Notes under the pieces: generated by a model
What the model was told of the DNA's origin: nothing
Database searches by the model: none
What the model saw: only the letters and a program-made list of their open reading frames with translations
Position numbers and translations under genes: made by a program
In this document: in pieces, positions 1 to 64,000 of the stretch
How positions within the stretch are numbered: the first letter of the stretch is position 1
Layout of the letters: each line of letters opens with the position of its first letter
Assembly: GCA_965219955.1 (NCBI GenBank)
Contig: OZ244799.1
Coordinates: 3,104,001-3,168,000, forward strand
Length of the DNA: 64,000 nt
DNA from: a bacterium
Lineage (GTDB): Bacteria; UBA8248
Direction: 5' to 3'

Positions 1-7
1 AGAATTC

Positions 8-1183
8 ATGGACCTACGCATAAACCCCGAAAACGAGGCCCTGATTGAGCGGGCCCGAGAACTCGCCCGAGACGTACTCGCTACCTACGCGGACGAATGC
101 GATCAGGAGCAACGCTTCCCGAGAGAGAGCTTCGACGCCTTGATCCGGGCGGGCTTCACGCGCCTCACACTGCCCGAGTCCTACGGGGGTCGGGCGCTCT
201 GGAGCGACCCCGTCTGCTATGCGATGGTGTTCCACGAACTGAGCCAGGGCTGCACGAACACCGCCATGACGCTCCACATGCACAGCTCGATTCTCTACTT
301 CCTGCTCACGCTTTCGGATGAAGAGCAAAAGCACCGCTTCGCCGAGGCGGCCCGAAACGGCGCCATCTTCGGCAGTCACGCGGGCGAGGCGGCCTCCAGC
401 CCCCAGTGGAACCGCACCATCACTACGCGCGCGCGCAAAGAGGGCGATGAATACGTCATCAACGGGCAGAAGTATTTTTGCTCCATGGCCGGGGAGGCGG
501 ACCATTACGTGCTCTGGTGCCTGCTCGAAGACGTCGAGGAACTCCAGGCCGGCCTCCGCTGGGCGGTGCTGGACAAGAACTTGGGCGGCATCACCATCCC
601 GAGCCGCTGGGACGCCTTCGCCATGCGGGGCACGGCCAGCCACTCGCTCGCCTATGAGGACGTGCGGGTCCCGGCGCGCAACATCGTGGGCACGGGCGAG
701 GGCATCCTCCAGCCCGATTTCGTGCCCAGGTTCGGCCTCGGCTACGCCGCCGTCTACCTGGGCGCGGGCGCCGCCGCGCTGGACTGGATTGTGGACTACG
801 CGCTCAAGCGCAAGCTCCTGCCCGACAACGCGCCGATCGCGAGCTATCCGGCGATTCAGCGCCAGATCGGGGAGATGAAGATCGCTTATGAGACCGCGCT
901 CATCATGATCCAGAAAGCCGCCTGGGTGCTGGAAACCGAGGGCGCGGCCAAGGCCATTCCCTTCATCAACGAGGCGAAATACACCGCCTCCGAGGCGGCG
1001 GCCTCCATGACGGAAAAAGCGCTCAAAATCGCGGGCGGCCCCGGCCTGCTGAATGACAAGCCGCTCCAGCGGTTCCACCGCGACGCCAGGGCCGCGCTGG
1101 TCATGCCGCCCAGCACGGAGAAGTGCCTGCAAATGGCGTCGAACTTCGTTTTGAGTCAGAATGAGGCGGCATCCATCTTCTAG
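8..1183 (+). CDS. Acyl-CoA dehydrogenase-family flavoprotein
   Basis: 391 aa; ACAD motifs LPESYGG, INGQKYFCS, AMRGTASH, IAGG..RDAR. Confidence 0.85.
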   Translation: MDLRINPENEALIERARELARDVLATYADECDQEQRFPRESFDALIRAGFTRLTLPESYGGRALWSDPVCYAMVFHELSQGCTNTAMTLHMHSSILYFLLTLSDEEQKHRFAEAARNGAIFGSHAGEAASSPQWNRTITTRARKEGDEYVINGQKYFCSMAGEADHYVLWCLLEDVEELQAGLRWAVLDKNLGGITIPSRWDAFAMRGTASHSLAYEDVRVPARNIVGTGEGILQPDFVPRFGLGYAAVYLGAGAAALDWIVDYALKRKLLPDNAPIASYPAIQRQIGEMKIAYETALIMIQKAAWVLETEGAAKAIPFINEAKYTASEAAASMTEKALKIAGGPGLLNDKPLQRFHRDARAALVMPPSTEKCLQMASNFVLSQNEAASIF

Positions 1184-1215
1184 CCAAGTCTAAAATTTCT
1201 CGCGAGGGAGAGCGC

Positions 1216-2889
1216 ATGAACAGCGGCAACGGTTCGGACCTGTTCCTGGAAACACTCATCGACGAGGGCGTCGACTGCATGTTCGGCAACCCGGGCACCA
1301 CCGAGCTGCCCCTCATGGACGCGCTGGTGAACGAGAGCAGGCTCGATTACATCCTCTGCCTCCAGGAGTCCGTCACCATCGGCGCGGCGGAAGGCTACGC
1401 CTACGCCACCGGCGGCGTGGGCGTGGTGAACCTCCACGTCGCGCCCGGCCTCGGCAACGCCATGGGGATGCTCTACAACATCAAGCGGGCCGGCACGCCG
1501 CTCATCGTCACGGCGGGCAACCAGGGCCAGCGCGGCCAACTCTCAGAACCCGTGCTCTGGGACGATCTGCCGCGCATGGCGGAGCCGCTCACCAAGTGGT
1601 CCTACGAGGTGCGGCGGGTGGAGGATCTGGAGCAAAGCGTCCGCCGGGCGATCAAATACGCGCTCACGCCGCCGACGGGCCCGGTATTCCTCTCGCTTCC
1701 CGGCGACGTCATGCTGGCCGAGACGGGAGGCCTCACGGGCCGCCCCACGAGGCTTTCGAGCGCGTTCCCTGCGCCTGCGGAATCCATTGAGCGCGCGGCG
1801 CAGACCCTCGCAGAAGCCGAGAACCCCTACATCGTCACCGGCTCGCGCGTCACCCGCTCGGGCGCGGTGGGCGAAGTCGTCCGGCTGGCGGAGCGCATCG
1901 GGGCGAAGGTGTTTTCCGACAACCGCCCGAACTCCCTCTCGGTCTCCCTCACCCATCCCCTCTACGCGGGAGAACTCCTGAACACCATCGAGCCGCTGCT
2001 GGATCAGATAGAAGACGCGGACGTCGTGTTCTTCATCGGCACGGAGACCTACACCTTCTCCTTCCCGCCGGAGGGTCCGCTGGCGCCGCGCGGCGCGCGT
2101 ATCATCCATCTGGACCTGGACCCCTGGGAGATCGGCAAGAACTTCCCCGTCGACGTCGCCATGCTGGGAGACCCCAAGACCACGCTCACAGAACTCACCG
2201 GAGCGGTGGAGAAGAAAATGGGCGAAGCGGGCCTTCAAAGCGCAGCCGAGCGCCGCGCGTGGATCGAGAAGGAACTGGCGGCATCGAGAAGGGAGGTCGC
2301 CCCCAAGGCAGGCGACGACGGCGGCCCCTTGACGAAGGAAACCTTCCAGGCCGCATTCGGAGAGGTGCTGCCTCAGGGGACGGCGCTGGTGGATGAATCC
2401 CTCACCATGGGGCACGGGGGAGGCCTCAAGAGCGCGATCGCTGGAAAGGTAGATTCGCTTTTCGGCATGAAGGGTGGCGGCATCGGCTTGGGCCTGCCCA
2501 GTGCGCTGGGCGTCAAGAAGGCCCTGCCCGATACGCCCGTGGTCTGTCTCTCGGGAGACGGCTCCGCCATGTACGCCATTCAGGCGCTCTGGAGCGCCGC
2601 GAAATACGATCTCGACGCGGTGTTCGTGATTCTGAACAACAAGAGCTACCGGATTCTCAAAGAGCGGGTCTTGAGGCTCGACGGCAAGACGCAGGAGCAC
2701 CGGCAATTCGTCGCCATGGATTTCAAGGAGCCCGAACTCGATTTCATTCAGATGGCCCAGTCCATGGGCGTGGACGCCGTCCGGGCGAAGACGCCGGCGG
2801 AACTCAAAGAGGCCATGGAGAAAGGACTGGCGGGCGGCAAACCATATCTCATCGACGCCCACATCGAATACGAACGCCTGGAGAACTGA
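1216..2889 (+). CDS. Thiamine-diphosphate-dependent enzyme, benzoylformate decarboxylase-like
   Basis: FGNPGTTELP, LQE, NLHVAPGLGNAMG and the ThDP motif GDGS...NN. Confidence 0.85.
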   Translation: MNSGNGSDLFLETLIDEGVDCMFGNPGTTELPLMDALVNESRLDYILCLQESVTIGAAEGYAYATGGVGVVNLHVAPGLGNAMGMLYNIKRAGTPLIVTAGNQGQRGQLSEPVLWDDLPRMAEPLTKWSYEVRRVEDLEQSVRRAIKYALTPPTGPVFLSLPGDVMLAETGGLTGRPTRLSSAFPAPAESIERAAQTLAEAENPYIVTGSRVTRSGAVGEVVRLAERIGAKVFSDNRPNSLSVSLTHPLYAGELLNTIEPLLDQIEDADVVFFIGTETYTFSFPPEGPLAPRGARIIHLDLDPWEIGKNFPVDVAMLGDPKTTLTELTGAVEKKMGEAGLQSAAERRAWIEKELAASRREVAPKAGDDGGPLTKETFQAAFGEVLPQGTALVDESLTMGHGGGLKSAIAGKVDSLFGMKGGGIGLGLPSALGVKKALPDTPVVCLSGDGSAMYAIQALWSAAKYDLDAVFVILNNKSYRILKERVLRLDGKTQEHRQFVAMDFKEPELDFIQMAQSMGVDAVRAKTPAELKEAMEKGLAGGKPYLIDAHIEYERLEN

Positions 2890-2895
2890 AGAGGG

Positions 2896-4146
2896 TCAGG
2901 CCACGCCCATCTTCGCGCCATAGGCTTCCAGCGCCTGCTCGAAGCAGGCGAGCGGCGCGCGAACGACGCCCGCGCCCACCTGGCCGACGCCGGGTTCCTT
3001 ATGCGCGATGCCTGTGTTGATGACGGGCGTGACGCCGAGCTTCACCACCCTGGTGATGTCGATCCCCGTTGGAACGCCCTCAAAATCGAGGGAGGGAATC
3101 GTCCACTCCGGGTTCCGGCCCTGGGTGATCTCGTACATGGCGCGGGAATAATTGAGCGCATCCGCGGCGCTCCCCGCCCCCACGAACCCGACGACGGCGG
3201 GCGCTGCCGCCATGGCGAATCCACCCAGCCCCATCGTCTCGATGATCGTGGAATCGCCCATGTCCGGATTGGCGTCGTCCTCGCCGAAGCCGGGGAAATA
3301 CAACCCTTCGGGCATCTCGACCGGCGCCGTGAACCATTCATCCCCCGTCGCGCTCACCCGGATGCCGAAGTCCGTTCCGTTGCGGCACATCGCCGTGACG
3401 ATGCCCGACGCCCCGATGCCGCGCACCGGGTCCATCACCGCCTTGCCGGTTGCCATCGCGACGTTCAGGAAGAACTGATCGTTGCCGCCGATGAAGGACA
3501 GCACTTCTTCCAGCGCCTTGCCATCACCCACAACGCGCGCCAGCGCGGGCGCCGCCTCGCGCATGAAGAGGCTCGTGCAGGCCACGTTGCGCTGGTGCAT
3601 CTCGTCCCCCATCGAAAGCCCCCGCGCGATGATGCTCTTGAGCGGCAGCCCGCCCATGATCTCAAGGGCGTCCGAGAGCGCGGGCGCCAGGCGCTCCGCG
3701 AGCCAGCGGAGCCGGTTCAGCACCTCCCCGTCGTTCCCGCCGAAGCGCATCACCTTCCCCAGGCCCTCGTTCAGGGTGCAAAACGCCCGGTTCCCGAATT
3801 TCTTGTTCTCCACGATCATCACCGGCATCGAGCGCGTGGTGATGCCTGTCATGGGGCCGACGGCGTCGAAATGATGATTGGGGTGGAAGGCGACGCCGCC
3901 CGAGGCGGCGAGCGCCTCGCCCGAGGCCAAATCTTCCGCCCAGCCCTCCAGGACGGCCGCTCCCGCAACCGCCCCGCGCAGGGGGCCGCACATCCGCTCC
4001 CACTCGATCGGGGGGCCGGCATGAAGGAGAACGCCCTCCTCCAGACCCGGTATCACCTCGCCCGCCGGGCGCACGTCCACCAGGACGGGCTCCGCCTCGG
4101 TGATGCGGGTGAGCGCCTCCGCGTTCGCGTCCGTGATCACGCCCAT
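2896..4146 (-). CDS. DUF1116 / YlbE (AllG-like) family protein
   Basis: LLHAGPPI.W..MCGP, NEGLGKVMRFG, MGDEMHQRN, NPDMGDS, INTGIAHK..G.GQVGAG. Confidence 0.85.
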   Translation of the reverse strand: MGVITDANAEALTRITEAEPVLVDVRPAGEVIPGLEEGVLLHAGPPIEWERMCGPLRGAVAGAAVLEGWAEDLASGEALAASGGVAFHPNHHFDAVGPMTGITTRSMPVMIVENKKFGNRAFCTLNEGLGKVMRFGGNDGEVLNRLRWLAERLAPALSDALEIMGGLPLKSIIARGLSMGDEMHQRNVACTSLFMREAAPALARVVGDGKALEEVLSFIGGNDQFFLNVAMATGKAVMDPVRGIGASGIVTAMCRNGTDFGIRVSATGDEWFTAPVEMPEGLYFPGFGEDDANPDMGDSTIIETMGLGGFAMAAAPAVVGFVGAGSAADALNYSRAMYEITQGRNPEWTIPSLDFEGVPTGIDITRVVKLGVTPVINTGIAHKEPGVGQVGAGVVRAPLACFEQALEAYGAKMGVA

Positions 4147-5405
4147 CCAGTCCCCTCCCGCCAGGTCGTCTCCGAGACGTTCTCCACGACGATGCGCCCC
4201 CCTTTCACCACGAATCGCTTCTCGGGCTGGTCGATGAGGACGTCGTCGAAATTCACCGAATCGAGAACCACGAAATCAGCCGCGCAGCCGGTTCGCAACC
4301 CGTAGCCCTCCTCCACCCCCAGCGCCTTCGCGGCGTTCGTCGTGAAAAGATCGGGAACCACAGCCCTCTCCGCTGCGCCGCTCATGTGGAGCACATGGGC
4401 GAGGAGGAGGCCGATTTCGAGCAAATCGCCGCGTCCCGAGGGCGTAAAGGCGTTTTTGATGTTGTTCGAAGATATGGCGACGTTGACGCCCGCGCTCAAC
4501 AGTTCCTTGACGGGGGCGAGGCTCCTGAAGCGCGGCGGGTTCTCTCCCCTGCCTCCCAGGAACAGATCCGTCGCCGGCAGGGGCAGGACGGAGATGCCCG
4601 CCTCGAGAATCTTCTCGATGATTCGCGCGGCATCATCCGGCGGCATGGCGCCCGGGGAGGTGAGATGACCGGCGGCCACCCGGCCCTGCAAGCCTGCGGC
4701 CACCGTGCGGGCGGCCACGGATTCGATATTCCTCACCCGGGGGTCGTCCGCGAAATCGAGATGAAAGTCCAGGCCGCAGCCAAACGCCTCGGCCATTCCG
4801 AAAACGATGTCCAGATGCCGCTCGGGGTCGAGGTCGTTGTACGGGATTCCGCCGATGAGGTCCCCGCCCATACGCATGGCCTCGCGCATCAAATCCTCCG
4901 TGCCTGGCTGCTGCTCGATGCCTTCCTGCGGAAAAACGACAAGTTGAAAATCCGCCAGACCGGCGTATTTCTCCTTGAGCGCCAGGGCGACTTCCACCCC
5001 CAGAAGCCCGACGATGGGGTCGACCTCCACCTGCGCGCGAAACCAGGTGGCGCCGTGACGGATGCACATGCGCAGCGCGCGCTCGGCGCGCTCCATGACG
5101 TCTTGTTTCGTGACGCTTCTCTTGAGCGCCAGCGTGATGGAAATGGCGTCTTCGAGCGTGCCGGAAAGATTGGGCTCACGCTCTTCCAGAAACGCCTTGT
5201 CCAGATGAATGTGGCTCTCCACGAACGCCGGCAGCACGACGCGGGCGCCTACGTCGATCTCCTCACAGCCGGAATCGTTGCACAGACCCGGCGAAACTCT
5301 CGTAAACAGGCCCCCGGCGACGCAAAAATCCACCAATGGGCCGCCCGATTCGATTCTGGCGTTCCTGAAAATTCTGTCGTCCGTCTTCTCTGCGCACATG
5401 GCCAT
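4137..5405 (-). CDS. Amidohydrolase, cytosine deaminase/AtzC-like
   Basis: ESHIHLDKA metal motif, VFPQEG, FHLD, AGH; overlaps start of ylbE-like gene. Confidence 0.85.
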   Translation of the reverse strand: MAMCAEKTDDRIFRNARIESGGPLVDFCVAGGLFTRVSPGLCNDSGCEEIDVGARVVLPAFVESHIHLDKAFLEEREPNLSGTLEDAISITLALKRSVTKQDVMERAERALRMCIRHGATWFRAQVEVDPIVGLLGVEVALALKEKYAGLADFQLVVFPQEGIEQQPGTEDLMREAMRMGGDLIGGIPYNDLDPERHLDIVFGMAEAFGCGLDFHLDFADDPRVRNIESVAARTVAAGLQGRVAAGHLTSPGAMPPDDAARIIEKILEAGISVLPLPATDLFLGGRGENPPRFRSLAPVKELLSAGVNVAISSNNIKNAFTPSGRGDLLEIGLLLAHVLHMSGAAERAVVPDLFTTNAAKALGVEEGYGLRTGCAADFVVLDSVNFDDVLIDQPEKRFVVKGGRIVVENVSETTWREGTGWA

Positions 5406-5702
5406 TTAACCGGTATGAAAATCAACTCAACAGAAACGAAACGCGCATCGCCCATCGTCGTACAGTGGAAAATTTCGACATGGCGAACTCTATCGTCCTG
5501 CGCCGGTTTTCGCCAGTGAAAAAGGAAATGACGGGAAAAACCCCGCAATCCCGTCAACTTGACCCACAACTCGAATCGGGAACATAATGAAAGACTCGGG
5601 ATCATATCGCATCAGGATTTCCGTGCGGATTTACGACCCGGCAACGCGCCGTCGGGGACTTGTTTTTAAGGCGCGCCGTCTGCGGATAAAAGAGAGACAT
5701 GA

Positions 5703-6800
5703 ATGACCACCCTAAGCTTCACGAACATTGTCGTTCTCAGTTTTAACTCCCTCTCCTACGCCGCGATTCTGTTTCTTCTGGCGAGCGGGCTCTCGCTCAT
5801 CTTCGGCGTGATGCGCATCGTGAACCTCGCGCACGCCGCTTTTTTCCTCTTCGCCGGCTATCTCGCCCTGGAATTCTACAACATCATTTTCGGCACCCTG
5901 AGCCTGATGCCGCGGATCATCCAGCTCGTCTCGTGGACCCTGCTCTATTTCGCATGGCGTGGACTCAACTTGTACGTCGCTCCCAGACACGCCGCACTGG
6001 CGCTCCTGCTCGCCTACGTCGTACTGGAAACCTTGTGCAGCCTGGTGTGGGGCTTCAGGTTCTTCGAACTTTTCTTCCCGCACGTGCCCGTCAAACCCGT
6101 GGACAGGATCAATTTCCCGGGCATGATGGCCGCCATCGTCGTCGCCCTCGCCATCGCGGCGCTGTGCGGAATGTTCATCGAGCGCTTTTTCCTGCGCCGC
6201 CTCGGGCAGGACACGCTCTCCCAGGTGCTGGTGACCATCGGCTTCGCGTTCATCCTGCAAGACGGCTCGCTCTACACCTGGGGCGGGGACAACTTCATGC
6301 TCAAACAGCCCTGGCCCCTCAATTTCAGCGCCGTCGTCTGGGGCCTCTCGCTGCCCCAGTACCGCGCCTTCATGATCGTCATCGCCGTCGTGGTGGCCGC
6401 GGCCCTCTTTCTCGGGATCGAGCGCACCCGCCTCGGCGCCATCATGCGCGCGGCTGTGGACGACCCCGAGATGGCGCGCGGCATCGGCATCAACACCAAC
6501 GTCGTGCAAATGGCGATATTCGCCATCGGAGCGCTGCTGGCCGCCACGGGCGGCGTGGTGGGCGGCGCGTTCTTCGGCGTCTACCCGGGGCTCGATTTCG
6601 AGATACTCCCCTATGCGTTCGCCGTGGTGATCATCGGGGGACTCGGCAGCCTGGGAGGGGCCGTCCTCGGCAGCATCGTGGTCGGCTTCATCGAGAACTT
6701 CGGGACCGCGCTGTTTCCCGAACTCTCCTATTTCGCGCTATTCGCGCCCATGGCCATCATTCTGGCGATCAAGCCGACCGGCCTATTCGGAAAGGGTTGA
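5703..6800 (+). CDS. Branched-chain amino acid-type ABC permease (LivH-like)
   Basis: GLSLIFGVMRIVNLAH, TRLG..MRA, IIGGLGS; carries an extra hydrophobic insertion. Confidence 0.9.
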   Translation: MTTLSFTNIVVLSFNSLSYAAILFLLASGLSLIFGVMRIVNLAHAAFFLFAGYLALEFYNIIFGTLSLMPRIIQLVSWTLLYFAWRGLNLYVAPRHAALALLLAYVVLETLCSLVWGFRFFELFFPHVPVKPVDRINFPGMMAAIVVALAIAALCGMFIERFFLRRLGQDTLSQVLVTIGFAFILQDGSLYTWGGDNFMLKQPWPLNFSAVVWGLSLPQYRAFMIVIAVVVAAALFLGIERTRLGAIMRAAVDDPEMARGIGINTNVVQMAIFAIGALLAATGGVVGGAFFGVYPGLDFEILPYAFAVVIIGGLGSLGGAVLGSIVVGFIENFGTALFPELSYFALFAPMAIILAIKPTGLFGKG

Positions 6801-6803
6801 GCC

Positions 6804-7829
6804 TTGGTGGAGAGCCTGGCGGAAAAAAGAAGAGTGCTTATCGTACTGGGCGTATTCGTCGCTCTCGGCGTCGTCACGCCGTTTCTCGACCTCTTCATGC
6901 AGAGCCTGGTGACGGAAATACTCGTGTTCGGCATCCTGGCCATGAGCCTGGACCTCCTGCTGGGCTTCACCGGACTGGCCTCCCTGGGGCACGCCGCCTA
7001 TTTCGGCGTCGCCTCCTACACCACGGCCATCATCATGACGAAAGAAGACTGGACGTGGACCTTCGCCGCCTTCCAGTGGGCGGACTCGCTGGGGCTGGGC
7101 CTTTTCTACATCTTCATCTTCGCGCTGGTCGTGGCGCTGGCCTTCGCCGCGTTCTTCGGTTTCCTGGCGATACGCGCGGTGGGCGTTTATTTCCTGATGA
7201 TCACCCTCTCCCTCGCCATGGTCATCTGGGGCCTGGCGTACCGCTGGAGCGCCGTGACCGAAGGGGACAACGGCATCAACGTGCTGGGGAGGCCGTCCCT
7301 GTTCGGCATATCGCTGGAGTCGGAAATTCCGTTCTTCTACTTCACGCTCGCGGTGTTCCTCATCTGCCTGGGCCTGATGTACATGTTCGTGAGAAGCCCC
7401 TTCGGAAAAACGCTGGTCGGCATCAGGGAGCGCGAGGAGCGCATGCAGATGCTCGGCTACAACATCTGGCTCCACAAATACCTCGCGTTCATCATCGCGG
7501 GCGTTTTCAGCGGCGTCTCGGGCGTCTTGTGGACACTGTTCAACCTCTTCGTGAGTCCGCCGGACATCGAACTCATCACCTCGGCCGAGGCGCTGTTCAT
7601 GGTGGCGCTGGGCGGCCCGGCCACGCTGGTCGGCCCGGTAATCGGCTCGGCCATCATCCGGTCGCTGCAGCAGTTTATCAGCATCTACGTGGAACGCTGG
7701 CCCCTGATCCTGGGCGCCATCTACATCATCACCATCATGTTGGGACGCCTGTACGGCGTCGAGGGAATTCTTGGATTGTTCGGCAAGTTTCGCAAACCCG
7801 CCGCTCCGCCTGAAGCCCCGGAGGGCTGA
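6804..7829 (+). CDS. Branched-chain amino acid-type ABC permease (LivM-like)
   Basis: LLLGFTGLASLGHAAYFG, SPFG..L.GIRERE, LGGPATL.GP. Confidence 0.9.
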   Translation: MVESLAEKRRVLIVLGVFVALGVVTPFLDLFMQSLVTEILVFGILAMSLDLLLGFTGLASLGHAAYFGVASYTTAIIMTKEDWTWTFAAFQWADSLGLGLFYIFIFALVVALAFAAFFGFLAIRAVGVYFLMITLSLAMVIWGLAYRWSAVTEGDNGINVLGRPSLFGISLESEIPFFYFTLAVFLICLGLMYMFVRSPFGKTLVGIREREERMQMLGYNIWLHKYLAFIIAGVFSGVSGVLWTLFNLFVSPPDIELITSAEALFMVALGGPATLVGPVIGSAIIRSLQQFISIYVERWPLILGAIYIITIMLGRLYGVEGILGLFGKFRKPAAPPEAPEG

Positions 7830-7882
7830 GGACGGAGCGGCACCGCGTCTCCTGAACGAGACGAAACGAGGGAGGGAAAAAG

Positions 7883-9136
7883 ATGAAACGAAAACTTATC
7901 ACCATCATCGCAGCGCTCGGCATCGCCTTCGCCGCCGGACCCGGCGGCGCGCAGGCCGCTGACGTGCGCATCGGGTTCATCGCGCCGATGACGGGCATCT
8001 TCGCCCAGATCGGCAAGGACATGAGCAACGGCTTCAAGATGTACATGGCGCACACGAAGAACAAGATGGGTCCCCTGGACGTCAAGTTCATCCTCGAGGA
8101 CTCGACCGGCAAGCCGGCCGTGAACGTGCGCAAGGCGCTCAAGCTCATCAAGCGCGACAAGGTGCACATGTTCATCGGCGGACTGCTGGCCAGCACCGGG
8201 TACGCGCTCGCGCCGGTGGCCAACCGCTTCAAGACGCCCTACATCTCGCCCGTGCCGGCCGCGGACGACCTCACACAGCGCAAGCTCTTCAAGTACTTCC
8301 TGCGCAGCGGTTTCACGAGCAGCCAGAACAGCCATCCGCTCGGCGAGTGGGCCTACGACCAGGGCTACCGCAAAGTGGTCACCATCGGCGCCGACTACGC
8401 GTTCGGCTACGAGACCGTGGGCGGCTTCCACAAGGCTTTCGAGGCGCGCGGCGGCAAGATCGTCAAGAAGATCTGGGCGAAACTCGGCACGAAGGACTTC
8501 GGCCCCTACCTGCCGCAGATACCCAAGGACGCCGACGCCATCTTCACCCTGATGGTCGGCCCCATGTCCCTGGCCTTCCCGAAGCAGTTCCGGGCCGCTG
8601 GCTTCAAGATGCCGATGCTCGGCGGCGTGACGAGCGCGGACGAGTTCATCCTGCCCAGCATGGGTGATGAGGCGCTCGGCTACGTGACGGCCGCGCAGTA
8701 CAGCGCCGCCCTCACAACGGACAAGAACAAGGCGTTCGTCAAGGAATACCAGCAGCGCTACGGGAAGATGGCCTCCTACTATTCGGAGACCTGCTACACC
8801 ACGGGCCAGTGGGTGGACCTGGCGCTCAAGAAAATCGGCTACAAGCCGGACAACAAGGATGCGTTCCTCAAGGCGTTCAAGGAAATCCGCATCGACGCCA
8901 TCAGGGGGCCCGTATATCTGGACAAATACGGAAACCCGGTGCAGAACAGCTATATCCGCCGGGTGACCCGCGTGAAGGGCGACCGCCTGGCTCTGGGCGT
9001 GAAGTCGAACTCACTCTGGAATATGGTGATCAAGACCTACCCCGCCGTGGGCCAGTTCTGGAAGTGGTCGGACAAGGAATTTCTGGCGCATGAAGTGTAC
9101 AGCAAGAAGTTCCCGCCGTGCCCGCATTGTAAGTAA
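7883..9136 (+). CDS. Liv-family ABC substrate-binding protein
   Basis: Sec signal ending AQA; IGFIAPMTG, ADYAFG; RBS gggagg upstream. Confidence 0.9.
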   Translation: MKRKLITIIAALGIAFAAGPGGAQAADVRIGFIAPMTGIFAQIGKDMSNGFKMYMAHTKNKMGPLDVKFILEDSTGKPAVNVRKALKLIKRDKVHMFIGGLLASTGYALAPVANRFKTPYISPVPAADDLTQRKLFKYFLRSGFTSSQNSHPLGEWAYDQGYRKVVTIGADYAFGYETVGGFHKAFEARGGKIVKKIWAKLGTKDFGPYLPQIPKDADAIFTLMVGPMSLAFPKQFRAAGFKMPMLGGVTSADEFILPSMGDEALGYVTAAQYSAALTTDKNKAFVKEYQQRYGKMASYYSETCYTTGQWVDLALKKIGYKPDNKDAFLKAFKEIRIDAIRGPVYLDKYGNPVQNSYIRRVTRVKGDRLALGVKSNSLWNMVIKTYPAVGQFWKWSDKEFLAHEVYSKKFPPCPHCK

Positions 9137-9148
9137 GGGCGAATCATC

Positions 9149-9180
9149 CCGCCGTCCGGGTCTTGCGGCCCGGGCGGCGG
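9149..9180 (+). terminator. GC-rich stem-loop after the binding-protein gene (mRNA stabiliser or partial terminator)
   Basis: ccgccgtccgggtc-ttgc-ggcccgggcggcgg inverted repeat; no U tract. Confidence 0.45.
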
Positions 9181-9215
9181 ATTCGCGCCGGGCTTCCTGA
9201 AGGAGCAAACAGGTT

Positions 9216-9971
9216 TTGGAAAACGGGCACCCAGGGCTGGAGCTTGAGAACGTCACGAAGCATTTCGGCGGCCTGCACGCCGTCGAGGACGTGAACCTGC
9301 GCCTTGACCTCGGCGAGCGGCGGGGAATCCTGGGGCCGAACGGAGCGGGGAAAACCACGCTGTTTCACCTGATAACGGGCGTGCTTCCGCTCACCTCGGG
9401 CCGCATCCGCCTCTTCGGGCAGGACGTCTCGGGGTGGCCCACCCACAAGCGCGTGGCCTTGGGAATGGCGCGCACCTTCCAGATCACCAGCCTGTTTCCC
9501 AAGCTCACCGTGCTCGAAAACGTCCTTCTCGCCGTGCAGGGCCTGCGGAAGATGAAGATGGTGATGTTCAAACCGCTGTCCAAGTACAAGGACGTATACG
9601 AAAAAGCCGAAAAGCTGCTCAGCGACGTGAACTTCTGGCACTTGAGGGATCAGGAAGTCCGCAATCTCTCCCACGGAGAGCAGCGCCAACTCGAGATCGT
9701 CCTGGCGCTGGCGAGCGACCCCAAGGTGCTGCTCCTCGACGAACCCTCCGCCGGCCTGGCCACGGGAGAATCCCACGAGATGGCCGATTTCCTGAAATCA
9801 CTCGACCCCGGAATCGCCATTCTCCTGATCGAACACGACCTCGACGTCATATTCGAGGTCGTCTCCCACATCAGCGTTCTCCACTACGGAGAGGTTCTCG
9901 CCGAGGGGCCCAGCGACGACATCCGCAACGATCCCAAGGTGCAGGAAATCTATCTCGGAAAGGCGGAGTGA
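9216..9971 (+). CDS. ABC ATP-binding protein (LivG-like)
   Basis: GPNGAGKTT, LSHGEQ, LLLDEP, IEHD; TTG start after aggag. Confidence 0.92.
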   Translation: MENGHPGLELENVTKHFGGLHAVEDVNLRLDLGERRGILGPNGAGKTTLFHLITGVLPLTSGRIRLFGQDVSGWPTHKRVALGMARTFQITSLFPKLTVLENVLLAVQGLRKMKMVMFKPLSKYKDVYEKAEKLLSDVNFWHLRDQEVRNLSHGEQRQLEIVLALASDPKVLLLDEPSAGLATGESHEMADFLKSLDPGIAILLIEHDLDVIFEVVSHISVLHYGEVLAEGPSDDIRNDPKVQEIYLGKAE

Positions 9972-9972
9972 C

Positions 9973-10683
<711 letters not shown>

Positions 10684-10926
10684 ATAAACCCTCGCGCAAC
10701 AGAATCCATTCGTAGTATTCTTCGAATAGCGGTAATGAAAGTGAAACTGCGGGCGGAGAGACGCTACAGGGAGGCTGTTTCCCGGGTTTCACTCAAGGAG
10801 ATGCGTTCGGACCCCGGCGCACCTCTCTCCATCACCTGAAGAAACCCCGGTCCGACGATAGCGCCGGGGGCCGGAAATGACGAACCTGCCGCCGCTCCCG
10901 ACCATGACGCCAAGGCGATAACCCTC

Positions 10927-13206
10927 ATGCTGTTGGACCGTTACATCAACGCCGTTCTTCGTCATCGTTGGCTGGTGATAGCGCTGGCCGCGTCGATCAT
11001 GCTCATCACGGGAGTCGGCGCGCTGTTCATCGGCGTCACGAACGACTACCGCATCATGTTCAGCGAAGAAAATCCACAGTATGTCGATTTCAAGGCGCTC
11101 GAGAACATTTTTTCCACATCCAACATGGCGTTCATCGCCATCGAGCCCCGGGGAGGTTCCGTTTTCACCCGCGAAACGCTTGGCGCGCTCGAGGAATTGA
11201 CGGAAGCCGCCTGGCGAACACCCCATTCCAGGCGGGTCGACTCCCTGACGAACTACACCCATAGCTGGGCCAAGGGAGATGAACTGATCGTCGAGCCGCT
11301 CGTCGACGACGCGCGCTCGCTGAGCAATGCCGACCTCGCGCGAATCAGGAAAATCGCGCTCGAGTCGCGCGATCTGCCCGGTCGTCTCGTCTCCCGGAAG
11401 GGGCATGTGGCCGGGCTGGCAATTACTTTCGTCCTGCCCGACGACATGGACGCCGCGGTGGTCTCGATAAACGACTACCTGAACGCTCTGTTGAAGAGAG
11501 CCGGCGCGAGACACCCGGAAGTCGCCTACTACCTGAGCGGCGACGTGATCAGTAACCGCACTTTCTCCGTGGCGACTTACAATGATTTCGTCTTCCTGGC
11601 TCCAGTAGTGTTCCTCATGATCGTCGTCATCAGCACACTTCTCCTGCGCTCGTTTCTCGGCACGTTTTCCATCATCGTCGTGATCGGGTTCGTCATCCTG
11701 AGCACGATGGGGATTGCGGGCTGGCTCGGCACGGTGTTCAGCCCCGTCAACGCCGGCGTGCCGACCATCGTCATGGCGACATGCGTCGCCCACTCTATCC
11801 ACATCATCACGACCACCCTGCTGGGAATGGGCCATGGGTTGGATAAAAATAAGGCGATTGCCGAATCGCTTCGGACCAACGCATGGCCGGTGTTTCTGAC
11901 TTCGATCACGACCGCCATCGGATTCCTGAGCCTGAACTCCTCGGATTCACCTCCCGCCCGTATTCTGGGGAATCTCGTGGCGCTCGGCGTGCTGTGGGCT
12001 TTCGTCTTCTCGATGACCCTGTTGCCGGCCCTGCTTTCGATTCTGCCGTTGCGCGCGCGCCGGATTCCCACCGACAAATCCCCTTTTTTCGTCCGCTTCG
12101 GCGCTTTCGTGGTCAAGCGCCGCGCGTTTCTGCTCTGTTTCGTCGCCGTTCTGACGGCTGTTCTCATCACGGGCATACCCCGCAACGAGTTGACCGACAG
12201 ATGGACGCACTATTTCGACGAACGCTACCGGTTCCGCCGCGATTCGGATTTCATCTTCGATAACCTGAACAGCATGAATTTCCTGGAGTATGCGCTGAAA
12301 TCGGGGCGTGAAGGCGGCATCACCGATCCCGAATACCTGAAAAAAGTCGAAGCCTTCGCGAAATGGTACCGGGAGCAACCGGAAGTGAGCCACGTCCAGG
12401 CTTTTTCGGACATCATGAAGCGTCTGAACAAGAACCTGCACGGCGACGACCCGGCCTTTTACAAACTCCCTGAAGACCCCGAGCTCGCCGCGCAATATCT
12501 CCTGCTCTATGAGTTTTCCCTGCCCTTCGGCATGGACTTGAACGACCGCATCGACGTCGCCAAGTCCACGACGCGAATGACCGTCATGGTTCGCAACCGC
12601 TCCTCCAGGGACCAGCGTGAACTCGACGAGCGCGCCAAAGCCTGGCTCCGCACCAACATACCCGAGTTTGCGACCGAGGCGTCGGGCATCACCATGATCT
12701 TCGCGCATCTATCGCTCCGTAACATCCACAGCATGCTGCGCGGCACGATCATCGCCATGCTGATTATCTCTTTACTCCTGATCTGGGTTTTCAAAAGCGT
12801 GCGTCTGGGCCTCATCAGCCTCGTGCCCAACTTCATCCCCGCCGCCATGACCTTCGGCCTGTGGGGCTACATGGTCGGCCAGGTGGGCTTCGCCGGCTCG
12901 CTGATGACCGCCATCGCGTTCGGAATCATCGTGGACGATACGATCCACTTCATGAGCCGATATCAAAAAGCCCGCCACATGGGCTTCCCCGCGCCCGAGG
13001 CCGTGCGCGCCGCCTTTCGAATCGTGGGCCAGGCGCTATGGACGACGACGGCGGTTTTATCACTCAGCTTCCTGGTGTTCGCCACATCGGGCTTTCATGG
13101 GAGCAGGACGCTCGGCCTCATGGTGGCGATCACGCTCGTCTTCGCGCTCCTGGCCGATTTCCTGCTTCTGCCGACCCTGCTGATGGCTCTCGACCGGAAG
13201 AAGTGA
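10927..13206 (+). CDS. MMPL/RND-family membrane transporter (copy 1)
   Basis: 759 aa, two-repeat RND topology; VFLTSITTAIGF, GIIVDDTIHF. Confidence 0.88.
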   Translation: MLLDRYINAVLRHRWLVIALAASIMLITGVGALFIGVTNDYRIMFSEENPQYVDFKALENIFSTSNMAFIAIEPRGGSVFTRETLGALEELTEAAWRTPHSRRVDSLTNYTHSWAKGDELIVEPLVDDARSLSNADLARIRKIALESRDLPGRLVSRKGHVAGLAITFVLPDDMDAAVVSINDYLNALLKRAGARHPEVAYYLSGDVISNRTFSVATYNDFVFLAPVVFLMIVVISTLLLRSFLGTFSIIVVIGFVILSTMGIAGWLGTVFSPVNAGVPTIVMATCVAHSIHIITTTLLGMGHGLDKNKAIAESLRTNAWPVFLTSITTAIGFLSLNSSDSPPARILGNLVALGVLWAFVFSMTLLPALLSILPLRARRIPTDKSPFFVRFGAFVVKRRAFLLCFVAVLTAVLITGIPRNELTDRWTHYFDERYRFRRDSDFIFDNLNSMNFLEYALKSGREGGITDPEYLKKVEAFAKWYREQPEVSHVQAFSDIMKRLNKNLHGDDPAFYKLPEDPELAAQYLLLYEFSLPFGMDLNDRIDVAKSTTRMTVMVRNRSSRDQRELDERAKAWLRTNIPEFATEASGITMIFAHLSLRNIHSMLRGTIIAMLIISLLLIWVFKSVRLGLISLVPNFIPAAMTFGLWGYMVGQVGFAGSLMTAIAFGIIVDDTIHFMSRYQKARHMGFPAPEAVRAAFRIVGQALWTTTAVLSLSFLVFATSGFHGSRTLGLMVAITLVFALLADFLLLPTLLMALDRKK

Positions 13207-13253
13207 TGGGCCGTCTCATTTCACCCTTAGAACAAAGGGATCAAGAACACGAG

Positions 13254-13334
13254 TGAATCTTCTTCCGGGATTGTGGATAAACGAGCAAGTCAGAAAAAAC
13301 CATCTGAGAATCGGCTGAAATATCCCTTGCGCAG
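13254..13334 (+). repeat. Degenerate copy of the livF 3' end and its downstream flank (10617-10698)
   Basis: aacgagcaagtcagaaaaaaccatctgagaatcggctga vs aacgaggaagtcagaaaaacccatctcggaatcggctga. Confidence 0.75.
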
Positions 13335-13574
13335 TGGATGGATTTGACAGTATATTTAATAAATTGCAAAGAAACCATAAAGGAAACTGAAACAAATAGT
13401 TGCGGGTGAGGGTTCAAGGGGGTGTCTTAACGGTTTTTCGAAAGTTTACTTGCTGCGTTGTTTTCGCAGGACTCAACAGGTAGATGTACATGCTTTCTAC
13501 AGGATGGATTCATTCTTCGCCTCACCGGAAATTCCGAGAACCCCTGAATGAACTTTCGAGGAGACCTTACGGCG

Positions 13575-14738
13575 ATGCAAATTCCATCCGCCTACGTTGA
13601 AGGCTACGAGAACAAGGCTCGTCTTCACGATCAGGAACTGGCGGACCTCTACATCCGGCACACCACCATCGGCGACCCGGAACTCGACCCGATCATGGAG
13701 GAGATTGCCTCCATTCCCACCTACGACCTGCACGCGTTCATCGAGGCCGGCATCGAAGGACATGACCGTGTTCTGCAGGAAGCGCCGCAACCCCTGCGCG
13801 ATTTCTTCTGGAATTTCAAAGAGCCGTCCTGGCTGGATCATGAAACCTTCAAGCCGGGGGTCCGCTGTTTCAACGTCAACGTCGACCTCATGCTCGTCGC
13901 GTTCGTGACGGGGGTGCTGGTGGAGGGTTTCTCGACGCTCATCGCCAAATCCTTCAACACGACCGGGCGGGTGGCGGCGACCCCCAGGCGCCTCATGCAG
14001 AACAACCGCCAGTTGATGGAGATATTCTACCCCGGCGGCCTGCTGAGAGACGGCGACGGCTGGAAGCTCTCCGTGCGCGTCCGGTTCGTGCACGCGCGCA
14101 TCCGGCAACTGCTGGCGAAATCAGGCGACTGGGACCAGGAAACCTGGGGCACGCCGCTGAGCGCGGCGAACCTGGGGTTGGCCATCGCCATCTTCTCGAT
14201 GCAGCTACTCAAATACTCGCGGCGGGTGGGAACGAGCTTCAGCATCGAGGAACAAGAGAGCGTTCTCGCCGTCTGGCGCTACTCGGGCTACCTCATGGGG
14301 GTACCCGAGACCATCCTCTACACCGACGGCGCGGATGCGGAGAGAAAACACAACATCGCCTACATGTGCGAACCACCGCCCGGCGAAGATTCGGTGACCA
14401 TGTCGAACTCGCTGATCAAGGCCATCGCGCCGGTCGCCGGCGTGACGGACCCGAAGGAGCAGGAAGACTTGACGGATCTGGCCTACCGCCTTTCGAGAGG
14501 GCTGATAGGCCAGAAACTCGCGGATCAGTTCGGGTATCCGAAGCACTCCCGCCTCAATACGATGATTACGCTCTACAGTTTCCGGATAAAACAACGCTTC
14601 CTGCGATTCTTGCACAGCAAACAGCTCGTCAAATCCAAGAATTTTTCGCAGCTTCTCCAGATTTCGGTGTACGATGAGGGCGGGATCAGCTACCGGATGC
14701 CCGACCGCGTCAAAGCGTCGGAATCGAGCAAGTGGTAA
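13575..14738 (+). CDS. Oxygenase MpaB / latex-clearing protein (DUF2236)-like heme oxygenase
   Basis: GWKLSVRVRFVHARIR (heme-His region), WD..WGTP, WRYSGYLMGV; RBS gaggag favours ATG 13575 over 13548. Confidence 0.75.
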   Translation: MQIPSAYVEGYENKARLHDQELADLYIRHTTIGDPELDPIMEEIASIPTYDLHAFIEAGIEGHDRVLQEAPQPLRDFFWNFKEPSWLDHETFKPGVRCFNVNVDLMLVAFVTGVLVEGFSTLIAKSFNTTGRVAATPRRLMQNNRQLMEIFYPGGLLRDGDGWKLSVRVRFVHARIRQLLAKSGDWDQETWGTPLSAANLGLAIAIFSMQLLKYSRRVGTSFSIEEQESVLAVWRYSGYLMGVPETILYTDGADAERKHNIAYMCEPPPGEDSVTMSNSLIKAIAPVAGVTDPKEQEDLTDLAYRLSRGLIGQKLADQFGYPKHSRLNTMITLYSFRIKQRFLRFLHSKQLVKSKNFSQLLQISVYDEGGISYRMPDRVKASESSKW

Positions 14739-14810
14739 GCGGCCCGGTGATATGGCGCCCCCCGAACAGACAGTTCACGCCCGGCCCGTGAGAAGGAAGG
14801 AATAACTCCC

Positions 14811-17093
14811 GTGCGACTGGAACGCTATATCGACGCCGTTCTGCGCCGGCGGTGGCTCGTCGTCGCGCTGGCCGTCGTGCTCCTGCTCATCACGGGAGCG
14901 GGCGGACGCTTCATCAAGACCACGAACGACTACCGCATCATGTTCGGCGAAGACAATCCCCAGCTCACCGCCTTCAGAGAGCTGGAGAAAACCTTCTCCA
15001 CGTCCGACACCGCGCTCATCGCCGTTGCGCCCAAGGGCGGTTCTGTCTTCACCAAAGAGGCGCTCGGCGCGCTCGAGGAGTTGACCCAGGCCGGGTGGAA
15101 GACGCCGCATTCGAGCCGTGTCGACTCCCTCACGAACTACAACCACAGCCGGGCGGAGGGGGATGACCTGATCGTCGAGCCGCTCGTAGACGACGCGAGC
15201 GCGCTGAGCGAGGCGGAGGTCGCGCGAATCCGGAAAATCGCGCTGGGCGCCAAGGCAATCGCCGGACGCCTCGTCTCTCATGATGGCCGCGTGGGCGGGC
15301 TGGCGATCACTTTTATCCTGCCTGACGACCTCGACGCCGCGGTGATCGAGATAAGCGATTATCTGAACGCCGTTCTCAAGAAGGCCCGAACGAAATACCC
15401 GGACATCTCCTTTCACCTGACCGGCGACGTCATCATGCACCGCGCCTTCGCCGACGTGACGAAAGAAGAGCTGGAAACGCTCATGCCGCTCGTGTTTCTC
15501 ATGATCATCATCACGACCGCGCTTCTCCTGCGCTCGTTGCTGGGCACGCTGGCCATCGTCGTCTCCATCGTATTCATCCTGATCAACACGCTGGGGATCG
15601 CAGGCTGGGTGGGGGCGGTGTTCAGCCCCACCAATTCCGGCGTGCCGATCATCATCATGGCGATCTCCGTCGCGAACTCGGTCCACATCGTCACGGCCAC
15701 GCTGCTGGGCATGGGGCGCGGGCTCGAGAAGAACGCGTCGATCGCCGAATCGCTTCGGAACAACGCCTGGCCGGTGCTCCTGACCTCGCTCACGACCGCG
15801 ATCGGCTTCCTGAGCCTGAACACGTCGGATTCGCCGCCCTTCCACGTCCTGGGCAATCTCGTGGCGCTGGGCGTGCTGTTCTCCTTCGTCTACGCCATGA
15901 CGCTGCTGCCGGCGCTGCTTTCGATTCTGCCCTTGCGCGCGCGCCGGATTCCGCCCGGGAAATCCTCATTTTTCGATCGATTCGGCGACTTCGTCGTCGA
16001 GCGCCGCGTGCTTCTGCTCGCGTTCGTCGCGGTTCTGACGCTCGTTCTCATCAGCGGCATCCCCCGCAACGAGCTGACCGAACGGTGGGTGCACTACTTC
16101 GACGAGCGCTACGAGTTCCGCCGCGATACGGATTTCGTGTTCGAGAACCTGACCGGCCTGGATTCACTGGAATACTCGCTCAAATCGGGGCGCGAAGGGG
16201 GCATCACCGATCCTGAATACCTCAAAAAAGTAGAGGCCTTCGCCGAGTGGTGCCGGAAGCAGCCCAAGGTGAGCCACGTGCGGGCGTTTTCGGACGTCAT
16301 GAAGCGCCTGAACAAGAACATGCACGGCGACGACCCGGCCTTTTATAAACTCCCCGACGACCCGGAGCTCGCCGCGCAATATCTGCTGCTCTACGAGTTC
16401 TCGCTCCCCTTCGGGATGGACCTCAACAACCGCATCGACGTCGCGAAATCCGCAACGCGCATGACCGTCGTGATCCGCAGCCTCTCCTCCAAGGACCAGC
16501 GCGATTTCGACGAGCACGCGCAAGTCTGGCTCCGCGCCAACATACCCGAGTTCGCGGCCGAGGCGTCGGGCATCACCATGGTCTTCGCGCACCTCACGCT
16601 CAGGAACATCCACAGCATGCTGCGCGGCACGATAATCGCCATGGCGCTCATCTCGTTGATTCTGATCCTGGTCTTCAAGAACGTGCGCATCGGCCTCATC
16701 AGCCTCGTGCCGAACTTCATTCCCGCGGCCATGACTTTCGGCCTGTGGGGCCACCTGGTCGGCCGCCTGGGCCTCGCAGGCTCCGTGATGACCGCGATCG
16801 CGTTCGGGATCATCGTGGACGACACGATCCACTTCCTGAGCAAATATCTGAGATTCCGCCGCGAGGGCCTCTCCGCGACCGAGTCCGTGCGCGGCGTCTT
16901 CCGCACCGTGGGCCATGCGCTGTGGACCACGACGGCGGTCTTGTCACTCGGTTTTCTGGTGTTCGCTTCATCGGGGTTCGAGGTCAGCTGGGCGCTCGGC
17001 CTGATGGTGGCGATCACGATCAGCTTCGCGCTTCTCGCCGATTTCCTGCTCCTGCCGACCCTGCTGATGACGCTCGACCGGAATAATTCATAA
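14811..17093 (+). CDS. MMPL/RND-family membrane transporter (copy 2, paralogue of 10927-13206)
   Basis: Long identical blocks with copy 1, e.g. GREGGITDPEYLKKVEAFA and ELAAQYLLLYEFSLPFGMDL. Confidence 0.88.
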   Translation: MRLERYIDAVLRRRWLVVALAVVLLLITGAGGRFIKTTNDYRIMFGEDNPQLTAFRELEKTFSTSDTALIAVAPKGGSVFTKEALGALEELTQAGWKTPHSSRVDSLTNYNHSRAEGDDLIVEPLVDDASALSEAEVARIRKIALGAKAIAGRLVSHDGRVGGLAITFILPDDLDAAVIEISDYLNAVLKKARTKYPDISFHLTGDVIMHRAFADVTKEELETLMPLVFLMIIITTALLLRSLLGTLAIVVSIVFILINTLGIAGWVGAVFSPTNSGVPIIIMAISVANSVHIVTATLLGMGRGLEKNASIAESLRNNAWPVLLTSLTTAIGFLSLNTSDSPPFHVLGNLVALGVLFSFVYAMTLLPALLSILPLRARRIPPGKSSFFDRFGDFVVERRVLLLAFVAVLTLVLISGIPRNELTERWVHYFDERYEFRRDTDFVFENLTGLDSLEYSLKSGREGGITDPEYLKKVEAFAEWCRKQPKVSHVRAFSDVMKRLNKNMHGDDPAFYKLPDDPELAAQYLLLYEFSLPFGMDLNNRIDVAKSATRMTVVIRSLSSKDQRDFDEHAQVWLRANIPEFAAEASGITMVFAHLTLRNIHSMLRGTIIAMALISLILILVFKNVRIGLISLVPNFIPAAMTFGLWGHLVGRLGLAGSVMTAIAFGIIVDDTIHFLSKYLRFRREGLSATESVRGVFRTVGHALWTTTAVLSLGFLVFASSGFEVSWALGLMVAITISFALLADFLLLPTLLMTLDRNNS

Positions 17094-17144
17094 TGCCTAT
17101 CCACAAGAATGTTGCGACACATTCATATCCACGAGGAAAGCTAC

Positions 17145-18509
17145 ATGAGAAAGAGTACCGTTGTAATTATAGGAGGGGGAGCGGCCGGACTGAGCGCGGC
17201 GTACACGCTCAAGAAACACGGCATCGAATCCATCTTGCTCGAGGCCAACGACCAGATAGGCGGACGCATGGGCGGCGACAGGGTGGATGGCTTTTCGGTG
17301 GATGCGGGCGCGGACTTCTTCCCGGCCTGTTACGACGTCGCATTTCGCTTGTGCGAGGAGTTGGGGTTACCCTTGATTCGCACGAAGATGAACATCGACT
17401 GGCGCAGAAAGGGTCGATGGGTTGTGACGAGGCCGATTGAATCCCTCGGCGACTTCATCAGCAACCTGGCGCCGTTCTGGACGTTAGAGTTCCTGTCGCC
17501 TCGGGGGTTGTGGCCGACCCTGAAGCTGGTCAAGAGCATCAAGGACGATTCGGAGTACCTGAATTACTCCAGCGACCACAAAATCGCCGAGCTCGACGGG
17601 GAAGAGACCTACGGCGACTACCTCGACAGACTTGGTATTCCCGAGTCTCTGAGGGTGACGTTGGAGGGGTTCCTGGAATTGACGATGGGCAACCCCGAAG
17701 ACTTCGGCGCGACGTGGATTCGGGCATTTCTGGGAGAAGTTCTGCTGAAACCCGAGCAGCTCTACGTGCCGGAGGAGGGCTGCAGCTCCCTGTCCTACGC
17801 CCTGGCCGACGCCTCGGAAGCCGATATTCGCCTCTCGACGCCCGTCAGGCAGGTGGTCATCCGGGACGGGATCGTGACGGGCGTGATCACCGACGCCGGC
17901 CTCATCGAGGCGGACGCCGTCATCTGCGCCGTGCAAGCCACGAAGGCGCTGGAACTTATCCCCGACCTGCCGCCCGGGATTCGCCACGCGCTCGGCAAGG
18001 TAACTTACTCGCGCGGGATTCGAGTAGTAGTCGGCCTCGACCACCGGCCGCTCCCCCCCGGCTGGTCTGTCGCATTGTACCCCGAAGACGACACCCCGGC
18101 GCTCTTGGACCGGACCATCAACCTGCCCGCCTGCGCACCGCCCGGTAAGAGCACATTGGACCTTTGGGTGGGCGAGAACCGCGCTGAGGAACTGCTTCCG
18201 CTCGACGATGCGGAGATCAGGCGCCGGATGCTCGCCGACGTGCGCCGGAACCCTCCTCCCGGCTCCAACCTTCCCGGCGACGACGAGGTGCTGTTTACCC
18301 GCGTGTACCGCTGGCGAGAGGCCGTGTGCATGGGGCTGCCCGGCATGTTCAAGGCGATAGTGGATATGCGCGCTCGACTCAACCAGGACGTGAAGAATCT
18401 CTTTCTGGCGGGCGACTACATGCGGTCGCCCATTGTGAACGGCGCCCTGGCCAGCGGCGTGGATGCGGCCGATGAGGCTGCGGAGTTGCTGGCGTCCCGC
18501 CCCGCATAA
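17145..18509 (+). CDS. FAD-dependent oxidoreductase (amine oxidase / HemY / phytoene desaturase superfamily)
   Basis: VIIGGGAAGL..A, LEA..IGGR, DAGA, LFLAGDY; start refined from 17109. Confidence 0.8.
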   Translation: MRKSTVVIIGGGAAGLSAAYTLKKHGIESILLEANDQIGGRMGGDRVDGFSVDAGADFFPACYDVAFRLCEELGLPLIRTKMNIDWRRKGRWVVTRPIESLGDFISNLAPFWTLEFLSPRGLWPTLKLVKSIKDDSEYLNYSSDHKIAELDGEETYGDYLDRLGIPESLRVTLEGFLELTMGNPEDFGATWIRAFLGEVLLKPEQLYVPEEGCSSLSYALADASEADIRLSTPVRQVVIRDGIVTGVITDAGLIEADAVICAVQATKALELIPDLPPGIRHALGKVTYSRGIRVVVGLDHRPLPPGWSVALYPEDDTPALLDRTINLPACAPPGKSTLDLWVGENRAEELLPLDDAEIRRRMLADVRRNPPPGSNLPGDDEVLFTRVYRWREAVCMGLPGMFKAIVDMRARLNQDVKNLFLAGDYMRSPIVNGALASGVDAADEAAELLASRPA

Positions 18510-18550
18510 GAGCAGGCGTTCTTAGATGTAATGGGGCGCGCTCACCCTGT

Positions 18551-18777
18551 GGGGGCTGTTGAAAAAGCCTTTGTCAGTCGGTGTTGCGGTTGTAGGGACA
18601 ACCCTCCGTGGTTGTCCTTTTGCAGGATGGTTCGAATCAGGACAGGCACGGAGGCCTGTCCCTACGGGGCTGCGCCTCCTCGGTCGGTTCGATTGCCCCC
18701 TCATTTGTTGAAAGGCAACCCCTGCAACCGGATTGGCGAACTGCCTGAATCGGGCGGGCGCAGAGGCCTGCCCCTAC
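18551..18777. repeat. Repeat cluster: GGGGCTGTTGAAAAA end motif plus three GTAG-type REP palindromes
   Basis: gtagggacaaccctccgtggttgtcc (18592), ggacaggcacggaggcctgtccctac (18640), gggcgggcgcagaggcctgcccctac (18752). Confidence 0.75.
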
Positions 18778-18796
18778 GGACCAACGCGTTCGGGAG

Positions 18797-21091
18797 TCAC
18801 GACCTCGCTTTCAGGAGCGCCATCGCGACCCTGTCCGGCGTCAGGGGCAGGTCGTGGAAACGGACGCCCGTGGCGTCGCAGATCGCGTTGGCGATGGCCG
18901 CCGCCGTGGGCACGGTCACCTGCTCGCCGACGCCCTTCGCCCCGTACGGGCCGTTCGAGTAGGCATCCTCCACGATGAGGGAAGCCACCCGGTCCGGCAC
19001 GTCTTCCACCGTGGGAGCGAGGTAGCCGTGCATGTCGGGGTTTTCCATCCGCCCCTCGCGCTGGACGACCTCCTCCATCATGCAGAAGCCGATCCCCATG
19101 TAGACGCCGCCCTCGATCTGCTGCTCCACGCCCATGGGGCTGATGGCCCGGCCCACGTCGTGCGCGGCCCAGACGCCGGTGACCTCCACCTCGCCCGTCT
19201 CCTCGTCCACCAGCACCTCCGCCACCTGGCTGCCGAACCCGTAGATCTCATACGGCTCGCCCTGGCCGGTCTCCGCATCGACCTTGGCGGGCGGCGGGAT
19301 GCTGTCCGCGGCCCCGATCTGCTTGAGTTCATCGGCAACGAAGGCGCCCGCGATCTCGGCGAGCGTGACCCGCGTCTCCTCGTGCGAGCGCGAGCGGACC
19401 ACGCCGCCGCGCAGTTCCAGGTCCGCAGGGTCCGCCTCCAGCAGAATGCCTCCCAGCCGCAGCAATTCCTCGCGCGCCTTGATGGCCGCGTTGTAGACCG
19501 CCTTCCCGCCCTGCATGGTGATGCGCGAACTCGAACTCGTGCCCCCGAAGGGATCGATGGCGGTGTCCACGCTCTCCATCAGGAACTCAGGATACGGGAT
19601 GTCCAGCGTCTCGGCGGCGATCTGGCAGAGCACCGTCTTGCTGCCCTGGCCGAAATCCACGACGCCGGCGGCCACCTGCACCTTGCCGTCCGCCGTCAGG
19701 AAGACGTGCGCCTCCGCCGGGGAATAGGCGTTGCCCGTCCCGTAGAGACAGCTCGCCACGCCGCGCCCGCGCAAGCGGCCGTCCGCGGCTCTGCCGTTTC
19801 CTTCGCTTCCCCAGGAGGAGGCCCGCTCCACTTCTTTCAGCGTGTCGAGGAAGCCGACGCTCTCGGGCAGGTGCTGGTTCCACGCCGTACGTGTTCCGAC
19901 CCGAAGCCCGTTCACGCGCCTGATCTCGATGGGGTCCATCCCCAGCACCCTGGCGAGCGCGTCCATCTGCTGCTCGCCCGCGAAGTGCACCTGCGGACAT
20001 CCCGGCCCGCGCATCTGGCCCCCGTAGGGATGGTTCGTGTGCACGCAGTGGACGTCCACCTTCACGTTCGGCGCCTGGTAGGGGCCCGCGGCATGGTAGG
20101 TCGCGCGCTTGAACGCGGGCGGGTTGTCCCCCCCGTTGGCCACGTACGCCCCCTTGTCGAGCCAGACTTCTACTTGAACGGCGGTAAGGCGTCCGTCCTT
20201 CGTCGCCCCGGTTTTCGAGCGGATGAACGCCGCGTGGCGCTTGGTGGAGGCGATCATGCTCTCCTCGCGTGAATAGACAAGCTTCACCGGCCTGCCGGCG
20301 GCGCGGGCGAGGACGGCGGCGCGCAGGCACACGTCGAGGCTCGCCTCGCTCTTCCCGCCGAAGGCCCCGCCGGTGGTCGTCTGGACGAAACGGACCGAGC
20401 TCTCGCCCTTGAGGCCCAGTATGCGGGCGACGTTCTGCCTGACGAGAAAAGGCTGCTGGGTCGAACCCCATATCTGGATCCCGCCGCCGGGGTTGGGGCT
20501 CGCGCACGCCGCCTCCACTTCGAGATAGAGGTGATCGACGGCGGGCGTGGAGTATTCGTTCTCGACGATCACGTCGGCCTTCCCGAAGCCCTCCTCGATA
20601 TCCCCTTTTCGAATCTTCGCCTGGTTGAGCACGTTCCCGCCGGGGAAGATGACTTCCGCGCCCTCTTCCATCGCCTCGCGCGGACAGGAGACGACGGGCA
20701 GGGGCCGGTATTCGACCCGTATCAGCCGCGTCGCCGCCTCGGCCGCCTCGAGCGTCTCCGCCGCGACGAGCGCGACCACCTCGCCCGTGTAGCGCACCCG
20801 GTCGTGGGCGATGACGGGCATGGCCCGGTTATGGGCGGTGATGCAGGGATGCTCGGCCAGGTCGTCTCCCGTGAGGACGGCCACCACGCCGGGGACGCGC
20901 AGCGCCTCGCCCGCGTCGAGCGAAACTATCTCGGCGTGCGCGTGTTCGCTGCGGAGCGCCTTGCCGACCAGCATCCCCGGAAGCTGGAGGTCGTCGAGGT
21001 AATCCGCGGCGCCCGCCGCCTTTTCGGGGTCGTCCAGAAAGGGAAGGGACTCGCCGACTACGGCGCCGCCCATGTCTTTGGCTTCCGCCAT
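18797..21091 (-). CDS. Xanthine dehydrogenase / aldehyde oxidase family molybdopterin-binding large subunit
   Basis: LRSEHAHA, DRVRYTGE, GGAFGGK, MRGPG, DFGQG, SSR, GAKGVGE. Confidence 0.9.
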   Translation of the reverse strand: MAEAKDMGGAVVGESLPFLDDPEKAAGAADYLDDLQLPGMLVGKALRSEHAHAEIVSLDAGEALRVPGVVAVLTGDDLAEHPCITAHNRAMPVIAHDRVRYTGEVVALVAAETLEAAEAATRLIRVEYRPLPVVSCPREAMEEGAEVIFPGGNVLNQAKIRKGDIEEGFGKADVIVENEYSTPAVDHLYLEVEAACASPNPGGGIQIWGSTQQPFLVRQNVARILGLKGESSVRFVQTTTGGAFGGKSEASLDVCLRAAVLARAAGRPVKLVYSREESMIASTKRHAAFIRSKTGATKDGRLTAVQVEVWLDKGAYVANGGDNPPAFKRATYHAAGPYQAPNVKVDVHCVHTNHPYGGQMRGPGCPQVHFAGEQQMDALARVLGMDPIEIRRVNGLRVGTRTAWNQHLPESVGFLDTLKEVERASSWGSEGNGRAADGRLRGRGVASCLYGTGNAYSPAEAHVFLTADGKVQVAAGVVDFGQGSKTVLCQIAAETLDIPYPEFLMESVDTAIDPFGGTSSSSRITMQGGKAVYNAAIKAREELLRLGGILLEADPADLELRGGVVRSRSHEETRVTLAEIAGAFVADELKQIGAADSIPPPAKVDAETGQGEPYEIYGFGSQVAEVLVDEETGEVEVTGVWAAHDVGRAISPMGVEQQIEGGVYMGIGFCMMEEVVQREGRMENPDMHGYLAPTVEDVPDRVASLIVEDAYSNGPYGAKGVGEQVTVPTAAAIANAICDATGVRFHDLPLTPDRVAMALLKARS

Positions 21092-21327
21092 GGCATACTC
21101 CTGATGAGAAGAGAACCGCGAAATGATAAGTCGATGAATGAGCCGTCAATCTACATGCTCGGACGGCGTTTGTCCACGAAATCGGGGGGACGGAAGGGGC
21201 GACGACCCGGCCTCCCACCCCTGCGCCGCCGCGACGGCTGTGCGATACTGAGGCGGTGGAGCCATGATTCGGCGGAGAGAACGCAGCGCCGCAGGCGACC
21301 CTGCGAACGATCTAAAGGAAGGACCCG

Positions 21328-22074
21328 ATGTTCGACGCGGCCACCATCCTCGTAATCGCCGGGACCTTCCTGCTCGCGGGCGCGGTCAAGGGGGTCATCG
21401 GCCTGGGCCTCCCGACGGTCAGCCTCGCCGTCCTGGCGGTGGCGATCGACCTGCCGAGCGCGATGGCCCTGCTCCTGGTTCCATCGTTCGTGACCAACGT
21501 CTGGCAGGGGGCCGTCGGCGGCCACGGACGGGACCTCCTGCGCCGGATATGGCCGTTCCTGCTGGTGGCGGCGGTCACCGTGCGGCTCGGAGCGTCCGCG
21601 CTGACGCGCGTCGATTTCGCGCTGCTCTCCGCACTCCTCGGCCTGCTGCTCGTGGCCTACGCCGCCGCGAACCTGCTCGGGCTCAGGTTCCGCGTCGAAG
21701 CGCGCCGCGAGAAGTGGGCGGGCCCGCTGGCCGGGCTCGTGAACGGCGTGCTGACGGGGATGACGGGTTCGTTCGTCGTGCCGGGGGTGATGTACCTGCA
21801 AGCGCTCGGCCTCTCCAGAGACGCGCTCATCCAGGCGATGGGGATGCTCTTCACGGTATCGACGCTGGCGCTTGCGTTCTCGCTCCAGGCGAACGACCTG
21901 CTGCGGACCGAGCACGGCGCGCTCTCCACCATGGCGCTCGCGCCGGCGATGGCGGGGATGGTCGCCGGACAGCGCATCCGGAAAAGGCTCTCCGAGGGGC
22001 TGTTCCGCAGAATCTTCTTCCTCTCCCTCCTCGCGCTGGGCGCCTACCTCGCCTCGCGCGCGTTCGGCGGCTGA
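21328..22074 (+). CDS. Sulfite exporter TauE/SafE family permease
   Basis: 248 aa, hydrophobic two-repeat; AGAVKGVIGLG, GVLTGMTG. Confidence 0.85.
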   Translation: MFDAATILVIAGTFLLAGAVKGVIGLGLPTVSLAVLAVAIDLPSAMALLLVPSFVTNVWQGAVGGHGRDLLRRIWPFLLVAAVTVRLGASALTRVDFALLSALLGLLLVAYAAANLLGLRFRVEARREKWAGPLAGLVNGVLTGMTGSFVVPGVMYLQALGLSRDALIQAMGMLFTVSTLALAFSLQANDLLRTEHGALSTMALAPAMAGMVAGQRIRKRLSEGLFRRIFFLSLLALGAYLASRAFGG

Positions 22075-22109
22075 AACCGCATTCGGGATTCCGGGAAGAC
22101 GGCCTGATT

Positions 22110-22505
22110 CGGGCCCCGCCCTCCCGCATCCGGCGGGGGCGGAGGGCGCACAAGCCCGCCTCGGGGTTGCCCTGCCCTCCGTGGTTATCCTTCGTTAGGA
22201 CAGGCACGGAGGCCTGTCCCTACGCCTCGTATCGAACGCGGCATTTCGCAGGGGCGGACCGATGTGTCCGCCCTTGTCATCGGCTTGCCCCCACTGCCCC
22301 TCCTCCTCAGGGGGACGACACCCCCGACGGATACGGGTCCTCGCTCTTCGATACAAACGCTACTTTCTCAGTCGCGTTTTACCTCCGGCGGCTACCCGGG
22401 GTGAGGAAACCAAAAAACATCCTCATCCCGAACAGGCTCGCAAGAGCCGTATCGAGGGATGCAGGAAAACCGTCTTCGCATCCGGCGGGGGCGGAGGGCG
22501 CATTT
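22110..22505. repeat. Mixed repeat cluster: GTAG REP, short direct repeat, and a ~70 bp unit shared with 34204-34273
   Basis: ggacaggcacggaggcctgtccctac at 22198; cgcatccggcgg..ggagggcgca twice; cttcgatacaaacgct.ctttctcagtcgcgttttac recurs near 34210. Confidence 0.7.
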
Positions 22506-22598
22506 GTCCGCATTTGCGCGTGGCGGCGAAGTCCCGGCTCGGGTATGGTGGCGCTTCGGGAAGAAATCGAACGGAAAAAATGAATTTCCGTAAATTTC

Positions 22599-22751
22599 GA
22601 TAAAATTAGATAAATTCACGGGGTTTTTCGATACATTGACGGGGTATTTGGGGAAGGGTTCCCGGCCGGATTCAAGCCGGGAACGAGGCTGATCCTACCC
22701 CGGAGCGGAGGGGGCCGGTAGGTGCAAATGCGAGGAAATGCGGGGAATTTC
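22599..22751 (+). repeat. Non-coding element homologous in inverted orientation to 26407-26559
   Basis: 34/35 identity for 22599-22633 vs reverse complement of 26525-26559; a second collinear block lies ~90 nt further on. Confidence 0.75.
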
Positions 22752-22776
22752 ACGTTCGACCGGAGGAATCCATAAG

Positions 22777-23448
22777 ATGCAGGGACGAGAGAATCCAGCG
22801 CGCGCGCTTTTCCCCGGATTCCGCCAAGTCGCTGATTTATATGAGATTGAGACGGAAGGCCTCCCTGAGGCGGTCTTGCGCAGAACGAGGGAGGAGAAGA
22901 GCTGGGGCGCCTGGTCGATCCGCGATCAGGTGAGCCACGTGGCGTCCCTGCCCTACCGCTGGCTGCTCGTCCGCTGGGGGGCGATCCTCTTCGGCGACGA
23001 CCTCCCGCGCGATGAGGCGCTCCTCACCCGCTTCGACGGGCGGATGATGAAGGAGGCGTATTGCCCGCAAATTCAAGACCTTATCGGCGCCATGCGGGAT
23101 TCGTTCGGCCTCGCCTGGGAGGTGCTGGGAGCGGAGACGAGCGAATCGATCCGCGACGGGAGAAAGATATCCGAGCGCGTGCCGCACGGCATGAAACGGC
23201 CCGGGACCGGCGAGGACGTGCGCAGGTGGCGCGAAAACGTCACCCTGAAAGCCCACCGCACCGGCGTGTGGATCGACCCCGAAGATACTGAATTATTTCA
23301 CTTTAACCTCGAATACACGTTCCGCCACATCCTCTGGGAGGCGTACGCGCACCTCAAGACCATCCAGATGCACAAGAAAGAGGAAGGCCTGGAGCCGCTC
23401 GCCCGGATTCCGCAAGAGGGTTACATCGGCGTGCTGGAATGGGAGTAA
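22777..23448 (+). CDS. DinB/YfiT-superfamily protein
   Basis: WSIRDQVSHVA and RHILWEAYAHL helical His motifs; RBS ggagg before ATG 22777. Confidence 0.65.
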   Translation: MQGRENPARALFPGFRQVADLYEIETEGLPEAVLRRTREEKSWGAWSIRDQVSHVASLPYRWLLVRWGAILFGDDLPRDEALLTRFDGRMMKEAYCPQIQDLIGAMRDSFGLAWEVLGAETSESIRDGRKISERVPHGMKRPGTGEDVRRWRENVTLKAHRTGVWIDPEDTELFHFNLEYTFRHILWEAYAHLKTIQMHKKEEGLEPLARIPQEGYIGVLEWE

Positions 23449-23515
23449 TATCAATATAATCAATCATTTGCGTGAATAGAACCATTCGCATCCAAACCCT
23501 GGAGGACTAACGAAC

Positions 23516-24079
23516 ATGGTCGAGAGCATCAATTATCCCTGGCATGAGAGCACCGTGCCCGGCGAGCGGCCGATCGACAAGCCCGAACTACCGAAAGACG
23601 GTTACGAGATCACCATGCTCGCGGAGACGGAGACGATGGACGACGGGCAGCTCAAAATCGGGCGCTTCCGGCATTTCGAAGTATTCAGCGACGAGCCGCC
23701 CCGCATCGGTGGAGAGGACAGGTATCCCCAGCCTCTCACGTACATCGCCATGGGGGTCGGCTTCTGACTGTTGACCCAGCTTGGGCGGTACGCCCATATG
23801 ACGAAAACCACCTTCGAAAAAGCCGCCTGCCGCGTGGAATTCGATTATTTCCTGAAAGGTTCCGTCCTGAAAGGCGACGTGAACTCAGGGTGCAGAAGGG
23901 TGCGTACGCACTTCAAGGTCGAGTCGAGCGATTCGGAAGAGAAAATCGCGAACATCATCCGGTTGGCGAAACAAGGCTGCTACGCCGAGCAGATGGTTCA
24001 GACGGCGGTGCCGCTCACGAGCACGGTTGAACTGAACGGGAAAAGCATCGAACTGGATGGAATCACGAATCCCGCTTGA
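23516..24079 (+). CDS. OsmC/Ohr-family protein, probable selenoprotein (UGA 23765-23767 read as Sec), 187 aa
   Basis: Two in-frame ORFs join through TGA: SDEPP.IGGED.YPQPL.YIAMGVGF-U-LLTQLGRY ... KQGCYAE; hairpin directly downstream. Confidence 0.85.
23765..23796 (+). promoter_or_regulatory. Putative bacterial SECIS element
   Basis: TGA, 14 nt, then tgggcg-gta-cgccca: perfect 6-bp stem with a G-starting apical loop. Confidence 0.7.
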
Positions 24080-24097
24080 CGCGTACGGGATGGTATC

Positions 24098-24173
<76 letters not shown>

Positions 24174-24365
24174 AGTATGTGGAGCGATCAACGGACAACC
24201 AAGGGTTGTTCCCTATCGGCTCATTCCCCGGAAAGGCAAGCGTTTCCATGCCTTTATCGGGAAGCCGGGATTCTAAAACGCGCAATCTCAGGCGTCAACA
24301 TGAAAACGCCTTGCATACTCGATGCGGGGCTTGATGTGAGGAAACCTCCTCCCTATGGTAAGAGA

Positions 24366-25379
24366 ATGGTGAAGCGATCTCCATATCCCGTAGGCAAGCT
24401 TCCGCCGGACGTGCTGGGCGCTCTGCTCGAGAACACGACGTCTCACCCGCGCCTCATCGTGGGTCCACAGGTTGGAGAAGACGCGGCCGTCATCGACATG
24501 GGGGATCGCTATCTCGTCGCGAAATCTGACCCCATCACGTTCGTGGAGCATCATATCGGGCGCTATGCCGTACACGTGAACGCGAACGACATCGCCTGTA
24601 TGGGCGCCACCCCTCTGTGGTTTCTGATGACGCTGCTTCTGCCCGAAGGGCGTGCTGAAGAGGCGATGGTAAGCCGTATCTGGGAAGAAGTAGGAGACGC
24701 ATGCGCCGATCTGGACATTACCTTATGCGGTGGACATACGGAGATTACCTCGGGACTGGAATTTCCGATTCTCTCGGGCCACATGCTGGGTGAAGTGTCC
24801 AAGGAGAATCTGATTCGTGGCGCGGATGCGCGGGCGGATGACCTGATTCTGCTTACGCGCGCGATACCCGTCGAGGGAACGGCGATCCTGGCGGATGCGA
24901 AATACGATGATCTGAAAAGCATCCTGGATGTCGAGATACTCGAGAATGCGAAAAGATACGTGGAATCTCCCGGCATCAGCGTGGTGGCGCAAGCTCTGGC
25001 GGCGGCCGGAACCGGCTCCGTACACGCGATGCACGACCCGACCGAGGGCGGCCTCGCCACCGGCGTCCATGAAATGGCGGGAGCAGCGGGTCTGGGGGCC
25101 ATCGTGGAGGAGAACCATATCCCCATCTCCCTTGAGGGTGGAGAGATTTGCAAAGCGTTGGATATCAACCCCTTGGGCGTCATTACGTCGGGAGCGCTTC
25201 TGCTGGCGGTTCCGGCGGGAGGCGAAGAAATCGTTCAGGAAGCGCTCACGGCGACGGGCGCGATGGGTGTCTGCATCGGCAGATTATGCGCGCCTGAATC
25301 GGGGGTCATGATTCGGCGCGACGGGAAGATTTTTCCGCTGCAACGCTTTGATGCCGATGAAATTTCCAAGGTGCTGTGA
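24366..25379 (+). CDS. AIR synthase (PurM/HypE/ThiL/SelD superfamily)-related protein
   Basis: GKL, GEDAAV, SDPIT, NANDIACMGA, GGHTE, HDPTEGG; start refined from 24177. Confidence 0.82.
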   Translation: MVKRSPYPVGKLPPDVLGALLENTTSHPRLIVGPQVGEDAAVIDMGDRYLVAKSDPITFVEHHIGRYAVHVNANDIACMGATPLWFLMTLLLPEGRAEEAMVSRIWEEVGDACADLDITLCGGHTEITSGLEFPILSGHMLGEVSKENLIRGADARADDLILLTRAIPVEGTAILADAKYDDLKSILDVEILENAKRYVESPGISVVAQALAAAGTGSVHAMHDPTEGGLATGVHEMAGAAGLGAIVEENHIPISLEGGEICKALDINPLGVITSGALLLAVPAGGEEIVQEALTATGAMGVCIGRLCAPESGVMIRRDGKIFPLQRFDADEISKVL

Positions 25380-25389
25380 GGAAACAATA

Positions 25390-25974
25390 ATGAAGCGACC
25401 TTTAGAGGGCGTGCTGCTCGATTTTGACGGCACGCTCACGAAACCCGCCTTCGACTGGCCCGCCATGAAAGATGAGATGGGATTGCTCGACGGGGATATA
25501 TCCATTCTGGATTATCTCCCAACACAATCTCCCGAACGGGCGCGTGAAATATCCGATATCCTTGAAAAACATGAACTTAAGGCCGCCGACATGGCCGAAG
25601 CCAACGACGGCGCACATGATTTGCTCGCTTACTTGAGGACCAGAAAAATCCCCTTCGGGGTCGTCACGAACAACGCGGAACGGCATGTTTTGAAAATGGT
25701 GAAAAAAATCAACATCTCGTTCGAGGTTCTGATCACCCGGGACATCGGCTACTGGAAGCCGGACCCGAGACCAATGCTGGCAGGCGCCGATGCCATCGGC
25801 GTAACGCCCGGCAAATGCGTCGTCATCGGGGACGGGAAATACGACATGATGGCCGCTGAAGCGGCGGGCATGTTGTCGGTTCACTTGTCGGAGCGTTCCT
25901 CGATTCCCAGCGATTTGACCCTTCGCACCCTCCGGGAAGCGCCCGCCCTGCTTGATCAACTCCTTGATACATAA
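25390..25974 (+). CDS. HAD-family hydrolase/phosphatase
   Basis: DFDGTL, VTNN, KPDP, IGDGKYD. Confidence 0.88.
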   Translation: MKRPLEGVLLDFDGTLTKPAFDWPAMKDEMGLLDGDISILDYLPTQSPERAREISDILEKHELKAADMAEANDGAHDLLAYLRTRKIPFGVVTNNAERHVLKMVKKINISFEVLITRDIGYWKPDPRPMLAGADAIGVTPGKCVVIGDGKYDMMAAEAAGMLSVHLSERSSIPSDLTLRTLREAPALLDQLLDT

Positions 25975-26406
25975 AGACTTGGGGCACGCCCCCGAAGGAC
26001 ATGCCCCATTTTGGAAGGAATCCGCCCGACTCGGGCGAATCACTTGGCGAGATGTCAGTGAATCAGTATCGGGGGATCCTTCAACTGACCACCGGGGAGA
26101 AAAGGCTCCTCTATAAAAGGCGCCCATTGAGGGCAAAAGGTTCACACTCCTATAAATAGCAATAATCATGCCAAAGGAATGAATTCGACGCTCCAGAATC
26201 AATCTTTCCTTTAACCTTAAATTTATCAACGCGATAAAAGACCTCTCCAAGGCGCGAAATCCTGGACGAACCCTCCCGGTTGTGGCGTCCGACTTCTCAT
26301 TTGACTATTTTTCGGGAATGAACGGTCCGGGTCTGACAAAATGTCAATCCGGGGTCCGGGTAAGCGCCACGAAAAACCCTGAATCGCGCTTATCGAAAAA
26401 AGTCCC

Positions 26407-26559
26407 GGAACTCCCCGCAATTCCGCGCAATTGGCGTCATCGCGTAAAGCACGGATCATGGCAGAATTCCCCTGCGCCCGGATGCCGCGGCGGTAAACCC
26501 TAAGAAAATAAATTGTCGGATATTTATCGAAAAACCCCGTGAATTTATCTGATTTTATC
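26407..26559 (-). repeat. Inverted copy of the 22599-22751 non-coding element
   Basis: Same alignment as for 22599-22751. Confidence 0.75.
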
Positions 26560-26755
26560 TTATTTTTCACATATTATTTTTTGCATTTTCACGCGTTCCC
26601 CGCCTCGCCGGAGCGGCCACCCGGATCCTTCGATCCGCGTCGCCTCCGCCGCCTGAAAAACGAAGGATGACGAGCGGCCTTTCGAGCATACCCCGTCGCC
26701 CCGAAAATCCCGTGACGGCAAGCGGGGAAATGCGCCTTCGCCGCTCACCGCATCT

Positions 26756-27076
26756 TTACCATGAGATACCGGAACCGTTGATTCGTTCCTTCCCGAATCT
26801 TGAATAATCTCTCCAAGCACAATCACAGGAACCTTTGATACATATGGGTTCCTTCCTGCCTTTCGTCGTACCCCCACCAGCGTTTTTAGACCATGCCATT
26901 TCACCAACGATTTTTCTTCCCTCATGAAGGCGAGTAGTCGCGTCTCCCGTTAAGAGATACGTCTTGCCGTGGGGAGAGCGGCAGCGGTAGCAGACGCTAT
27001 TGTCGGTATGACCCGGCGTCAGGATCACCTCAACATCGCTGCCTAGAAATTCGCTCGGGGGTGAGTCGAATAGCAC
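26756..27076 (-). pseudogene. Metallo-beta-lactamase-fold fragment
   Basis: VILTPGHT..SVCY ... LLTGDA present; no HxHxDH, and an in-frame TGA lies 18 codons upstream of the GTG. Confidence 0.5.
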
Positions 27077-27287
27077 GTCGGCGGAATCCGCCTCAGGTAA
27101 ATAAGATGCATCAAGCCGTCCGCATCAGAGGCAAGAGGCAAGCGGCATCCCGCCGCCATCATGGAGACGGGATGCCCGGAAAGTTGAATTTCGAGTGAAG
27201 CCGCCCCGGCTAGAAGATTGCCCCGGGGGCGTCCGGCTTTTTCCGCTCCCCGGCGGAAGGGGCGGTTCCCGCTTCTGGCGGGGAGCG

Positions 27288-28610
27288 TCAGCGCACGATT
27301 GTCCCGGCGACGTCCGGCTTTCGTATCTCGAGGCGATCCTTCATGCAGATGTCATGGGCGGCGTTGACGAACACGTGGGTGCCCTTGGTGAGATCGTGCA
27401 CCGATGCGTGCTCTCCCTCCTTCGGGTAGTAGCCCGTGCCGCCGCCGCTGGCGCGTCCCTGGGGGCCGTAGCAGATCGCCGGAATTCCGGCGCGGGTCAG
27501 CGGTGCGGTGTCGGCGTACCAGCCGTCCCAGGTGATCTCGGGGCGCTCGCCCCAGACGAGGTCGTGCGAGGCGGAGATACTGCGCACGACGTATTCCTCG
27601 GGCGATATTTCGGCCGCGTACGCCGTCTGGATGACCTGCAGTTCGACCTCGATGGCGGGTTCCCGCTCCCGCAGCTTGCGGATCACCTGATCCACTTCGG
27701 CGATGATGTCGCCGTGCAGCTGGCCCGGCATGATCCCGACTTCCAGATAGAGCCGGCAGAAGCACGGCAGCTTGCTGGCCCGGAACGGATGCCCCCCTTC
27801 GATGGCGATGATGTTGACGTTTCCGGCCTGCTCCCCCTTGTAGCGGGTCCTGCTCAGGTAGTCCTCGCCCCAGCTCTTGAGGGCGGGTATGGCGTTCAGC
27901 ATCTTCTCGATGGCGTCTTCGCCGGGCTTGATCTTGACCGTGGAGCCGCCGCGGCTGTAGGTGGCGGCCGGGTTGCCACGGGTCATGAGCTCCATGAACA
28001 CGTATCCGCCCGTGGCCACCGAAATCCGGTTGGACGTCGGCTCGGGTATGACCACCATGTCGGCGGTGATGCCGTTGTTGACCATGAAGCGGGCGCCGAT
28101 CCCGCAACCCCGGTAGCGGGCGCCCTGGTAGCGCCCCACCGGCGTGTGGCAGGTCTCGCCGACGACGCCGGCGATCATCAGGTTACCGCGCAGCTTCGCC
28201 TTCGAGCGGGCCATCGCCTCCACGGCGAGGATGGCCGACGCGTGGCCGCTCTTCATGTTGTAGGTGCCCATGCCGTAGATCCACTCGCCCTCGCGCCAGG
28301 ATTTCGGCTGGTACCCCGGTCCGAGATCGCGGATGCCCTCCTCGTCGCCGCCGTAGGTCGTGTCCAGGTGGCCGCAGTACATCAGGGTAGGGCCGTCGCC
28401 CGTGCCCTCGAGCTGGCCGTAGACGTTGTACCGATCCGGCTCGACCTCCTGCATCCAGGTCTGCAGGCCCGCCGCCCGGAAGCGGTCGGCGAGATATTCG
28501 GCGAGCGCCTTCTCGCCGCCCTGGGGGCTCGGGATGTCGACCATCTCCATGGTCAACCCTGCGATAGCTTCCTCGTCGACGTATGCCAGTGCGTCTTCGA
28601 CCATGCTCAT
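27288..28610 (-). CDS. M20/M25/M40 metallo-hydrolase (ArgE/DapE-like) with atypical metal ligands
   Basis: GHLDT, G..NMKSG, GET, PEPT, ADT..L..AGIPA.CYGP; start refined to ATG 28610 after gaggaggg. Confidence 0.85.
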   Translation of the reverse strand: MSMVEDALAYVDEEAIAGLTMEMVDIPSPQGGEKALAEYLADRFRAAGLQTWMQEVEPDRYNVYGQLEGTGDGPTLMYCGHLDTTYGGDEEGIRDLGPGYQPKSWREGEWIYGMGTYNMKSGHASAILAVEAMARSKAKLRGNLMIAGVVGETCHTPVGRYQGARYRGCGIGARFMVNNGITADMVVIPEPTSNRISVATGGYVFMELMTRGNPAATYSRGGSTVKIKPGEDAIEKMLNAIPALKSWGEDYLSRTRYKGEQAGNVNIIAIEGGHPFRASKLPCFCRLYLEVGIMPGQLHGDIIAEVDQVIRKLREREPAIEVELQVIQTAYAAEISPEEYVVRSISASHDLVWGERPEITWDGWYADTAPLTRAGIPAICYGPQGRASGGGTGYYPKEGEHASVHDLTKGTHVFVNAAHDICMKDRLEIRKPDVAGTIVR

Positions 28611-28711
28611 CGTTCGTCCCTCCTCGGTTCGCGCGATCCATGGCTCCATGGACGCCCCGGCCTCTCGTGGCGGGCGCCCCGGTGGCTATATGCCAGAAAA
28701 CAATAGTCAGA

Positions 28712-29431
28712 TTACATGCCAAGGTACATCTGGCGAATGTTCGGGTCAAGCAAAAGCTCCGCCGAGTCTCCCTCGCGGCGGTTCCGCCCCATGTCCAGCA
28801 CGTATCCCCGGTCGGAATTCTCCAGGGCCTTGGCCGAGTTCTGCTCCACGACCAGGATGGATACGCCGTCGCGGTGAATCCGCTCGATGCTCTCGAAGAT
28901 GGTTTCCATCACCGTGGGCGCAAGCCCGATCGTCGGCTCATCCAGCAGGATGAGGGTCGGCCTGGTGACCATGGCCATCCCGAAGCTGAGCATCTGCCGC
29001 TGACCGCCGCTGAGGGTGCGGGCCTTGCTGCGCTCCTTCTCCTTCAGGATGGGGAACAGGCCGAATACCCCTTCGCGAGAGCGGCGCCGTTCCCCGGCGT
29101 CGGTCACCGTCCAGGCGCCGAGGTTGAGATGCTCGCTCACCGTCATCTGGGGGAAGATGTTGCGCCCCTGGGGGCAATACGCGACCCCGTGCTGGATGAT
29201 CAGGTGCGGCTCGATCCCGGTGATGTCCTCTCCCTCGAGGACGACCGTTCCCCCCGTCGGCTTCAGGTACCCCAGGATGGTCAGCAGCACGGTCGACTTG
29301 CCGGCGCCGTTCGGCCCGATGAGGGCGATCGTCTCGCCGCGGCCGACCTCGAGCGAGACGCCGTGCAGGATTTGCTTCTTGCCGTAGCCGGAGACGATCC
29401 CCTCGACCTTCAGCAGCGTATCCCCGGCCAT
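28712..29431 (-). CDS. ABC ATP-binding protein (LivF-like)
   Basis: GPNGAGKST, LSGGQRQM, LLDEP, VEQN. Confidence 0.92.
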   Translation of the reverse strand: MAGDTLLKVEGIVSGYGKKQILHGVSLEVGRGETIALIGPNGAGKSTVLLTILGYLKPTGGTVVLEGEDITGIEPHLIIQHGVAYCPQGRNIFPQMTVSEHLNLGAWTVTDAGERRRSREGVFGLFPILKEKERSKARTLSGGQRQMLSFGMAMVTRPTLILLDEPTIGLAPTVMETIFESIERIHRDGVSILVVEQNSAKALENSDRGYVLDMGRNRREGDSAELLLDPNIRQMYLGM

Positions 29432-29434
29432 GAC

Positions 29435-30142
29435 TCAAGCCCCGAAATAAGCGGTGAGGACCGCCTCGTTCCGCCGGACTTCGTCCGGCGAGCCTTCGGC
29501 GATCTTCTCACCCATGCTCAGTACGACGACGCGTTCGCAGTTGTTCATGATCACGTCCATGTTGTGTTCGATGATCAGAAAGGTCCTGCCTTCCTCATTC
29601 AGATGATGGATCAGCTCCAGCAATTTCTTCTGCATCATGGGACTGACGCCGGCGGCCGGCTCGTCGAGCAGGATCAGCCCCGGATCGAGCATCAGGACCT
29701 GGATGATGGAGAGGAGGCGTTGCTGGCCGAAGGAGAGGTCGCTCGCGTATTCGTCCCGCAGGTCGGCCAGGCCGACGAACTCGAGAAGTTCATGGGCCCT
29801 GTCGCTCGCGATGGTGTTTCGCGTCGGCAGGGTGGCGTTCTCCAGCAGGGTCATCTTGGGGAAGATGCGCGTCACCTGAAAGGTGCGGCCGATGCCCTTC
29901 CGGGCGATCTGGTAGGGCGGCAGACCCGTCACGTCCTCTCCGCGATAGAGAATGCGCCCGCCGTCCAGCGGCAGATACCCCACGATGGTATTGAACAGGG
30001 TCGTCTTGCCGGAGCCGTTGGGGCCGATCAGGCCGACGATCTCGCCCTCTCCGACGAAAAAGCCGCACCCGGCGAGCGCGTGGACGCCACCGAAGCTTTT
30101 CCGGACGTCGTGGATCTCGAGGATCGGACTATCGGCGGTCAT
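29435..30142 (-). CDS. ABC ATP-binding protein (LivG-like)
   Basis: GPNGSGKTT, LSFGQQ, LLDEP, IEHN. Confidence 0.92.
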   Translation of the reverse strand: MTADSPILEIHDVRKSFGGVHALAGCGFFVGEGEIVGLIGPNGSGKTTLFNTIVGYLPLDGGRILYRGEDVTGLPPYQIARKGIGRTFQVTRIFPKMTLLENATLPTRNTIASDRAHELLEFVGLADLRDEYASDLSFGQQRLLSIIQVLMLDPGLILLDEPAAGVSPMMQKKLLELIHHLNEEGRTFLIIEHNMDVIMNNCERVVVLSMGEKIAEGSPDEVRRNEAVLTAYFGA

Positions 30143-30202
30143 GCTCTTCCCCCGGTAGAATCGAGCGGTGTCGCGTGGTGCTGCGGGTTATCGCCTCCAT
30201 CG

Positions 30203-31150
30203 TCAGATCCACCTCGTTTTCGGCAGGATACCCACCTCCTTGAGGCGGACCAGGATGCCGTCGGGCATCCAGATGACCAGGCAGACCATAACGAGACCGA
30301 AGATGGTGATGTTGGCCTGGCCGAAATGCAGCCAGACGTAGTCGCTGATGAGCTGGAGCGTGAAGGCGCCGATCACCGCGCCGAGGACGGTTCCCAGCCC
30401 GCCGAACATGGCCATCACGATGGACAGCATGGTGTACTTGATGTCGAAAGCCGCGAACGGTTCGATGTAGTGCAGAAAGGTGGCATGAATGCCGCCCGCC
30501 GTGCCGGCGAAGAAAGCGCTGCCGACGAACACGCTGACCTTCACGGCGGTGGTATTGACCGCGAGACCGCTCGCCGCTGCCTCGTCTTCGCGAACGGCGA
30601 TCAGCGACAGGCCGAAGTGCGAACGGGCGAAGAACATGGTCGCCAGCACGATGCAGACCGTGAGCGCGAAGATGGCGTAGTACTTCTGGTTCAGGTTTCC
30701 CGCGAGGACGGGCATGCCGGCGCCGCCGCGCGTAAACGGCGTCAGGTACTTGGTGGATATAAGTACCCGGGCTCCCTCGGCCAGCGCCAGCATTGAGATC
30801 GCGAAATAGGCCCCGCGGATGCGCAGCAGCGGATAACCTATCACCGCCGCGACGAGGGCGGAGACGAGCCCGCCCGTCAGGTAGCCCGGGATCAGTCCCA
30901 TCTTGAAGTCGACGAAGCCGATGACCGAGGCGTACATGCCGAGTCCGACGAACAGGACGAAGCCGAAATTGATGTAGCCGGAAAAGCCGGAGAAGAAGTT
31001 CCAGGCACCGGCGAGGCAGGTGTAGTAGAGGATCAGGAACAGCAGGGAGACCGCCGCCGGACTCAAGAAGAGCGGCGCAGTAGCCGCGAGGACCGCGTAG
31101 GCTGTCAGGCCCACGGCGCCGACGATGGGAATCGCGCGTCTCCAGGTCAT
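30203..31150 (-). CDS. ABC permease (LivM-like)
   Basis: WNFFSGFSGYINFG, LRIRGAYFAI, AVREDE, MFGGLGT. Confidence 0.9.
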   Translation of the reverse strand: MTWRRAIPIVGAVGLTAYAVLAATAPLFLSPAAVSLLFLILYYTCLAGAWNFFSGFSGYINFGFVLFVGLGMYASVIGFVDFKMGLIPGYLTGGLVSALVAAVIGYPLLRIRGAYFAISMLALAEGARVLISTKYLTPFTRGGAGMPVLAGNLNQKYYAIFALTVCIVLATMFFARSHFGLSLIAVREDEAAASGLAVNTTAVKVSVFVGSAFFAGTAGGIHATFLHYIEPFAAFDIKYTMLSIVMAMFGGLGTVLGAVIGAFTLQLISDYVWLHFGQANITIFGLVMVCLVIWMPDGILVRLKEVGILPKTRWI

Positions 31151-31157
31151 GGCCGGA

Positions 31158-32033
31158 TCAATCCTCCACCCCGTAGCCGAGCAACCCTCGCCGCCGGATG
31201 GCCAGAATCAGCACGATGATCAGGTAAGGCAGCACCTGCGCCATGCGCGTCGTCAGGAAATAGGTGCCGACGCTCTCGACGATGCCGAAGATGTAGGCCC
31301 CCAGAAACGCGCCGGGCAGACTCCCGAGGCCGCCGATGACGACGATGGCGAAGGCCTTGGCAACGTAGATCAACCCCATTTGCGGATAAATCGTCCACAC
31401 CATCGCCACCATGGTCCCGCAGGCGCCCGCGAGCGCGATACCGAGGCTGAAGGTCACCGTCATGACCTGCTTGACGTTGATGCCGCAGGCTTGCGCCAGA
31501 CTCCGGTTCTGCGCGGTGGCGCGTATGGCCTCGCCGTATGCCGTGAACCGCAGGAGGGCGAAGAAAGCGGCGAGCAGGAGCAGCGCCAGCACGAAGGCGA
31601 CGAGATAGATCTTGCTGGTGGTGAGGAATCCGATCGTGACCGGCTCGCCCAGATAGTCGACCGAGCGAAAGGTCGGCGTGAAGACCACCTCCGCCGTGTT
31701 CCACAGGATCATGGAGATCCCGAAGGTCAGCATCATCGGCGGCATCAGCCCGCGGACGGCGACGACGTTGATCAGGAAATGCCCCAGCCCGAAGCCGATG
31801 GCGAAGAGCACCGCTATGGTGAGGGGCAGCGCCAGCAGCGGATTCATGCCGAGGAAAGCCCAGGCGCCGAAGGTGGTGAAGGCGCCGAGCATCACAAACT
31901 CGCCGTGGGCCGCGTTGACGACCCCGCAGACGCCGAAGATCAGGCTCAGACCGATGGCCACCAGTGCGTACATCGTCCCCAGGATGATCCCGAACGCGAT
32001 CAACTCGCCGAGGGCGCCGAGGGTTTCAAACAT
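31158..32033 (-). CDS. ABC permease (LivH-like)
   Basis: GLSLIFGV..VVNAAHGEF, VIGGLGSL.GA. Confidence 0.9.
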   Translation of the reverse strand: MFETLGALGELIAFGIILGTMYALVAIGLSLIFGVCGVVNAAHGEFVMLGAFTTFGAWAFLGMNPLLALPLTIAVLFAIGFGLGHFLINVVAVRGLMPPMMLTFGISMILWNTAEVVFTPTFRSVDYLGEPVTIGFLTTSKIYLVAFVLALLLLAAFFALLRFTAYGEAIRATAQNRSLAQACGINVKQVMTVTFSLGIALAGACGTMVAMVWTIYPQMGLIYVAKAFAIVVIGGLGSLPGAFLGAYIFGIVESVGTYFLTTRMAQVLPYLIIVLILAIRRRGLLGYGVED

Positions 32034-32113
32034 GCCGGGTTTCCCAAACGAAGGGTGGTGGCCGAAGCCGGCGACTCGGTGCAGCCGCCGGGAGCCCGCA
32101 TCGAAACGGACTA

Positions 32114-32403
32114 GGGGTTGTTGAAAAAATCCACAGAAGGAGCACGCTGGATTTCACTCCCCCCTTGAGGGTCTGGCTTCCCGAGGGGAAAGCCAGACGA
32201 AGAGCTAAGGGCGTAAGCCCGCAGGCGATTCGGTGGGGGGTGTAATTCGGAATGGCGATAAAACGCATTACACCCCCCACCGCATCAGCCTTCGCAAAAA
32301 CGCTCGGCTTCTGCGACTCCCCCTTAAGGGGGGAGTGATTTTTCTCTCTCGTCGGTCAGTTACATACGGCAAATCCAGTGTTCCAGGCTTTTTCAACAGA
32401 CCC
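32114..32403. mobile_element. MITE-like element with GGGGTTGTTGAAAAA...TTTTTCAACAGACCC terminal inverted repeats and internal palindromes
   Basis: TIR pair 32114-32132 / 32386-32403; internal cactcccccttgaggg, ggtggggggt..accccccacc, ctcccccttaaggggggagtga. Confidence 0.65.
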
Positions 32404-32445
32404 AACTCCCGGCGGTATGCAACGGTTCCGACGTGGCGCTTTCGC

Positions 32446-33732
32446 TTACATGGACTCCCACTTGAACGGGTGCTTGAACTTGGCGGAGGCGATCTTGCTC
32501 GGGTAGATCACCTCCGGCACCACCTTGCCGTTCTTGATCTGGTTCTGCAAAGCGAGCCGCGTGCCGCCGACCTGCAGTCCGGAGTCGGGATGACCCAGCG
32601 GGTTCACCCGGAAGCGTCCGAACACGGTGGCGCGATCGAGCGAGAACATGGCGTCGCGGATCGCCGAGCGATTCTCCACCGAGCCGGCCCGTTTGACCGC
32701 CTCCTCGAGAATCTGACAGCCGCCGTATCCGGCCGCCGCGAGCCAGTCGGGCGCCTTGTTGTACTCCTTGGCAAAGGAGTCGACGAACTTCTTGTTGCCG
32801 GGCCAGTCGGCCGTCGGGAGCCATTCGGTGTCGCTGCAATGCCAGGCCGCGTTCTTCCCGAGCGCCTGGTTGAAGTCCACGTGACCGAGAGCGGACATGT
32901 ACCAGATCGCCTTGGGCGCCCATTTCAGCGAAAGGGCGGCCTTGGCAATCAGGATGGAGTCGGCCGAGTAGCCGCCGCCGCAGAGCACCTCGGCGCCGGC
33001 GTCCCGGGCCTTGCGGACCAGCGGCACCATGTCCTGAATCCCGATGGGATAGGCCTCGTCGAGAACGAGGTCGAGACCCGCGGCCTTGATCCGCTTGCGC
33101 ACGCCCTCCGCCGCGGCGATCGGCATCGCATCGTCGATGTGCAGCAGGGCGACCTTCTTCATCCCGGCGTTCTTGCACATCACTTCCATGCCGGCGAAGC
33201 GGTCGCGGCTCGGGACCATGAGCTGCACCTGCCAGTCGAGCTTCTGGCCCAGCCATATCTTCTGGCTGGAGGCGGTGGCGCTGACGGTAGGAATCTTCGC
33301 CGCGGCGACGATGGGCCGCACCGCCAGGTTGATGGAGCTGGCGTAGGGGCCGAGCAGCAGGTCGACCTTCTGGTTGTGGATGAGATGAAGCATGAGCCGC
33401 GCGCCCTGGGTGGGGTCGCTCGTATCGTCGAGAACGGTCAGCTCGACCTTGCGCCCGTTGATGAGCCCGGGCTCGCTGTGCGGGAGTTTCTCGTTGCCGT
33501 AGCTGTAGCCCTTCTCGTTGATGTGCTTGGCCCAAAGCTTGTAGCCTTCGACACAGTACAGCGCCTCGCGGGAATACCGCCCGGTGAGCGGCATCGGGCA
33601 GCCGATCTTGATGGGCTTCGCGGCGCGGGCCGATGTCAGGATTCCCGGCGCCGCCAGGGTACCCAGGCCGGCCAAAGAACCAGCGGTCGAATACTTCAGG
33701 AACTCGCGTCTCGTGATCGTGCTCTTGGACAT
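32446..33732 (-). CDS. Liv-family ABC substrate-binding protein with Tat signal
   Basis: MSKSTITRREFLK twin-arginine signal after ggagga RBS; IKIG..MPLTG, LLGPYAS. Confidence 0.9.
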   Translation of the reverse strand: MSKSTITRREFLKYSTAGSLAGLGTLAAPGILTSARAAKPIKIGCPMPLTGRYSREALYCVEGYKLWAKHINEKGYSYGNEKLPHSEPGLINGRKVELTVLDDTSDPTQGARLMLHLIHNQKVDLLLGPYASSINLAVRPIVAAAKIPTVSATASSQKIWLGQKLDWQVQLMVPSRDRFAGMEVMCKNAGMKKVALLHIDDAMPIAAAEGVRKRIKAAGLDLVLDEAYPIGIQDMVPLVRKARDAGAEVLCGGGYSADSILIAKAALSLKWAPKAIWYMSALGHVDFNQALGKNAAWHCSDTEWLPTADWPGNKKFVDSFAKEYNKAPDWLAAAGYGGCQILEEAVKRAGSVENRSAIRDAMFSLDRATVFGRFRVNPLGHPDSGLQVGGTRLALQNQIKNGKVVPEVIYPSKIASAKFKHPFKWESM

Positions 33733-33942
33733 TTCTGTTCCTCCCTGATGGGTGCGATTGGACCGTTGCGCTTTGCGGGCCATCACCGACGGACGTTCGA
33801 ACGAGCGGCATCGCGAGCGGACGATCTCTCACGCCGCAATTCAAACGCCGAGCGGTTCGTTACGCCCCGCACGATGGATTATAAAGCCGGTATGGATACC
33901 CCATGCTACCACCGGGACCCCTCCGAAGCAAACAAAAGCTCA

Positions 33943-34324
33943 GGGGGTTGTTGAAAAAGCCTCCCTCGCTCGGAATTGGCCACTGTCGTCATTCCGGTAA
34001 TCAATGCCGACCGGGGAGGGATTGACACGATGGTTTTGTAGGGACAGGCCTCCGTGCCTGTCCTCACGAAGGACAACCACGAAAGGCAGGACAGGCACGG
34101 AGGCTTGTCCCTACGGCGAACAATCTCGAAGGTCGGATAGGACTTTTCAACAGCCCCGATGAATGAGCGTTTGCTCCCGCCCGGCGCGAGGCGTTCGATT
34201 CCCCTCGCCCTTCGATACAAACGCTCCTTTCTCAGTCGCGTTTTACTTTTGGCGGCTACTCAGGGTGAGGAAAGAGGTGTTGGCGGTTTGCAGGGGTCGC
34301 AGACGAGGCTTTTTCAACAGTCCC
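33943..34324. mobile_element. MITE-like/REP composite: GGGGGTTGTTGAAAAA left end, GTAG REP doublet, two TTTTCAACAG right ends
   Basis: Left end 33943; REPs 34038-34063 and 34089-34114; right ends 34140-34157 and 34307-34324. Confidence 0.65.
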
Positions 34325-34521
34325 GGCGCATGCGAATTTCCCAATCTTGCGCTTCATCGGCGAATTAGGTAACATTTTTCCACATCATTTCTTCTTTATA
34401 CCTGAAACAAATTCGAATATCTGAGAGCGGAGTTCCGCGTTCAGCACGTCTCCGTATGGGGGTGAGTGCGTATTTGTGGGTTTTCACTCACCAAAACGTA
34501 GTCAACAGGAGGACTTGCGAT

Positions 34522-35562
34522 ATGAGGTGCGCGTGGAAACGAATCAATATCATCATGCTCGTTGCGGTTGTGACGGTCTGGACCGTTGGCGCAGGCGTCT
34601 CGGAAGCGGCCAGGCACAAACTCGTCGTGGGTTCGGGCGGCGGCAACATCGGGGCGCCCATCCACGTCGCCAAGGTGAAGGGGTACTTCACGCAAGAAGA
34701 CCTTGCGATCGAACACAAGATATTCTCCTCCGGCGCGGCCATGGTCGAGGCGCTCGCGGCGGGCGGCGTCGAGCTGGGCCACTCGGGGGATCTGCCGTTC
34801 GTCTCGCTGGCCGCCGCCAACGTGCCCGCATGCATCATCGCCCAGAACGGTCAGGACAAGGACTACCTCGAGATTTTCGTCGGCAAAGACCTGGGGATGA
34901 CGAAACCCACCGACTTCTACGGGAAAAAAGTCGGGTTGCGGTTTGCATCCGCGGCCCACATTCTGTGGATCAATTTTCTGCAAAAATACAACCTGGACGC
35001 CAAAAAGATACGGGTGGTGAACCTGACGCCGAACGATCTCATCGCCGCCTACAAGAACAAGGACGTGGACGGCGGGGTGGTCTGGTATCCGCACCTGACG
35101 ACCGCGGAGCAGGTCCGCCCGACGCATTTCGCGCATTCCCAGTTGCTCAACAAGTTCGGCAAAATGGCGAAGCCCGCCAACATCCACCTTTCCTTCACCC
35201 TCATCAGCGCGCGGAAAGTGGCGCTCAAGAACAAGCCGGACGCCATGAAGGCGTATATGCGGGCGATGCTGAAGTCCTACCGGTTCATGAACGATTCGGG
35301 AAATCGCGCGGAGTTTCTGAAAATCCTGGGCAAGGCGTACAAGATGTCCGCTCCCGCGATGAAACCCATTCTTGACAACACTTTCTACAGGCTTGAGATT
35401 ACGGATGAAATGGTGAACGCCGAGCAGGCGGTGGCCAATAACATGAAAAGGGTCGGCAGGAAGCTCAAAAGAACGCCGAACATGAGAGAATTCGTCTATA
35501 CGGATCTCCTGAAGTCGGTCGCGAAGGATCTGGCGAAGACCGAAGGGGCCTGCAAGCTTTAG
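34522..35562 (+). CDS. Nitrate/sulfonate/taurine-type ABC substrate-binding protein
   Basis: Signal peptide; KGYF..E.L, FSSG..MVEALAAG, GKKVG, VDGGVVWYP; RBS aggagg. Confidence 0.85.
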   Translation: MRCAWKRINIIMLVAVVTVWTVGAGVSEAARHKLVVGSGGGNIGAPIHVAKVKGYFTQEDLAIEHKIFSSGAAMVEALAAGGVELGHSGDLPFVSLAAANVPACIIAQNGQDKDYLEIFVGKDLGMTKPTDFYGKKVGLRFASAAHILWINFLQKYNLDAKKIRVVNLTPNDLIAAYKNKDVDGGVVWYPHLTTAEQVRPTHFAHSQLLNKFGKMAKPANIHLSFTLISARKVALKNKPDAMKAYMRAMLKSYRFMNDSGNRAEFLKILGKAYKMSAPAMKPILDNTFYRLEITDEMVNAEQAVANNMKRVGRKLKRTPNMREFVYTDLLKSVAKDLAKTEGACKL

Positions 35563-35614
35563 GGGGACAGTCTCACTTTACCGGTTTGGGGTGTCTGTAT
35601 CGTGAACTTCCGAT

Positions 35615-36427
35615 ATGACGGTTAATCTTCAGGTAAATCGGGTCTCGAAAGAATTCGTCGACCGGCGCGCCAAGTCTAAGGTGCGGGCGCTGGACGAAAT
35701 AAACCTCGAGGTCCAAAAAGGCGAAGTCATCTGCATCCTCGGTCCCAGCGGATGCGGAAAATCCACCCTCCTGAACATCGTCGCGGGATTCCTCCCCCCC
35801 TCGGGGGGGGAGGTCCGCGTCGACGGGCGTCCGGTGGTCGAGCCGGGACCCGACCGGGGTTTCGTCTTCCAGGAATTCGCCCTTTTCCCCTGGCGGACGG
35901 TGCTCGAAAATATCGAATTCGGTCCTGTCCTGAAGGGGATGGAAAAGGCCGACAGGCACGCCCGCGCGCGGGAGCTCATCCAGCGCATCCACCTTACGGG
36001 ATTCGAGGACAAATACCCTTTCGAGCTTTCGGGCGGAATGAAGCAGCGCGTCGGGATCGCCCGGGCGCTGGCGAACGACCCCGAAGTGTTGCTGATGGAC
36101 GAACCTTTTGGCGCACTGGACGCCCAGACGCGCCGGGTGATGCAGGAAGAGCTCCTGAAGCTTCTCGGTGAAACGGAGAAAACCGTCCTCTTCGTGACCC
36201 ACGCCATCGACGAGGCCATCGTTCTGGCCGACCGGGTGCTGATCATGACGGCCCGCCCGGGCCAGGTGAAGGCTCTTCTCGGCGTCGACCTCCCCCGTCC
36301 CCGGGAGAGGACTTCTCCCGAATTCAACGAACTCTACCGGACGATGGACGACCTCATCCGGGTCGAGGTGGAGAAGGCGTCGGAAGTGCAGGATTCGGAT
36401 TCCGCGGCTTCGGGAGAGGACGCATGA
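35615..36427 (+). CDS. Nitrate/sulfonate-type ABC ATP-binding protein
   Basis: GPSGCGKST, VFQE.ALFPW, LSGGMKQR, MDEPFGALD. Confidence 0.92.
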   Translation: MTVNLQVNRVSKEFVDRRAKSKVRALDEINLEVQKGEVICILGPSGCGKSTLLNIVAGFLPPSGGEVRVDGRPVVEPGPDRGFVFQEFALFPWRTVLENIEFGPVLKGMEKADRHARARELIQRIHLTGFEDKYPFELSGGMKQRVGIARALANDPEVLLMDEPFGALDAQTRRVMQEELLKLLGETEKTVLFVTHAIDEAIVLADRVLIMTARPGQVKALLGVDLPRPRERTSPEFNELYRTMDDLIRVEVEKASEVQDSDSAASGEDA

Positions 36428-37194
36428 ACAGAAAAATGGCGACGCGCGCCGCCTCCATCGGCGGATTGGTTACCCTCTGGTTCGTGGTCACGCATTACAA
36501 GCTGGTCAATCCGCTCTTCCTGCCGCCGCCCAGGGAAGTCTGGGAGGGAGCGGTCGATCTTTTCCAGGCGGGTGAGTTGCGGGAGCACATTACCGCCAGC
36601 CTCTGGCGGATGTTCATGGGTTTCGTCGTCGGTTCCTTTACCGGCGTGGTCATCGGAATCCTGATGGGCCAGTTCCGCCTCTTCCACGCGGCCGTGGGGC
36701 CACTGGTCGAAATCATCCGGCCCATTCCCGGCCTGGCCTGGATCCCGGTGGCCCTTATCTGGTTCGGCATCGAAGACGCCTCCAAGGTATTCATCATATC
36801 CATGGGCGTGTTCCTCGCCGTCGTCACCAATACCTTCGTGGGGGTCCGCTCGCTGGACCCCGTTCTGGTGCGCGCCGCGCGCAGCCTGGGGGCCAACCGC
36901 CGGGACGTTTTCTTCCGCGTGGTTCTTCCCGGAACCCTCCCTCACATCTTCACCGGTTTCCGGCTGGGCGTTCAGGTCTCCTTCGCCCTGCTGGTTGCGG
37001 CGGAGCTGGTGGGTTCCACGTCGGGCCTTGGGTTCCTGATCCAGGACGCCCGGAATTATTTCCGCGGGGATCTGGTCATCCTGGGCATGGCCGTCATCGG
37101 CGCCCTGGGATTCAGCATCACGCGCCTCGTGGAAATCGCGGAGAGGTGGTTTCTCCACTGGCATTCCACGAGCCGGGAAGGCGCTTTCTACTAG
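36424..37194 (+). CDS. Nitrate/sulfonate-type ABC permease
   Basis: RPIP..AWIP, AARSLGA, LVAAEL. Confidence 0.9.
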   Translation: MNRKMATRAASIGGLVTLWFVVTHYKLVNPLFLPPPREVWEGAVDLFQAGELREHITASLWRMFMGFVVGSFTGVVIGILMGQFRLFHAAVGPLVEIIRPIPGLAWIPVALIWFGIEDASKVFIISMGVFLAVVTNTFVGVRSLDPVLVRAARSLGANRRDVFFRVVLPGTLPHIFTGFRLGVQVSFALLVAAELVGSTSGLGFLIQDARNYFRGDLVILGMAVIGALGFSITRLVEIAERWFLHWHSTSREGAFY

Positions 37195-37202
37195 GAGAGA
37201 CC

Positions 37203-37976
37203 TTGCAAACGCAATCCGTGTCGGGCCGCTTTGGAATATCCGCCGTCTCGGTGGCGGGGTTCGTCGTCCTCTGGCAGCTCTCCGTCACCCTCGGGCTGGT
37301 GGACCCGCTCATCCTGCCCTCCCCCTGGATGGCCATCCAGTCCGGGATCAGGCGCGCCGAGGGAGGTGAGCTCCTTCACCACATCATCGCCTCGGTGCTT
37401 CGCATCACCGAGGGGTTCTTCCTGGGCTCCGCCCTGGGCGTCGTGATCGGCTTGCTCATGGGGCAGGTCCGAATCATCGGCGATGCGCTCGAGCCGATCG
37501 TGGACATATTCCGGCAGATACCCGAGGTCGCGTGGATTCCCCTCGCCATCCTGATGTTCCAGATGGGGGAGGGCTCCAAGGTATTCATCATCACCTACGG
37601 CGCACTGTTTCCCGCCATCATCTGCACCTTCGACGGCGTCAGGATGACCGAGCCCGCCATCATCCGCGCGGCGCGCTCGCTGGGCGCGAGCCGGAGCCAG
37701 CTTTTCTGGCGGGTCACCCTGCCCGCCACCCTGCCCCACATCATGACCGGGCTGTGGATCGGACTCGGCTATGCTTTCCGCGGGCTCATCGCGGCCGAGT
37801 TGGCGGGGGCGCAGGAGGGAATCGGGTTCATGATCATGCTGGCGCGCGAAGACAACCTGACCGCGGACGCTTTCATGGGCATGGCGCTCATCGGGGTGAT
37901 TGGCTTTTGCGCCATCTACGGCCTGGGCGCGGTCCGCAACCACGTTCTCCGCTGGCACGAGAGCACGCAGGAATAA
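37203..37976 (+). CDS. Nitrate/sulfonate-type ABC permease (second)
   Basis: IPEVAWIP, AARSLGA, LIAAEL; TTG after aggag (start uncertain). Confidence 0.88.
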   Translation: MQTQSVSGRFGISAVSVAGFVVLWQLSVTLGLVDPLILPSPWMAIQSGIRRAEGGELLHHIIASVLRITEGFFLGSALGVVIGLLMGQVRIIGDALEPIVDIFRQIPEVAWIPLAILMFQMGEGSKVFIITYGALFPAIICTFDGVRMTEPAIIRAARSLGASRSQLFWRVTLPATLPHIMTGLWIGLGYAFRGLIAAELAGAQEGIGFMIMLAREDNLTADAFMGMALIGVIGFCAIYGLGAVRNHVLRWHESTQE

Positions 37977-38086
37977 GGTTTTTCATCCGGGCGCAGCGGC
38001 AGGACCCGCCGGGAGAAAGGCGCGCGCAATAAGCCCCGCTCAGGAGCGAGAGAAAGAGGTACGGCCGTCCGGATTGTGCGTGATTG

Positions 38087-38381
38087 CTAGATGAACCCGG
38101 CGACGGTGCCTTTCGCCGCGTCCAGGAAGCTGCCCGGGAAGATGCCCAGCAGAAGCGTCCCCACCACCAGCACCACCATCGCGAAGAAGAGCGAGGGCGC
38201 GCTCGAGAGGCTCATCACCTCCTGGGTCTCGCCCCGGTTCTCCATGTACAACACCATGATGATGCGCCCGTAGTAGTACATCGAGACCGCGCTCATCACG
38301 AGCCCGATGGCGGCGAGCCAGTAGTACTCGTTCTGCACCGCCGCGGCGAACAGGTAGAGTTTGCCCACGAAGCCGGCTGTC
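38087..38381 (-). pseudogene. nuoN: Duplicated 3' fragment of nuoN (last ~97 codons)
   Basis: TAGFVGKLYLFAAAVQNEYYW...KGTVAGFI* identical in protein to the end of 42554-44056; no 5' part. Confidence 0.9.
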
Positions 38382-38763
38382 ACTTCACAAACGTCTGGCT
38401 CGTCCGTCTTGACACCCAATCGCCCGGATGCCACGGTGCTCATGCGACACGTAAACACGGGTTTGGGAATGTGCAAGGGCTCCCTATAATTCGGGGTCCG
38501 TCCTGTTCGGACAAACTCCCTCCATTCCAAATACCGGCTCATACGGTGACGGTGCGAATTATGACCGAGAGTTATCTCTGGTATTTGCATCCTTGGTAGG
38601 ACTGCATTTTCTCGTTTGCATGTTCGCCGTGGTCGTGGGCCTCGTCTGTTGGATGTTGAAAAAGCAGAAGAATCCCCTCTCTGCCATTCAGGCCCAAACT
38701 GGCCAGATCGGAACTTTATGGAAGCTGCGGTTCTGAGTACCTAATATTCGAGGAAAAAACTTA

Positions 38764-39384
38764 ATGAGTGAGAATGATACATTCGGAGAAATCCTAAATC
38801 AGGAAATCCGGTGGCCCCTCCCGGGCGATGATCCGTTCGCGCCATCTTACGGATTGACAAGCGTCACCATTCCCGAAAATGAGCTCCCGCGCTTTTACAT
38901 GATGTTGATAGGTTACGAAGAAGCGGCAAATCATCTTGTCGATATAGCCCTTGAGAACAGGCACAGGAGAGAAGCTCTTATTTTCCCGATTTTGTTCCTG
39001 TATAGGCATTATATCGAGCTTCAACTCAAATATTTCATCAGCACCTATGGCCGTCACGCTGGAATTGAGCCCGTGTGGAAAACACATGATCTGACTATTC
39101 TGTGGCGTCGGTTCAAAGAGATTCTCGATGAGTTTGTGGGGGAGGATCAGGACCCAGACGATGCGGATACGACTGTCGAAAATATCGTTGCGCAATTCGC
39201 CAAAATGGATCCGCGCTCATTTTCCTACCGCTACCCTTGCGACAAAAAAGGACGTCCCGTGCCGATTGCCTATAACAATTTAGATCTGGAAACCCTCAAA
39301 GATGTAATGGGTGGCTTATCCGCTTATTTTGGCGGTTGTGAGGGCTATTTTGATAATTTGGTTTCAGCAGAACCACACCCTTAA
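38764..39384 (+). CDS. Hypothetical protein with HEPN-like motif pattern
   Basis: LYRHYIELQLK ... KTHDL..LW ... SYRYP spacing resembles HEPN ExxLK/THDL/RYP. Confidence 0.55.
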   Translation: MSENDTFGEILNQEIRWPLPGDDPFAPSYGLTSVTIPENELPRFYMMLIGYEEAANHLVDIALENRHRREALIFPILFLYRHYIELQLKYFISTYGRHAGIEPVWKTHDLTILWRRFKEILDEFVGEDQDPDDADTTVENIVAQFAKMDPRSFSYRYPCDKKGRPVPIAYNNLDLETLKDVMGGLSAYFGGCEGYFDNLVSAEPHP

Positions 39385-39642
39385 TAATCGCCACAACTCT
39401 CAGTTGGAGAACAAGGCAATGGCAGACATGTATCAGGGAATTCTTATGAAATTAACATATATGGACATCATTGCATTATCGTATGAGCCAAACATCTGCA
39501 TGTGGTACTGAAAGTCGGGCCGCCTGCTGAATACAAAACCGCTCCCAGCGGGAATAGGCAGGGTCTCACCCAAAACGTGCAGATGTTTGGCGACCGACCC
39601 GGCCTTACAGGAAGGTCAGGGCAACTCTAAGGAGAAGTCGTC

Positions 39643-41016
39643 ATGTTCGCCAAACGCATTACAGCGGTTCTTTCCCTGTTGGTTTTCGCGTTCGGTTGTG
39701 GCGGCGGTTCGATGAAAAACGAACTGCCGGTTCAGAATTACTCAAGGCCAGCTTACCGGAACCCGAATTACCATCCCTATTTAACGCCATCCCATGTTTA
39801 CTGGTGGGAGAACACAATATATGTGGGCGGCGACGTTGAGCCTCGCGAGAAGTTGCGTCGTGTCGGGACTTTTGACGGGATCAATGTTTCTTTAGGAGCC
39901 TCGCGTGATGGCGTCGGGGTAGACCGACTGAGAAAATACGATCGCGATTTGAGAACCGATTCACGTAATGGATTCTATCCATTCAGGGCGCCTCCAAAGA
40001 TTTGGCTTGAAGATGATTTTTACAGACTTCTCAGGGCAAATAATGGAAAAGCGGAAGGTCTTCTGCAAGCATTGTTCGGGAGCGTTCAGATTCTCAACGA
40101 TGCCCTTCCACCTGAATTTCAAATCGACTTCACTTCTGAAGATTCACACCAGGTAGAGGGAACAATCGCTATCGCATTTCGTTCCCCTGGAAGTATTGCG
40201 GATATTTGTGGTATCGCTGGTGCTGTCGCATGCGCATCATCGGATATTTCAAATTTGAGCAATAAGACGAATACAGCCGTTATCTATCTTCCCGACAACC
40301 TGGACACATCGAAAACACAAACAACCCAAACGATTATACTTCATGAACTTTTACACGCTCTTGGCATTCAGGGTCATTTGGACAGCATCGAATTTCCTGA
40401 TTCACTTATGGGCGCATACGGCGATTTTTTCCCGAACCCAGGGTTCGTGTTACACCGCATTGATCGAGAGATTTTACAAATTATGTACATGTCCCAACGG
40501 ACAGACGATTACAATGATTGGGGAGAGTGGAGCGATACGACCCTGCACCTGGTCGGGGAGTCTGTCGATGGGCACGTGAACTTCGGGGTGGCGCTGTTCA
40601 ACGGATTGCCTCAACCTTGGGCGCGTGGCGTGGCGCCTCGAAGTATACTGAGTTCCGAAGTAAAACCATCTTACTTGATCGGGTCCGTTTCGTGGAAAGG
40701 CTCCTTGTTGGGGTTCTCGGGAATATCTCCGGTTTACGGAGAAACTACGCTCACTGTTGATATGGATAACCTTGATGACGAACAAAACCTGAGTTTCAGG
40801 AACCTGTTCTTCCTGAGTCGGTTCGAGGAAAGCGGAGCCGAAAGATGGTTCCCTACTCGAAACATAAGCTACAAGGTGAAGATGGCACAGCAAGGATTTT
40901 ATCGTTCCGAAGATGACGGCCAGATTACAGGCGTCTTCCTCGGCCCAAAACATGAGGGCATGGCAGGGACCATCAAGCGCACAGATCTGGTCGGCGCGTT
41001 TGGGGGGAAACGATAA
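39643..41016 (+). CDS. Lipoprotein with metzincin-like zinc protease motif and TbpB-like C-terminal barrel
   Basis: Lipobox FAFGC; HELLHALGIQGH then SLM; C-terminal GVFLGPKHEGMAG..LVGAFGGKR. Confidence 0.7.
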   Translation: MFAKRITAVLSLLVFAFGCGGGSMKNELPVQNYSRPAYRNPNYHPYLTPSHVYWWENTIYVGGDVEPREKLRRVGTFDGINVSLGASRDGVGVDRLRKYDRDLRTDSRNGFYPFRAPPKIWLEDDFYRLLRANNGKAEGLLQALFGSVQILNDALPPEFQIDFTSEDSHQVEGTIAIAFRSPGSIADICGIAGAVACASSDISNLSNKTNTAVIYLPDNLDTSKTQTTQTIILHELLHALGIQGHLDSIEFPDSLMGAYGDFFPNPGFVLHRIDREILQIMYMSQRTDDYNDWGEWSDTTLHLVGESVDGHVNFGVALFNGLPQPWARGVAPRSILSSEVKPSYLIGSVSWKGSLLGFSGISPVYGETTLTVDMDNLDDEQNLSFRNLFFLSRFEESGAERWFPTRNISYKVKMAQQGFYRSEDDGQITGVFLGPKHEGMAGTIKRTDLVGAFGGKR

Positions 41017-41017
41017 A

Positions 41018-41485
41018 ATGCTAAAACGGATTTTTGCAATTACAGGTGTTTTTGTCCTGGGCATTTCAGGCTGTGTCTCAGTAGAGGAATTGGCCCGACA
41101 GGAATTGGGAAGTGTCGCCGAACACAAGAGGATTTTCGTGGAGTGCAAGGGAAAGGTGTTTGCGTTCAGGGAATGGATTGAAAAGAAGAAGGTGCTTTTC
41201 ACGAAACGAGAAAGGCGCACCAAAAGCAGTCGGGTATATGCGAAATGTCTTGAGGAAAAGCTCGGGGTGGTTTTGGCAGACGTTGTTCCCACGACCAGCC
41301 TCGATATTCAATCCAAAACATCGTTGCGGTTTTATAATGTTGGGCTCTTAGCTGAACGATTTTTTGAGCGTGCTCGAAAATGGGATGAGGTCATCCACGA
41401 AAACGGCGAGCCGTGGAAAGGGTACTGGCTAGAACACAATGAGATGATAGATAAGTGGCGAAAGATATACAAGGATGCAAATTAG
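41018..41485 (+). CDS. Hypothetical lipoprotein
   Basis: MLKRIFAITGVFVLGISGC lipobox; ATG 2 nt after the upstream stop. Confidence 0.6.
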   Translation: MLKRIFAITGVFVLGISGCVSVEELARQELGSVAEHKRIFVECKGKVFAFREWIEKKKVLFTKRERRTKSSRVYAKCLEEKLGVVLADVVPTTSLDIQSKTSLRFYNVGLLAERFFERARKWDEVIHENGEPWKGYWLEHNEMIDKWRKIYKDAN

Positions 41486-41494
41486 GAATTCTGC

Positions 41495-41797
41495 TCACAT
41501 TTTGCTTTTCTGAATTTTCAGTTGGAGTATCTCGCTTTGAGTTTCCCTTGTGTTCTCGATTAAAGAAGCAAGTTCTTCTTTCGGAGGCCAGCGTTCGTGC
41601 CAGTCAAACTCTAGTTCAGGGCGGGGTTTGAATGTGTTTTCTTCAGCGGAATCGTCCCATGTGAGGTAAGCGAGCATTCGTTTCAGTTCTTTCGAAAGCC
41701 TTGCGGTTTTCGCTTCGAGGCAAGCGAGGGTTCTTTCGCAACTATCAAGAGCGACGATAACATGTTCTCTTTCCTTCCTTTTTTCTTCCTCGTTCAC
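41495..41797 (-). CDS. Hypothetical coiled-coil protein, probable IS1595 passenger
   Basis: 100 aa; GTG start overlaps the transposase TGA (gtga). Confidence 0.5.
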   Translation of the reverse strand: MNEEEKRKEREHVIVALDSCERTLACLEAKTARLSKELKRMLAYLTWDDSAEENTFKPRPELEFDWHERWPPKEELASLIENTRETQSEILQLKIQKSKM

Positions 41798-42260
41798 GCC
41801 GCCAAACCCTTGTATGATAGCCGCTTTCCCGTGAATCCTTCCGCTATTCTCCGCATCTGATCGGCGGTGTCTACAGACCGCTGGTTGTGGTGTCCCTCAA
41901 GCTCGTTCACGTAGCGTTGCAGGTGCTTGTTGCTGTTCTTGTGGTAGGTGCCATAAAGCCCTCTTTTGGGCATAGCCAAAATAACTCCACGCCGTTGCTA
42001 TGCGCCTGTTCCCTCACGTATTCCCCCGCGCTGTGCTTCATGGATTCATGCTCAAATCCACCATGTCTCAATAGCAGGGATTGTCGTCCGTGTAGAGCGT
42101 GGCACCCATGACGGCGTTCTCCCGCACGAAGCCCTGCAAGGTGGGCTTGTCTGGTGACCCGCCCCATTCCTCGCCCAGCTTCACGACTTCGGCGGAATCC
42201 TTGTTTGTGCTTCGGTCTTTCATGCCTATAACCGCCGTTTTCCCCAATGGCCTCTATGCC
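41794..42260 (-). pseudogene. IS1595-family (ISXO2-like) transposase remnant
   Basis: Pieces in changing frames: GKTAVIGMKDR..TLQGFV..ATLYTDD (then TGA); HES.KHS.GEYVR..AHSNGVE.FW; KRG.YGTYHK.S.KHLQRYVNE..GKRLSY. Confidence 0.85.
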
Positions 42261-42498
42261 TGTCTGAGATCGCGGCCTCGGGCCGTTCACAAGAACGTCC
42301 CACCACGAGGCGGTGCGGTTTTGTCCGTCATTCCGGTGTCAGTCCCGGCCGGGGAGGGAGTGATTGTGCGGCCGCGCGGAAAACGGACAGTCTGTGCGTT
42401 TGGAATGTTCGAACTTGAGACCCGGCTTTCTCGCCGTAGCAAAGAAAAGTGACGCACCCCTAAGAACAAGCGCGCCGTGTCCGCAAAGAGGCGCATTG

Positions 42499-42522
42499 GC
42501 CCCCTGCTAAAAAGCAAGGGGC
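42499..42522 (-). terminator. Stem-loop downstream of nuoN
   Basis: gccccttgct-tttt-agcagggggc ~30 nt after the stop; no clear U tract. Confidence 0.4.
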
Positions 42523-42553
42523 GGGCGTACGATTCAGATGTTGCGTGTGATTG

Positions 42554-44056
42554 CTAGATGAAGCCGGCGACGGTGCCCTTCGCCGCGTCCAGGAAGCTGC
42601 CCGGGAAGATGCCCAGCAGAAGCGTCCCCACCACCAGCACCACCATCGCGAAGAAGAGCGAGGGCGCGCTCGAGAGGCTCATCACCTCCTGGGTCTCGCC
42701 CCGGTTCTCCATGTACAACACCATGATGATGCGCCCGTAGTAGTACATCGAGACCGCGCTCATCACGAGCCCGATGGCGGCGAGCCAGTAATACTCGTTC
42801 TGCACCGCCGCGGCGAACAGGTAGAGCTTGCCGACGAAGCCGGCCGTCGGCGGTATGCCGCCGAGCGAGAGCAGGAACACCACGAAGGCCATGCCCGCCC
42901 AGGGATGCGCCTGCCCGATTCCCTTCCAGTCCTCGATGTTGTCGCCCCGGTAGCCGTCGCGGCACACGAGAATCAGCATCCCGAAGGCCCCGAGGTTCGT
43001 GAACAGGTAGGCGAGCAGATAGAACGCCACCGCGCTGATGCCGATGTCGGTGAACGTCACCTTGCCGTCCACGACGCTCATGGAGACCACCACGCCCATC
43101 AGCACGTAGCCCGCATGCCCGATGCTCGAATACGCCAGCATGCGCTTGAGGCTCGTCTGCGCGATGGCCGCCACGTTCCCCCACACCATCGTGAACGCCG
43201 TGAGCACCCACAACAGGGTGTTCCAGCTCTCGGCCATGGCCGGGAACGCCACGAAGAATATCCGCATCAGGGCGGCCACGGTCGCGAACTTGACGGCCAC
43301 GGACATGAAGCCCGTGATCGGCGTCGGCGCGCCCGTATAGGCGTCGGGCAGCCACATGTGGAACGGCGCCAGCGCCAGCTTGAAGCCGAAGCCCGCGACG
43401 AGGAGGATGAGGCCGAAAATCATCGCCGGGTTCTGCGCGATGGCGGCGCCGCCCGAGCCCGCGAACGCCTCCGCGATTCCGCGAATCGAGGTCGTTCCGG
43501 TAAACCCGTAGGTAAGCGCCATGCCGTAGAGCAGGACGCCCGAGGCGAAGGCGCCCATCAGGAAATACTTGAGGCCCGCCTCCCGGCTCAGGGGGTCGTG
43601 CCGCATGAACGCCACGAGCACGTAGATGCTGATGCTCATGGTTTCGAGCCCCAGATAGACGGTGAGCAAATCGTTGCCCGAGGCCATCACGAGCATCCCG
43701 AACACCGAGAAGAGCAGCATGGCGTAGAATTCGCCGTAGTTGATCTTCTCCACCTTTGCGTATTGAAGCATCAGCAGGATGGAGATGGCCGTACAGGCCA
43801 GCACGCACACCTTCACGAACACGCTCATGTTGTCGACTACGTAAAAGCCGTTGAACGTCGTTCTCGCGCCCTCGCCCCATTGCCCGAAGGCGACGAGCCC
43901 CAGGATAACGACCCCCACGAACGCCACGACGCCCACGCGGGATTTGTTCTCCATCGACACGAACAGGTCGAGGATCAGGACCGTGCAGACGAGTATGGCC
44001 AGCCCGATTTCGGGAAGCGCCAGGGATAAGGCGATGTCGGGAATCACCACTTCCAT
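42554..44056 (-). CDS. nuoN: NADH-quinone oxidoreductase subunit N (cluster 2)
   Basis: EAGLKYFLMGA, APFHMWLPDAYTGAP, KRMLAYSSIGH, PPTAGFVGK. Confidence 0.95.
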   Translation of the reverse strand: MEVVIPDIALSLALPEIGLAILVCTVLILDLFVSMENKSRVGVVAFVGVVILGLVAFGQWGEGARTTFNGFYVVDNMSVFVKVCVLACTAISILLMLQYAKVEKINYGEFYAMLLFSVFGMLVMASGNDLLTVYLGLETMSISIYVLVAFMRHDPLSREAGLKYFLMGAFASGVLLYGMALTYGFTGTTSIRGIAEAFAGSGGAAIAQNPAMIFGLILLVAGFGFKLALAPFHMWLPDAYTGAPTPITGFMSVAVKFATVAALMRIFFVAFPAMAESWNTLLWVLTAFTMVWGNVAAIAQTSLKRMLAYSSIGHAGYVLMGVVVSMSVVDGKVTFTDIGISAVAFYLLAYLFTNLGAFGMLILVCRDGYRGDNIEDWKGIGQAHPWAGMAFVVFLLSLGGIPPTAGFVGKLYLFAAAVQNEYYWLAAIGLVMSAVSMYYYGRIIMVLYMENRGETQEVMSLSSAPSLFFAMVVLVVGTLLLGIFPGSFLDAAKGTVAGFI

Positions 44057-44091
44057 CAGAAAGACTCCATCAATTCAAGCGAAAACGCTGT

Positions 44092-45639
44092 TTATTTCTC
44101 GAGCTTCGTCATTTTGCCGAGCGCGGCCTTTTGCGGAACCTCCGCCACGTTCACCATCTTCACGACCTTCTTCACGCTCGCCTCCATCCTCCCGAGGAAC
44201 GGCTTGGGATACAGGCCGATCCAGAACATCAGGATGATCAGCGGCATCAGGTAGAGAACCTCGCGCGCGTTGCAGTCGGTGAGCTTCTCGTTCTCCGGAT
44301 TATCCAGCGTCCCGAAGAACACCCGCTGGAAGAGCCAGAGCATGTACGCCGCTCCCAGGACGATGCCGATGACGGCGAACGCGGCGTACACGTAGCTCTT
44401 CTTGAACGCGCCGATGAGGATCAGGAACTCGCCCACGAATCCGTTCAGCCCCGGCAGGCCGATGCTGCTCAGCATCGTGATGGCGAAGAGCACCGTATAG
44501 ACCGGCACGATTTTCGAGAGGCCGCCGTAGTCGGAGATGAGCCGCGTATGACGCCTCTCGTAAACGACGCCCACCAGGAGGAACAAGGCGCCCGTGCTGA
44601 TCCCGTGGTTGATCATCTGGAGCTGTCCGCCGAGCACGCCCTGCTCGTTCAAGGCGAAAACGCCCAGCATCACGAAGCCCAGGTGGCTCACAGAGGAATA
44701 GGCCACCAGTTTCTTGATGTCGGTCTGCGCCATGGCCACCAGCGCCCCGTAGATGATGCCGATGATGGAGAGCAACACCATGAAGGGCACGAAAACCTGG
44801 CTCGCCTGGGGCAGCAGGGGCAGGGCGAAGCGCACGAATCCGTAGGTTCCCATTTTCAACAGGATGCCCGCCAGGATCACGCTGCCCGCCGTGGGCGCTT
44901 CCACGTGCGCGTCCGGCAGCCAGGTGTGGAAGGGGAACATGGGGACCTTGATGGCGAAGCCGATGAAGAACGCCAGGAATATCCATATCTGGAGCGATAA
45001 CGGAATCTTCGGCCCCACGGCGTAGAGTTCCACCAGATCGAACGTGAGGGTCCCGGTGCCCATTTTCAGGTTGGCGAAGTAGTACGCCAGAATTCCCAAC
45101 AGCATCAACACGCTGCCGAACAGCGTATAGAGGAAGAACTTGATCGCCGCGTAGAGCTTCCTCGGCCCGCCCCACACGCCGATGAGGAAGTACATCGGCA
45201 CCAAGGTGATCTCGAAGAACACGTAGAAGAGGAAAATATCGAGCGCGATGAAGGTGCCCAGCATGCCGGTCGCCAGCAAGAGGAGGCAGACGTAGTATTC
45301 TTTTTCGCGCTCCTCGATGGCGGTGAACGAGCACACGACCCCTATGATCATCGTCAGCGTCGTGAGCAGGACGAGCAGCACGCTGATCCCGTCGATGCCG
45401 ACGAAATAGCTCACCCCGATGGTGGGTATCCAGCTCACCTTCTCCACGAACTGAAAGCCGGCTTCGGCCTGATCGAAAAGGAACCATAAGGGAAGTGAAA
45501 TCAGGAAGTCCAAGACCACCACCGCCGTGGCGAAACCCTTGATGGCTTTCGTCTGCTCTTTCTTCATGAAGAGCATGATAATCACCGCGCCCAACGCGGG
45601 CAGGAAGGTGATCAGCGTAAGAAGCGGCATGTTACTCAT
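44092..45639 (-). CDS. nuoM: NADH-quinone oxidoreductase subunit M (cluster 2)
   Basis: GIDGIS, FPFHTWLPDAHVEAPTAGS, AYSSVSH, GLNGFVGEF. Confidence 0.95.
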   Translation of the reverse strand: MSNMPLLTLITFLPALGAVIIMLFMKKEQTKAIKGFATAVVVLDFLISLPLWFLFDQAEAGFQFVEKVSWIPTIGVSYFVGIDGISVLLVLLTTLTMIIGVVCSFTAIEEREKEYYVCLLLLATGMLGTFIALDIFLFYVFFEITLVPMYFLIGVWGGPRKLYAAIKFFLYTLFGSVLMLLGILAYYFANLKMGTGTLTFDLVELYAVGPKIPLSLQIWIFLAFFIGFAIKVPMFPFHTWLPDAHVEAPTAGSVILAGILLKMGTYGFVRFALPLLPQASQVFVPFMVLLSIIGIIYGALVAMAQTDIKKLVAYSSVSHLGFVMLGVFALNEQGVLGGQLQMINHGISTGALFLLVGVVYERRHTRLISDYGGLSKIVPVYTVLFAITMLSSIGLPGLNGFVGEFLILIGAFKKSYVYAAFAVIGIVLGAAYMLWLFQRVFFGTLDNPENEKLTDCNAREVLYLMPLIILMFWIGLYPKPFLGRMEASVKKVVKMVNVAEVPQKAALGKMTKLEK

Positions 45640-45662
45640 AGTTCCTCCAAAACCTCATCGCA

Positions 45663-47684
45663 TCAGCGGAAAAGGTACGCGCTCAGCATCACGAAGATGC
45701 CCAACAGCATCACGAAAAGATAATTCTGAACCATTCCGGATTGCAGGTATTTGAATACCTGGGAGAAAAAGCGGATGAAGCTCGCCGTGCCGTTCACCGC
45801 GCCGTCCACCGTCCGGAGGTCGAAAATGCCCGAGAAGCGGCTCGACACGACGGTGATGAGCGAACTGCCGTTCACCGCGCCGTCCACCACTTTCGCATCG
45901 AAGGTCCACAGGCCGCGCATGAGCTTGTATGTCGGCTCGACGATGCAGGCCTGGTAAATCTCGTCGATATAGTACTTGCCGAGCAGCAGACGATACATGC
46001 CCGTAAAACGCTCGTACAGGCGATTCGGCGCCTCGGTGTCCCTCACGTACATGTGCCACGCCAGGGCGATCCCGCCCACGGCGACGGCGATGGCCAGGAT
46101 GATCAGGAGCACCACGGCAGGCCCGCTGTGCCCGCCGCCGGCCGCGGCGTTCATCAGGTGAACGCCCTGGTCCATGGCGTGGCCGCCCGCCGGCATCTTC
46201 GCCAGAGAGGGCGCCAGGAAGCGGTGTATCCAGCCGGCCTCGGGAGGGAATCCGGGAATCACGCCGCCGATGACGCTCAGGACGGCCAGGATGACGAGTG
46301 GAACCGTCATCGTGGAGGGTGATTCGTGAATGTATTCGCGGGCGTGATGGTCGACGCGCATCTCTCCGTGAAACGTCATGAAGATGAGCCGGAACATGTA
46401 GAAGGCCGTCATGAAGGCCGCAACGGTGCCCATGATCCAGACCGTGTAGTGCCCCGTGAAGAAGGCGTTCGCCAGAATCTCGTCCTTGCTCCAGAAGCCC
46501 GCGAGCGGCGGCACCCCCGCAATGGCGATAGCGCCTATCAGGAACGTCCAGTACGTGATGGGCATCTTGTCCTTCAAGCCGCCCATGTAGCGCATGTCCT
46601 GCTGCTGATCCTCGGGCGCGTGGTGAAGCGCGTGGATGACGCTGCCGCTGCCCAAAAAGAGCAGGCCCTTGAAGAAGGCGTGGGTCATCAGGTGGAAGAT
46701 GCCGGCCGTGAATGCGCCCACGCCCAGCGCCATGAACATGAAGCCGAGCTGGCTCACCGTGCTGTAGGCGAGCACGCGCTTGATGTCGTTTTGCACCAGG
46801 CCGATGCTCGCGGCGAACAGGCCCGTGAGCGCGCCGACGATGGCGATGACGCTCATCGCGTCCGGCCCCATGACGTAGATGGGGCTCGTGCGCGCGACCA
46901 TGTAGACGCCCGCCGTCACCATGGTGGCGGCGTGGATGAGCGCGCTCACAGGGGTGGGGCCTTCCATGGCGTCGGGAAGCCAGACGTAGAGCGGAATCTG
47001 CGCGCTCTTGCCGATGGCGCCGACGAACAGCAGGAGACCGACGGCCGAGGCCGCCGCCGCGCTCATCTCGGGAGCCGCCTTGAAGACCTCCGTGTAGGTG
47101 AGGCTGCCGGTCAGCGTCCAGATGAGGAACATGCCGAGCAGAAAGCCCGCGTCGCCGATGCGGTTGACGATGAACGCCTTTTTGCCCGCGTCGGAAGCGG
47201 ATTGCTTCTCGTACCAGAAGCCGATGAGCAGATAGCTGCAAAGGCCCACGCCCTCCCAGCCGACGAACATGACGAGATAGTTGTCGCCCAGCACCAGGAG
47301 GAACATCGAGAGCATGAACAGGTTGAGCCAGGTGAAAAAGCGCGGGTAGCCCGGGTCTCCGTGCATGTAGCCCACGGCGTAGACGTGCACCAGAAAGCCC
47401 ACGCCCGACACCACGAGCAGCATGATGGTGCTCAGCGGATCGATCAGGAAGCTCATGGACACGCTGAGGCTCCCCGCTTCCACCCACGTCCAGAGCGGCA
47501 CGGTGTGGCTGCCGCCCGCGCCGAATATCATCTCTACGGCGATGCCCAGCACCACGAGAAACGACAGGCCCGCCATGACGGAAGCGATGGGGCCCGCCTT
47601 CTCGCCCACGTTCTTTCCGAAGAATCCGTTGATCAGAACCCCGATCACCGGAAAAACGGGAATGAGCCAAGCCAGTTCGATCAT
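45663..47684 (-). CDS. nuoL: NADH-quinone oxidoreductase subunit L (cluster 2)
   Basis: KSAQIPLYVWLPDAMEGPTPVSALIHAATMV, HLMTHAFFK. Confidence 0.95.
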   Translation of the reverse strand: MIELAWLIPVFPVIGVLINGFFGKNVGEKAGPIASVMAGLSFLVVLGIAVEMIFGAGGSHTVPLWTWVEAGSLSVSMSFLIDPLSTIMLLVVSGVGFLVHVYAVGYMHGDPGYPRFFTWLNLFMLSMFLLVLGDNYLVMFVGWEGVGLCSYLLIGFWYEKQSASDAGKKAFIVNRIGDAGFLLGMFLIWTLTGSLTYTEVFKAAPEMSAAAASAVGLLLFVGAIGKSAQIPLYVWLPDAMEGPTPVSALIHAATMVTAGVYMVARTSPIYVMGPDAMSVIAIVGALTGLFAASIGLVQNDIKRVLAYSTVSQLGFMFMALGVGAFTAGIFHLMTHAFFKGLLFLGSGSVIHALHHAPEDQQQDMRYMGGLKDKMPITYWTFLIGAIAIAGVPPLAGFWSKDEILANAFFTGHYTVWIMGTVAAFMTAFYMFRLIFMTFHGEMRVDHHAREYIHESPSTMTVPLVILAVLSVIGGVIPGFPPEAGWIHRFLAPSLAKMPAGGHAMDQGVHLMNAAAGGGHSGPAVVLLIILAIAVAVGGIALAWHMYVRDTEAPNRLYERFTGMYRLLLGKYYIDEIYQACIVEPTYKLMRGLWTFDAKVVDGAVNGSSLITVVSSRFSGIFDLRTVDGAVNGTASFIRFFSQVFKYLQSGMVQNYLFVMLLGIFVMLSAYLFR

Positions 47685-47691
47685 GATTCCC

Positions 47692-47994
47692 CTACCACTT
47701 CAAAAGGTTGACTTCGTCCACGTTGACCATCGTACGGTCGCGGTTCAGGGCGATGAGAATCGCAAGTCCCACGGCCGCCTCGCACGCCGCCACCGTGATG
47801 ACGAAGATCGCGAACACCTGTCCCGTCATATCCGCCAGATGGCGCGAGAAGCCCACGAAAGTCACGTTCACGGCGTTGAGCATCAATTCGATCGACAACA
47901 GGATGATGATGGCGTTGCGGCGCATCAGCACGCCCATCGCGCCGATGAGGAACAAGATGGCGCCCAGGACTAGAAAATGGGTCATCGATATCAT
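47692..47994 (-). CDS. nuoK: NADH-quinone oxidoreductase subunit K (cluster 2)
   Basis: [20 protein letters not shown]. Confidence 0.95.
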
Positions 47995-48013
47995 AGCGGG
48001 TTCTCTCTCCCCT

Positions 48014-48523
48014 TTATCGCTCTATCCTGCGCTTCGCGAGAACGATGGCGCCGATCATCGCGGCCAGCAGGAGGATGGAGGCCACCTCGAAAGGGAACAG
48101 GAATTTCGTGTACAGGACCGCGCCCAGGGCCTCGACGTTGCCCGGCGTGGCTCCCAGCGACCACTCCCATTGCTTGGGCTTCGCGAACTCCACATCCCCC
48201 AGCACGGCCCATATTTCCAGGCCCAGCAGGACGGCCGCCACGAGCACCACGACGCCCTGGCGGTGCCACTGCCGCATCCGCACGGCCACCTCCACGTTCA
48301 TCAGCATGATCGAGAACAGGTAGAGCACCATGATGCCGCCCGCGTAGAGCAGAATCTGCACCGCCGCCAGAAACTCCGCTCCCGCCAGCACGAAGACGCC
48401 CGCGAGGAAGAAGAACGTCAGCACCAGCAGCAAGGCCGCGTGAATCACGTTCGCGCGCGTGATCATCAGCAAGGAGGTGAGGATCATCCCGCCTGCGAAC
48501 ATATAGAAGAAATATAGCTCCAC
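48014..48523 (-). CDS. nuoJ: NADH-quinone oxidoreductase subunit J (cluster 2)
   Basis: [34 protein letters not shown]. Confidence 0.93.
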
Positions 48524-48542
48524 CCTGCGTATCTCCCGCGAG

Positions 48543-49514
48543 TTACAAGAACAGGTACTTCAGGAATCCGGTCAGGAAAATGTTGATCATCACGAGCGGG
48601 AACATGAACTTCCAGCCCACGCGCATCAGCTGATCGTAGCGGTAGCGCGGCAGCGTCGCCCGCAACCATATGAACACGAACATGAATACGGAGAGCTTCA
48701 GCATGTACCAGACGAAGCCGGGAAGCGGAATGAAATCCGGTCCTTCCCATCCGCCGAAGAACAGCACGATGCCCACCGTCGATACGACAAACATGTTGGC
48801 GTATTCCGCCAGAAAGAAGAACGCGAACTTCATCCCGCTGTATTCGGTGTGGAAGCCCGCCACGAGTTCGGTCTCCGCCTCGGGCAGGTCGAAGGGCGCG
48901 CGGTTCGTCTCCGCCATCGCCGCGATGAAGAAGACGATAAAGGCTATCGGCTGATAGAACACGAACCACACGTCGCTCTGCGCGTGCACGATCTCCTGTA
49001 AGTTCATGGAACCCGCGAGCATCAGCGGCCCGATGACGGAGAAGCCCAGGAAAATCTCGTAGCTCAGCATCTGCGCCGCGCTCCTGAGCGCGCCCAGAAG
49101 CGAGTACTTGCTGTTCGAGGCCCAGCCCGCCATCACGATGCCGAACACGCCGAGCGAACTGATCGCCAGGATGAAGAACAGCCCGATGTTGATTTGCGTG
49201 ATGTAGAACGTCGCGCTGAAGGGCAGCACCGCGTAGACGACCAGGGCGGGCACCAGCACCATCACGGGCGCCAGGACGAACACGATGCGGTCCGACTTGT
49301 CGGGGATGATGTCTTCTTTCAGGAACAGCTTCAGTCCGTCCGCTATCGGCTGGAGAAGCCCGTGCCAGCCCACGCGCATGGGTCCCAGGCGCATCTGGAC
49401 GTGGGCGATCACCTTTCGCTCGACGTAGATCGTATACGCCACCGCGAGCTGCACGACGTTTACTACGATGAATATCTTTATCGCGGCGACCGCGATTTCA
49501 AGCGCCATGTCCAA
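48543..49514 (-). CDS. nuoH: NADH-quinone oxidoreductase subunit H (cluster 2)
   Basis: [33 protein letters not shown]. Confidence 0.95.
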
Positions 49515-49526
49515 CGATACTACTCC

Positions 49527-50669
49527 TTACCGATCACACTCGCCCAAAACGATGTCGATGCTACCGATGATAGCCACCACGTCCGCGACCAACTGCCCGA
49601 CGCACAGCTTCTTGAGCCCGCCGAGGTTGATGAATGAGGGCGGGCGGATGCGGACGCGATAGGGCGTCGTCGTTCCATCGCTCACGATGTAGAAACCGAA
49701 CTCGCCCTTGGGGTTCTCGATGCTGTGGTATATCTCGCCCTCGGGGGGCTTGATGGTTCGCGGCGTCTTGCAGGTCACCGGCCCGCCGGGAAGCTGCTCC
49801 AGGCACTGCTGGATGATGCGGGTGCTCTGGCGCAACTCCTCGATGCGCACCAGATAACGGTCGTAGATGTCGCCGTTCTCGCCGACGGGCACGACGAAGT
49901 CGAGATAGGGATACGCGGCGTAGGGCTTGGCGCGCCTCAGGTCCCAACGCACGCCGCTGCCCCGGATGATCGGGCCCGTGAGGCCCAAGTCCATCGCGTC
50001 CTCGGCGGAGATGATGCCCACGTCGCGCGTCCTCTGCAGCCAGATGCGGTTGTTGGTGAGCAGCGTCTCGTAATCGTCGACCCGGCTCGGGAAAAGATCG
50101 ACGAACTCCTGCGTGAGCTGCAGGAACTTGTCCGGCACGTCCTCGTGCAGACCCCCGAGCCGGAAGGCGTTCACCGTCAGGCGGCCGCCGAACGCCGTCT
50201 CGAAGAGATCGAGCACCATCTCGCGCTCCCTGAAGCACCACAGGAACACCGTCATCGCCCCGATGTCCAGGGCGTGCGTGGCGAGCCAGAGCAGATGGCT
50301 GGCGATGCGGGAGAGCTCCCCCACCATCGAGCGGATGTACTGCGCCCGCATGGGGATCTCCCAGTCGAAGAATTTCTCCACCGCCGTGACCCACGCGAGA
50401 TTGTTCGAGGGAGCCGCGATGTAGTCGAGGCGGTCCGTATAGGGGATGAACATCGTGTAGGTGATGTTCTCGCCGATCTTCTCGGTACCTCGGTGCAGGT
50501 AGCCGATGTCGCAGTCGAGATCGTTCACCGTCTCGCCGTCGAGCTTCAGGATGACCCGGAGCACTCCGTGCGTACTCGGGTGCTGGGGACCCATGTTGAT
50601 GACGAGTTCTTCCGTCCCGTGCAGGGTGCTCTGCTGCTCGATGCGAGACACGTTCGCTACGCCGACCAT
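49527..50669 (-). CDS. nuoD: NADH-quinone oxidoreductase subunit D (cluster 2)
   Basis: NMGPQHPSTHGVLR, GYLHRG.EK, DRLDY, DIVLGECDR. Confidence 0.95.
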   Translation of the reverse strand: MVGVANVSRIEQQSTLHGTEELVINMGPQHPSTHGVLRVILKLDGETVNDLDCDIGYLHRGTEKIGENITYTMFIPYTDRLDYIAAPSNNLAWVTAVEKFFDWEIPMRAQYIRSMVGELSRIASHLLWLATHALDIGAMTVFLWCFREREMVLDLFETAFGGRLTVNAFRLGGLHEDVPDKFLQLTQEFVDLFPSRVDDYETLLTNNRIWLQRTRDVGIISAEDAMDLGLTGPIIRGSGVRWDLRRAKPYAAYPYLDFVVPVGENGDIYDRYLVRIEELRQSTRIIQQCLEQLPGGPVTCKTPRTIKPPEGEIYHSIENPKGEFGFYIVSDGTTTPYRVRIRPPSFINLGGLKKLCVGQLVADVVAIIGSIDIVLGECDR

Positions 50670-50698
50670 TTCTTCATTCCCTCAAAAGCTGCGCTGCT

Positions 50699-51289
50699 CT
50701 AGTCGCCGATTTCCTTGCGCTTCGGCTTGGTGTAAATCCGCTCTCCCCGGCCCTCCAGGGGATAGTCCTTTCTCATCGGATGGCTGCCCCAGTTGTCGGG
50801 CAGTAGTATCCGCCGCAAATCCGGATGGTCCTCGAATTCGATGCCGAACAAATCGTACACCTCGCGCTCCATCCAGTCCGCGCTGCTCCATACCCCCGAA
50901 ACCGTAGGCATGGACTGACCATCCTTGATCCGCACCTTCAGGCGAAGCCTGCGGTTATGCTCGATGCTATAGAGGTGATACAGCACCTCGAAGGGATTTT
51001 CGGCCTCCGGGTAGTGCGTCGCGGTCAGGTCGGTGAGGAGCTCGAAATGCGAATCGCCGTGATCACGAAGATGGGTGGCCACGGCGACGATGGCATCGAA
51101 CCCCACGACGAACGTCGCCTCGTCCTCCTCGTCCTGGTAGGCGCTCTGCTCCAGGACGGCTCCCGGAAACGCCGATTCCACCACTTCCTTCAAATCCTCG
51201 CCGGGCGGGGTCTTCACCTCTTCGGCGGATTCCTCGGATTCAGGCGCGCCGTCCGTCTGCTCGCTGTTTTCCACTGCTTCGTCGGACAT
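50699..51289 (-). CDS. nuoC: NADH-quinone oxidoreductase subunit C (cluster 2)
   Basis: WMEREVYDLFGI.F..HPDLRRIL..HPMRKDYPL. Confidence 0.95.
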   Translation of the reverse strand: MSDEAVENSEQTDGAPESEESAEEVKTPPGEDLKEVVESAFPGAVLEQSAYQDEEDEATFVVGFDAIVAVATHLRDHGDSHFELLTDLTATHYPEAENPFEVLYHLYSIEHNRRLRLKVRIKDGQSMPTVSGVWSSADWMEREVYDLFGIEFEDHPDLRRILLPDNWGSHPMRKDYPLEGRGERIYTKPKRKEIGD

Positions 51290-51315
51290 CTTCTTCCCTT
51301 GTGCGCCGCAGGTTC

Positions 51316-51792
51316 TTACCGGCGGACGTATTTTTCCTGTTCAATTTTTTTCTGAAGCTGCATGACGCCCCACATCAAGGATTCAGGCCTGGGCGGGCAA
51401 CCCGGAACGTAGACGTCCACCGGGATGATTTCATCCACTCCCTGCATCACCGCATAGTTCGCGTACGGGCCGCCGCAGGTGGCGCAGTTGCCCATCGCGA
51501 TCACCCAGCGCGGCTCGGGCATCTGATCGTAGACCTTGCGAATCGCGTCCCCCATCTTGTGGGTGACGGTGCCCGCCACGATGATCACGTCGGACTGGCG
51601 CGGCGTGGCGCGGAAGATCACGCCGAAACGGTCGAAATCGTAGCGCGCAGCACCCGAGGCCATCATCTCGATGGCGCAGCACGCAAGTCCGAAGGTCATC
51701 GGCCATAGCGCGCTCTTTCTCGCCCAGGCGACCAGGCTGTCGACTTTCGACGTGATGAAGTTGTCGCTGAACTTGCCCTCGACTAAGCCCAC
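51316..51792 (-). CDS. nuoB: NADH-quinone oxidoreductase subunit B (cluster 2)
   Basis: [24 protein letters not shown]; GTG start overlapping the nuoA end (MGLVEGK). Confidence 0.95.
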
Positions 51793-52184
51793 TCCAACGC
51801 TCCTTTTCTCCAAGCGTAGAAATAACCCACCAACAGGATGGCGATGAACAGCATCATCTCGATGAATCCGAACAGCCCGAGCGCGTCGTAGCGCACCGCC
51901 CAGGGGAAGAGGAACAAGGCCTCCACGTCGAAAAGCAGGAACAGGATGCCCAGCAGGTAGAACCGGATGGAGAAGCGCTCGTGCGCCTCCATCAGCGGGG
52001 GCATGCCGCACTCGTACGGGGAGTTCTTCTCGGGGTCCGGGTTGTTCGGGCGGATGACCAGCGCGATGATCAGAATGCTCCCGGCAAGAGCGGCCGCCAT
52101 GAGCGTGATCAGGAAAATGGGGATGTAGGGATTGATGACCTGATAATCCCTGAAAAATGCGCCGACAACTTCCATCGCATCCAT
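51783..52184 (-). CDS. nuoA: NADH-quinone oxidoreductase subunit A (cluster 2)
   Basis: PYECG, FDVE.LFLFPWA, KGALEW. Confidence 0.95.
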
Positions 52185-52305
52185 GCTAGGCCCCCACTAA
52201 AACGCAAACTGCCAGGGGTGATGAAAAATGCGCCGCCCTCATCGTTGCCGCAAGGCGCTCATTTCCCTCGAAAACCCCTGGAACAAAAGCCTGAAATCGA
52301 ACGAA

Positions 52306-52329
52306 CCGCCATGACTTATATCATGGCGG
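52306..52329. promoter_or_regulatory. Perfect 9-bp inverted repeat between the nuo clusters (FNR/CRP-like box or terminator stem)
   Basis: ccgccatga-cttata-tcatggcgg with a TGA-N6-TCA core. Confidence 0.4.
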
Positions 52330-52353
52330 CAACCGAAAAACCAACCCCCGGGG

Positions 52354-53832
52354 TCAATTAAAAAAGACTGTGGAACGATGGGCGAAATCCAGCACCGAGG
52401 AGGGGAAAATCCCCAGCTGCAGGGTGCTCGCGACGGCGAGCGTGAGCGCCGCGACCGCATAGGACCAGCCCGGATGCGGAGCGGATTTCGCGACTCCGCC
52501 CTGCGGTTCACTCATGTACATCACCACGACGAGCCGCAGGTAATAATACACGGCCACCACGCTGTTGAGCACTGCTATCACGGTCAGCCAGACGTACCCG
52601 CCGTTCAGCGCCGCACTGAACACGTGGAATTTCGCCACGAAACCCCCGGTGGGCGGGAGACCCGAGAGCGACACCATGAACACGGCCATCGCCGCCGCCA
52701 GCCCTGGCCGGAAAGAGGCCAGACCCGCGAGATTGTCGATCTTCGTGCCGCCGTCCTCGCGCATGTTCGAGATGAGGATGAGCACGCAGAAAGCGCCCAT
52801 GTTCATGAAAACGTAGACGAGCATGTAGTACAGGAAACCGCTCGTGGCCAGTTCCGCGCTCGTGCGCGAGGCCACGAGCGCGACCATGAGATAGCCGGCG
52901 TGGGCGATGCTCGAATAGGCGAGCATCCGCTTCACGCAGGTCTGCCAGATGGCGATGAGGTTCGCCAGGCTCATCGTGAGGACGGCCATCACCCACAAGA
53001 CCGTATCGAAACTCCCGCCGGCGTCGCCCGTGGAGAGAAAAACCCGGAAAAACGCGGCGAAAGCCGCCGCCTTCGGACCCACGGACATGAACGCCGTCAC
53101 CGCGGTGGGCGCGCCTTCGTATACGTCGGGCGTCCACATGTAAAACGGCGCCGCGGCCACCTTGAAGCCCAGGCCCACCACCATGAAGCCCAGGCCCATC
53201 AGGAAGGCCGCCCCTCGCGAGGCGGGATTCTCGTGAAGCCGCGTCGCGATTTCGATCAGGTCGACCGAGCCGGTGGCGCCGTAGACGAGCGCCATGCCGT
53301 AGAGCAGGAAACCCGAGGCGAACGAACCGAGCAGAAAGTATTTGAGCGACGCCTCGTTGCCCTCGGGCCGGGCGCGCAAATAACCCGCCAGGACGTAGAG
53401 CGACAGGGAGAACACCTCGAGGCCCACGAAGATCATCAGCAGGTTCCGCGTCGCCGCCATGAGCATCATGCCCGAAGTCGCGAAGAGGATGAGGCCGAAA
53501 TACTCGCCCGCCGGCGTATCGTCCAACTCCCGCTGGGCCGCGGCGATGAGGACCGAGAATATGCTCGCGAACAGGATGACGACGTAGAGGAATTGCGTGA
53601 ACCCGTCGAAGAGATACATGCCGCCGAACGACGCGGCCAGACCCGGCAGGGTCCGCGCGCCGAGCGTCACGCCCAGGGCGGCGGCCAGCGTCACCAGCGT
53701 GATGATGATGATGACGGAGCGCTCCCCCTTGGCGAAAAAGGCGTCCCACATCAAAACCAGGACCGCCCCGCACACCGGCAGGATCACCGGCAGCAGGTAT
53801 CCCCAATGGATGGTGGGATGAACGATATCCAA
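52354..53832 (-). CDS. nuoN: NADH-quinone oxidoreductase subunit N (cluster 1)
   Basis: EASLKYFLLG, WTPDVYEGAP, KRMLAYSSIAH. Confidence 0.95.
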   Translation of the reverse strand: MDIVHPTIHWGYLLPVILPVCGAVLVLMWDAFFAKGERSVIIIITLVTLAAALGVTLGARTLPGLAASFGGMYLFDGFTQFLYVVILFASIFSVLIAAAQRELDDTPAGEYFGLILFATSGMMLMAATRNLLMIFVGLEVFSLSLYVLAGYLRARPEGNEASLKYFLLGSFASGFLLYGMALVYGATGSVDLIEIATRLHENPASRGAAFLMGLGFMVVGLGFKVAAAPFYMWTPDVYEGAPTAVTAFMSVGPKAAAFAAFFRVFLSTGDAGGSFDTVLWVMAVLTMSLANLIAIWQTCVKRMLAYSSIAHAGYLMVALVASRTSAELATSGFLYYMLVYVFMNMGAFCVLILISNMREDGGTKIDNLAGLASFRPGLAAAMAVFMVSLSGLPPTGGFVAKFHVFSAALNGGYVWLTVIAVLNSVVAVYYYLRLVVVMYMSEPQGGVAKSAPHPGWSYAVAALTLAVASTLQLGIFPSSVLDFAHRSTVFFN

Positions 53833-53834
53833 AG

Positions 53835-55382
53835 CTATTTCACCTCGACTCTATGCGCATAGGCGAGCGCGCTCTTTCGCAATTTCCGCTCGGGCGCTTC
53901 CTCCACGCGCAGCACCCGCCGGTTCACCTGCGAAAGCCAGGCCTGGGCCGAGGGCTCGATGCGGTTGAACAGCGGCTTGGGATACAACCCGATCCAGAAC
54001 ATGAGGGCCACCATGGGCAGCATGACGAGCCACTCGCGCCTGTTCATGTCGGGGAGCCCCAGGTTCGCCCGCACGCTCACCTCGCCGAACAGGACGCGCT
54101 GGAGCATCCAGAGCATGTAGACGGCGGAGAGAACCACGCCGGTGGCCGCGATGACGGCGAACCAGGCGTTGCGCTCGAACGCGCCCAGCAGAATCGTGAA
54201 CTCGCCCACGAAGCCGTTCAGCCCCGGCAGGCCGATGCTGCTGAGCGCCGTGATGATGAAAAACGTGGAAAACACGGGCATCACCCGGAGCAGCCCGCCG
54301 AACTCATCGATCTGCCTCGTGTGCCGCCTCGAATAGATGAAGCCCACGATCAGGAAGAGCGCCCCGCTGCTGATGCCGTGGTTCACCATCTGGATGACGC
54401 TCCCCGAAGCGCCCAGAAGGTTGAAAGAGAAAAGCCCCAGCATCACGAAGCCCAAGTGACTCACCGAGGAGTAGGCCACCAGCTTTTTCACGTCGGTCTG
54501 CACCATGGCCATGAGCGCCCCGTAGATGATCCCCACCAGCGCCAGGCAGATGATGAGGAACGCGAACTCGCGCGCCGCCGTCGGGAACAGCGGCATCGCC
54601 AGCCGCATGAAACCGTAGGTGCCCATCTTCAGGAGGACGCCGGCGAGGATGACGCTTCCCGCCGTGGGCGCTTCCACGTGGGCGTCGGGCAGCCAGGTGT
54701 GGAACGGGAAAATCGGCACCTTGATGGCGAAGGATATGGCGAACGCGGCGAACAGCCACGGCTGGAGGGCGGCGTCCACCGGCTCGCGGAAATGCGCGAG
54801 GATGTCGAACGTGCCGACCCCGCTCGCGAAATACAGCCAGATGATCGCCACGAGCATCAGCACGCTCCCGGCCATGGTGTAGAGGAAGAACTTGACGGCC
54901 GCGTAGATCCGGCGGCCTCCGCCCCAGACCCCAATGATGAGGTACATCGGAATCAGCATTCCTTCCCAGAAGACGTAGAACAGGAAGAAATCGAGCGCGA
55001 AGAAGACCCCGAGCATCCCCGTCTCCAGGAACAGCAGGGACATGTAGTAGAGCCGCGTCTTTTTCCGCACGTCGTCGAAGGAGAAGAGGATCGCGACCGG
55101 CGTCAGGATGGTGGTCAGCATCACGAGCAGCAGGCTGATGCCGTCCACGCCCACCTTGTAGGAAATCCCGAACCTCGGGATCCACGCCGCTTCCTCGACG
55201 AACTGCATGCCCGCGTAATCGGGCCGGAAACCCAGGTACATCACGGCCGAAAGAGCGAACGTAACGAGGGAGACCGCCAGCGCGAACGCGCGGACGCCGC
55301 CGTCTCTTCCCTCGCGCAGGAGAAGGAGCAGCAGGCCCCCCAGCATGGGCAAGAACAGTATCGAGGTGATTATTCCAGGCAT
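53835..55382 (-). CDS. nuoM: NADH-quinone oxidoreductase subunit M (cluster 1)
   Basis: GVDGIS, WLPDAHVEAPTAGS, GFVGEF. Confidence 0.95.
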   Translation of the reverse strand: MPGIITSILFLPMLGGLLLLLLREGRDGGVRAFALAVSLVTFALSAVMYLGFRPDYAGMQFVEEAAWIPRFGISYKVGVDGISLLLVMLTTILTPVAILFSFDDVRKKTRLYYMSLLFLETGMLGVFFALDFFLFYVFWEGMLIPMYLIIGVWGGGRRIYAAVKFFLYTMAGSVLMLVAIIWLYFASGVGTFDILAHFREPVDAALQPWLFAAFAISFAIKVPIFPFHTWLPDAHVEAPTAGSVILAGVLLKMGTYGFMRLAMPLFPTAAREFAFLIICLALVGIIYGALMAMVQTDVKKLVAYSSVSHLGFVMLGLFSFNLLGASGSVIQMVNHGISSGALFLIVGFIYSRRHTRQIDEFGGLLRVMPVFSTFFIITALSSIGLPGLNGFVGEFTILLGAFERNAWFAVIAATGVVLSAVYMLWMLQRVLFGEVSVRANLGLPDMNRREWLVMLPMVALMFWIGLYPKPLFNRIEPSAQAWLSQVNRRVLRVEEAPERKLRKSALAYAHRVEVK

Positions 55383-55418
55383 TCGCCCCTCACGCTCCTC
55401 AAAGAATCGAAAGAATCA

Positions 55419-57323
55419 TCAGCGCGCCGTGAGATACAGCAGAATCACCAGCGCGCCGACCAGCATCGAAACGGCGTAGCTCTTCACGTAGCCCGTCTGG
55501 AGGCGTCTCAGGACGCCGCCCAGGGATCGCACGAAAATGCCCGCCCCGTTCACGGCCGCGTCCACCAGGCCGTCCTCGAACGCTCGCCAGCACCAGATCG
55601 ACGCCCGCTTCACCGGTTGTACGATGCAGGCGTCGTATATCTCGTCCACGTAATACTTGTTCACCAAAAGGCGGTGAACGCCCGGCCAGAGTTCCGCGTA
55701 CGCGCTGCCGCCGTCGTTTTTCAGCACATAGAGATTATAGGCCGCGTAAATGCCGACGAAGGCGATGGCGAGCGAGAACACCATCATCAACAACTCGAAC
55801 ACCACCTCGTGGTGCGCCTCTACGTGACCGCCGAAAGAAGGAGCGAGGAAATCACCGAAAATGTTCGCTCCCGTGATGATCGGAATCCCCACCCAGCCGC
55901 CGATGATGGAGAGCGCCGCCAGCGCCTGAAGCGGGATCGTCATGCTTCTGGGAGATTCATGGACTTTCTGCTGCTCCTCCAGGCTCAGGTTGCAGGTGCC
56001 GAAGAATACCCGGAACAGGAGCCTGAACATGTAGAACGCGGTCATCAGCGCGCCGGCCGCGCCGGCGAGCCACAGGAGGATTCCGCCGCGCTCGGCCGTC
56101 ATGGCCGAATAGAGAATGGCGTCCTTGCTGAAGAATCCGGCGAAGGGGAATACGCCCGCGATGGCCAGCGCGCCGATCACGAAGGTGTTGCTCGTTCGCG
56201 GCAGCGCCGCCTGGAGTCCGCCCATCCTGCGGATGTCCTGCTCGCCGTCCAGCGCGTGGATCACGCTCCCCGCGCCCAGGAACAGGAGCGCCTTGAAGAA
56301 CGCATGGGTCATCAGGTGGAAGATCGCCGCGGAGAACGCCCCCACGCCGCAGGCCAGAAACATGTAGCCCAACTGGCTCACCGTGCTGTAGGCGAGCACC
56401 TTCTTGATGTCGGTCTGCACCAGGGCGATGGACGCCGCCATCAACAGCGTGAGCGCTCCGATGACGGCCACCACGAGCATCGCCGCCGATGAGAGTTCGA
56501 AGAGCACGTGCGTTCTCGCCACCATGTAGACGCCCGCCGTCACCATCGTCGCCGCGTGTATCAGGGCGCTGACCGGGGTGGGACCTTCCATCGCGTCGGG
56601 CAGCCAGACGTAAAGCGGAATCTGCGCGCTCTTGCCCGTCGCGCCCGCGAAGAGCAGCAGGCAGATGATCGTCGCCGCCGCGCTCTCGGGACCGAGCAGC
56701 CCGGGGGCTTTTGCGAACACCTCCGAGAAATCCAGCGAGCCGACGACGCTGTAGATGTAGAAGAGCGCTATCAGGAAGCAGAAATCACCCACCCGGTTCA
56801 CGATGAAGGCCTTCTTGCCGGCCTCGGCCGCCGCCTTGCGCTCGTACCAGAAGCCGATGAGCAGGTAGCTGCACAGGCCCACCGCCTCCCAGCCCACGAA
56901 CATGACCAGGAAGTTATCGCCCAGAACCAGCGTGAGCATCGAGAGCGAGAAGAGGTTCAGATAGATGAAATAGCGCACCACGCCGCGATCATGGTGCATG
57001 TAGCCCATCGAGTAGAGGTGGATGAGCGCTCCTACGCCGGTGACGACCAGCGCCATGACGGCCGAGAGCGGATCGAGCGAGAAGCCCGCCTCGACCTCGA
57101 AGGCGCCCACGGGAATCCACTCGAACAGGACGACGCGGATGAGACGCGCCTTCTCGGGCATCGCCAGCAGGCGGAGCCAGCTCACGAGCGACGCCGCGAA
57201 CGCGAGCGCCATCGCCAGCGTCGCGGTCCAGCCGGCGAATTTCTCCCCGCGCTTCCAGCCGAAGATCAGGTTCACCAGCACGCCGATGAGGGGGAACGCC
57301 AATATGAGGGTCAGACTATCCAT
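55419..57323 (-). CDS. nuoL: NADH-quinone oxidoreductase subunit L (cluster 1)
   Basis: WLPDAMEGPTPVSALIHAATMV, HLMTHAFFK. Confidence 0.95.
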   Translation of the reverse strand: MDSLTLILAFPLIGVLVNLIFGWKRGEKFAGWTATLAMALAFAASLVSWLRLLAMPEKARLIRVVLFEWIPVGAFEVEAGFSLDPLSAVMALVVTGVGALIHLYSMGYMHHDRGVVRYFIYLNLFSLSMLTLVLGDNFLVMFVGWEAVGLCSYLLIGFWYERKAAAEAGKKAFIVNRVGDFCFLIALFYIYSVVGSLDFSEVFAKAPGLLGPESAAATIICLLLFAGATGKSAQIPLYVWLPDAMEGPTPVSALIHAATMVTAGVYMVARTHVLFELSSAAMLVVAVIGALTLLMAASIALVQTDIKKVLAYSTVSQLGYMFLACGVGAFSAAIFHLMTHAFFKALLFLGAGSVIHALDGEQDIRRMGGLQAALPRTSNTFVIGALAIAGVFPFAGFFSKDAILYSAMTAERGGILLWLAGAAGALMTAFYMFRLLFRVFFGTCNLSLEEQQKVHESPRSMTIPLQALAALSIIGGWVGIPIITGANIFGDFLAPSFGGHVEAHHEVVFELLMMVFSLAIAFVGIYAAYNLYVLKNDGGSAYAELWPGVHRLLVNKYYVDEIYDACIVQPVKRASIWCWRAFEDGLVDAAVNGAGIFVRSLGGVLRRLQTGYVKSYAVSMLVGALVILLYLTAR

Positions 57324-57335
57324 GATTCCTTAGCT

Positions 57336-57638
57336 CTATAGCTTCAGTAGGTTGATTTCGTCCAGGTCGGTGGATTCGCGGTTGCGGTAGATCAGCACCA
57401 CGATGGCCAGCCCGATGGCGGCCTCCGCCGCGGCCACCGCCATCACGAAAAACACGATCATCTGGCCCGCCATCGAATCGAGGTACCGGCCATAGGCCAC
57501 GAACGCCAGGTTCGCCCCGTTCATCATCAACTCGATGCACAAGATGACGACGATGGCGTTTCTGCGCACCACGACGCCCACGACGCCCAGGGAGAAGAGA
57601 ACCGCGCTCAGAATCAGGTAATGCTCGAGCGGCGCCAC
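57336..57638 (-). CDS. nuoK: NADH-quinone oxidoreductase subunit K (cluster 1)
   Basis: [19 protein letters not shown]. Confidence 0.95.
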
Positions 57639-57650
57639 GTCCCATCCCTC

Positions 57651-58169
57651 CTAGCGGCTTCGCCTGCGCGCCAGTACCACGGCGCCGACGATGCCCACGA
57701 ACAACAAGACGCCCATGGCCTGAAACGGCAGGACGTAATCCGTCAACAACAGATTTCCGATGACCTGCGTGTTGCCCAGCTCATCCACGCGCTCGGGCGG
57801 AAAACTCCCCTTCTTGCCCGTCATGAGGGAGGTGGAGAGGAATATCTTGAGCAGCACGCTAAAGAGGGCGAGCCCCGCGATAGCCCCCAGCATCTTCTGG
57901 CCGGGAAGACGCAACTCCCGCTTCTCCTCACGGTCCAGGTTGATCAGCATCACGACGAACAGGAAGAGCATCATGATCGCGCTGGCGTAGATGATCACCT
58001 GAACGATGGCGACGAACTGCGCGTGAAGCGAGAGGTACAGCCCGGCGAGACCCAGGAAGGTCAGTATCAGGGCAAGCACGCTGTAGAGCGGGCTGGGGAA
58101 CGCGACGACGGCTATCGCGCCCACCGTCGTCACCACCGCCAGGAAATAAAAAAACAGGGAACTGGCCAC
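57651..58169 (-). CDS. nuoJ: NADH-quinone oxidoreductase subunit J (cluster 1)
   Basis: AQFVAIVQVIIYASAIMMLFLFVVML. Confidence 0.93.
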   Translation of the reverse strand: MASSLFFYFLAVVTTVGAIAVVAFPSPLYSVLALILTFLGLAGLYLSLHAQFVAIVQVIIYASAIMMLFLFVVMLINLDREEKRELRLPGQKMLGAIAGLALFSVLLKIFLSTSLMTGKKGSFPPERVDELGNTQVIGNLLLTDYVLPFQAMGVLLFVGIVGAVVLARRRSR

Positions 58170-58214
58170 TACCGCCCTTCCTCCAGCGGGCGGGCGCCCG
58201 CCTGAAATCGAACC

Positions 58215-58694
58215 CTAGACATACGTGAGCAGGTTTTTCTCGTCATAGCGGGCATGAAGCTCCGGGTAATCCTCTGTACGCTCCACAATCAAATCGCCCT
58301 TCTCGTAGAGGAACTTGCCGCGATCGTCCTGGCAGAATTCATACTCGTTGCCCAGCACGACCGCGCCGACCGGGCAGGCTTCTTCGCAGTATCCGCAAAA
58401 GATGCAGCGAAGCTCGTTGATCTCGTAAATGCTGGCGTAGCGCTCGCCCTTGGAAGTCGGCGCCTCGGGGTCGTTCTCCTCCGATTCCACATAAATGCAA
58501 TCCACGGGACACGCCGCCGAGCAGAGCTTGCACCCCACGCAGCGCTCCAGGCCGTCCTCCCAGCGCAGCAGCTTGTGGAGGCCGCGGTAGCCCACGGGCA
58601 TCTCCTCTTTGACGTCGGGGTATTGCACGGTCACGCGGTTTTTGAAGGAATGCTTGATCGTCAGCCACAATCCCCTGCAAATCTCGCCTAACAT
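58215..58694 (-). CDS. nuoI: NADH-quinone oxidoreductase subunit I (cluster 1)
   Basis: CVGCKLCSAACP and CIFCGYCEEACP ferredoxin motifs. Confidence 0.95.
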   Translation of the reverse strand: MLGEICRGLWLTIKHSFKNRVTVQYPDVKEEMPVGYRGLHKLLRWEDGLERCVGCKLCSAACPVDCIYVESEENDPEAPTSKGERYASIYEINELRCIFCGYCEEACPVGAVVLGNEYEFCQDDRGKFLYEKGDLIVERTEDYPELHARYDEKNLLTYV

Positions 58695-58721
58695 GAAATC
58701 TCCTCCCCCTTACACGGCCCG

Positions 58722-59702
58722 CTAGCCCAGGAAAACGACGGCGCCGGCCGTGAGCATCACGTTCAGGATGGACAGCGGCAGAAGCACCTTCCACCCGAAA
58801 CCCATCAGTTGGTCATAGCGCAGGCGCGGCGTGGAGGCGCGCAGCCACATGAAGAAGAACATGAACGCCAGCACCTTGATCAGGAACCACACGACGGGCG
58901 GCAGCAGCGGCCCGCGCCATCCGCCGAGGAAAAACGTCGCCCCCACCGCCGAGAGCGTGATCATGCTGCAGTACTCGGCGATGGAGTAAACCGCAAAGTG
59001 CATGCTGCTGTATTCGGTATGAAAACCGCCGGTGAGCTCGCTCTCGGCCTCGGGCAAATCGAACGGCGCCCGGTTCGTCTCCGCCAGCATGCAGATGACG
59101 AAGAGCAGAAACCCCAGGGGCTGCAAGACGATGTAGGGCATACCGGCCTGGGCCTCGACGATCCCCTTCAGGCTCAGGGTGCCCGAGATCATGACAACGC
59201 CCAGAAGCGACATGCCGAGCGAGAGTTCGTAGCTGATGAGCTGCGCCGCCGAGCGAAGCCCGCCGATGAGCGGGTACTTGCTGTTCGACGCCCATGAGCC
59301 GAGCACGATGCCGTACACGCCGATGCCCGCCATGGCGAAGATGTAGAGAATGCCGACGTTGATGTCGGCCAGCACCAGATCCACCTTCTGTCCGAGCACG
59401 GTCACGGAATCGCCGAAGGGCACCACGGCGAAGGCGGCCAGCGCCGGAATGAGCGTGACGGCCGGCGCGAGGAGGTAAATCACCTTGTCCGCCTGCGCGG
59501 GAATGATGGTTTCCTTGAACATGAGCTTGATGCCGTCGGCGATGGGCTGCAAAAGCCCCGACGGCCCCACGCGGTTGGGCCCCACCCGCACCTGTATGAG
59601 CGCGAACACGCGCCGCTCCATCCAGGTCATGTAGGCGGCGAGCAGCAAAAGCCCGCCGAAGCCCACGAGCACTTTCCCGAGGATGATGAGCAGACTGGCC
59701 AT
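58722..59702 (-). CDS. nuoH: NADH-quinone oxidoreductase subunit H (cluster 1)
   Basis: [30 protein letters not shown]. Confidence 0.95.
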   Translation of the reverse strand: MASLLIILGKVLVGFGGLLLLAAYMTWMERRVFALIQVRVGPNRVGPSGLLQPIADGIKLMFKETIIPAQADKVIYLLAPAVTLIPALAAFAVVPFGDSVTVLGQKVDLVLADINVGILYIFAMAGIGVYGIVLGSWASNSKYPLIGGLRSAAQLISYELSLGMSLLGVVMISGTLSLKGIVEAQAGMPYIVLQPLGFLLFVICMLAETNRAPFDLPEAESELTGGFHTEYSSMHFAVYSIAEYCSMITLSAVGATFFLGGWRGPLLPPVVWFLIKVLAFMFFFMWLRASTPRLRYDQLMGFGWKVLLPLSILNVMLTAGAVVFLG

Positions 59703-62300
59703 CTATGCGCCCACCTCCTGGGGTTTCTCCGCCTTGCGGACCCGAATCTCCACTCCCTGGCGACCCGGCGCGCCGCCCGTGTTGAGGGCCGAGCCCCCAT
59801 GCGCGCGCAAATAACCCTCAGGCGCGAAGGCGACGCCCACGGGCGCGTTCTTGTCGACGTGCGCGGGTAGCCGAACGGCCTCCCCGCCCACTTCGAATTC
59901 CACGAGTTCGCCGTCTTTGGCGCCCAGACTCTCCGCATCGCTCGGCGACAGGGCGAGCGCGGCTTCGGGCATGTCGGCCAGATGATAGGCCGAGGCTGCA
60001 TAAGCTCCCGAGAGCCACAAGACGGGCGTCAACAGCATCCTGAGGCCCGGCGCTTGCGCTTCTTTCTCCGGAATCTGGGATATCTGATAGGCGCGCTGTC
60101 CCTCTCGTCTTAAATGCAGACCCTCATCGGGAACCCGGCCGAAGGCGTCCGCGTAATCGGCGACCAACGAGCGCGCCTGGATCCGGATTTTGTCCAGCGA
60201 GTTCGCCCGCATGGGCCGCTCCATCGCCTTTGCGATATCGGCGAAGGCCCGCCAGGCTTCGGGGACCATCTTGTCGATCATCGGCTTGAGCGCGCGCGGG
60301 AGAGACTGCGCCCTGCGCTCCAGGTTCGTGACGCTGCCCGTTTCCTCATACAGCGTGGGCGCGGGGATCACGACGTCCGCGTACTGCGCACTCGCGTTCA
60401 AATGCGATGTCTGCAAGACGACGAAATCGGCCTTCTCCAGCGCCTCTCTAGCCCGCGCGCCGTCGGGGTATTCCGCCACCGGGTCGCAATCCAGAATATA
60501 AAGGGCTTTGAGTTCACCGCTCCCGAGTCCATCGAGTATGCCGCTTGCATCTCTGCCGGCCTGCGCGCCGGGCGGCCTTCCCCACGCCTCCCCGCAGGCG
60601 GCGCGCGTATTCTCACTAGACAAATCGCCGCCGGGCAGGGCTTCGGGATGCAGGCCCATGTCGATTGCGCCCTGTAAGTTCGGCGCGCCGGTGGCGAAGA
60701 GCATGTTGGCGCGGAGCAGCAGCCCCAGATTGATCGCTTCTGAAACGGCGACCTTCCCCGTCTCCCCAGGTCCTGAGAGGATGCTCACCGGGCCGTCCGC
60801 CGCCAGGATCGCCCGGGCGGCGGCCATGAGGTCCTCAGGCGGCAGGTCCGCCTCTTCGCACAGGGATTCCAAGTCGGCGGAACCCAGGAGCGCGGCGTAG
60901 TCTTCGGCGTTGTCTCCTTCGGGTTTCGCGCCGCCGTCCACGAGGCAGGCCGCCAGCGCGCGAAGCGTCCGCGAGATGCCCCCAAGAACCGGCACCAGAT
61001 GATGCACCCTGCCCTGAACGCGCAGGTCGATGCGCCTTTGGTTCACGTTGACGACCACCGCGCCTGCGCGGTGCGCCTTTCTGATCTGGAGCGCGAGTAT
61101 GGGGTGCTGCGTGAACGGGTCGCTCCCCACGATGATGACGGCCTTAGAACGCCCCAACTCCTCGATGGAGCCCGCGCCGCCCACGCCGCCCAGGGCGGCG
61201 CTTTGCAAGTCCGTCTGCACGATGTCGCGCGTATGAATCCGGCTGTCGATATGGTTGGTTCCCAGGACCGAGCGCATGAAGGCGCCGAACTGATAGGCCG
61301 TCTCGTTCGTGGAAGAGGCCCCGCCCAGACCGGCGATTGCGCCGCCGCCCGCTTGCTCCATCACGGCGCCGAAACCCCTCGCCGCCTCGCCGACCGCTTC
61401 CGCCCAGCCGACGGGCGTCAGTTCGCCGTCTTTTCTGATCATCGGCTGGGTGATGCGCTCATCGCCGTGCGCCCCGCTCCAGCCGTAGCGCGCGACGTCG
61501 CATATCCAGGTGTCGTTCACCCTCTCGTTCTCAGCCGCCGTAACGCGCTTGATCTCGCCGTCCTTCGTCCAGACGCCCTGGCGGCAGCCCACGCTGCACA
61601 GGGTGCAGGGCCCCTGGGTCTCCTCCATCTCCCAAACGCGGGCGGTGAAGCGGTATTTGTTGTCCGTGAGCGCGCCGACCGGGCAGATGTCGATGACGTT
61701 GCCCGAGACGACGCTCGTCAGGGGCAGGTCCTCATAGACGCCCACTTCGGTGCGGTCGCCGCGCTGCGCCCAGCCGAACTCCGCCCCGCCGTCTATCTCC
61801 TCGGTGAAGCGGATGCACCGGGTGCAGTGCACGCAGCGGTTCATCTCGGGCTTGATGAAGGCGCTGATCTCCTTGCTCGGATAAATGCGCCGGAACTCGT
61901 GCGTCCTGCTGATCGCCTTGCCGTAGGCCATCGTCTGATCCTGCAGGGGGCATTCCCCGCCCTGATCGCACACCGGACAATCGAGCGGGTGGTTCTTGAG
62001 CAGGAATTCGAACACCCCTTCCTGCGCCTCGATGACGCGCGGGGTCACCGAACTGATCACCATGCCCTCGGCCGCATACGTGGCGCAGGAGGGCTGGAGT
62101 TTGGGTATCGGCCGGCCGTTGCCGGCGTCGAGCACTTCCACGAGGCAGGCCCGGCACTGGCCCACGATGGAGAGGTTCTTGTGGTAGCAGAAATGCGGAA
62201 CGTGCGCGCCGATGCGGAGCGCGGCCTCCAGGACGGGCAGGCTCTTGTCCATCGTGATGCTCTGATCGTTGAATACGAATGTTACCTGCTCATTCGACAT
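59703..62300 (-). CDS. nuoG: NADH-quinone oxidoreductase subunit G
   Basis: PHFCYH, CRAC, HPLDCPVCDQGGEC, CVHCTRC, CPVGAL, N7 motif CTLCSVGC..C. Confidence 0.95.
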   Translation of the reverse strand: MSNEQVTFVFNDQSITMDKSLPVLEAALRIGAHVPHFCYHKNLSIVGQCRACLVEVLDAGNGRPIPKLQPSCATYAAEGMVISSVTPRVIEAQEGVFEFLLKNHPLDCPVCDQGGECPLQDQTMAYGKAISRTHEFRRIYPSKEISAFIKPEMNRCVHCTRCIRFTEEIDGGAEFGWAQRGDRTEVGVYEDLPLTSVVSGNVIDICPVGALTDNKYRFTARVWEMEETQGPCTLCSVGCRQGVWTKDGEIKRVTAAENERVNDTWICDVARYGWSGAHGDERITQPMIRKDGELTPVGWAEAVGEAARGFGAVMEQAGGGAIAGLGGASSTNETAYQFGAFMRSVLGTNHIDSRIHTRDIVQTDLQSAALGGVGGAGSIEELGRSKAVIIVGSDPFTQHPILALQIRKAHRAGAVVVNVNQRRIDLRVQGRVHHLVPVLGGISRTLRALAACLVDGGAKPEGDNAEDYAALLGSADLESLCEEADLPPEDLMAAARAILAADGPVSILSGPGETGKVAVSEAINLGLLLRANMLFATGAPNLQGAIDMGLHPEALPGGDLSSENTRAACGEAWGRPPGAQAGRDASGILDGLGSGELKALYILDCDPVAEYPDGARAREALEKADFVVLQTSHLNASAQYADVVIPAPTLYEETGSVTNLERRAQSLPRALKPMIDKMVPEAWRAFADIAKAMERPMRANSLDKIRIQARSLVADYADAFGRVPDEGLHLRREGQRAYQISQIPEKEAQAPGLRMLLTPVLWLSGAYAASAYHLADMPEAALALSPSDAESLGAKDGELVEFEVGGEAVRLPAHVDKNAPVGVAFAPEGYLRAHGGSALNTGGAPGRQGVEIRVRKAEKPQEVGA

Positions 62301-62317
62301 CTATCGTCTCTCCCCCA

Positions 62318-63622
62318 TCACATCGCGGCGGGATACGGGCTGCCCAGCGGACAGCGGCCCAGAGAGATGTGCGCTTCAAATTCATCGTAAAACTTCGTCA
62401 AAAACGCGCCGAACATCATGGCGCACGCATCAGAGAGCACGCAGATGGTGTTCCCGCGCATGTTGGGGTCTATCGACGCGAGCGTATCCAGATCGTCGGG
62501 CACCCCATCGCCCCGCTCCATGCGCGCCAGAATCTCGGACACCCAGCCGGTCCCCTCCCGGCAGACCGAGCATTGTCCGCAGGATTCGTGCTCGAAAAAG
62601 GCGGCGAGCCTGCCGGCCGCCTGCACCATGCACGTCGTCTCGTCCATGACGATGACCCCGCCGCTGCCGCCCATGCTGCCCGCCTGGGCTAAAGAATCGA
62701 AATCCATCGTCACCTTGTCCTCATATACTTCCTGCGCGGTGAGGGCCGGCGCGCTCGCGCCGCCGGGAATCACCGCCTTCAGCGCCGCGCCGTTTCGCAT
62801 GCCGCCGCAGTGCTCGTGAATCATCTCCTCGCACGTGAGGCCGAGCGGCAGTTCATACAGGCCTGGCTTCGCCACGTGGCCCGAGACGCAGTACATGCGG
62901 GTGCCCGAGTTTTTCTCGTCGATTCCGATGCCGGCGAACCACTCCGCCCCCTTGTTCACGATGTGGGGGAGGTTCGCGAGCGTCTCCACGTTGTTGATGA
63001 CCGTGGGCCGCGCATAGAGACCGATGACAGCGGGGAACGGCGGCTTTAAGCGCGGGTGCCCGCGCTTGCCCTCGAGCGACTCCAGAAGCCCGGTCTCCTC
63101 GCCGCAGATGTAGGCGCCCGCGCCGCGGTGGGTGTAGATATCGCACGAAAACCCGCTGCCCATGATGTTTTGGCCGATGTAGCCTTTCTCATAGGCCTCG
63201 GCCAGCGCCTTTTCCACCGCGCGCCAGGGGGCGACGAACTCGCCTCGGATGTAGATGTAGGCCTTCTCGATGCCCACGGCGTAACACGCGATGAGGATGC
63301 CCTCGATGAGCTGGTGCGGGTCGCGCAGCATGAGTTCGCGGTCCTTGAACGTGCCGGGCTCTCCCTCGTCCGCGTTGACGGCCAGGTATTTCGGCCCGTC
63401 CACCTGGGGCACGAAGCTCCACTTGAGGCCGCACGGGAACCCCGCACCGCCGCGTCCGCGCAACCCTGAGGTCTTCACCGTTTCGATGACGTCGGCGGGC
63501 TCGACGCCGTCCAGGAGCTTCCGGATCGCCTCGTAGCCGCCCGTGGCCTCATAGCCCGTGATGTGCTGCGCATCCGGGTTGTCGAACCGGCCCGTCACGA
63601 TTTTTTCCAGTACCAACGCCAT
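62318..63622 (-). CDS. nuoF: NADH-quinone oxidoreductase subunit F
   Basis: GLRGRGGAGF, NADEGEPGTFKDR, GAYICGEET, ESCGQC..CREG; start refined to MALVLEK. Confidence 0.95.
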   Translation of the reverse strand: MALVLEKIVTGRFDNPDAQHITGYEATGGYEAIRKLLDGVEPADVIETVKTSGLRGRGGAGFPCGLKWSFVPQVDGPKYLAVNADEGEPGTFKDRELMLRDPHQLIEGILIACYAVGIEKAYIYIRGEFVAPWRAVEKALAEAYEKGYIGQNIMGSGFSCDIYTHRGAGAYICGEETGLLESLEGKRGHPRLKPPFPAVIGLYARPTVINNVETLANLPHIVNKGAEWFAGIGIDEKNSGTRMYCVSGHVAKPGLYELPLGLTCEEMIHEHCGGMRNGAALKAVIPGGASAPALTAQEVYEDKVTMDFDSLAQAGSMGGSGGVIVMDETTCMVQAAGRLAAFFEHESCGQCSVCREGTGWVSEILARMERGDGVPDDLDTLASIDPNMRGNTICVLSDACAMMFGAFLTKFYDEFEAHISLGRCPLGSPYPAAM

Positions 63623-63633
63623 TTTCAGGCCCC

Positions 63634-64000
63634 TCAGCCCTGGACTTCGCCGTCTGGTTCTTCGGCGCCTGCCAGAGCGGGCGTTACCACCTCGTCCGCC
63701 CCGATGGGCGAGACGACCTCGCCCTTTTCCAGCGCGCTGAAGATATCGTTCATGATCTCGGGCGTGACGCCCTCGAAGTAGTGTTCGTTTACCTGCACGC
63801 AGGGAGCGCCCCCGCACGCGCCCAGGCACTCGACCGCCTCGATCGAGAACTTCCCGTCCTCGCGCGTGTGGCCGGTGCGGCAATCCAGGCGGTTTTCGAT
63901 CTCGCGCAGCAGCCTGCCCGCTCCCATGAGGGCGCACGAGAGGTTGTTGCACACCTGCACGTGGTATTCCCCGATGGGCTGGGTCTTGAGCATGGTGTAA
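63634..64000 (-). CDS. nuoE: NADH-quinone oxidoreductase subunit E (5' end outside window)
   Basis: CNNLSC and ECLGAC 2Fe-2S ligands; frame runs off the window edge. Confidence 0.93.
   Translation of the reverse strand, partial: YTMLKTQPIGEYHVQVCNNLSCALMGAGRLLREIENRLDCRTGHTREDGKFSIEAVECLGACGGAPCVQVNEHYFEGVTPEIMNDIFSALEKGEVVSPIGADEVVTPALAGAEEPDGEVQG

Follow-up and report, generated by a model that had tools for sequence, protein, structure and literature searches.

A duplicated nuoN 3′ end around AT-rich accessory DNA as the probable scar of an old insertion in an integrase-less hotspot

The 3′ end of the complex I gene nuoN is present twice in the stretch of bacterial DNA analysed here (the window, 64,000 nucleotides, from a genome termed G000), and the two copies enclose 4.2 kb of AT-richer DNA. 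We propose that this 302-bp repeat is probably an old homology-anchored insertion scar, located in a hotspot of gene exchange that lacks an integrase.

Comparison of the window with itself at an offset of 4467 reproduced the direct repeat described in the initial annotation: positions 42547-42848 are a gap-free second copy of 38080-38381, and a weaker identity runs on past the repeat edge to 38074/42541. A repeat search returned 300 nt at 98% for the same feature. The duplicated DNA takes in the last 98 codons of nuoN, the stop codon and 7-13 nt beyond. Within its coding part the copies differ at 38096, 38111, 38324, 38360, 38366 and 38378, in precisely the codons read by eye beforehand (Gly GGG/GGC, Lys AAA/AAG twice, Tyr TAC/TAT, Val GTG/GTC and Thr ACA/ACG), and a formal count gave six synonymous and no nonsynonymous changes. 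As the synonymous-site fraction is 0.243, the probability of a 6:0 outcome is P=2e-4 if changes are neutral. The differences are grouped at both edges of the repeat, and the middle 212 nt are identical (simulation P=0.003).

The left copy constitutes a nuoN′ fragment (38087..38381, minus strand) of the last 98 codons plus stop, which reads through into a 167-aa chimeric ORF (38087..38590). The right copy provides the last 295 nt of an intact nuoN of 500 aa (42554..44056, minus strand; PF00361, E=8.5e-74). The 3′ end of this intact gene together with about 100 nt downstream is the native sequence throughout the genus; the native downstream sequence, which includes a hairpin (42453..42553, minus strand), can be aligned in most congeners. 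The terminator-like sequence downstream of the fragment (38016..38086, minus strand) has its nearest relatives in the versions of G003 and G005. In G000, the sequences downstream of the two copies are only 47% alike and resemble different relatives. The GC content is 0.44-0.52 within the island and 0.60-0.67 outside, in agreement with the AT-rich character assigned to it earlier. The nuoN paralogue (52354..53832) is uninterrupted and, again as annotated, differs at the site matching the dyad discussed below, where it reads GLPPTGGFVAKF.

The left copy ends within a dyad. Both the complete dyad GCCGACG-AAGCCGGC-CGTCGGC at 42830-42851 in intact nuoN and its 8-nt spacer, preserved at 38370-38377 in the fragment, are present as claimed initially. 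The dyad belongs to the 302-bp repeat, where it codes for the conserved PPTAGFVGK motif; perfect 7-8-7 dyads account for 1.2% of all window positions and for 2.4% of those in the nuo region. The junction-proximal 19 nt of the fragment (38363..38381) comprise the dyad's left arm and spacer together with 4 nt from its right arm. This piece, which starts exactly at the left arm, is the sole part of nuoN′ left in the relative G002. Microhomology at the joint is weak, with no more than 3-4 nt (GTC) in common past the mismatch at 38378, and the 19-mer has no second occurrence in the G000 genome. A joint within a 7-8-7 dyad fits a recombinase core; inverted repeats, however, favour illegitimate joins too.

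That this arrangement is an assembly artefact, whether made by fusing strains or by collapsing or duplicating a repeat, has a practically negligible probability. The genome does look like a single contig assembled from a metagenome, with 5% contamination, and in the sample that is its likely source the short-read contigs break in the identical repeat core. In the probable source run (X20), however, contigs pass through the left junction and tile the right side at 0 differences. A contig of 4,313 nt from a separate study (X2) spans from 38284 in the left copy to 42587 in the right copy, and contigs from two further studies (X1 and X3) cover the same junctions at about 94-95% identity. The architecture in the relative G011 is identical as well. 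The misassembly envisaged in the initial annotation is therefore contradicted by contigs from three other studies that span the island. One X1 contig displays a joint from 38347 to 42484 that, with a side of 20 nt, is too weak for any conclusion.

The left end of the island (38382..38737) is common to G011 (to 38536, 94.7%) and G002 (93%). Relative to G002, about 440 bp were lost here from G000, and a YHYH-domain ORF is thereby truncated. It is followed by a 206-aa ORF (38764..39384, plus strand) without family match, for which one homologue, 56% identical, is encoded at another locus of G008. Two thirds of the island are a copy of an IS1595-family cargo transposon that is truncated at both ends (39466..42246). 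This copy comprises a 457-aa lipoprotein with an HExxHxxGxxH motif (39643-41016) and a 190-aa ORF (40913-41485). On the minus strand it has a 100-aa ORF (41495-41797) and what is left of the transposase (about 41797-42250), residues 168-317 in three frame pieces. The G012 transposase aligns with the window over these residues (tblastn, E=2e-31), and a 61-aa piece scores 25.5 bits in Pfam, under the 27-bit cut-off. Positions 39466-41488 (84%) and 41834-42246 (80%) match a complete 3,740-bp element of G012 (L058:8929-12668), which lies at another locus, encodes an IS1595 transposase between perfect 24-bp inverted repeats and is flanked by the 8-bp target duplication TTTTCTTT; in G000 nothing is inserted at that site. 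The nuoN hotspot of G012 is itself filled by another complete member of this family (L027:8484-12926; 4,443 bp), with the target duplication ATAAAATA. Members of the IS1595 family generate 8-bp target duplications and can carry passenger genes. Because the window contains no match to the transposon inverted repeats at up to 3 or up to 5 mismatches, its copy is a remnant; around the IS1595 gene of the G008 island, no convincing inverted repeats were found either. A short dispersed repeat lies at 42267..42366, with at least 40 copies in G000, and many contigs end there. The search for the 457-aa cargo protein in metagenome contigs gave 44 pattern matches and no confirmed one, and the cargo ORFs obtained weak sub-threshold matches only in PADLOC and NCBIfam.

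The island forms part of a larger variable region. Its conserved flank (24098..26587), which aligns in 17 congeners, holds a tRNA-Phe (24098-24173, minus strand), an AIR-synthase-related gene (24177-25379) and a HAD hydrolase gene (25348-25974), followed by conserved intergenic DNA to about 26587. Across 17 genomes, the distance from this flank to the nuoN stop codon ranges from 126 bp (G004) to 15,966 bp (G000), and the content, which is unrelated between genomes, includes genes for hydantoinases and branched-chain-type ABC transporters, a ParA-like gene and IS1595 elements. Such different content at one spot between core genes in 17 genomes identifies an integrase-less hotspot of horizontal gene transfer. 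Many hotspots without integrases are known, with turnover via recombination at the core genes that flank them, as PMC5635113 relates. In the comparison with G002, the spacer between flank and nuoN was poorly conserved. An 11-kb chromosomal segment (27136..37990) lies in the hotspot in no genomes other than G000, G003 and G005. On its minus strand it carries a branched-chain-type ABC transporter, on its plus strand an NMT1-type ABC operon (34456-37976). Copies that are 96% identical occupy another locus in G002, G012 and G016. On this comparison, the ABC operon next to the fragment is not the ancestral neighbour of nuoN.

At the DNA level, 22 congeners were compared. The initial annotation had asked whether nuoN lies directly beside the ABC operon in related genomes; this exact empty site, with ABC operon, downstream sequence and intact nuoN contiguous, was found in G003 and G005. 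The same picture would also arise by recombination between the repeats and removal of the island. The junction of nuoN′ with the island (at about codon 403) recurs with different cargo in G011, which has the same architecture with 1.2 kb of other DNA behind the junction, and in G002; the junction is hence older than the present island. A C at 38366 specific to the fragment is common to all three genomes, and their one junction is common by descent. It is absent from G003, G005 and G016, and this patchy distribution requires several losses or transfers. G011 is the closest genome to G000 throughout (96-98%). The possibility that a G003-like recipient had recently taken up DNA from a donor resembling G011 was rejected, as G011 is closest along the whole 20-64 kb compared and not just around the island.

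G008 harbours an independent duplication of 941 bp that starts at about codon 295. Its coding part has 16 synonymous and 2 nonsynonymous differences, its downstream part is 81.9% identical, and the edge of the fragment has a best match of no more than 93.9% among the sampled genomes, whereas the intact copy of G008 is 97% identical to G004. Here too, the differences lie at the edges of the repeat, and the inner 418 nt are 99% identical. Per 295 nt, the two copies differ at 6 positions in G000, 9 in G011 and 5 in G008. Judged from these sequences, the 16:2 ratio and the unfamiliar edge in G008, like the 6:0 ratio in G000, carry what would be the signature of a foreign allele that had been functional.

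The search for an integrase in this region was negative. None of the 23 PF00589 matches in the G000 genome falls in the window, Pfam detected no integrase in 20 ORFs that eight relatives encode in the same region, and the eight island ORFs tested by Pfam yielded nothing beyond the IS1595 remnant; serine recombinases were covered by these scans of island and regional ORFs. A site-specific element with a tyrosine-recombinase core at the dyad, as originally proposed, is not supported by these results, and the integrase genes that were to be looked for beside nuoN 3′ duplications in other genomes were not found among these 20 ORFs. The island (38382-42546) has no plasmid or phage match. A 26-mer from its left end is absent from the metagenome and viral contigs searched and, among genome contigs, matches those of G011 and G002 only. 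Neither a circular nor an attP joint was seen in assembled contigs, in which rare forms are invisible, and Rfam gave no match on 37500-43000 at E<=0.1. A literature search turned up no paper reporting integration at nuoN by its title, a thin basis for calling the site undescribed.

On the basis of these results, we favour the following course of events. DNA of a related strain, in which a nuoN 3′ end and terminator region were joined to foreign DNA, would have recombined with the resident nuoN in the hotspot between the AIRS/HAD flank and nuoN. The route may have been a single crossover of a circular molecule, or recombination that was homologous at one end and an illegitimate join at the other (HFIR). 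Either way, nuoN would end up present once in intact form and once as a displaced or additional 3′ fragment; with one nuoN left intact, complex I would be unharmed. The variable length of the duplication (302 bp in G000, 371 bp in G011 and 941 bp in G008) fits both routes. In Escherichia coli, when circles with a part of lacZ recombined by single crossover, duplications of 109-950 bp resulted, according to PMC3240628. Later, gene conversion may have homogenized the middle of the two nuoN copies, as suggested by the spacing of the differences, and the cargo would have been replaced, with an IS1595-family transposon inserting in G000 and then being truncated at both ends. The 11-kb ABC-transporter segment would also have come to adjoin the fragment at a later stage, and recombination from repeat to repeat could remove the island and so create the state of G003 and G005. 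No donor or circular intermediate of the junction-making event was found.

The initial annotation interpreted the island as an integrative element that targets nuoN. Foreign DNA between a displaced 3′ fragment and intact nuoN, and the empty site, are what stands of this proposal. An element of the e14 or phage 21 type, bringing a replacement nuoN 3′ end in its attP, a core at the dyad and an integrase that has decayed or acts in trans, would leave AT-rich DNA between direct repeats of the 3′ end of a gene that stays intact, and the empty site of G003 and G005, the synonymous nature of 6/6 differences, the position of the joint inside a dyad class covering 1.2% of window bases and the start of the 19-nt G002 remnant at the dyad arm all agree with it. 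So does e14 itself, which is flanked by icd and an icdC fragment in the same manner, as PMC13626634 indicates. We nevertheless consider this origin unlikely, since no integrase was detected in the window or in the 20 regional ORFs of 8 genomes, the cargo is mostly a truncated DDE transposon, and three genomes share one junction that predates the island and precedes differing cargo. Moreover, the G008 duplication has other endpoints and an intact copy that looks native, the repeat pairs group by host lineage and not with each other across hosts, the junction 19-mer is unique in the genome, and the left end occurs in no phage, plasmid, viral or metagenome record searched. An integrase may have been lost long ago from all carriers of the junction.

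It is likewise doubtful that the repeat arose without import, by an in situ tandem duplication of the nuoN 3′ end into which transposons inserted later. A decaying fragment should gain mostly nonsynonymous changes, in conflict with the 6:0 ratio of G000 (P=2e-4) and with 16:2 in G008, whose repeat has diverged by 18% outside the coding sequence; the dissimilar downstream sequences of G000, with their different relatives, are also at odds with an internal event. Nonetheless, the two copies of each genome are nearest or near-nearest relatives, transposons demonstrably insert in the spacer, as seen in G012, and an X1 metagenome contig has only about 260 bp from the fragment to the next start of downstream sequence plus nuoN. 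Part of the synonymous bias could also result from gene conversion by the intact copy, so this argument is not decisive. Rather improbable, finally, is the idea that the nuoN 3′ end and terminator serve as a recurrent landing pad in the genus, with repeated capture of integrase-less DNA always regenerating an intact nuoN, either via an unrecognised trans-acting recombinase at the PPTAGFVGK dyad or via a dedicated class of elements whose integration module is a nuoN 3′ cassette. If this were true, the at least two independent events, in the G000/G011/G002 lineage and in G008, would be its footprint.

At icd of E. coli, where e14 and phage 21 integrate, the gene remains intact, as here, since its 3′ end is doubled, and the copies differ mostly synonymously; loss of e14 recombines icd and the icdC pseudogene, as described in PMC13626634. 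In contrast to the nuoN site, e14 encodes a site-specific recombination system itself and invariably uses a single site, whereas at nuoN no integrase was found, the endpoints vary, the cargo varies behind one junction, and the intact 3′ end and its terminator look native. Campbell-type single crossovers and HFIR share with the nuoN island the linkage of foreign DNA to a homologous stretch and a partial duplication of variable length, and the same recombination idea has been put forward for orphan 3′ regions and immunity-gene arrays in T6SS/Rhs loci (PMC5361080). Those cases, however, are laboratory events or toxin loci, whereas the anchor here is a complex I gene of uncultured bacteria and the event is reconstructed. 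Compared with the integrase-less hotspots of Oliveira et al. 2017, the nuoN spot additionally keeps a partial duplicate of one flanking core gene, for which that model has no need. Complete IS1595-family transposons have a zinc-ribbon DDE_Tnp_IS1595 transposase, 24-bp inverted repeats and 8-bp duplications; the window copy differs in having lost both ends and half of its transposase, and is therefore no longer mobile.

The nuoN finding does not reveal a new integration system. Instead, it illustrates that direct repeats of a gene 3′ end around AT-rich DNA, usually read as an integrase-borne island, can be an old scar with replaced contents, and that an essential complex I gene can adjoin a fast-changing region undamaged. 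It further documents a source of accessory DNA for these bacteria in IS1595-family transposons, whose passenger genes encode surface lipoproteins and possibly tRNAs.

Self-comparison of the window revealed a direct repeat with an offset of 4467, in which 38080-38381 matches 42547-42848 and weaker identity extends to 38074. As the intact nuoN gene (500 amino acids; Proton_antipo_M, E=8.5e-74) occupies 42554..44056 on the minus strand, the repeat takes in the final 98 codons of the gene with the stop codon, plus a few bases past it. The displaced 3' fragment (nuoN') and the intact gene enclose an island of 4.2 kb, which is AT-richer than its surroundings (GC 0.44-0.52 inside, 0.60-0.67 outside), as the initial annotation had stated. 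Its descriptions of a dyad at 42830-42851, of an intact nuoN paralogue at 52354..53832 and of six coding mismatches between the copies, all synonymous, were likewise reproduced exactly. Given a synonymous-site fraction of 0.243, an all-synonymous outcome (6/6) has P=2e-4 under neutral change; the mismatches lie at both edges of the repeat, leaving a central 212 nt free of differences (simulation, P=0.003). The all-synonymous pattern is nevertheless weaker evidence than it appears, because five of the variants exist as standing polymorphism in the genus and gene conversion from the intact gene would likewise keep a fragment clean. The downstream sequences of the two copies are just 47% alike, and each resembles different relatives.

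Reading through nuoN', a chimeric 167-aa open reading frame (ORF; 38087-38590, minus strand) joins 69 island-derived residues to the last 98 residues of NuoN; its equivalent in the congener G011 has 141 aa. The 110 nt downstream of nuoN (42444-42553) share ~65% identity between G011 and G000, the genome bearing the window, compared with 96-98% for the adjacent genes, and include a hairpin that has changed in sequence and is still a hairpin; this intergenic stretch is unusually quick to evolve or to be replaced. Within a few kb of the first nuoL-M-N set, a second complex I gene set at 49527-55382 contains a nuoD-like ORF, the second nuoN (52354..53832) and a nuoM-like ORF (53835..55382).

The initial annotation had named a chimeric misassembly as what could undo the structure, and the metagenome runs, all compared as assembled contigs, do not bear it out. 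Contigs of X20, the likely source run of the G000 assembly, span the junction on the left and, on the right side, form a tiling path with 0 differences, and a 4,313-nt contig of X2, from a separate study, extends from 38284 in nuoN' to 42587 in the intact gene. Contigs of X1 and X3, from two further studies, cover the same junctions at ~94-95% identity. An assembly artefact was thus rejected. In the X1, X2 and X3 versions, 337 nt at 41149-41487 are swapped for 344 other letters, and in one X1 contig 38641 runs back into 38016, giving a version in which just ~260 bp separate the fragment from the next nuoN downstream region.

The junction is also found in two congeners. G011, the nearest genome to G000 along the whole comparable window (96-98% rightward, 89-95% leftward), carries the same nuoN fragment joined at the identical nucleotide to the same left end (38034-38536, 94.7%). 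Beyond this come 1.1 kb of unrelated DNA, in which there are two small ORFs, and finally the downstream region and intact nuoN. G002 retains the left end (38363-38737, 93%) preceded by just 19 nt of nuoN. At the position equivalent to 38366, the fragments of all three genomes share a C that is absent from their intact copies, and three of the nine differences in the G011 fragment are nonsynonymous. In G000, the 19-nt junction motif occurs solely in the two nuoN copies. Since G011 and G002 share the junction and its left end shows much the same divergence as the remainder of the genome, comparison of these sequences indicates that the joint is old and that the cargo behind it has changed.

An independent duplication is present in G008. 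Here, 618 nt of nuoN (from ~codon 295) and ~320 nt downstream are duplicated (941 bp, 91.8% identity) around 3.9 kb in which unknown ORFs accompany an IS1595 transposase gene and a tRNA-like sequence. The coding differences comprise 16 synonymous and 2 nonsynonymous changes, identity over the inner 418 coding nt is 99%, and that of the non-coding part is just 81.9%. Over the junction-proximal 200 nt, G004 shares 97% identity with the intact copy, and it also matches the upstream nuo operon and three of four 400-nt bins just past the flank boundary at 96.5-99%; the best match of the fragment to any sampled genome is 93.9%. The intact gene therefore looks native and the fragment imported, the opposite of what a replacement model predicts. 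The tRNA-like sequence, a 90-nt tRNA-Asp-like match by ARAGORN (L022:8224-8313) adjoining the transposase gene, may be a pseudo-tRNA.

In G012, a complete IS1595-family transposon of 3,740 bp (L058:8929-12668) is bounded by perfect 24-bp terminal inverted repeats and an 8-bp target duplication, TTTTCTTT, and encodes the transposase across two ORFs; its passengers are two lipoprotein genes. At the matching site, G000 has no insertion and one TTTTCTTT. The interior of the G012 transposon is homologous to 39466-41488 (84%) and 41834-42246 (80%) of the island. Its outer parts, 255 bp on one side and 624 bp on the other, are absent from the island; they contain both inverted repeats and encode the N-terminal half of the transposase. 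Judged by this homology, two thirds of the island are a dead cargo transposon. Inside this G012 element, at a different locus, lies an 87%-identical orthologue of the island's 457-aa lipoprotein ORF (39643-41016), whose translation contains an HExxHxxGxxH motif. Look-alikes of this protein, taken as leads only, include matrixin-type and M57 peptidases, and its C-terminus is weakly Slam-lipoprotein-like, well below cut-off. It belongs to a large family of paralogous ~460-aa lipoproteins, marked by the motif and a conserved C-terminal domain, which has 14 matches in G000 and at least one in 18 of the 23 genomes of the genus, G000 counted. The remaining island comprises the old left end (38382-38737), a decayed form of a G002 region encoding a YHYH-domain protein, a 206-aa ORF that has a single distant homologue, in G008, a short dispersed repeat (42267-42366) with at least 40 copies in G000, and ~100 nt of native nuoN downstream sequence. 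A second complete family member (4,443 bp, L027:8484-12926; 24-bp inverted repeats, target duplication ATAAAATA) sits in the conserved flank next to nuoN in G012 and makes up almost all of its variable region there. Within it, ARAGORN called a tRNA-Val (11269-11345) flanked by inverted repeats and a tRNA-Ser (12819-12895) preceded by them; tRNA genes would be unusual transposon passengers.

A DNA search covered 22 same-genus genomes, and the nuoN downstream region was taken from 21. The empty site anticipated in the initial annotation was found, as an exact one, in G003 and G005, where the NMT1-type ABC operon, similar downstream sequence and one intact nuoN follow each other without interruption. 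The operon is not the original neighbour of nuoN. The conserved flank consists of tRNA-Phe and of genes for an AIR-synthase-related protein and a HAD hydrolase; it ends near 26587, and from its alignable part to the nuoN stop we measured, in 17 genomes, 126 bp (G004), 261 bp (G007), 264 bp (G016), ~342 bp (G009), ~347 bp (G001), 455 bp (G015), 1,507 bp (G019), 2,243 bp (G011), 2,322 bp (G006), 2,828 bp (G022), 2,830 bp (G002), 4,832 bp (G013), 5,070 bp (G012), 5,547 bp (G008), 6,412 bp (G014), 10,785 bp (G020) and 15,966 bp (G000). In G005, G010, G018 and G021 the flank lay off the fetched piece, G017 offered a 71-nt contig-end match alone, and G003 has a flank-like repeat ~10.6 kb from nuoN. 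Gene content varies as well: G013 has hydantoinase genes, G020 a branched-chain-type ABC transporter, G006 a ParA-like gene, and G012 and G008 IS1595 elements. Only G000, G003 and G005 have an 11-kb block (27136-37990) of a branched-chain-type ABC transporter and the NMT1-type operon in the space from flank to nuoN; in G002, G012 and G016 a 96%-identical block occupies another locus, hundreds of kb distant, and G011 (genome 93% complete) yielded no copy. Four short dispersed repeats (~100-330 bp; 26404-26735, 32114-32405, 34158-34329 and 42267-42366), each with many copies in G000 or congeners, include two that interrupt the block and one that marks its left border. In its behaviour the site resembles the integrase-less hotspots reported across bacteria (PMC5635113).

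The initial annotation had proposed an integrative element of the e14 and phage 21 type that targets nuoN and supplies a replacement 3' end. It is conceivable that the duplication was integrase-borne, with the dyad as recombinase core and the integrase lost long ago from every carrier: the joint falls within a perfect 7-8-7 dyad, a structure that takes up 1.2% of the bases in the window (2.4% in the nuo region), and the G002 remnant starts exactly at the left arm, which is how a recombinase core would look. However, the dyad also has a plain reading as the codons of the invariant PPTAGFVGK motif, and illegitimate joins are promoted by inverted repeats. Pfam searches of the island ORFs yielded nothing beyond a remnant IS1595 DDE domain, and none of the 23 Phage_integrase matches in the G000 genome falls within the window. 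Genus-wide, no integrase lies at the hotspot among the matches listed, and none is encoded by 20 larger variable-region ORFs of G020, G012, G006, G002, G022, G014 and G013, by five of G008 or by two of G011; the suggested search for integrases beside nuoN 3' duplications thus came out empty in the window and in the ORFs of relatives examined. With no recombinase found among these ORFs, varying endpoints and a G008 pattern opposite to replacement, the proposed mechanism is not supported.

In the most probable history the original event was homology-anchored, which fits the variable endpoints, the allele-like differences and the absent recombinase. In the experiments of PMC3240628, circular molecules bearing a partial gene produced, by single crossover, duplications of 109-950 bp of that gene. 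An early event would have joined foreign DNA to nuoN at the dyad, leaving two copies of the 3' end and terminator region; the copies would later have been homogenised in their middle, transposons would have arrived and decayed, and the ABC segment would have come to adjoin the fragment. Recombination from repeat to repeat would yield the state of G003 and G005.

The original observation was correct and carefully made, and the structure is genuine and is seen repeatedly within the genus. That the nuoN end serves as a dedicated landing pad for integrase-less elements strikes us as improbable. The locus is best filed under known kinds, as a hotspot scar with a duplicated gene end and a decayed IS1595-family cargo transposon.
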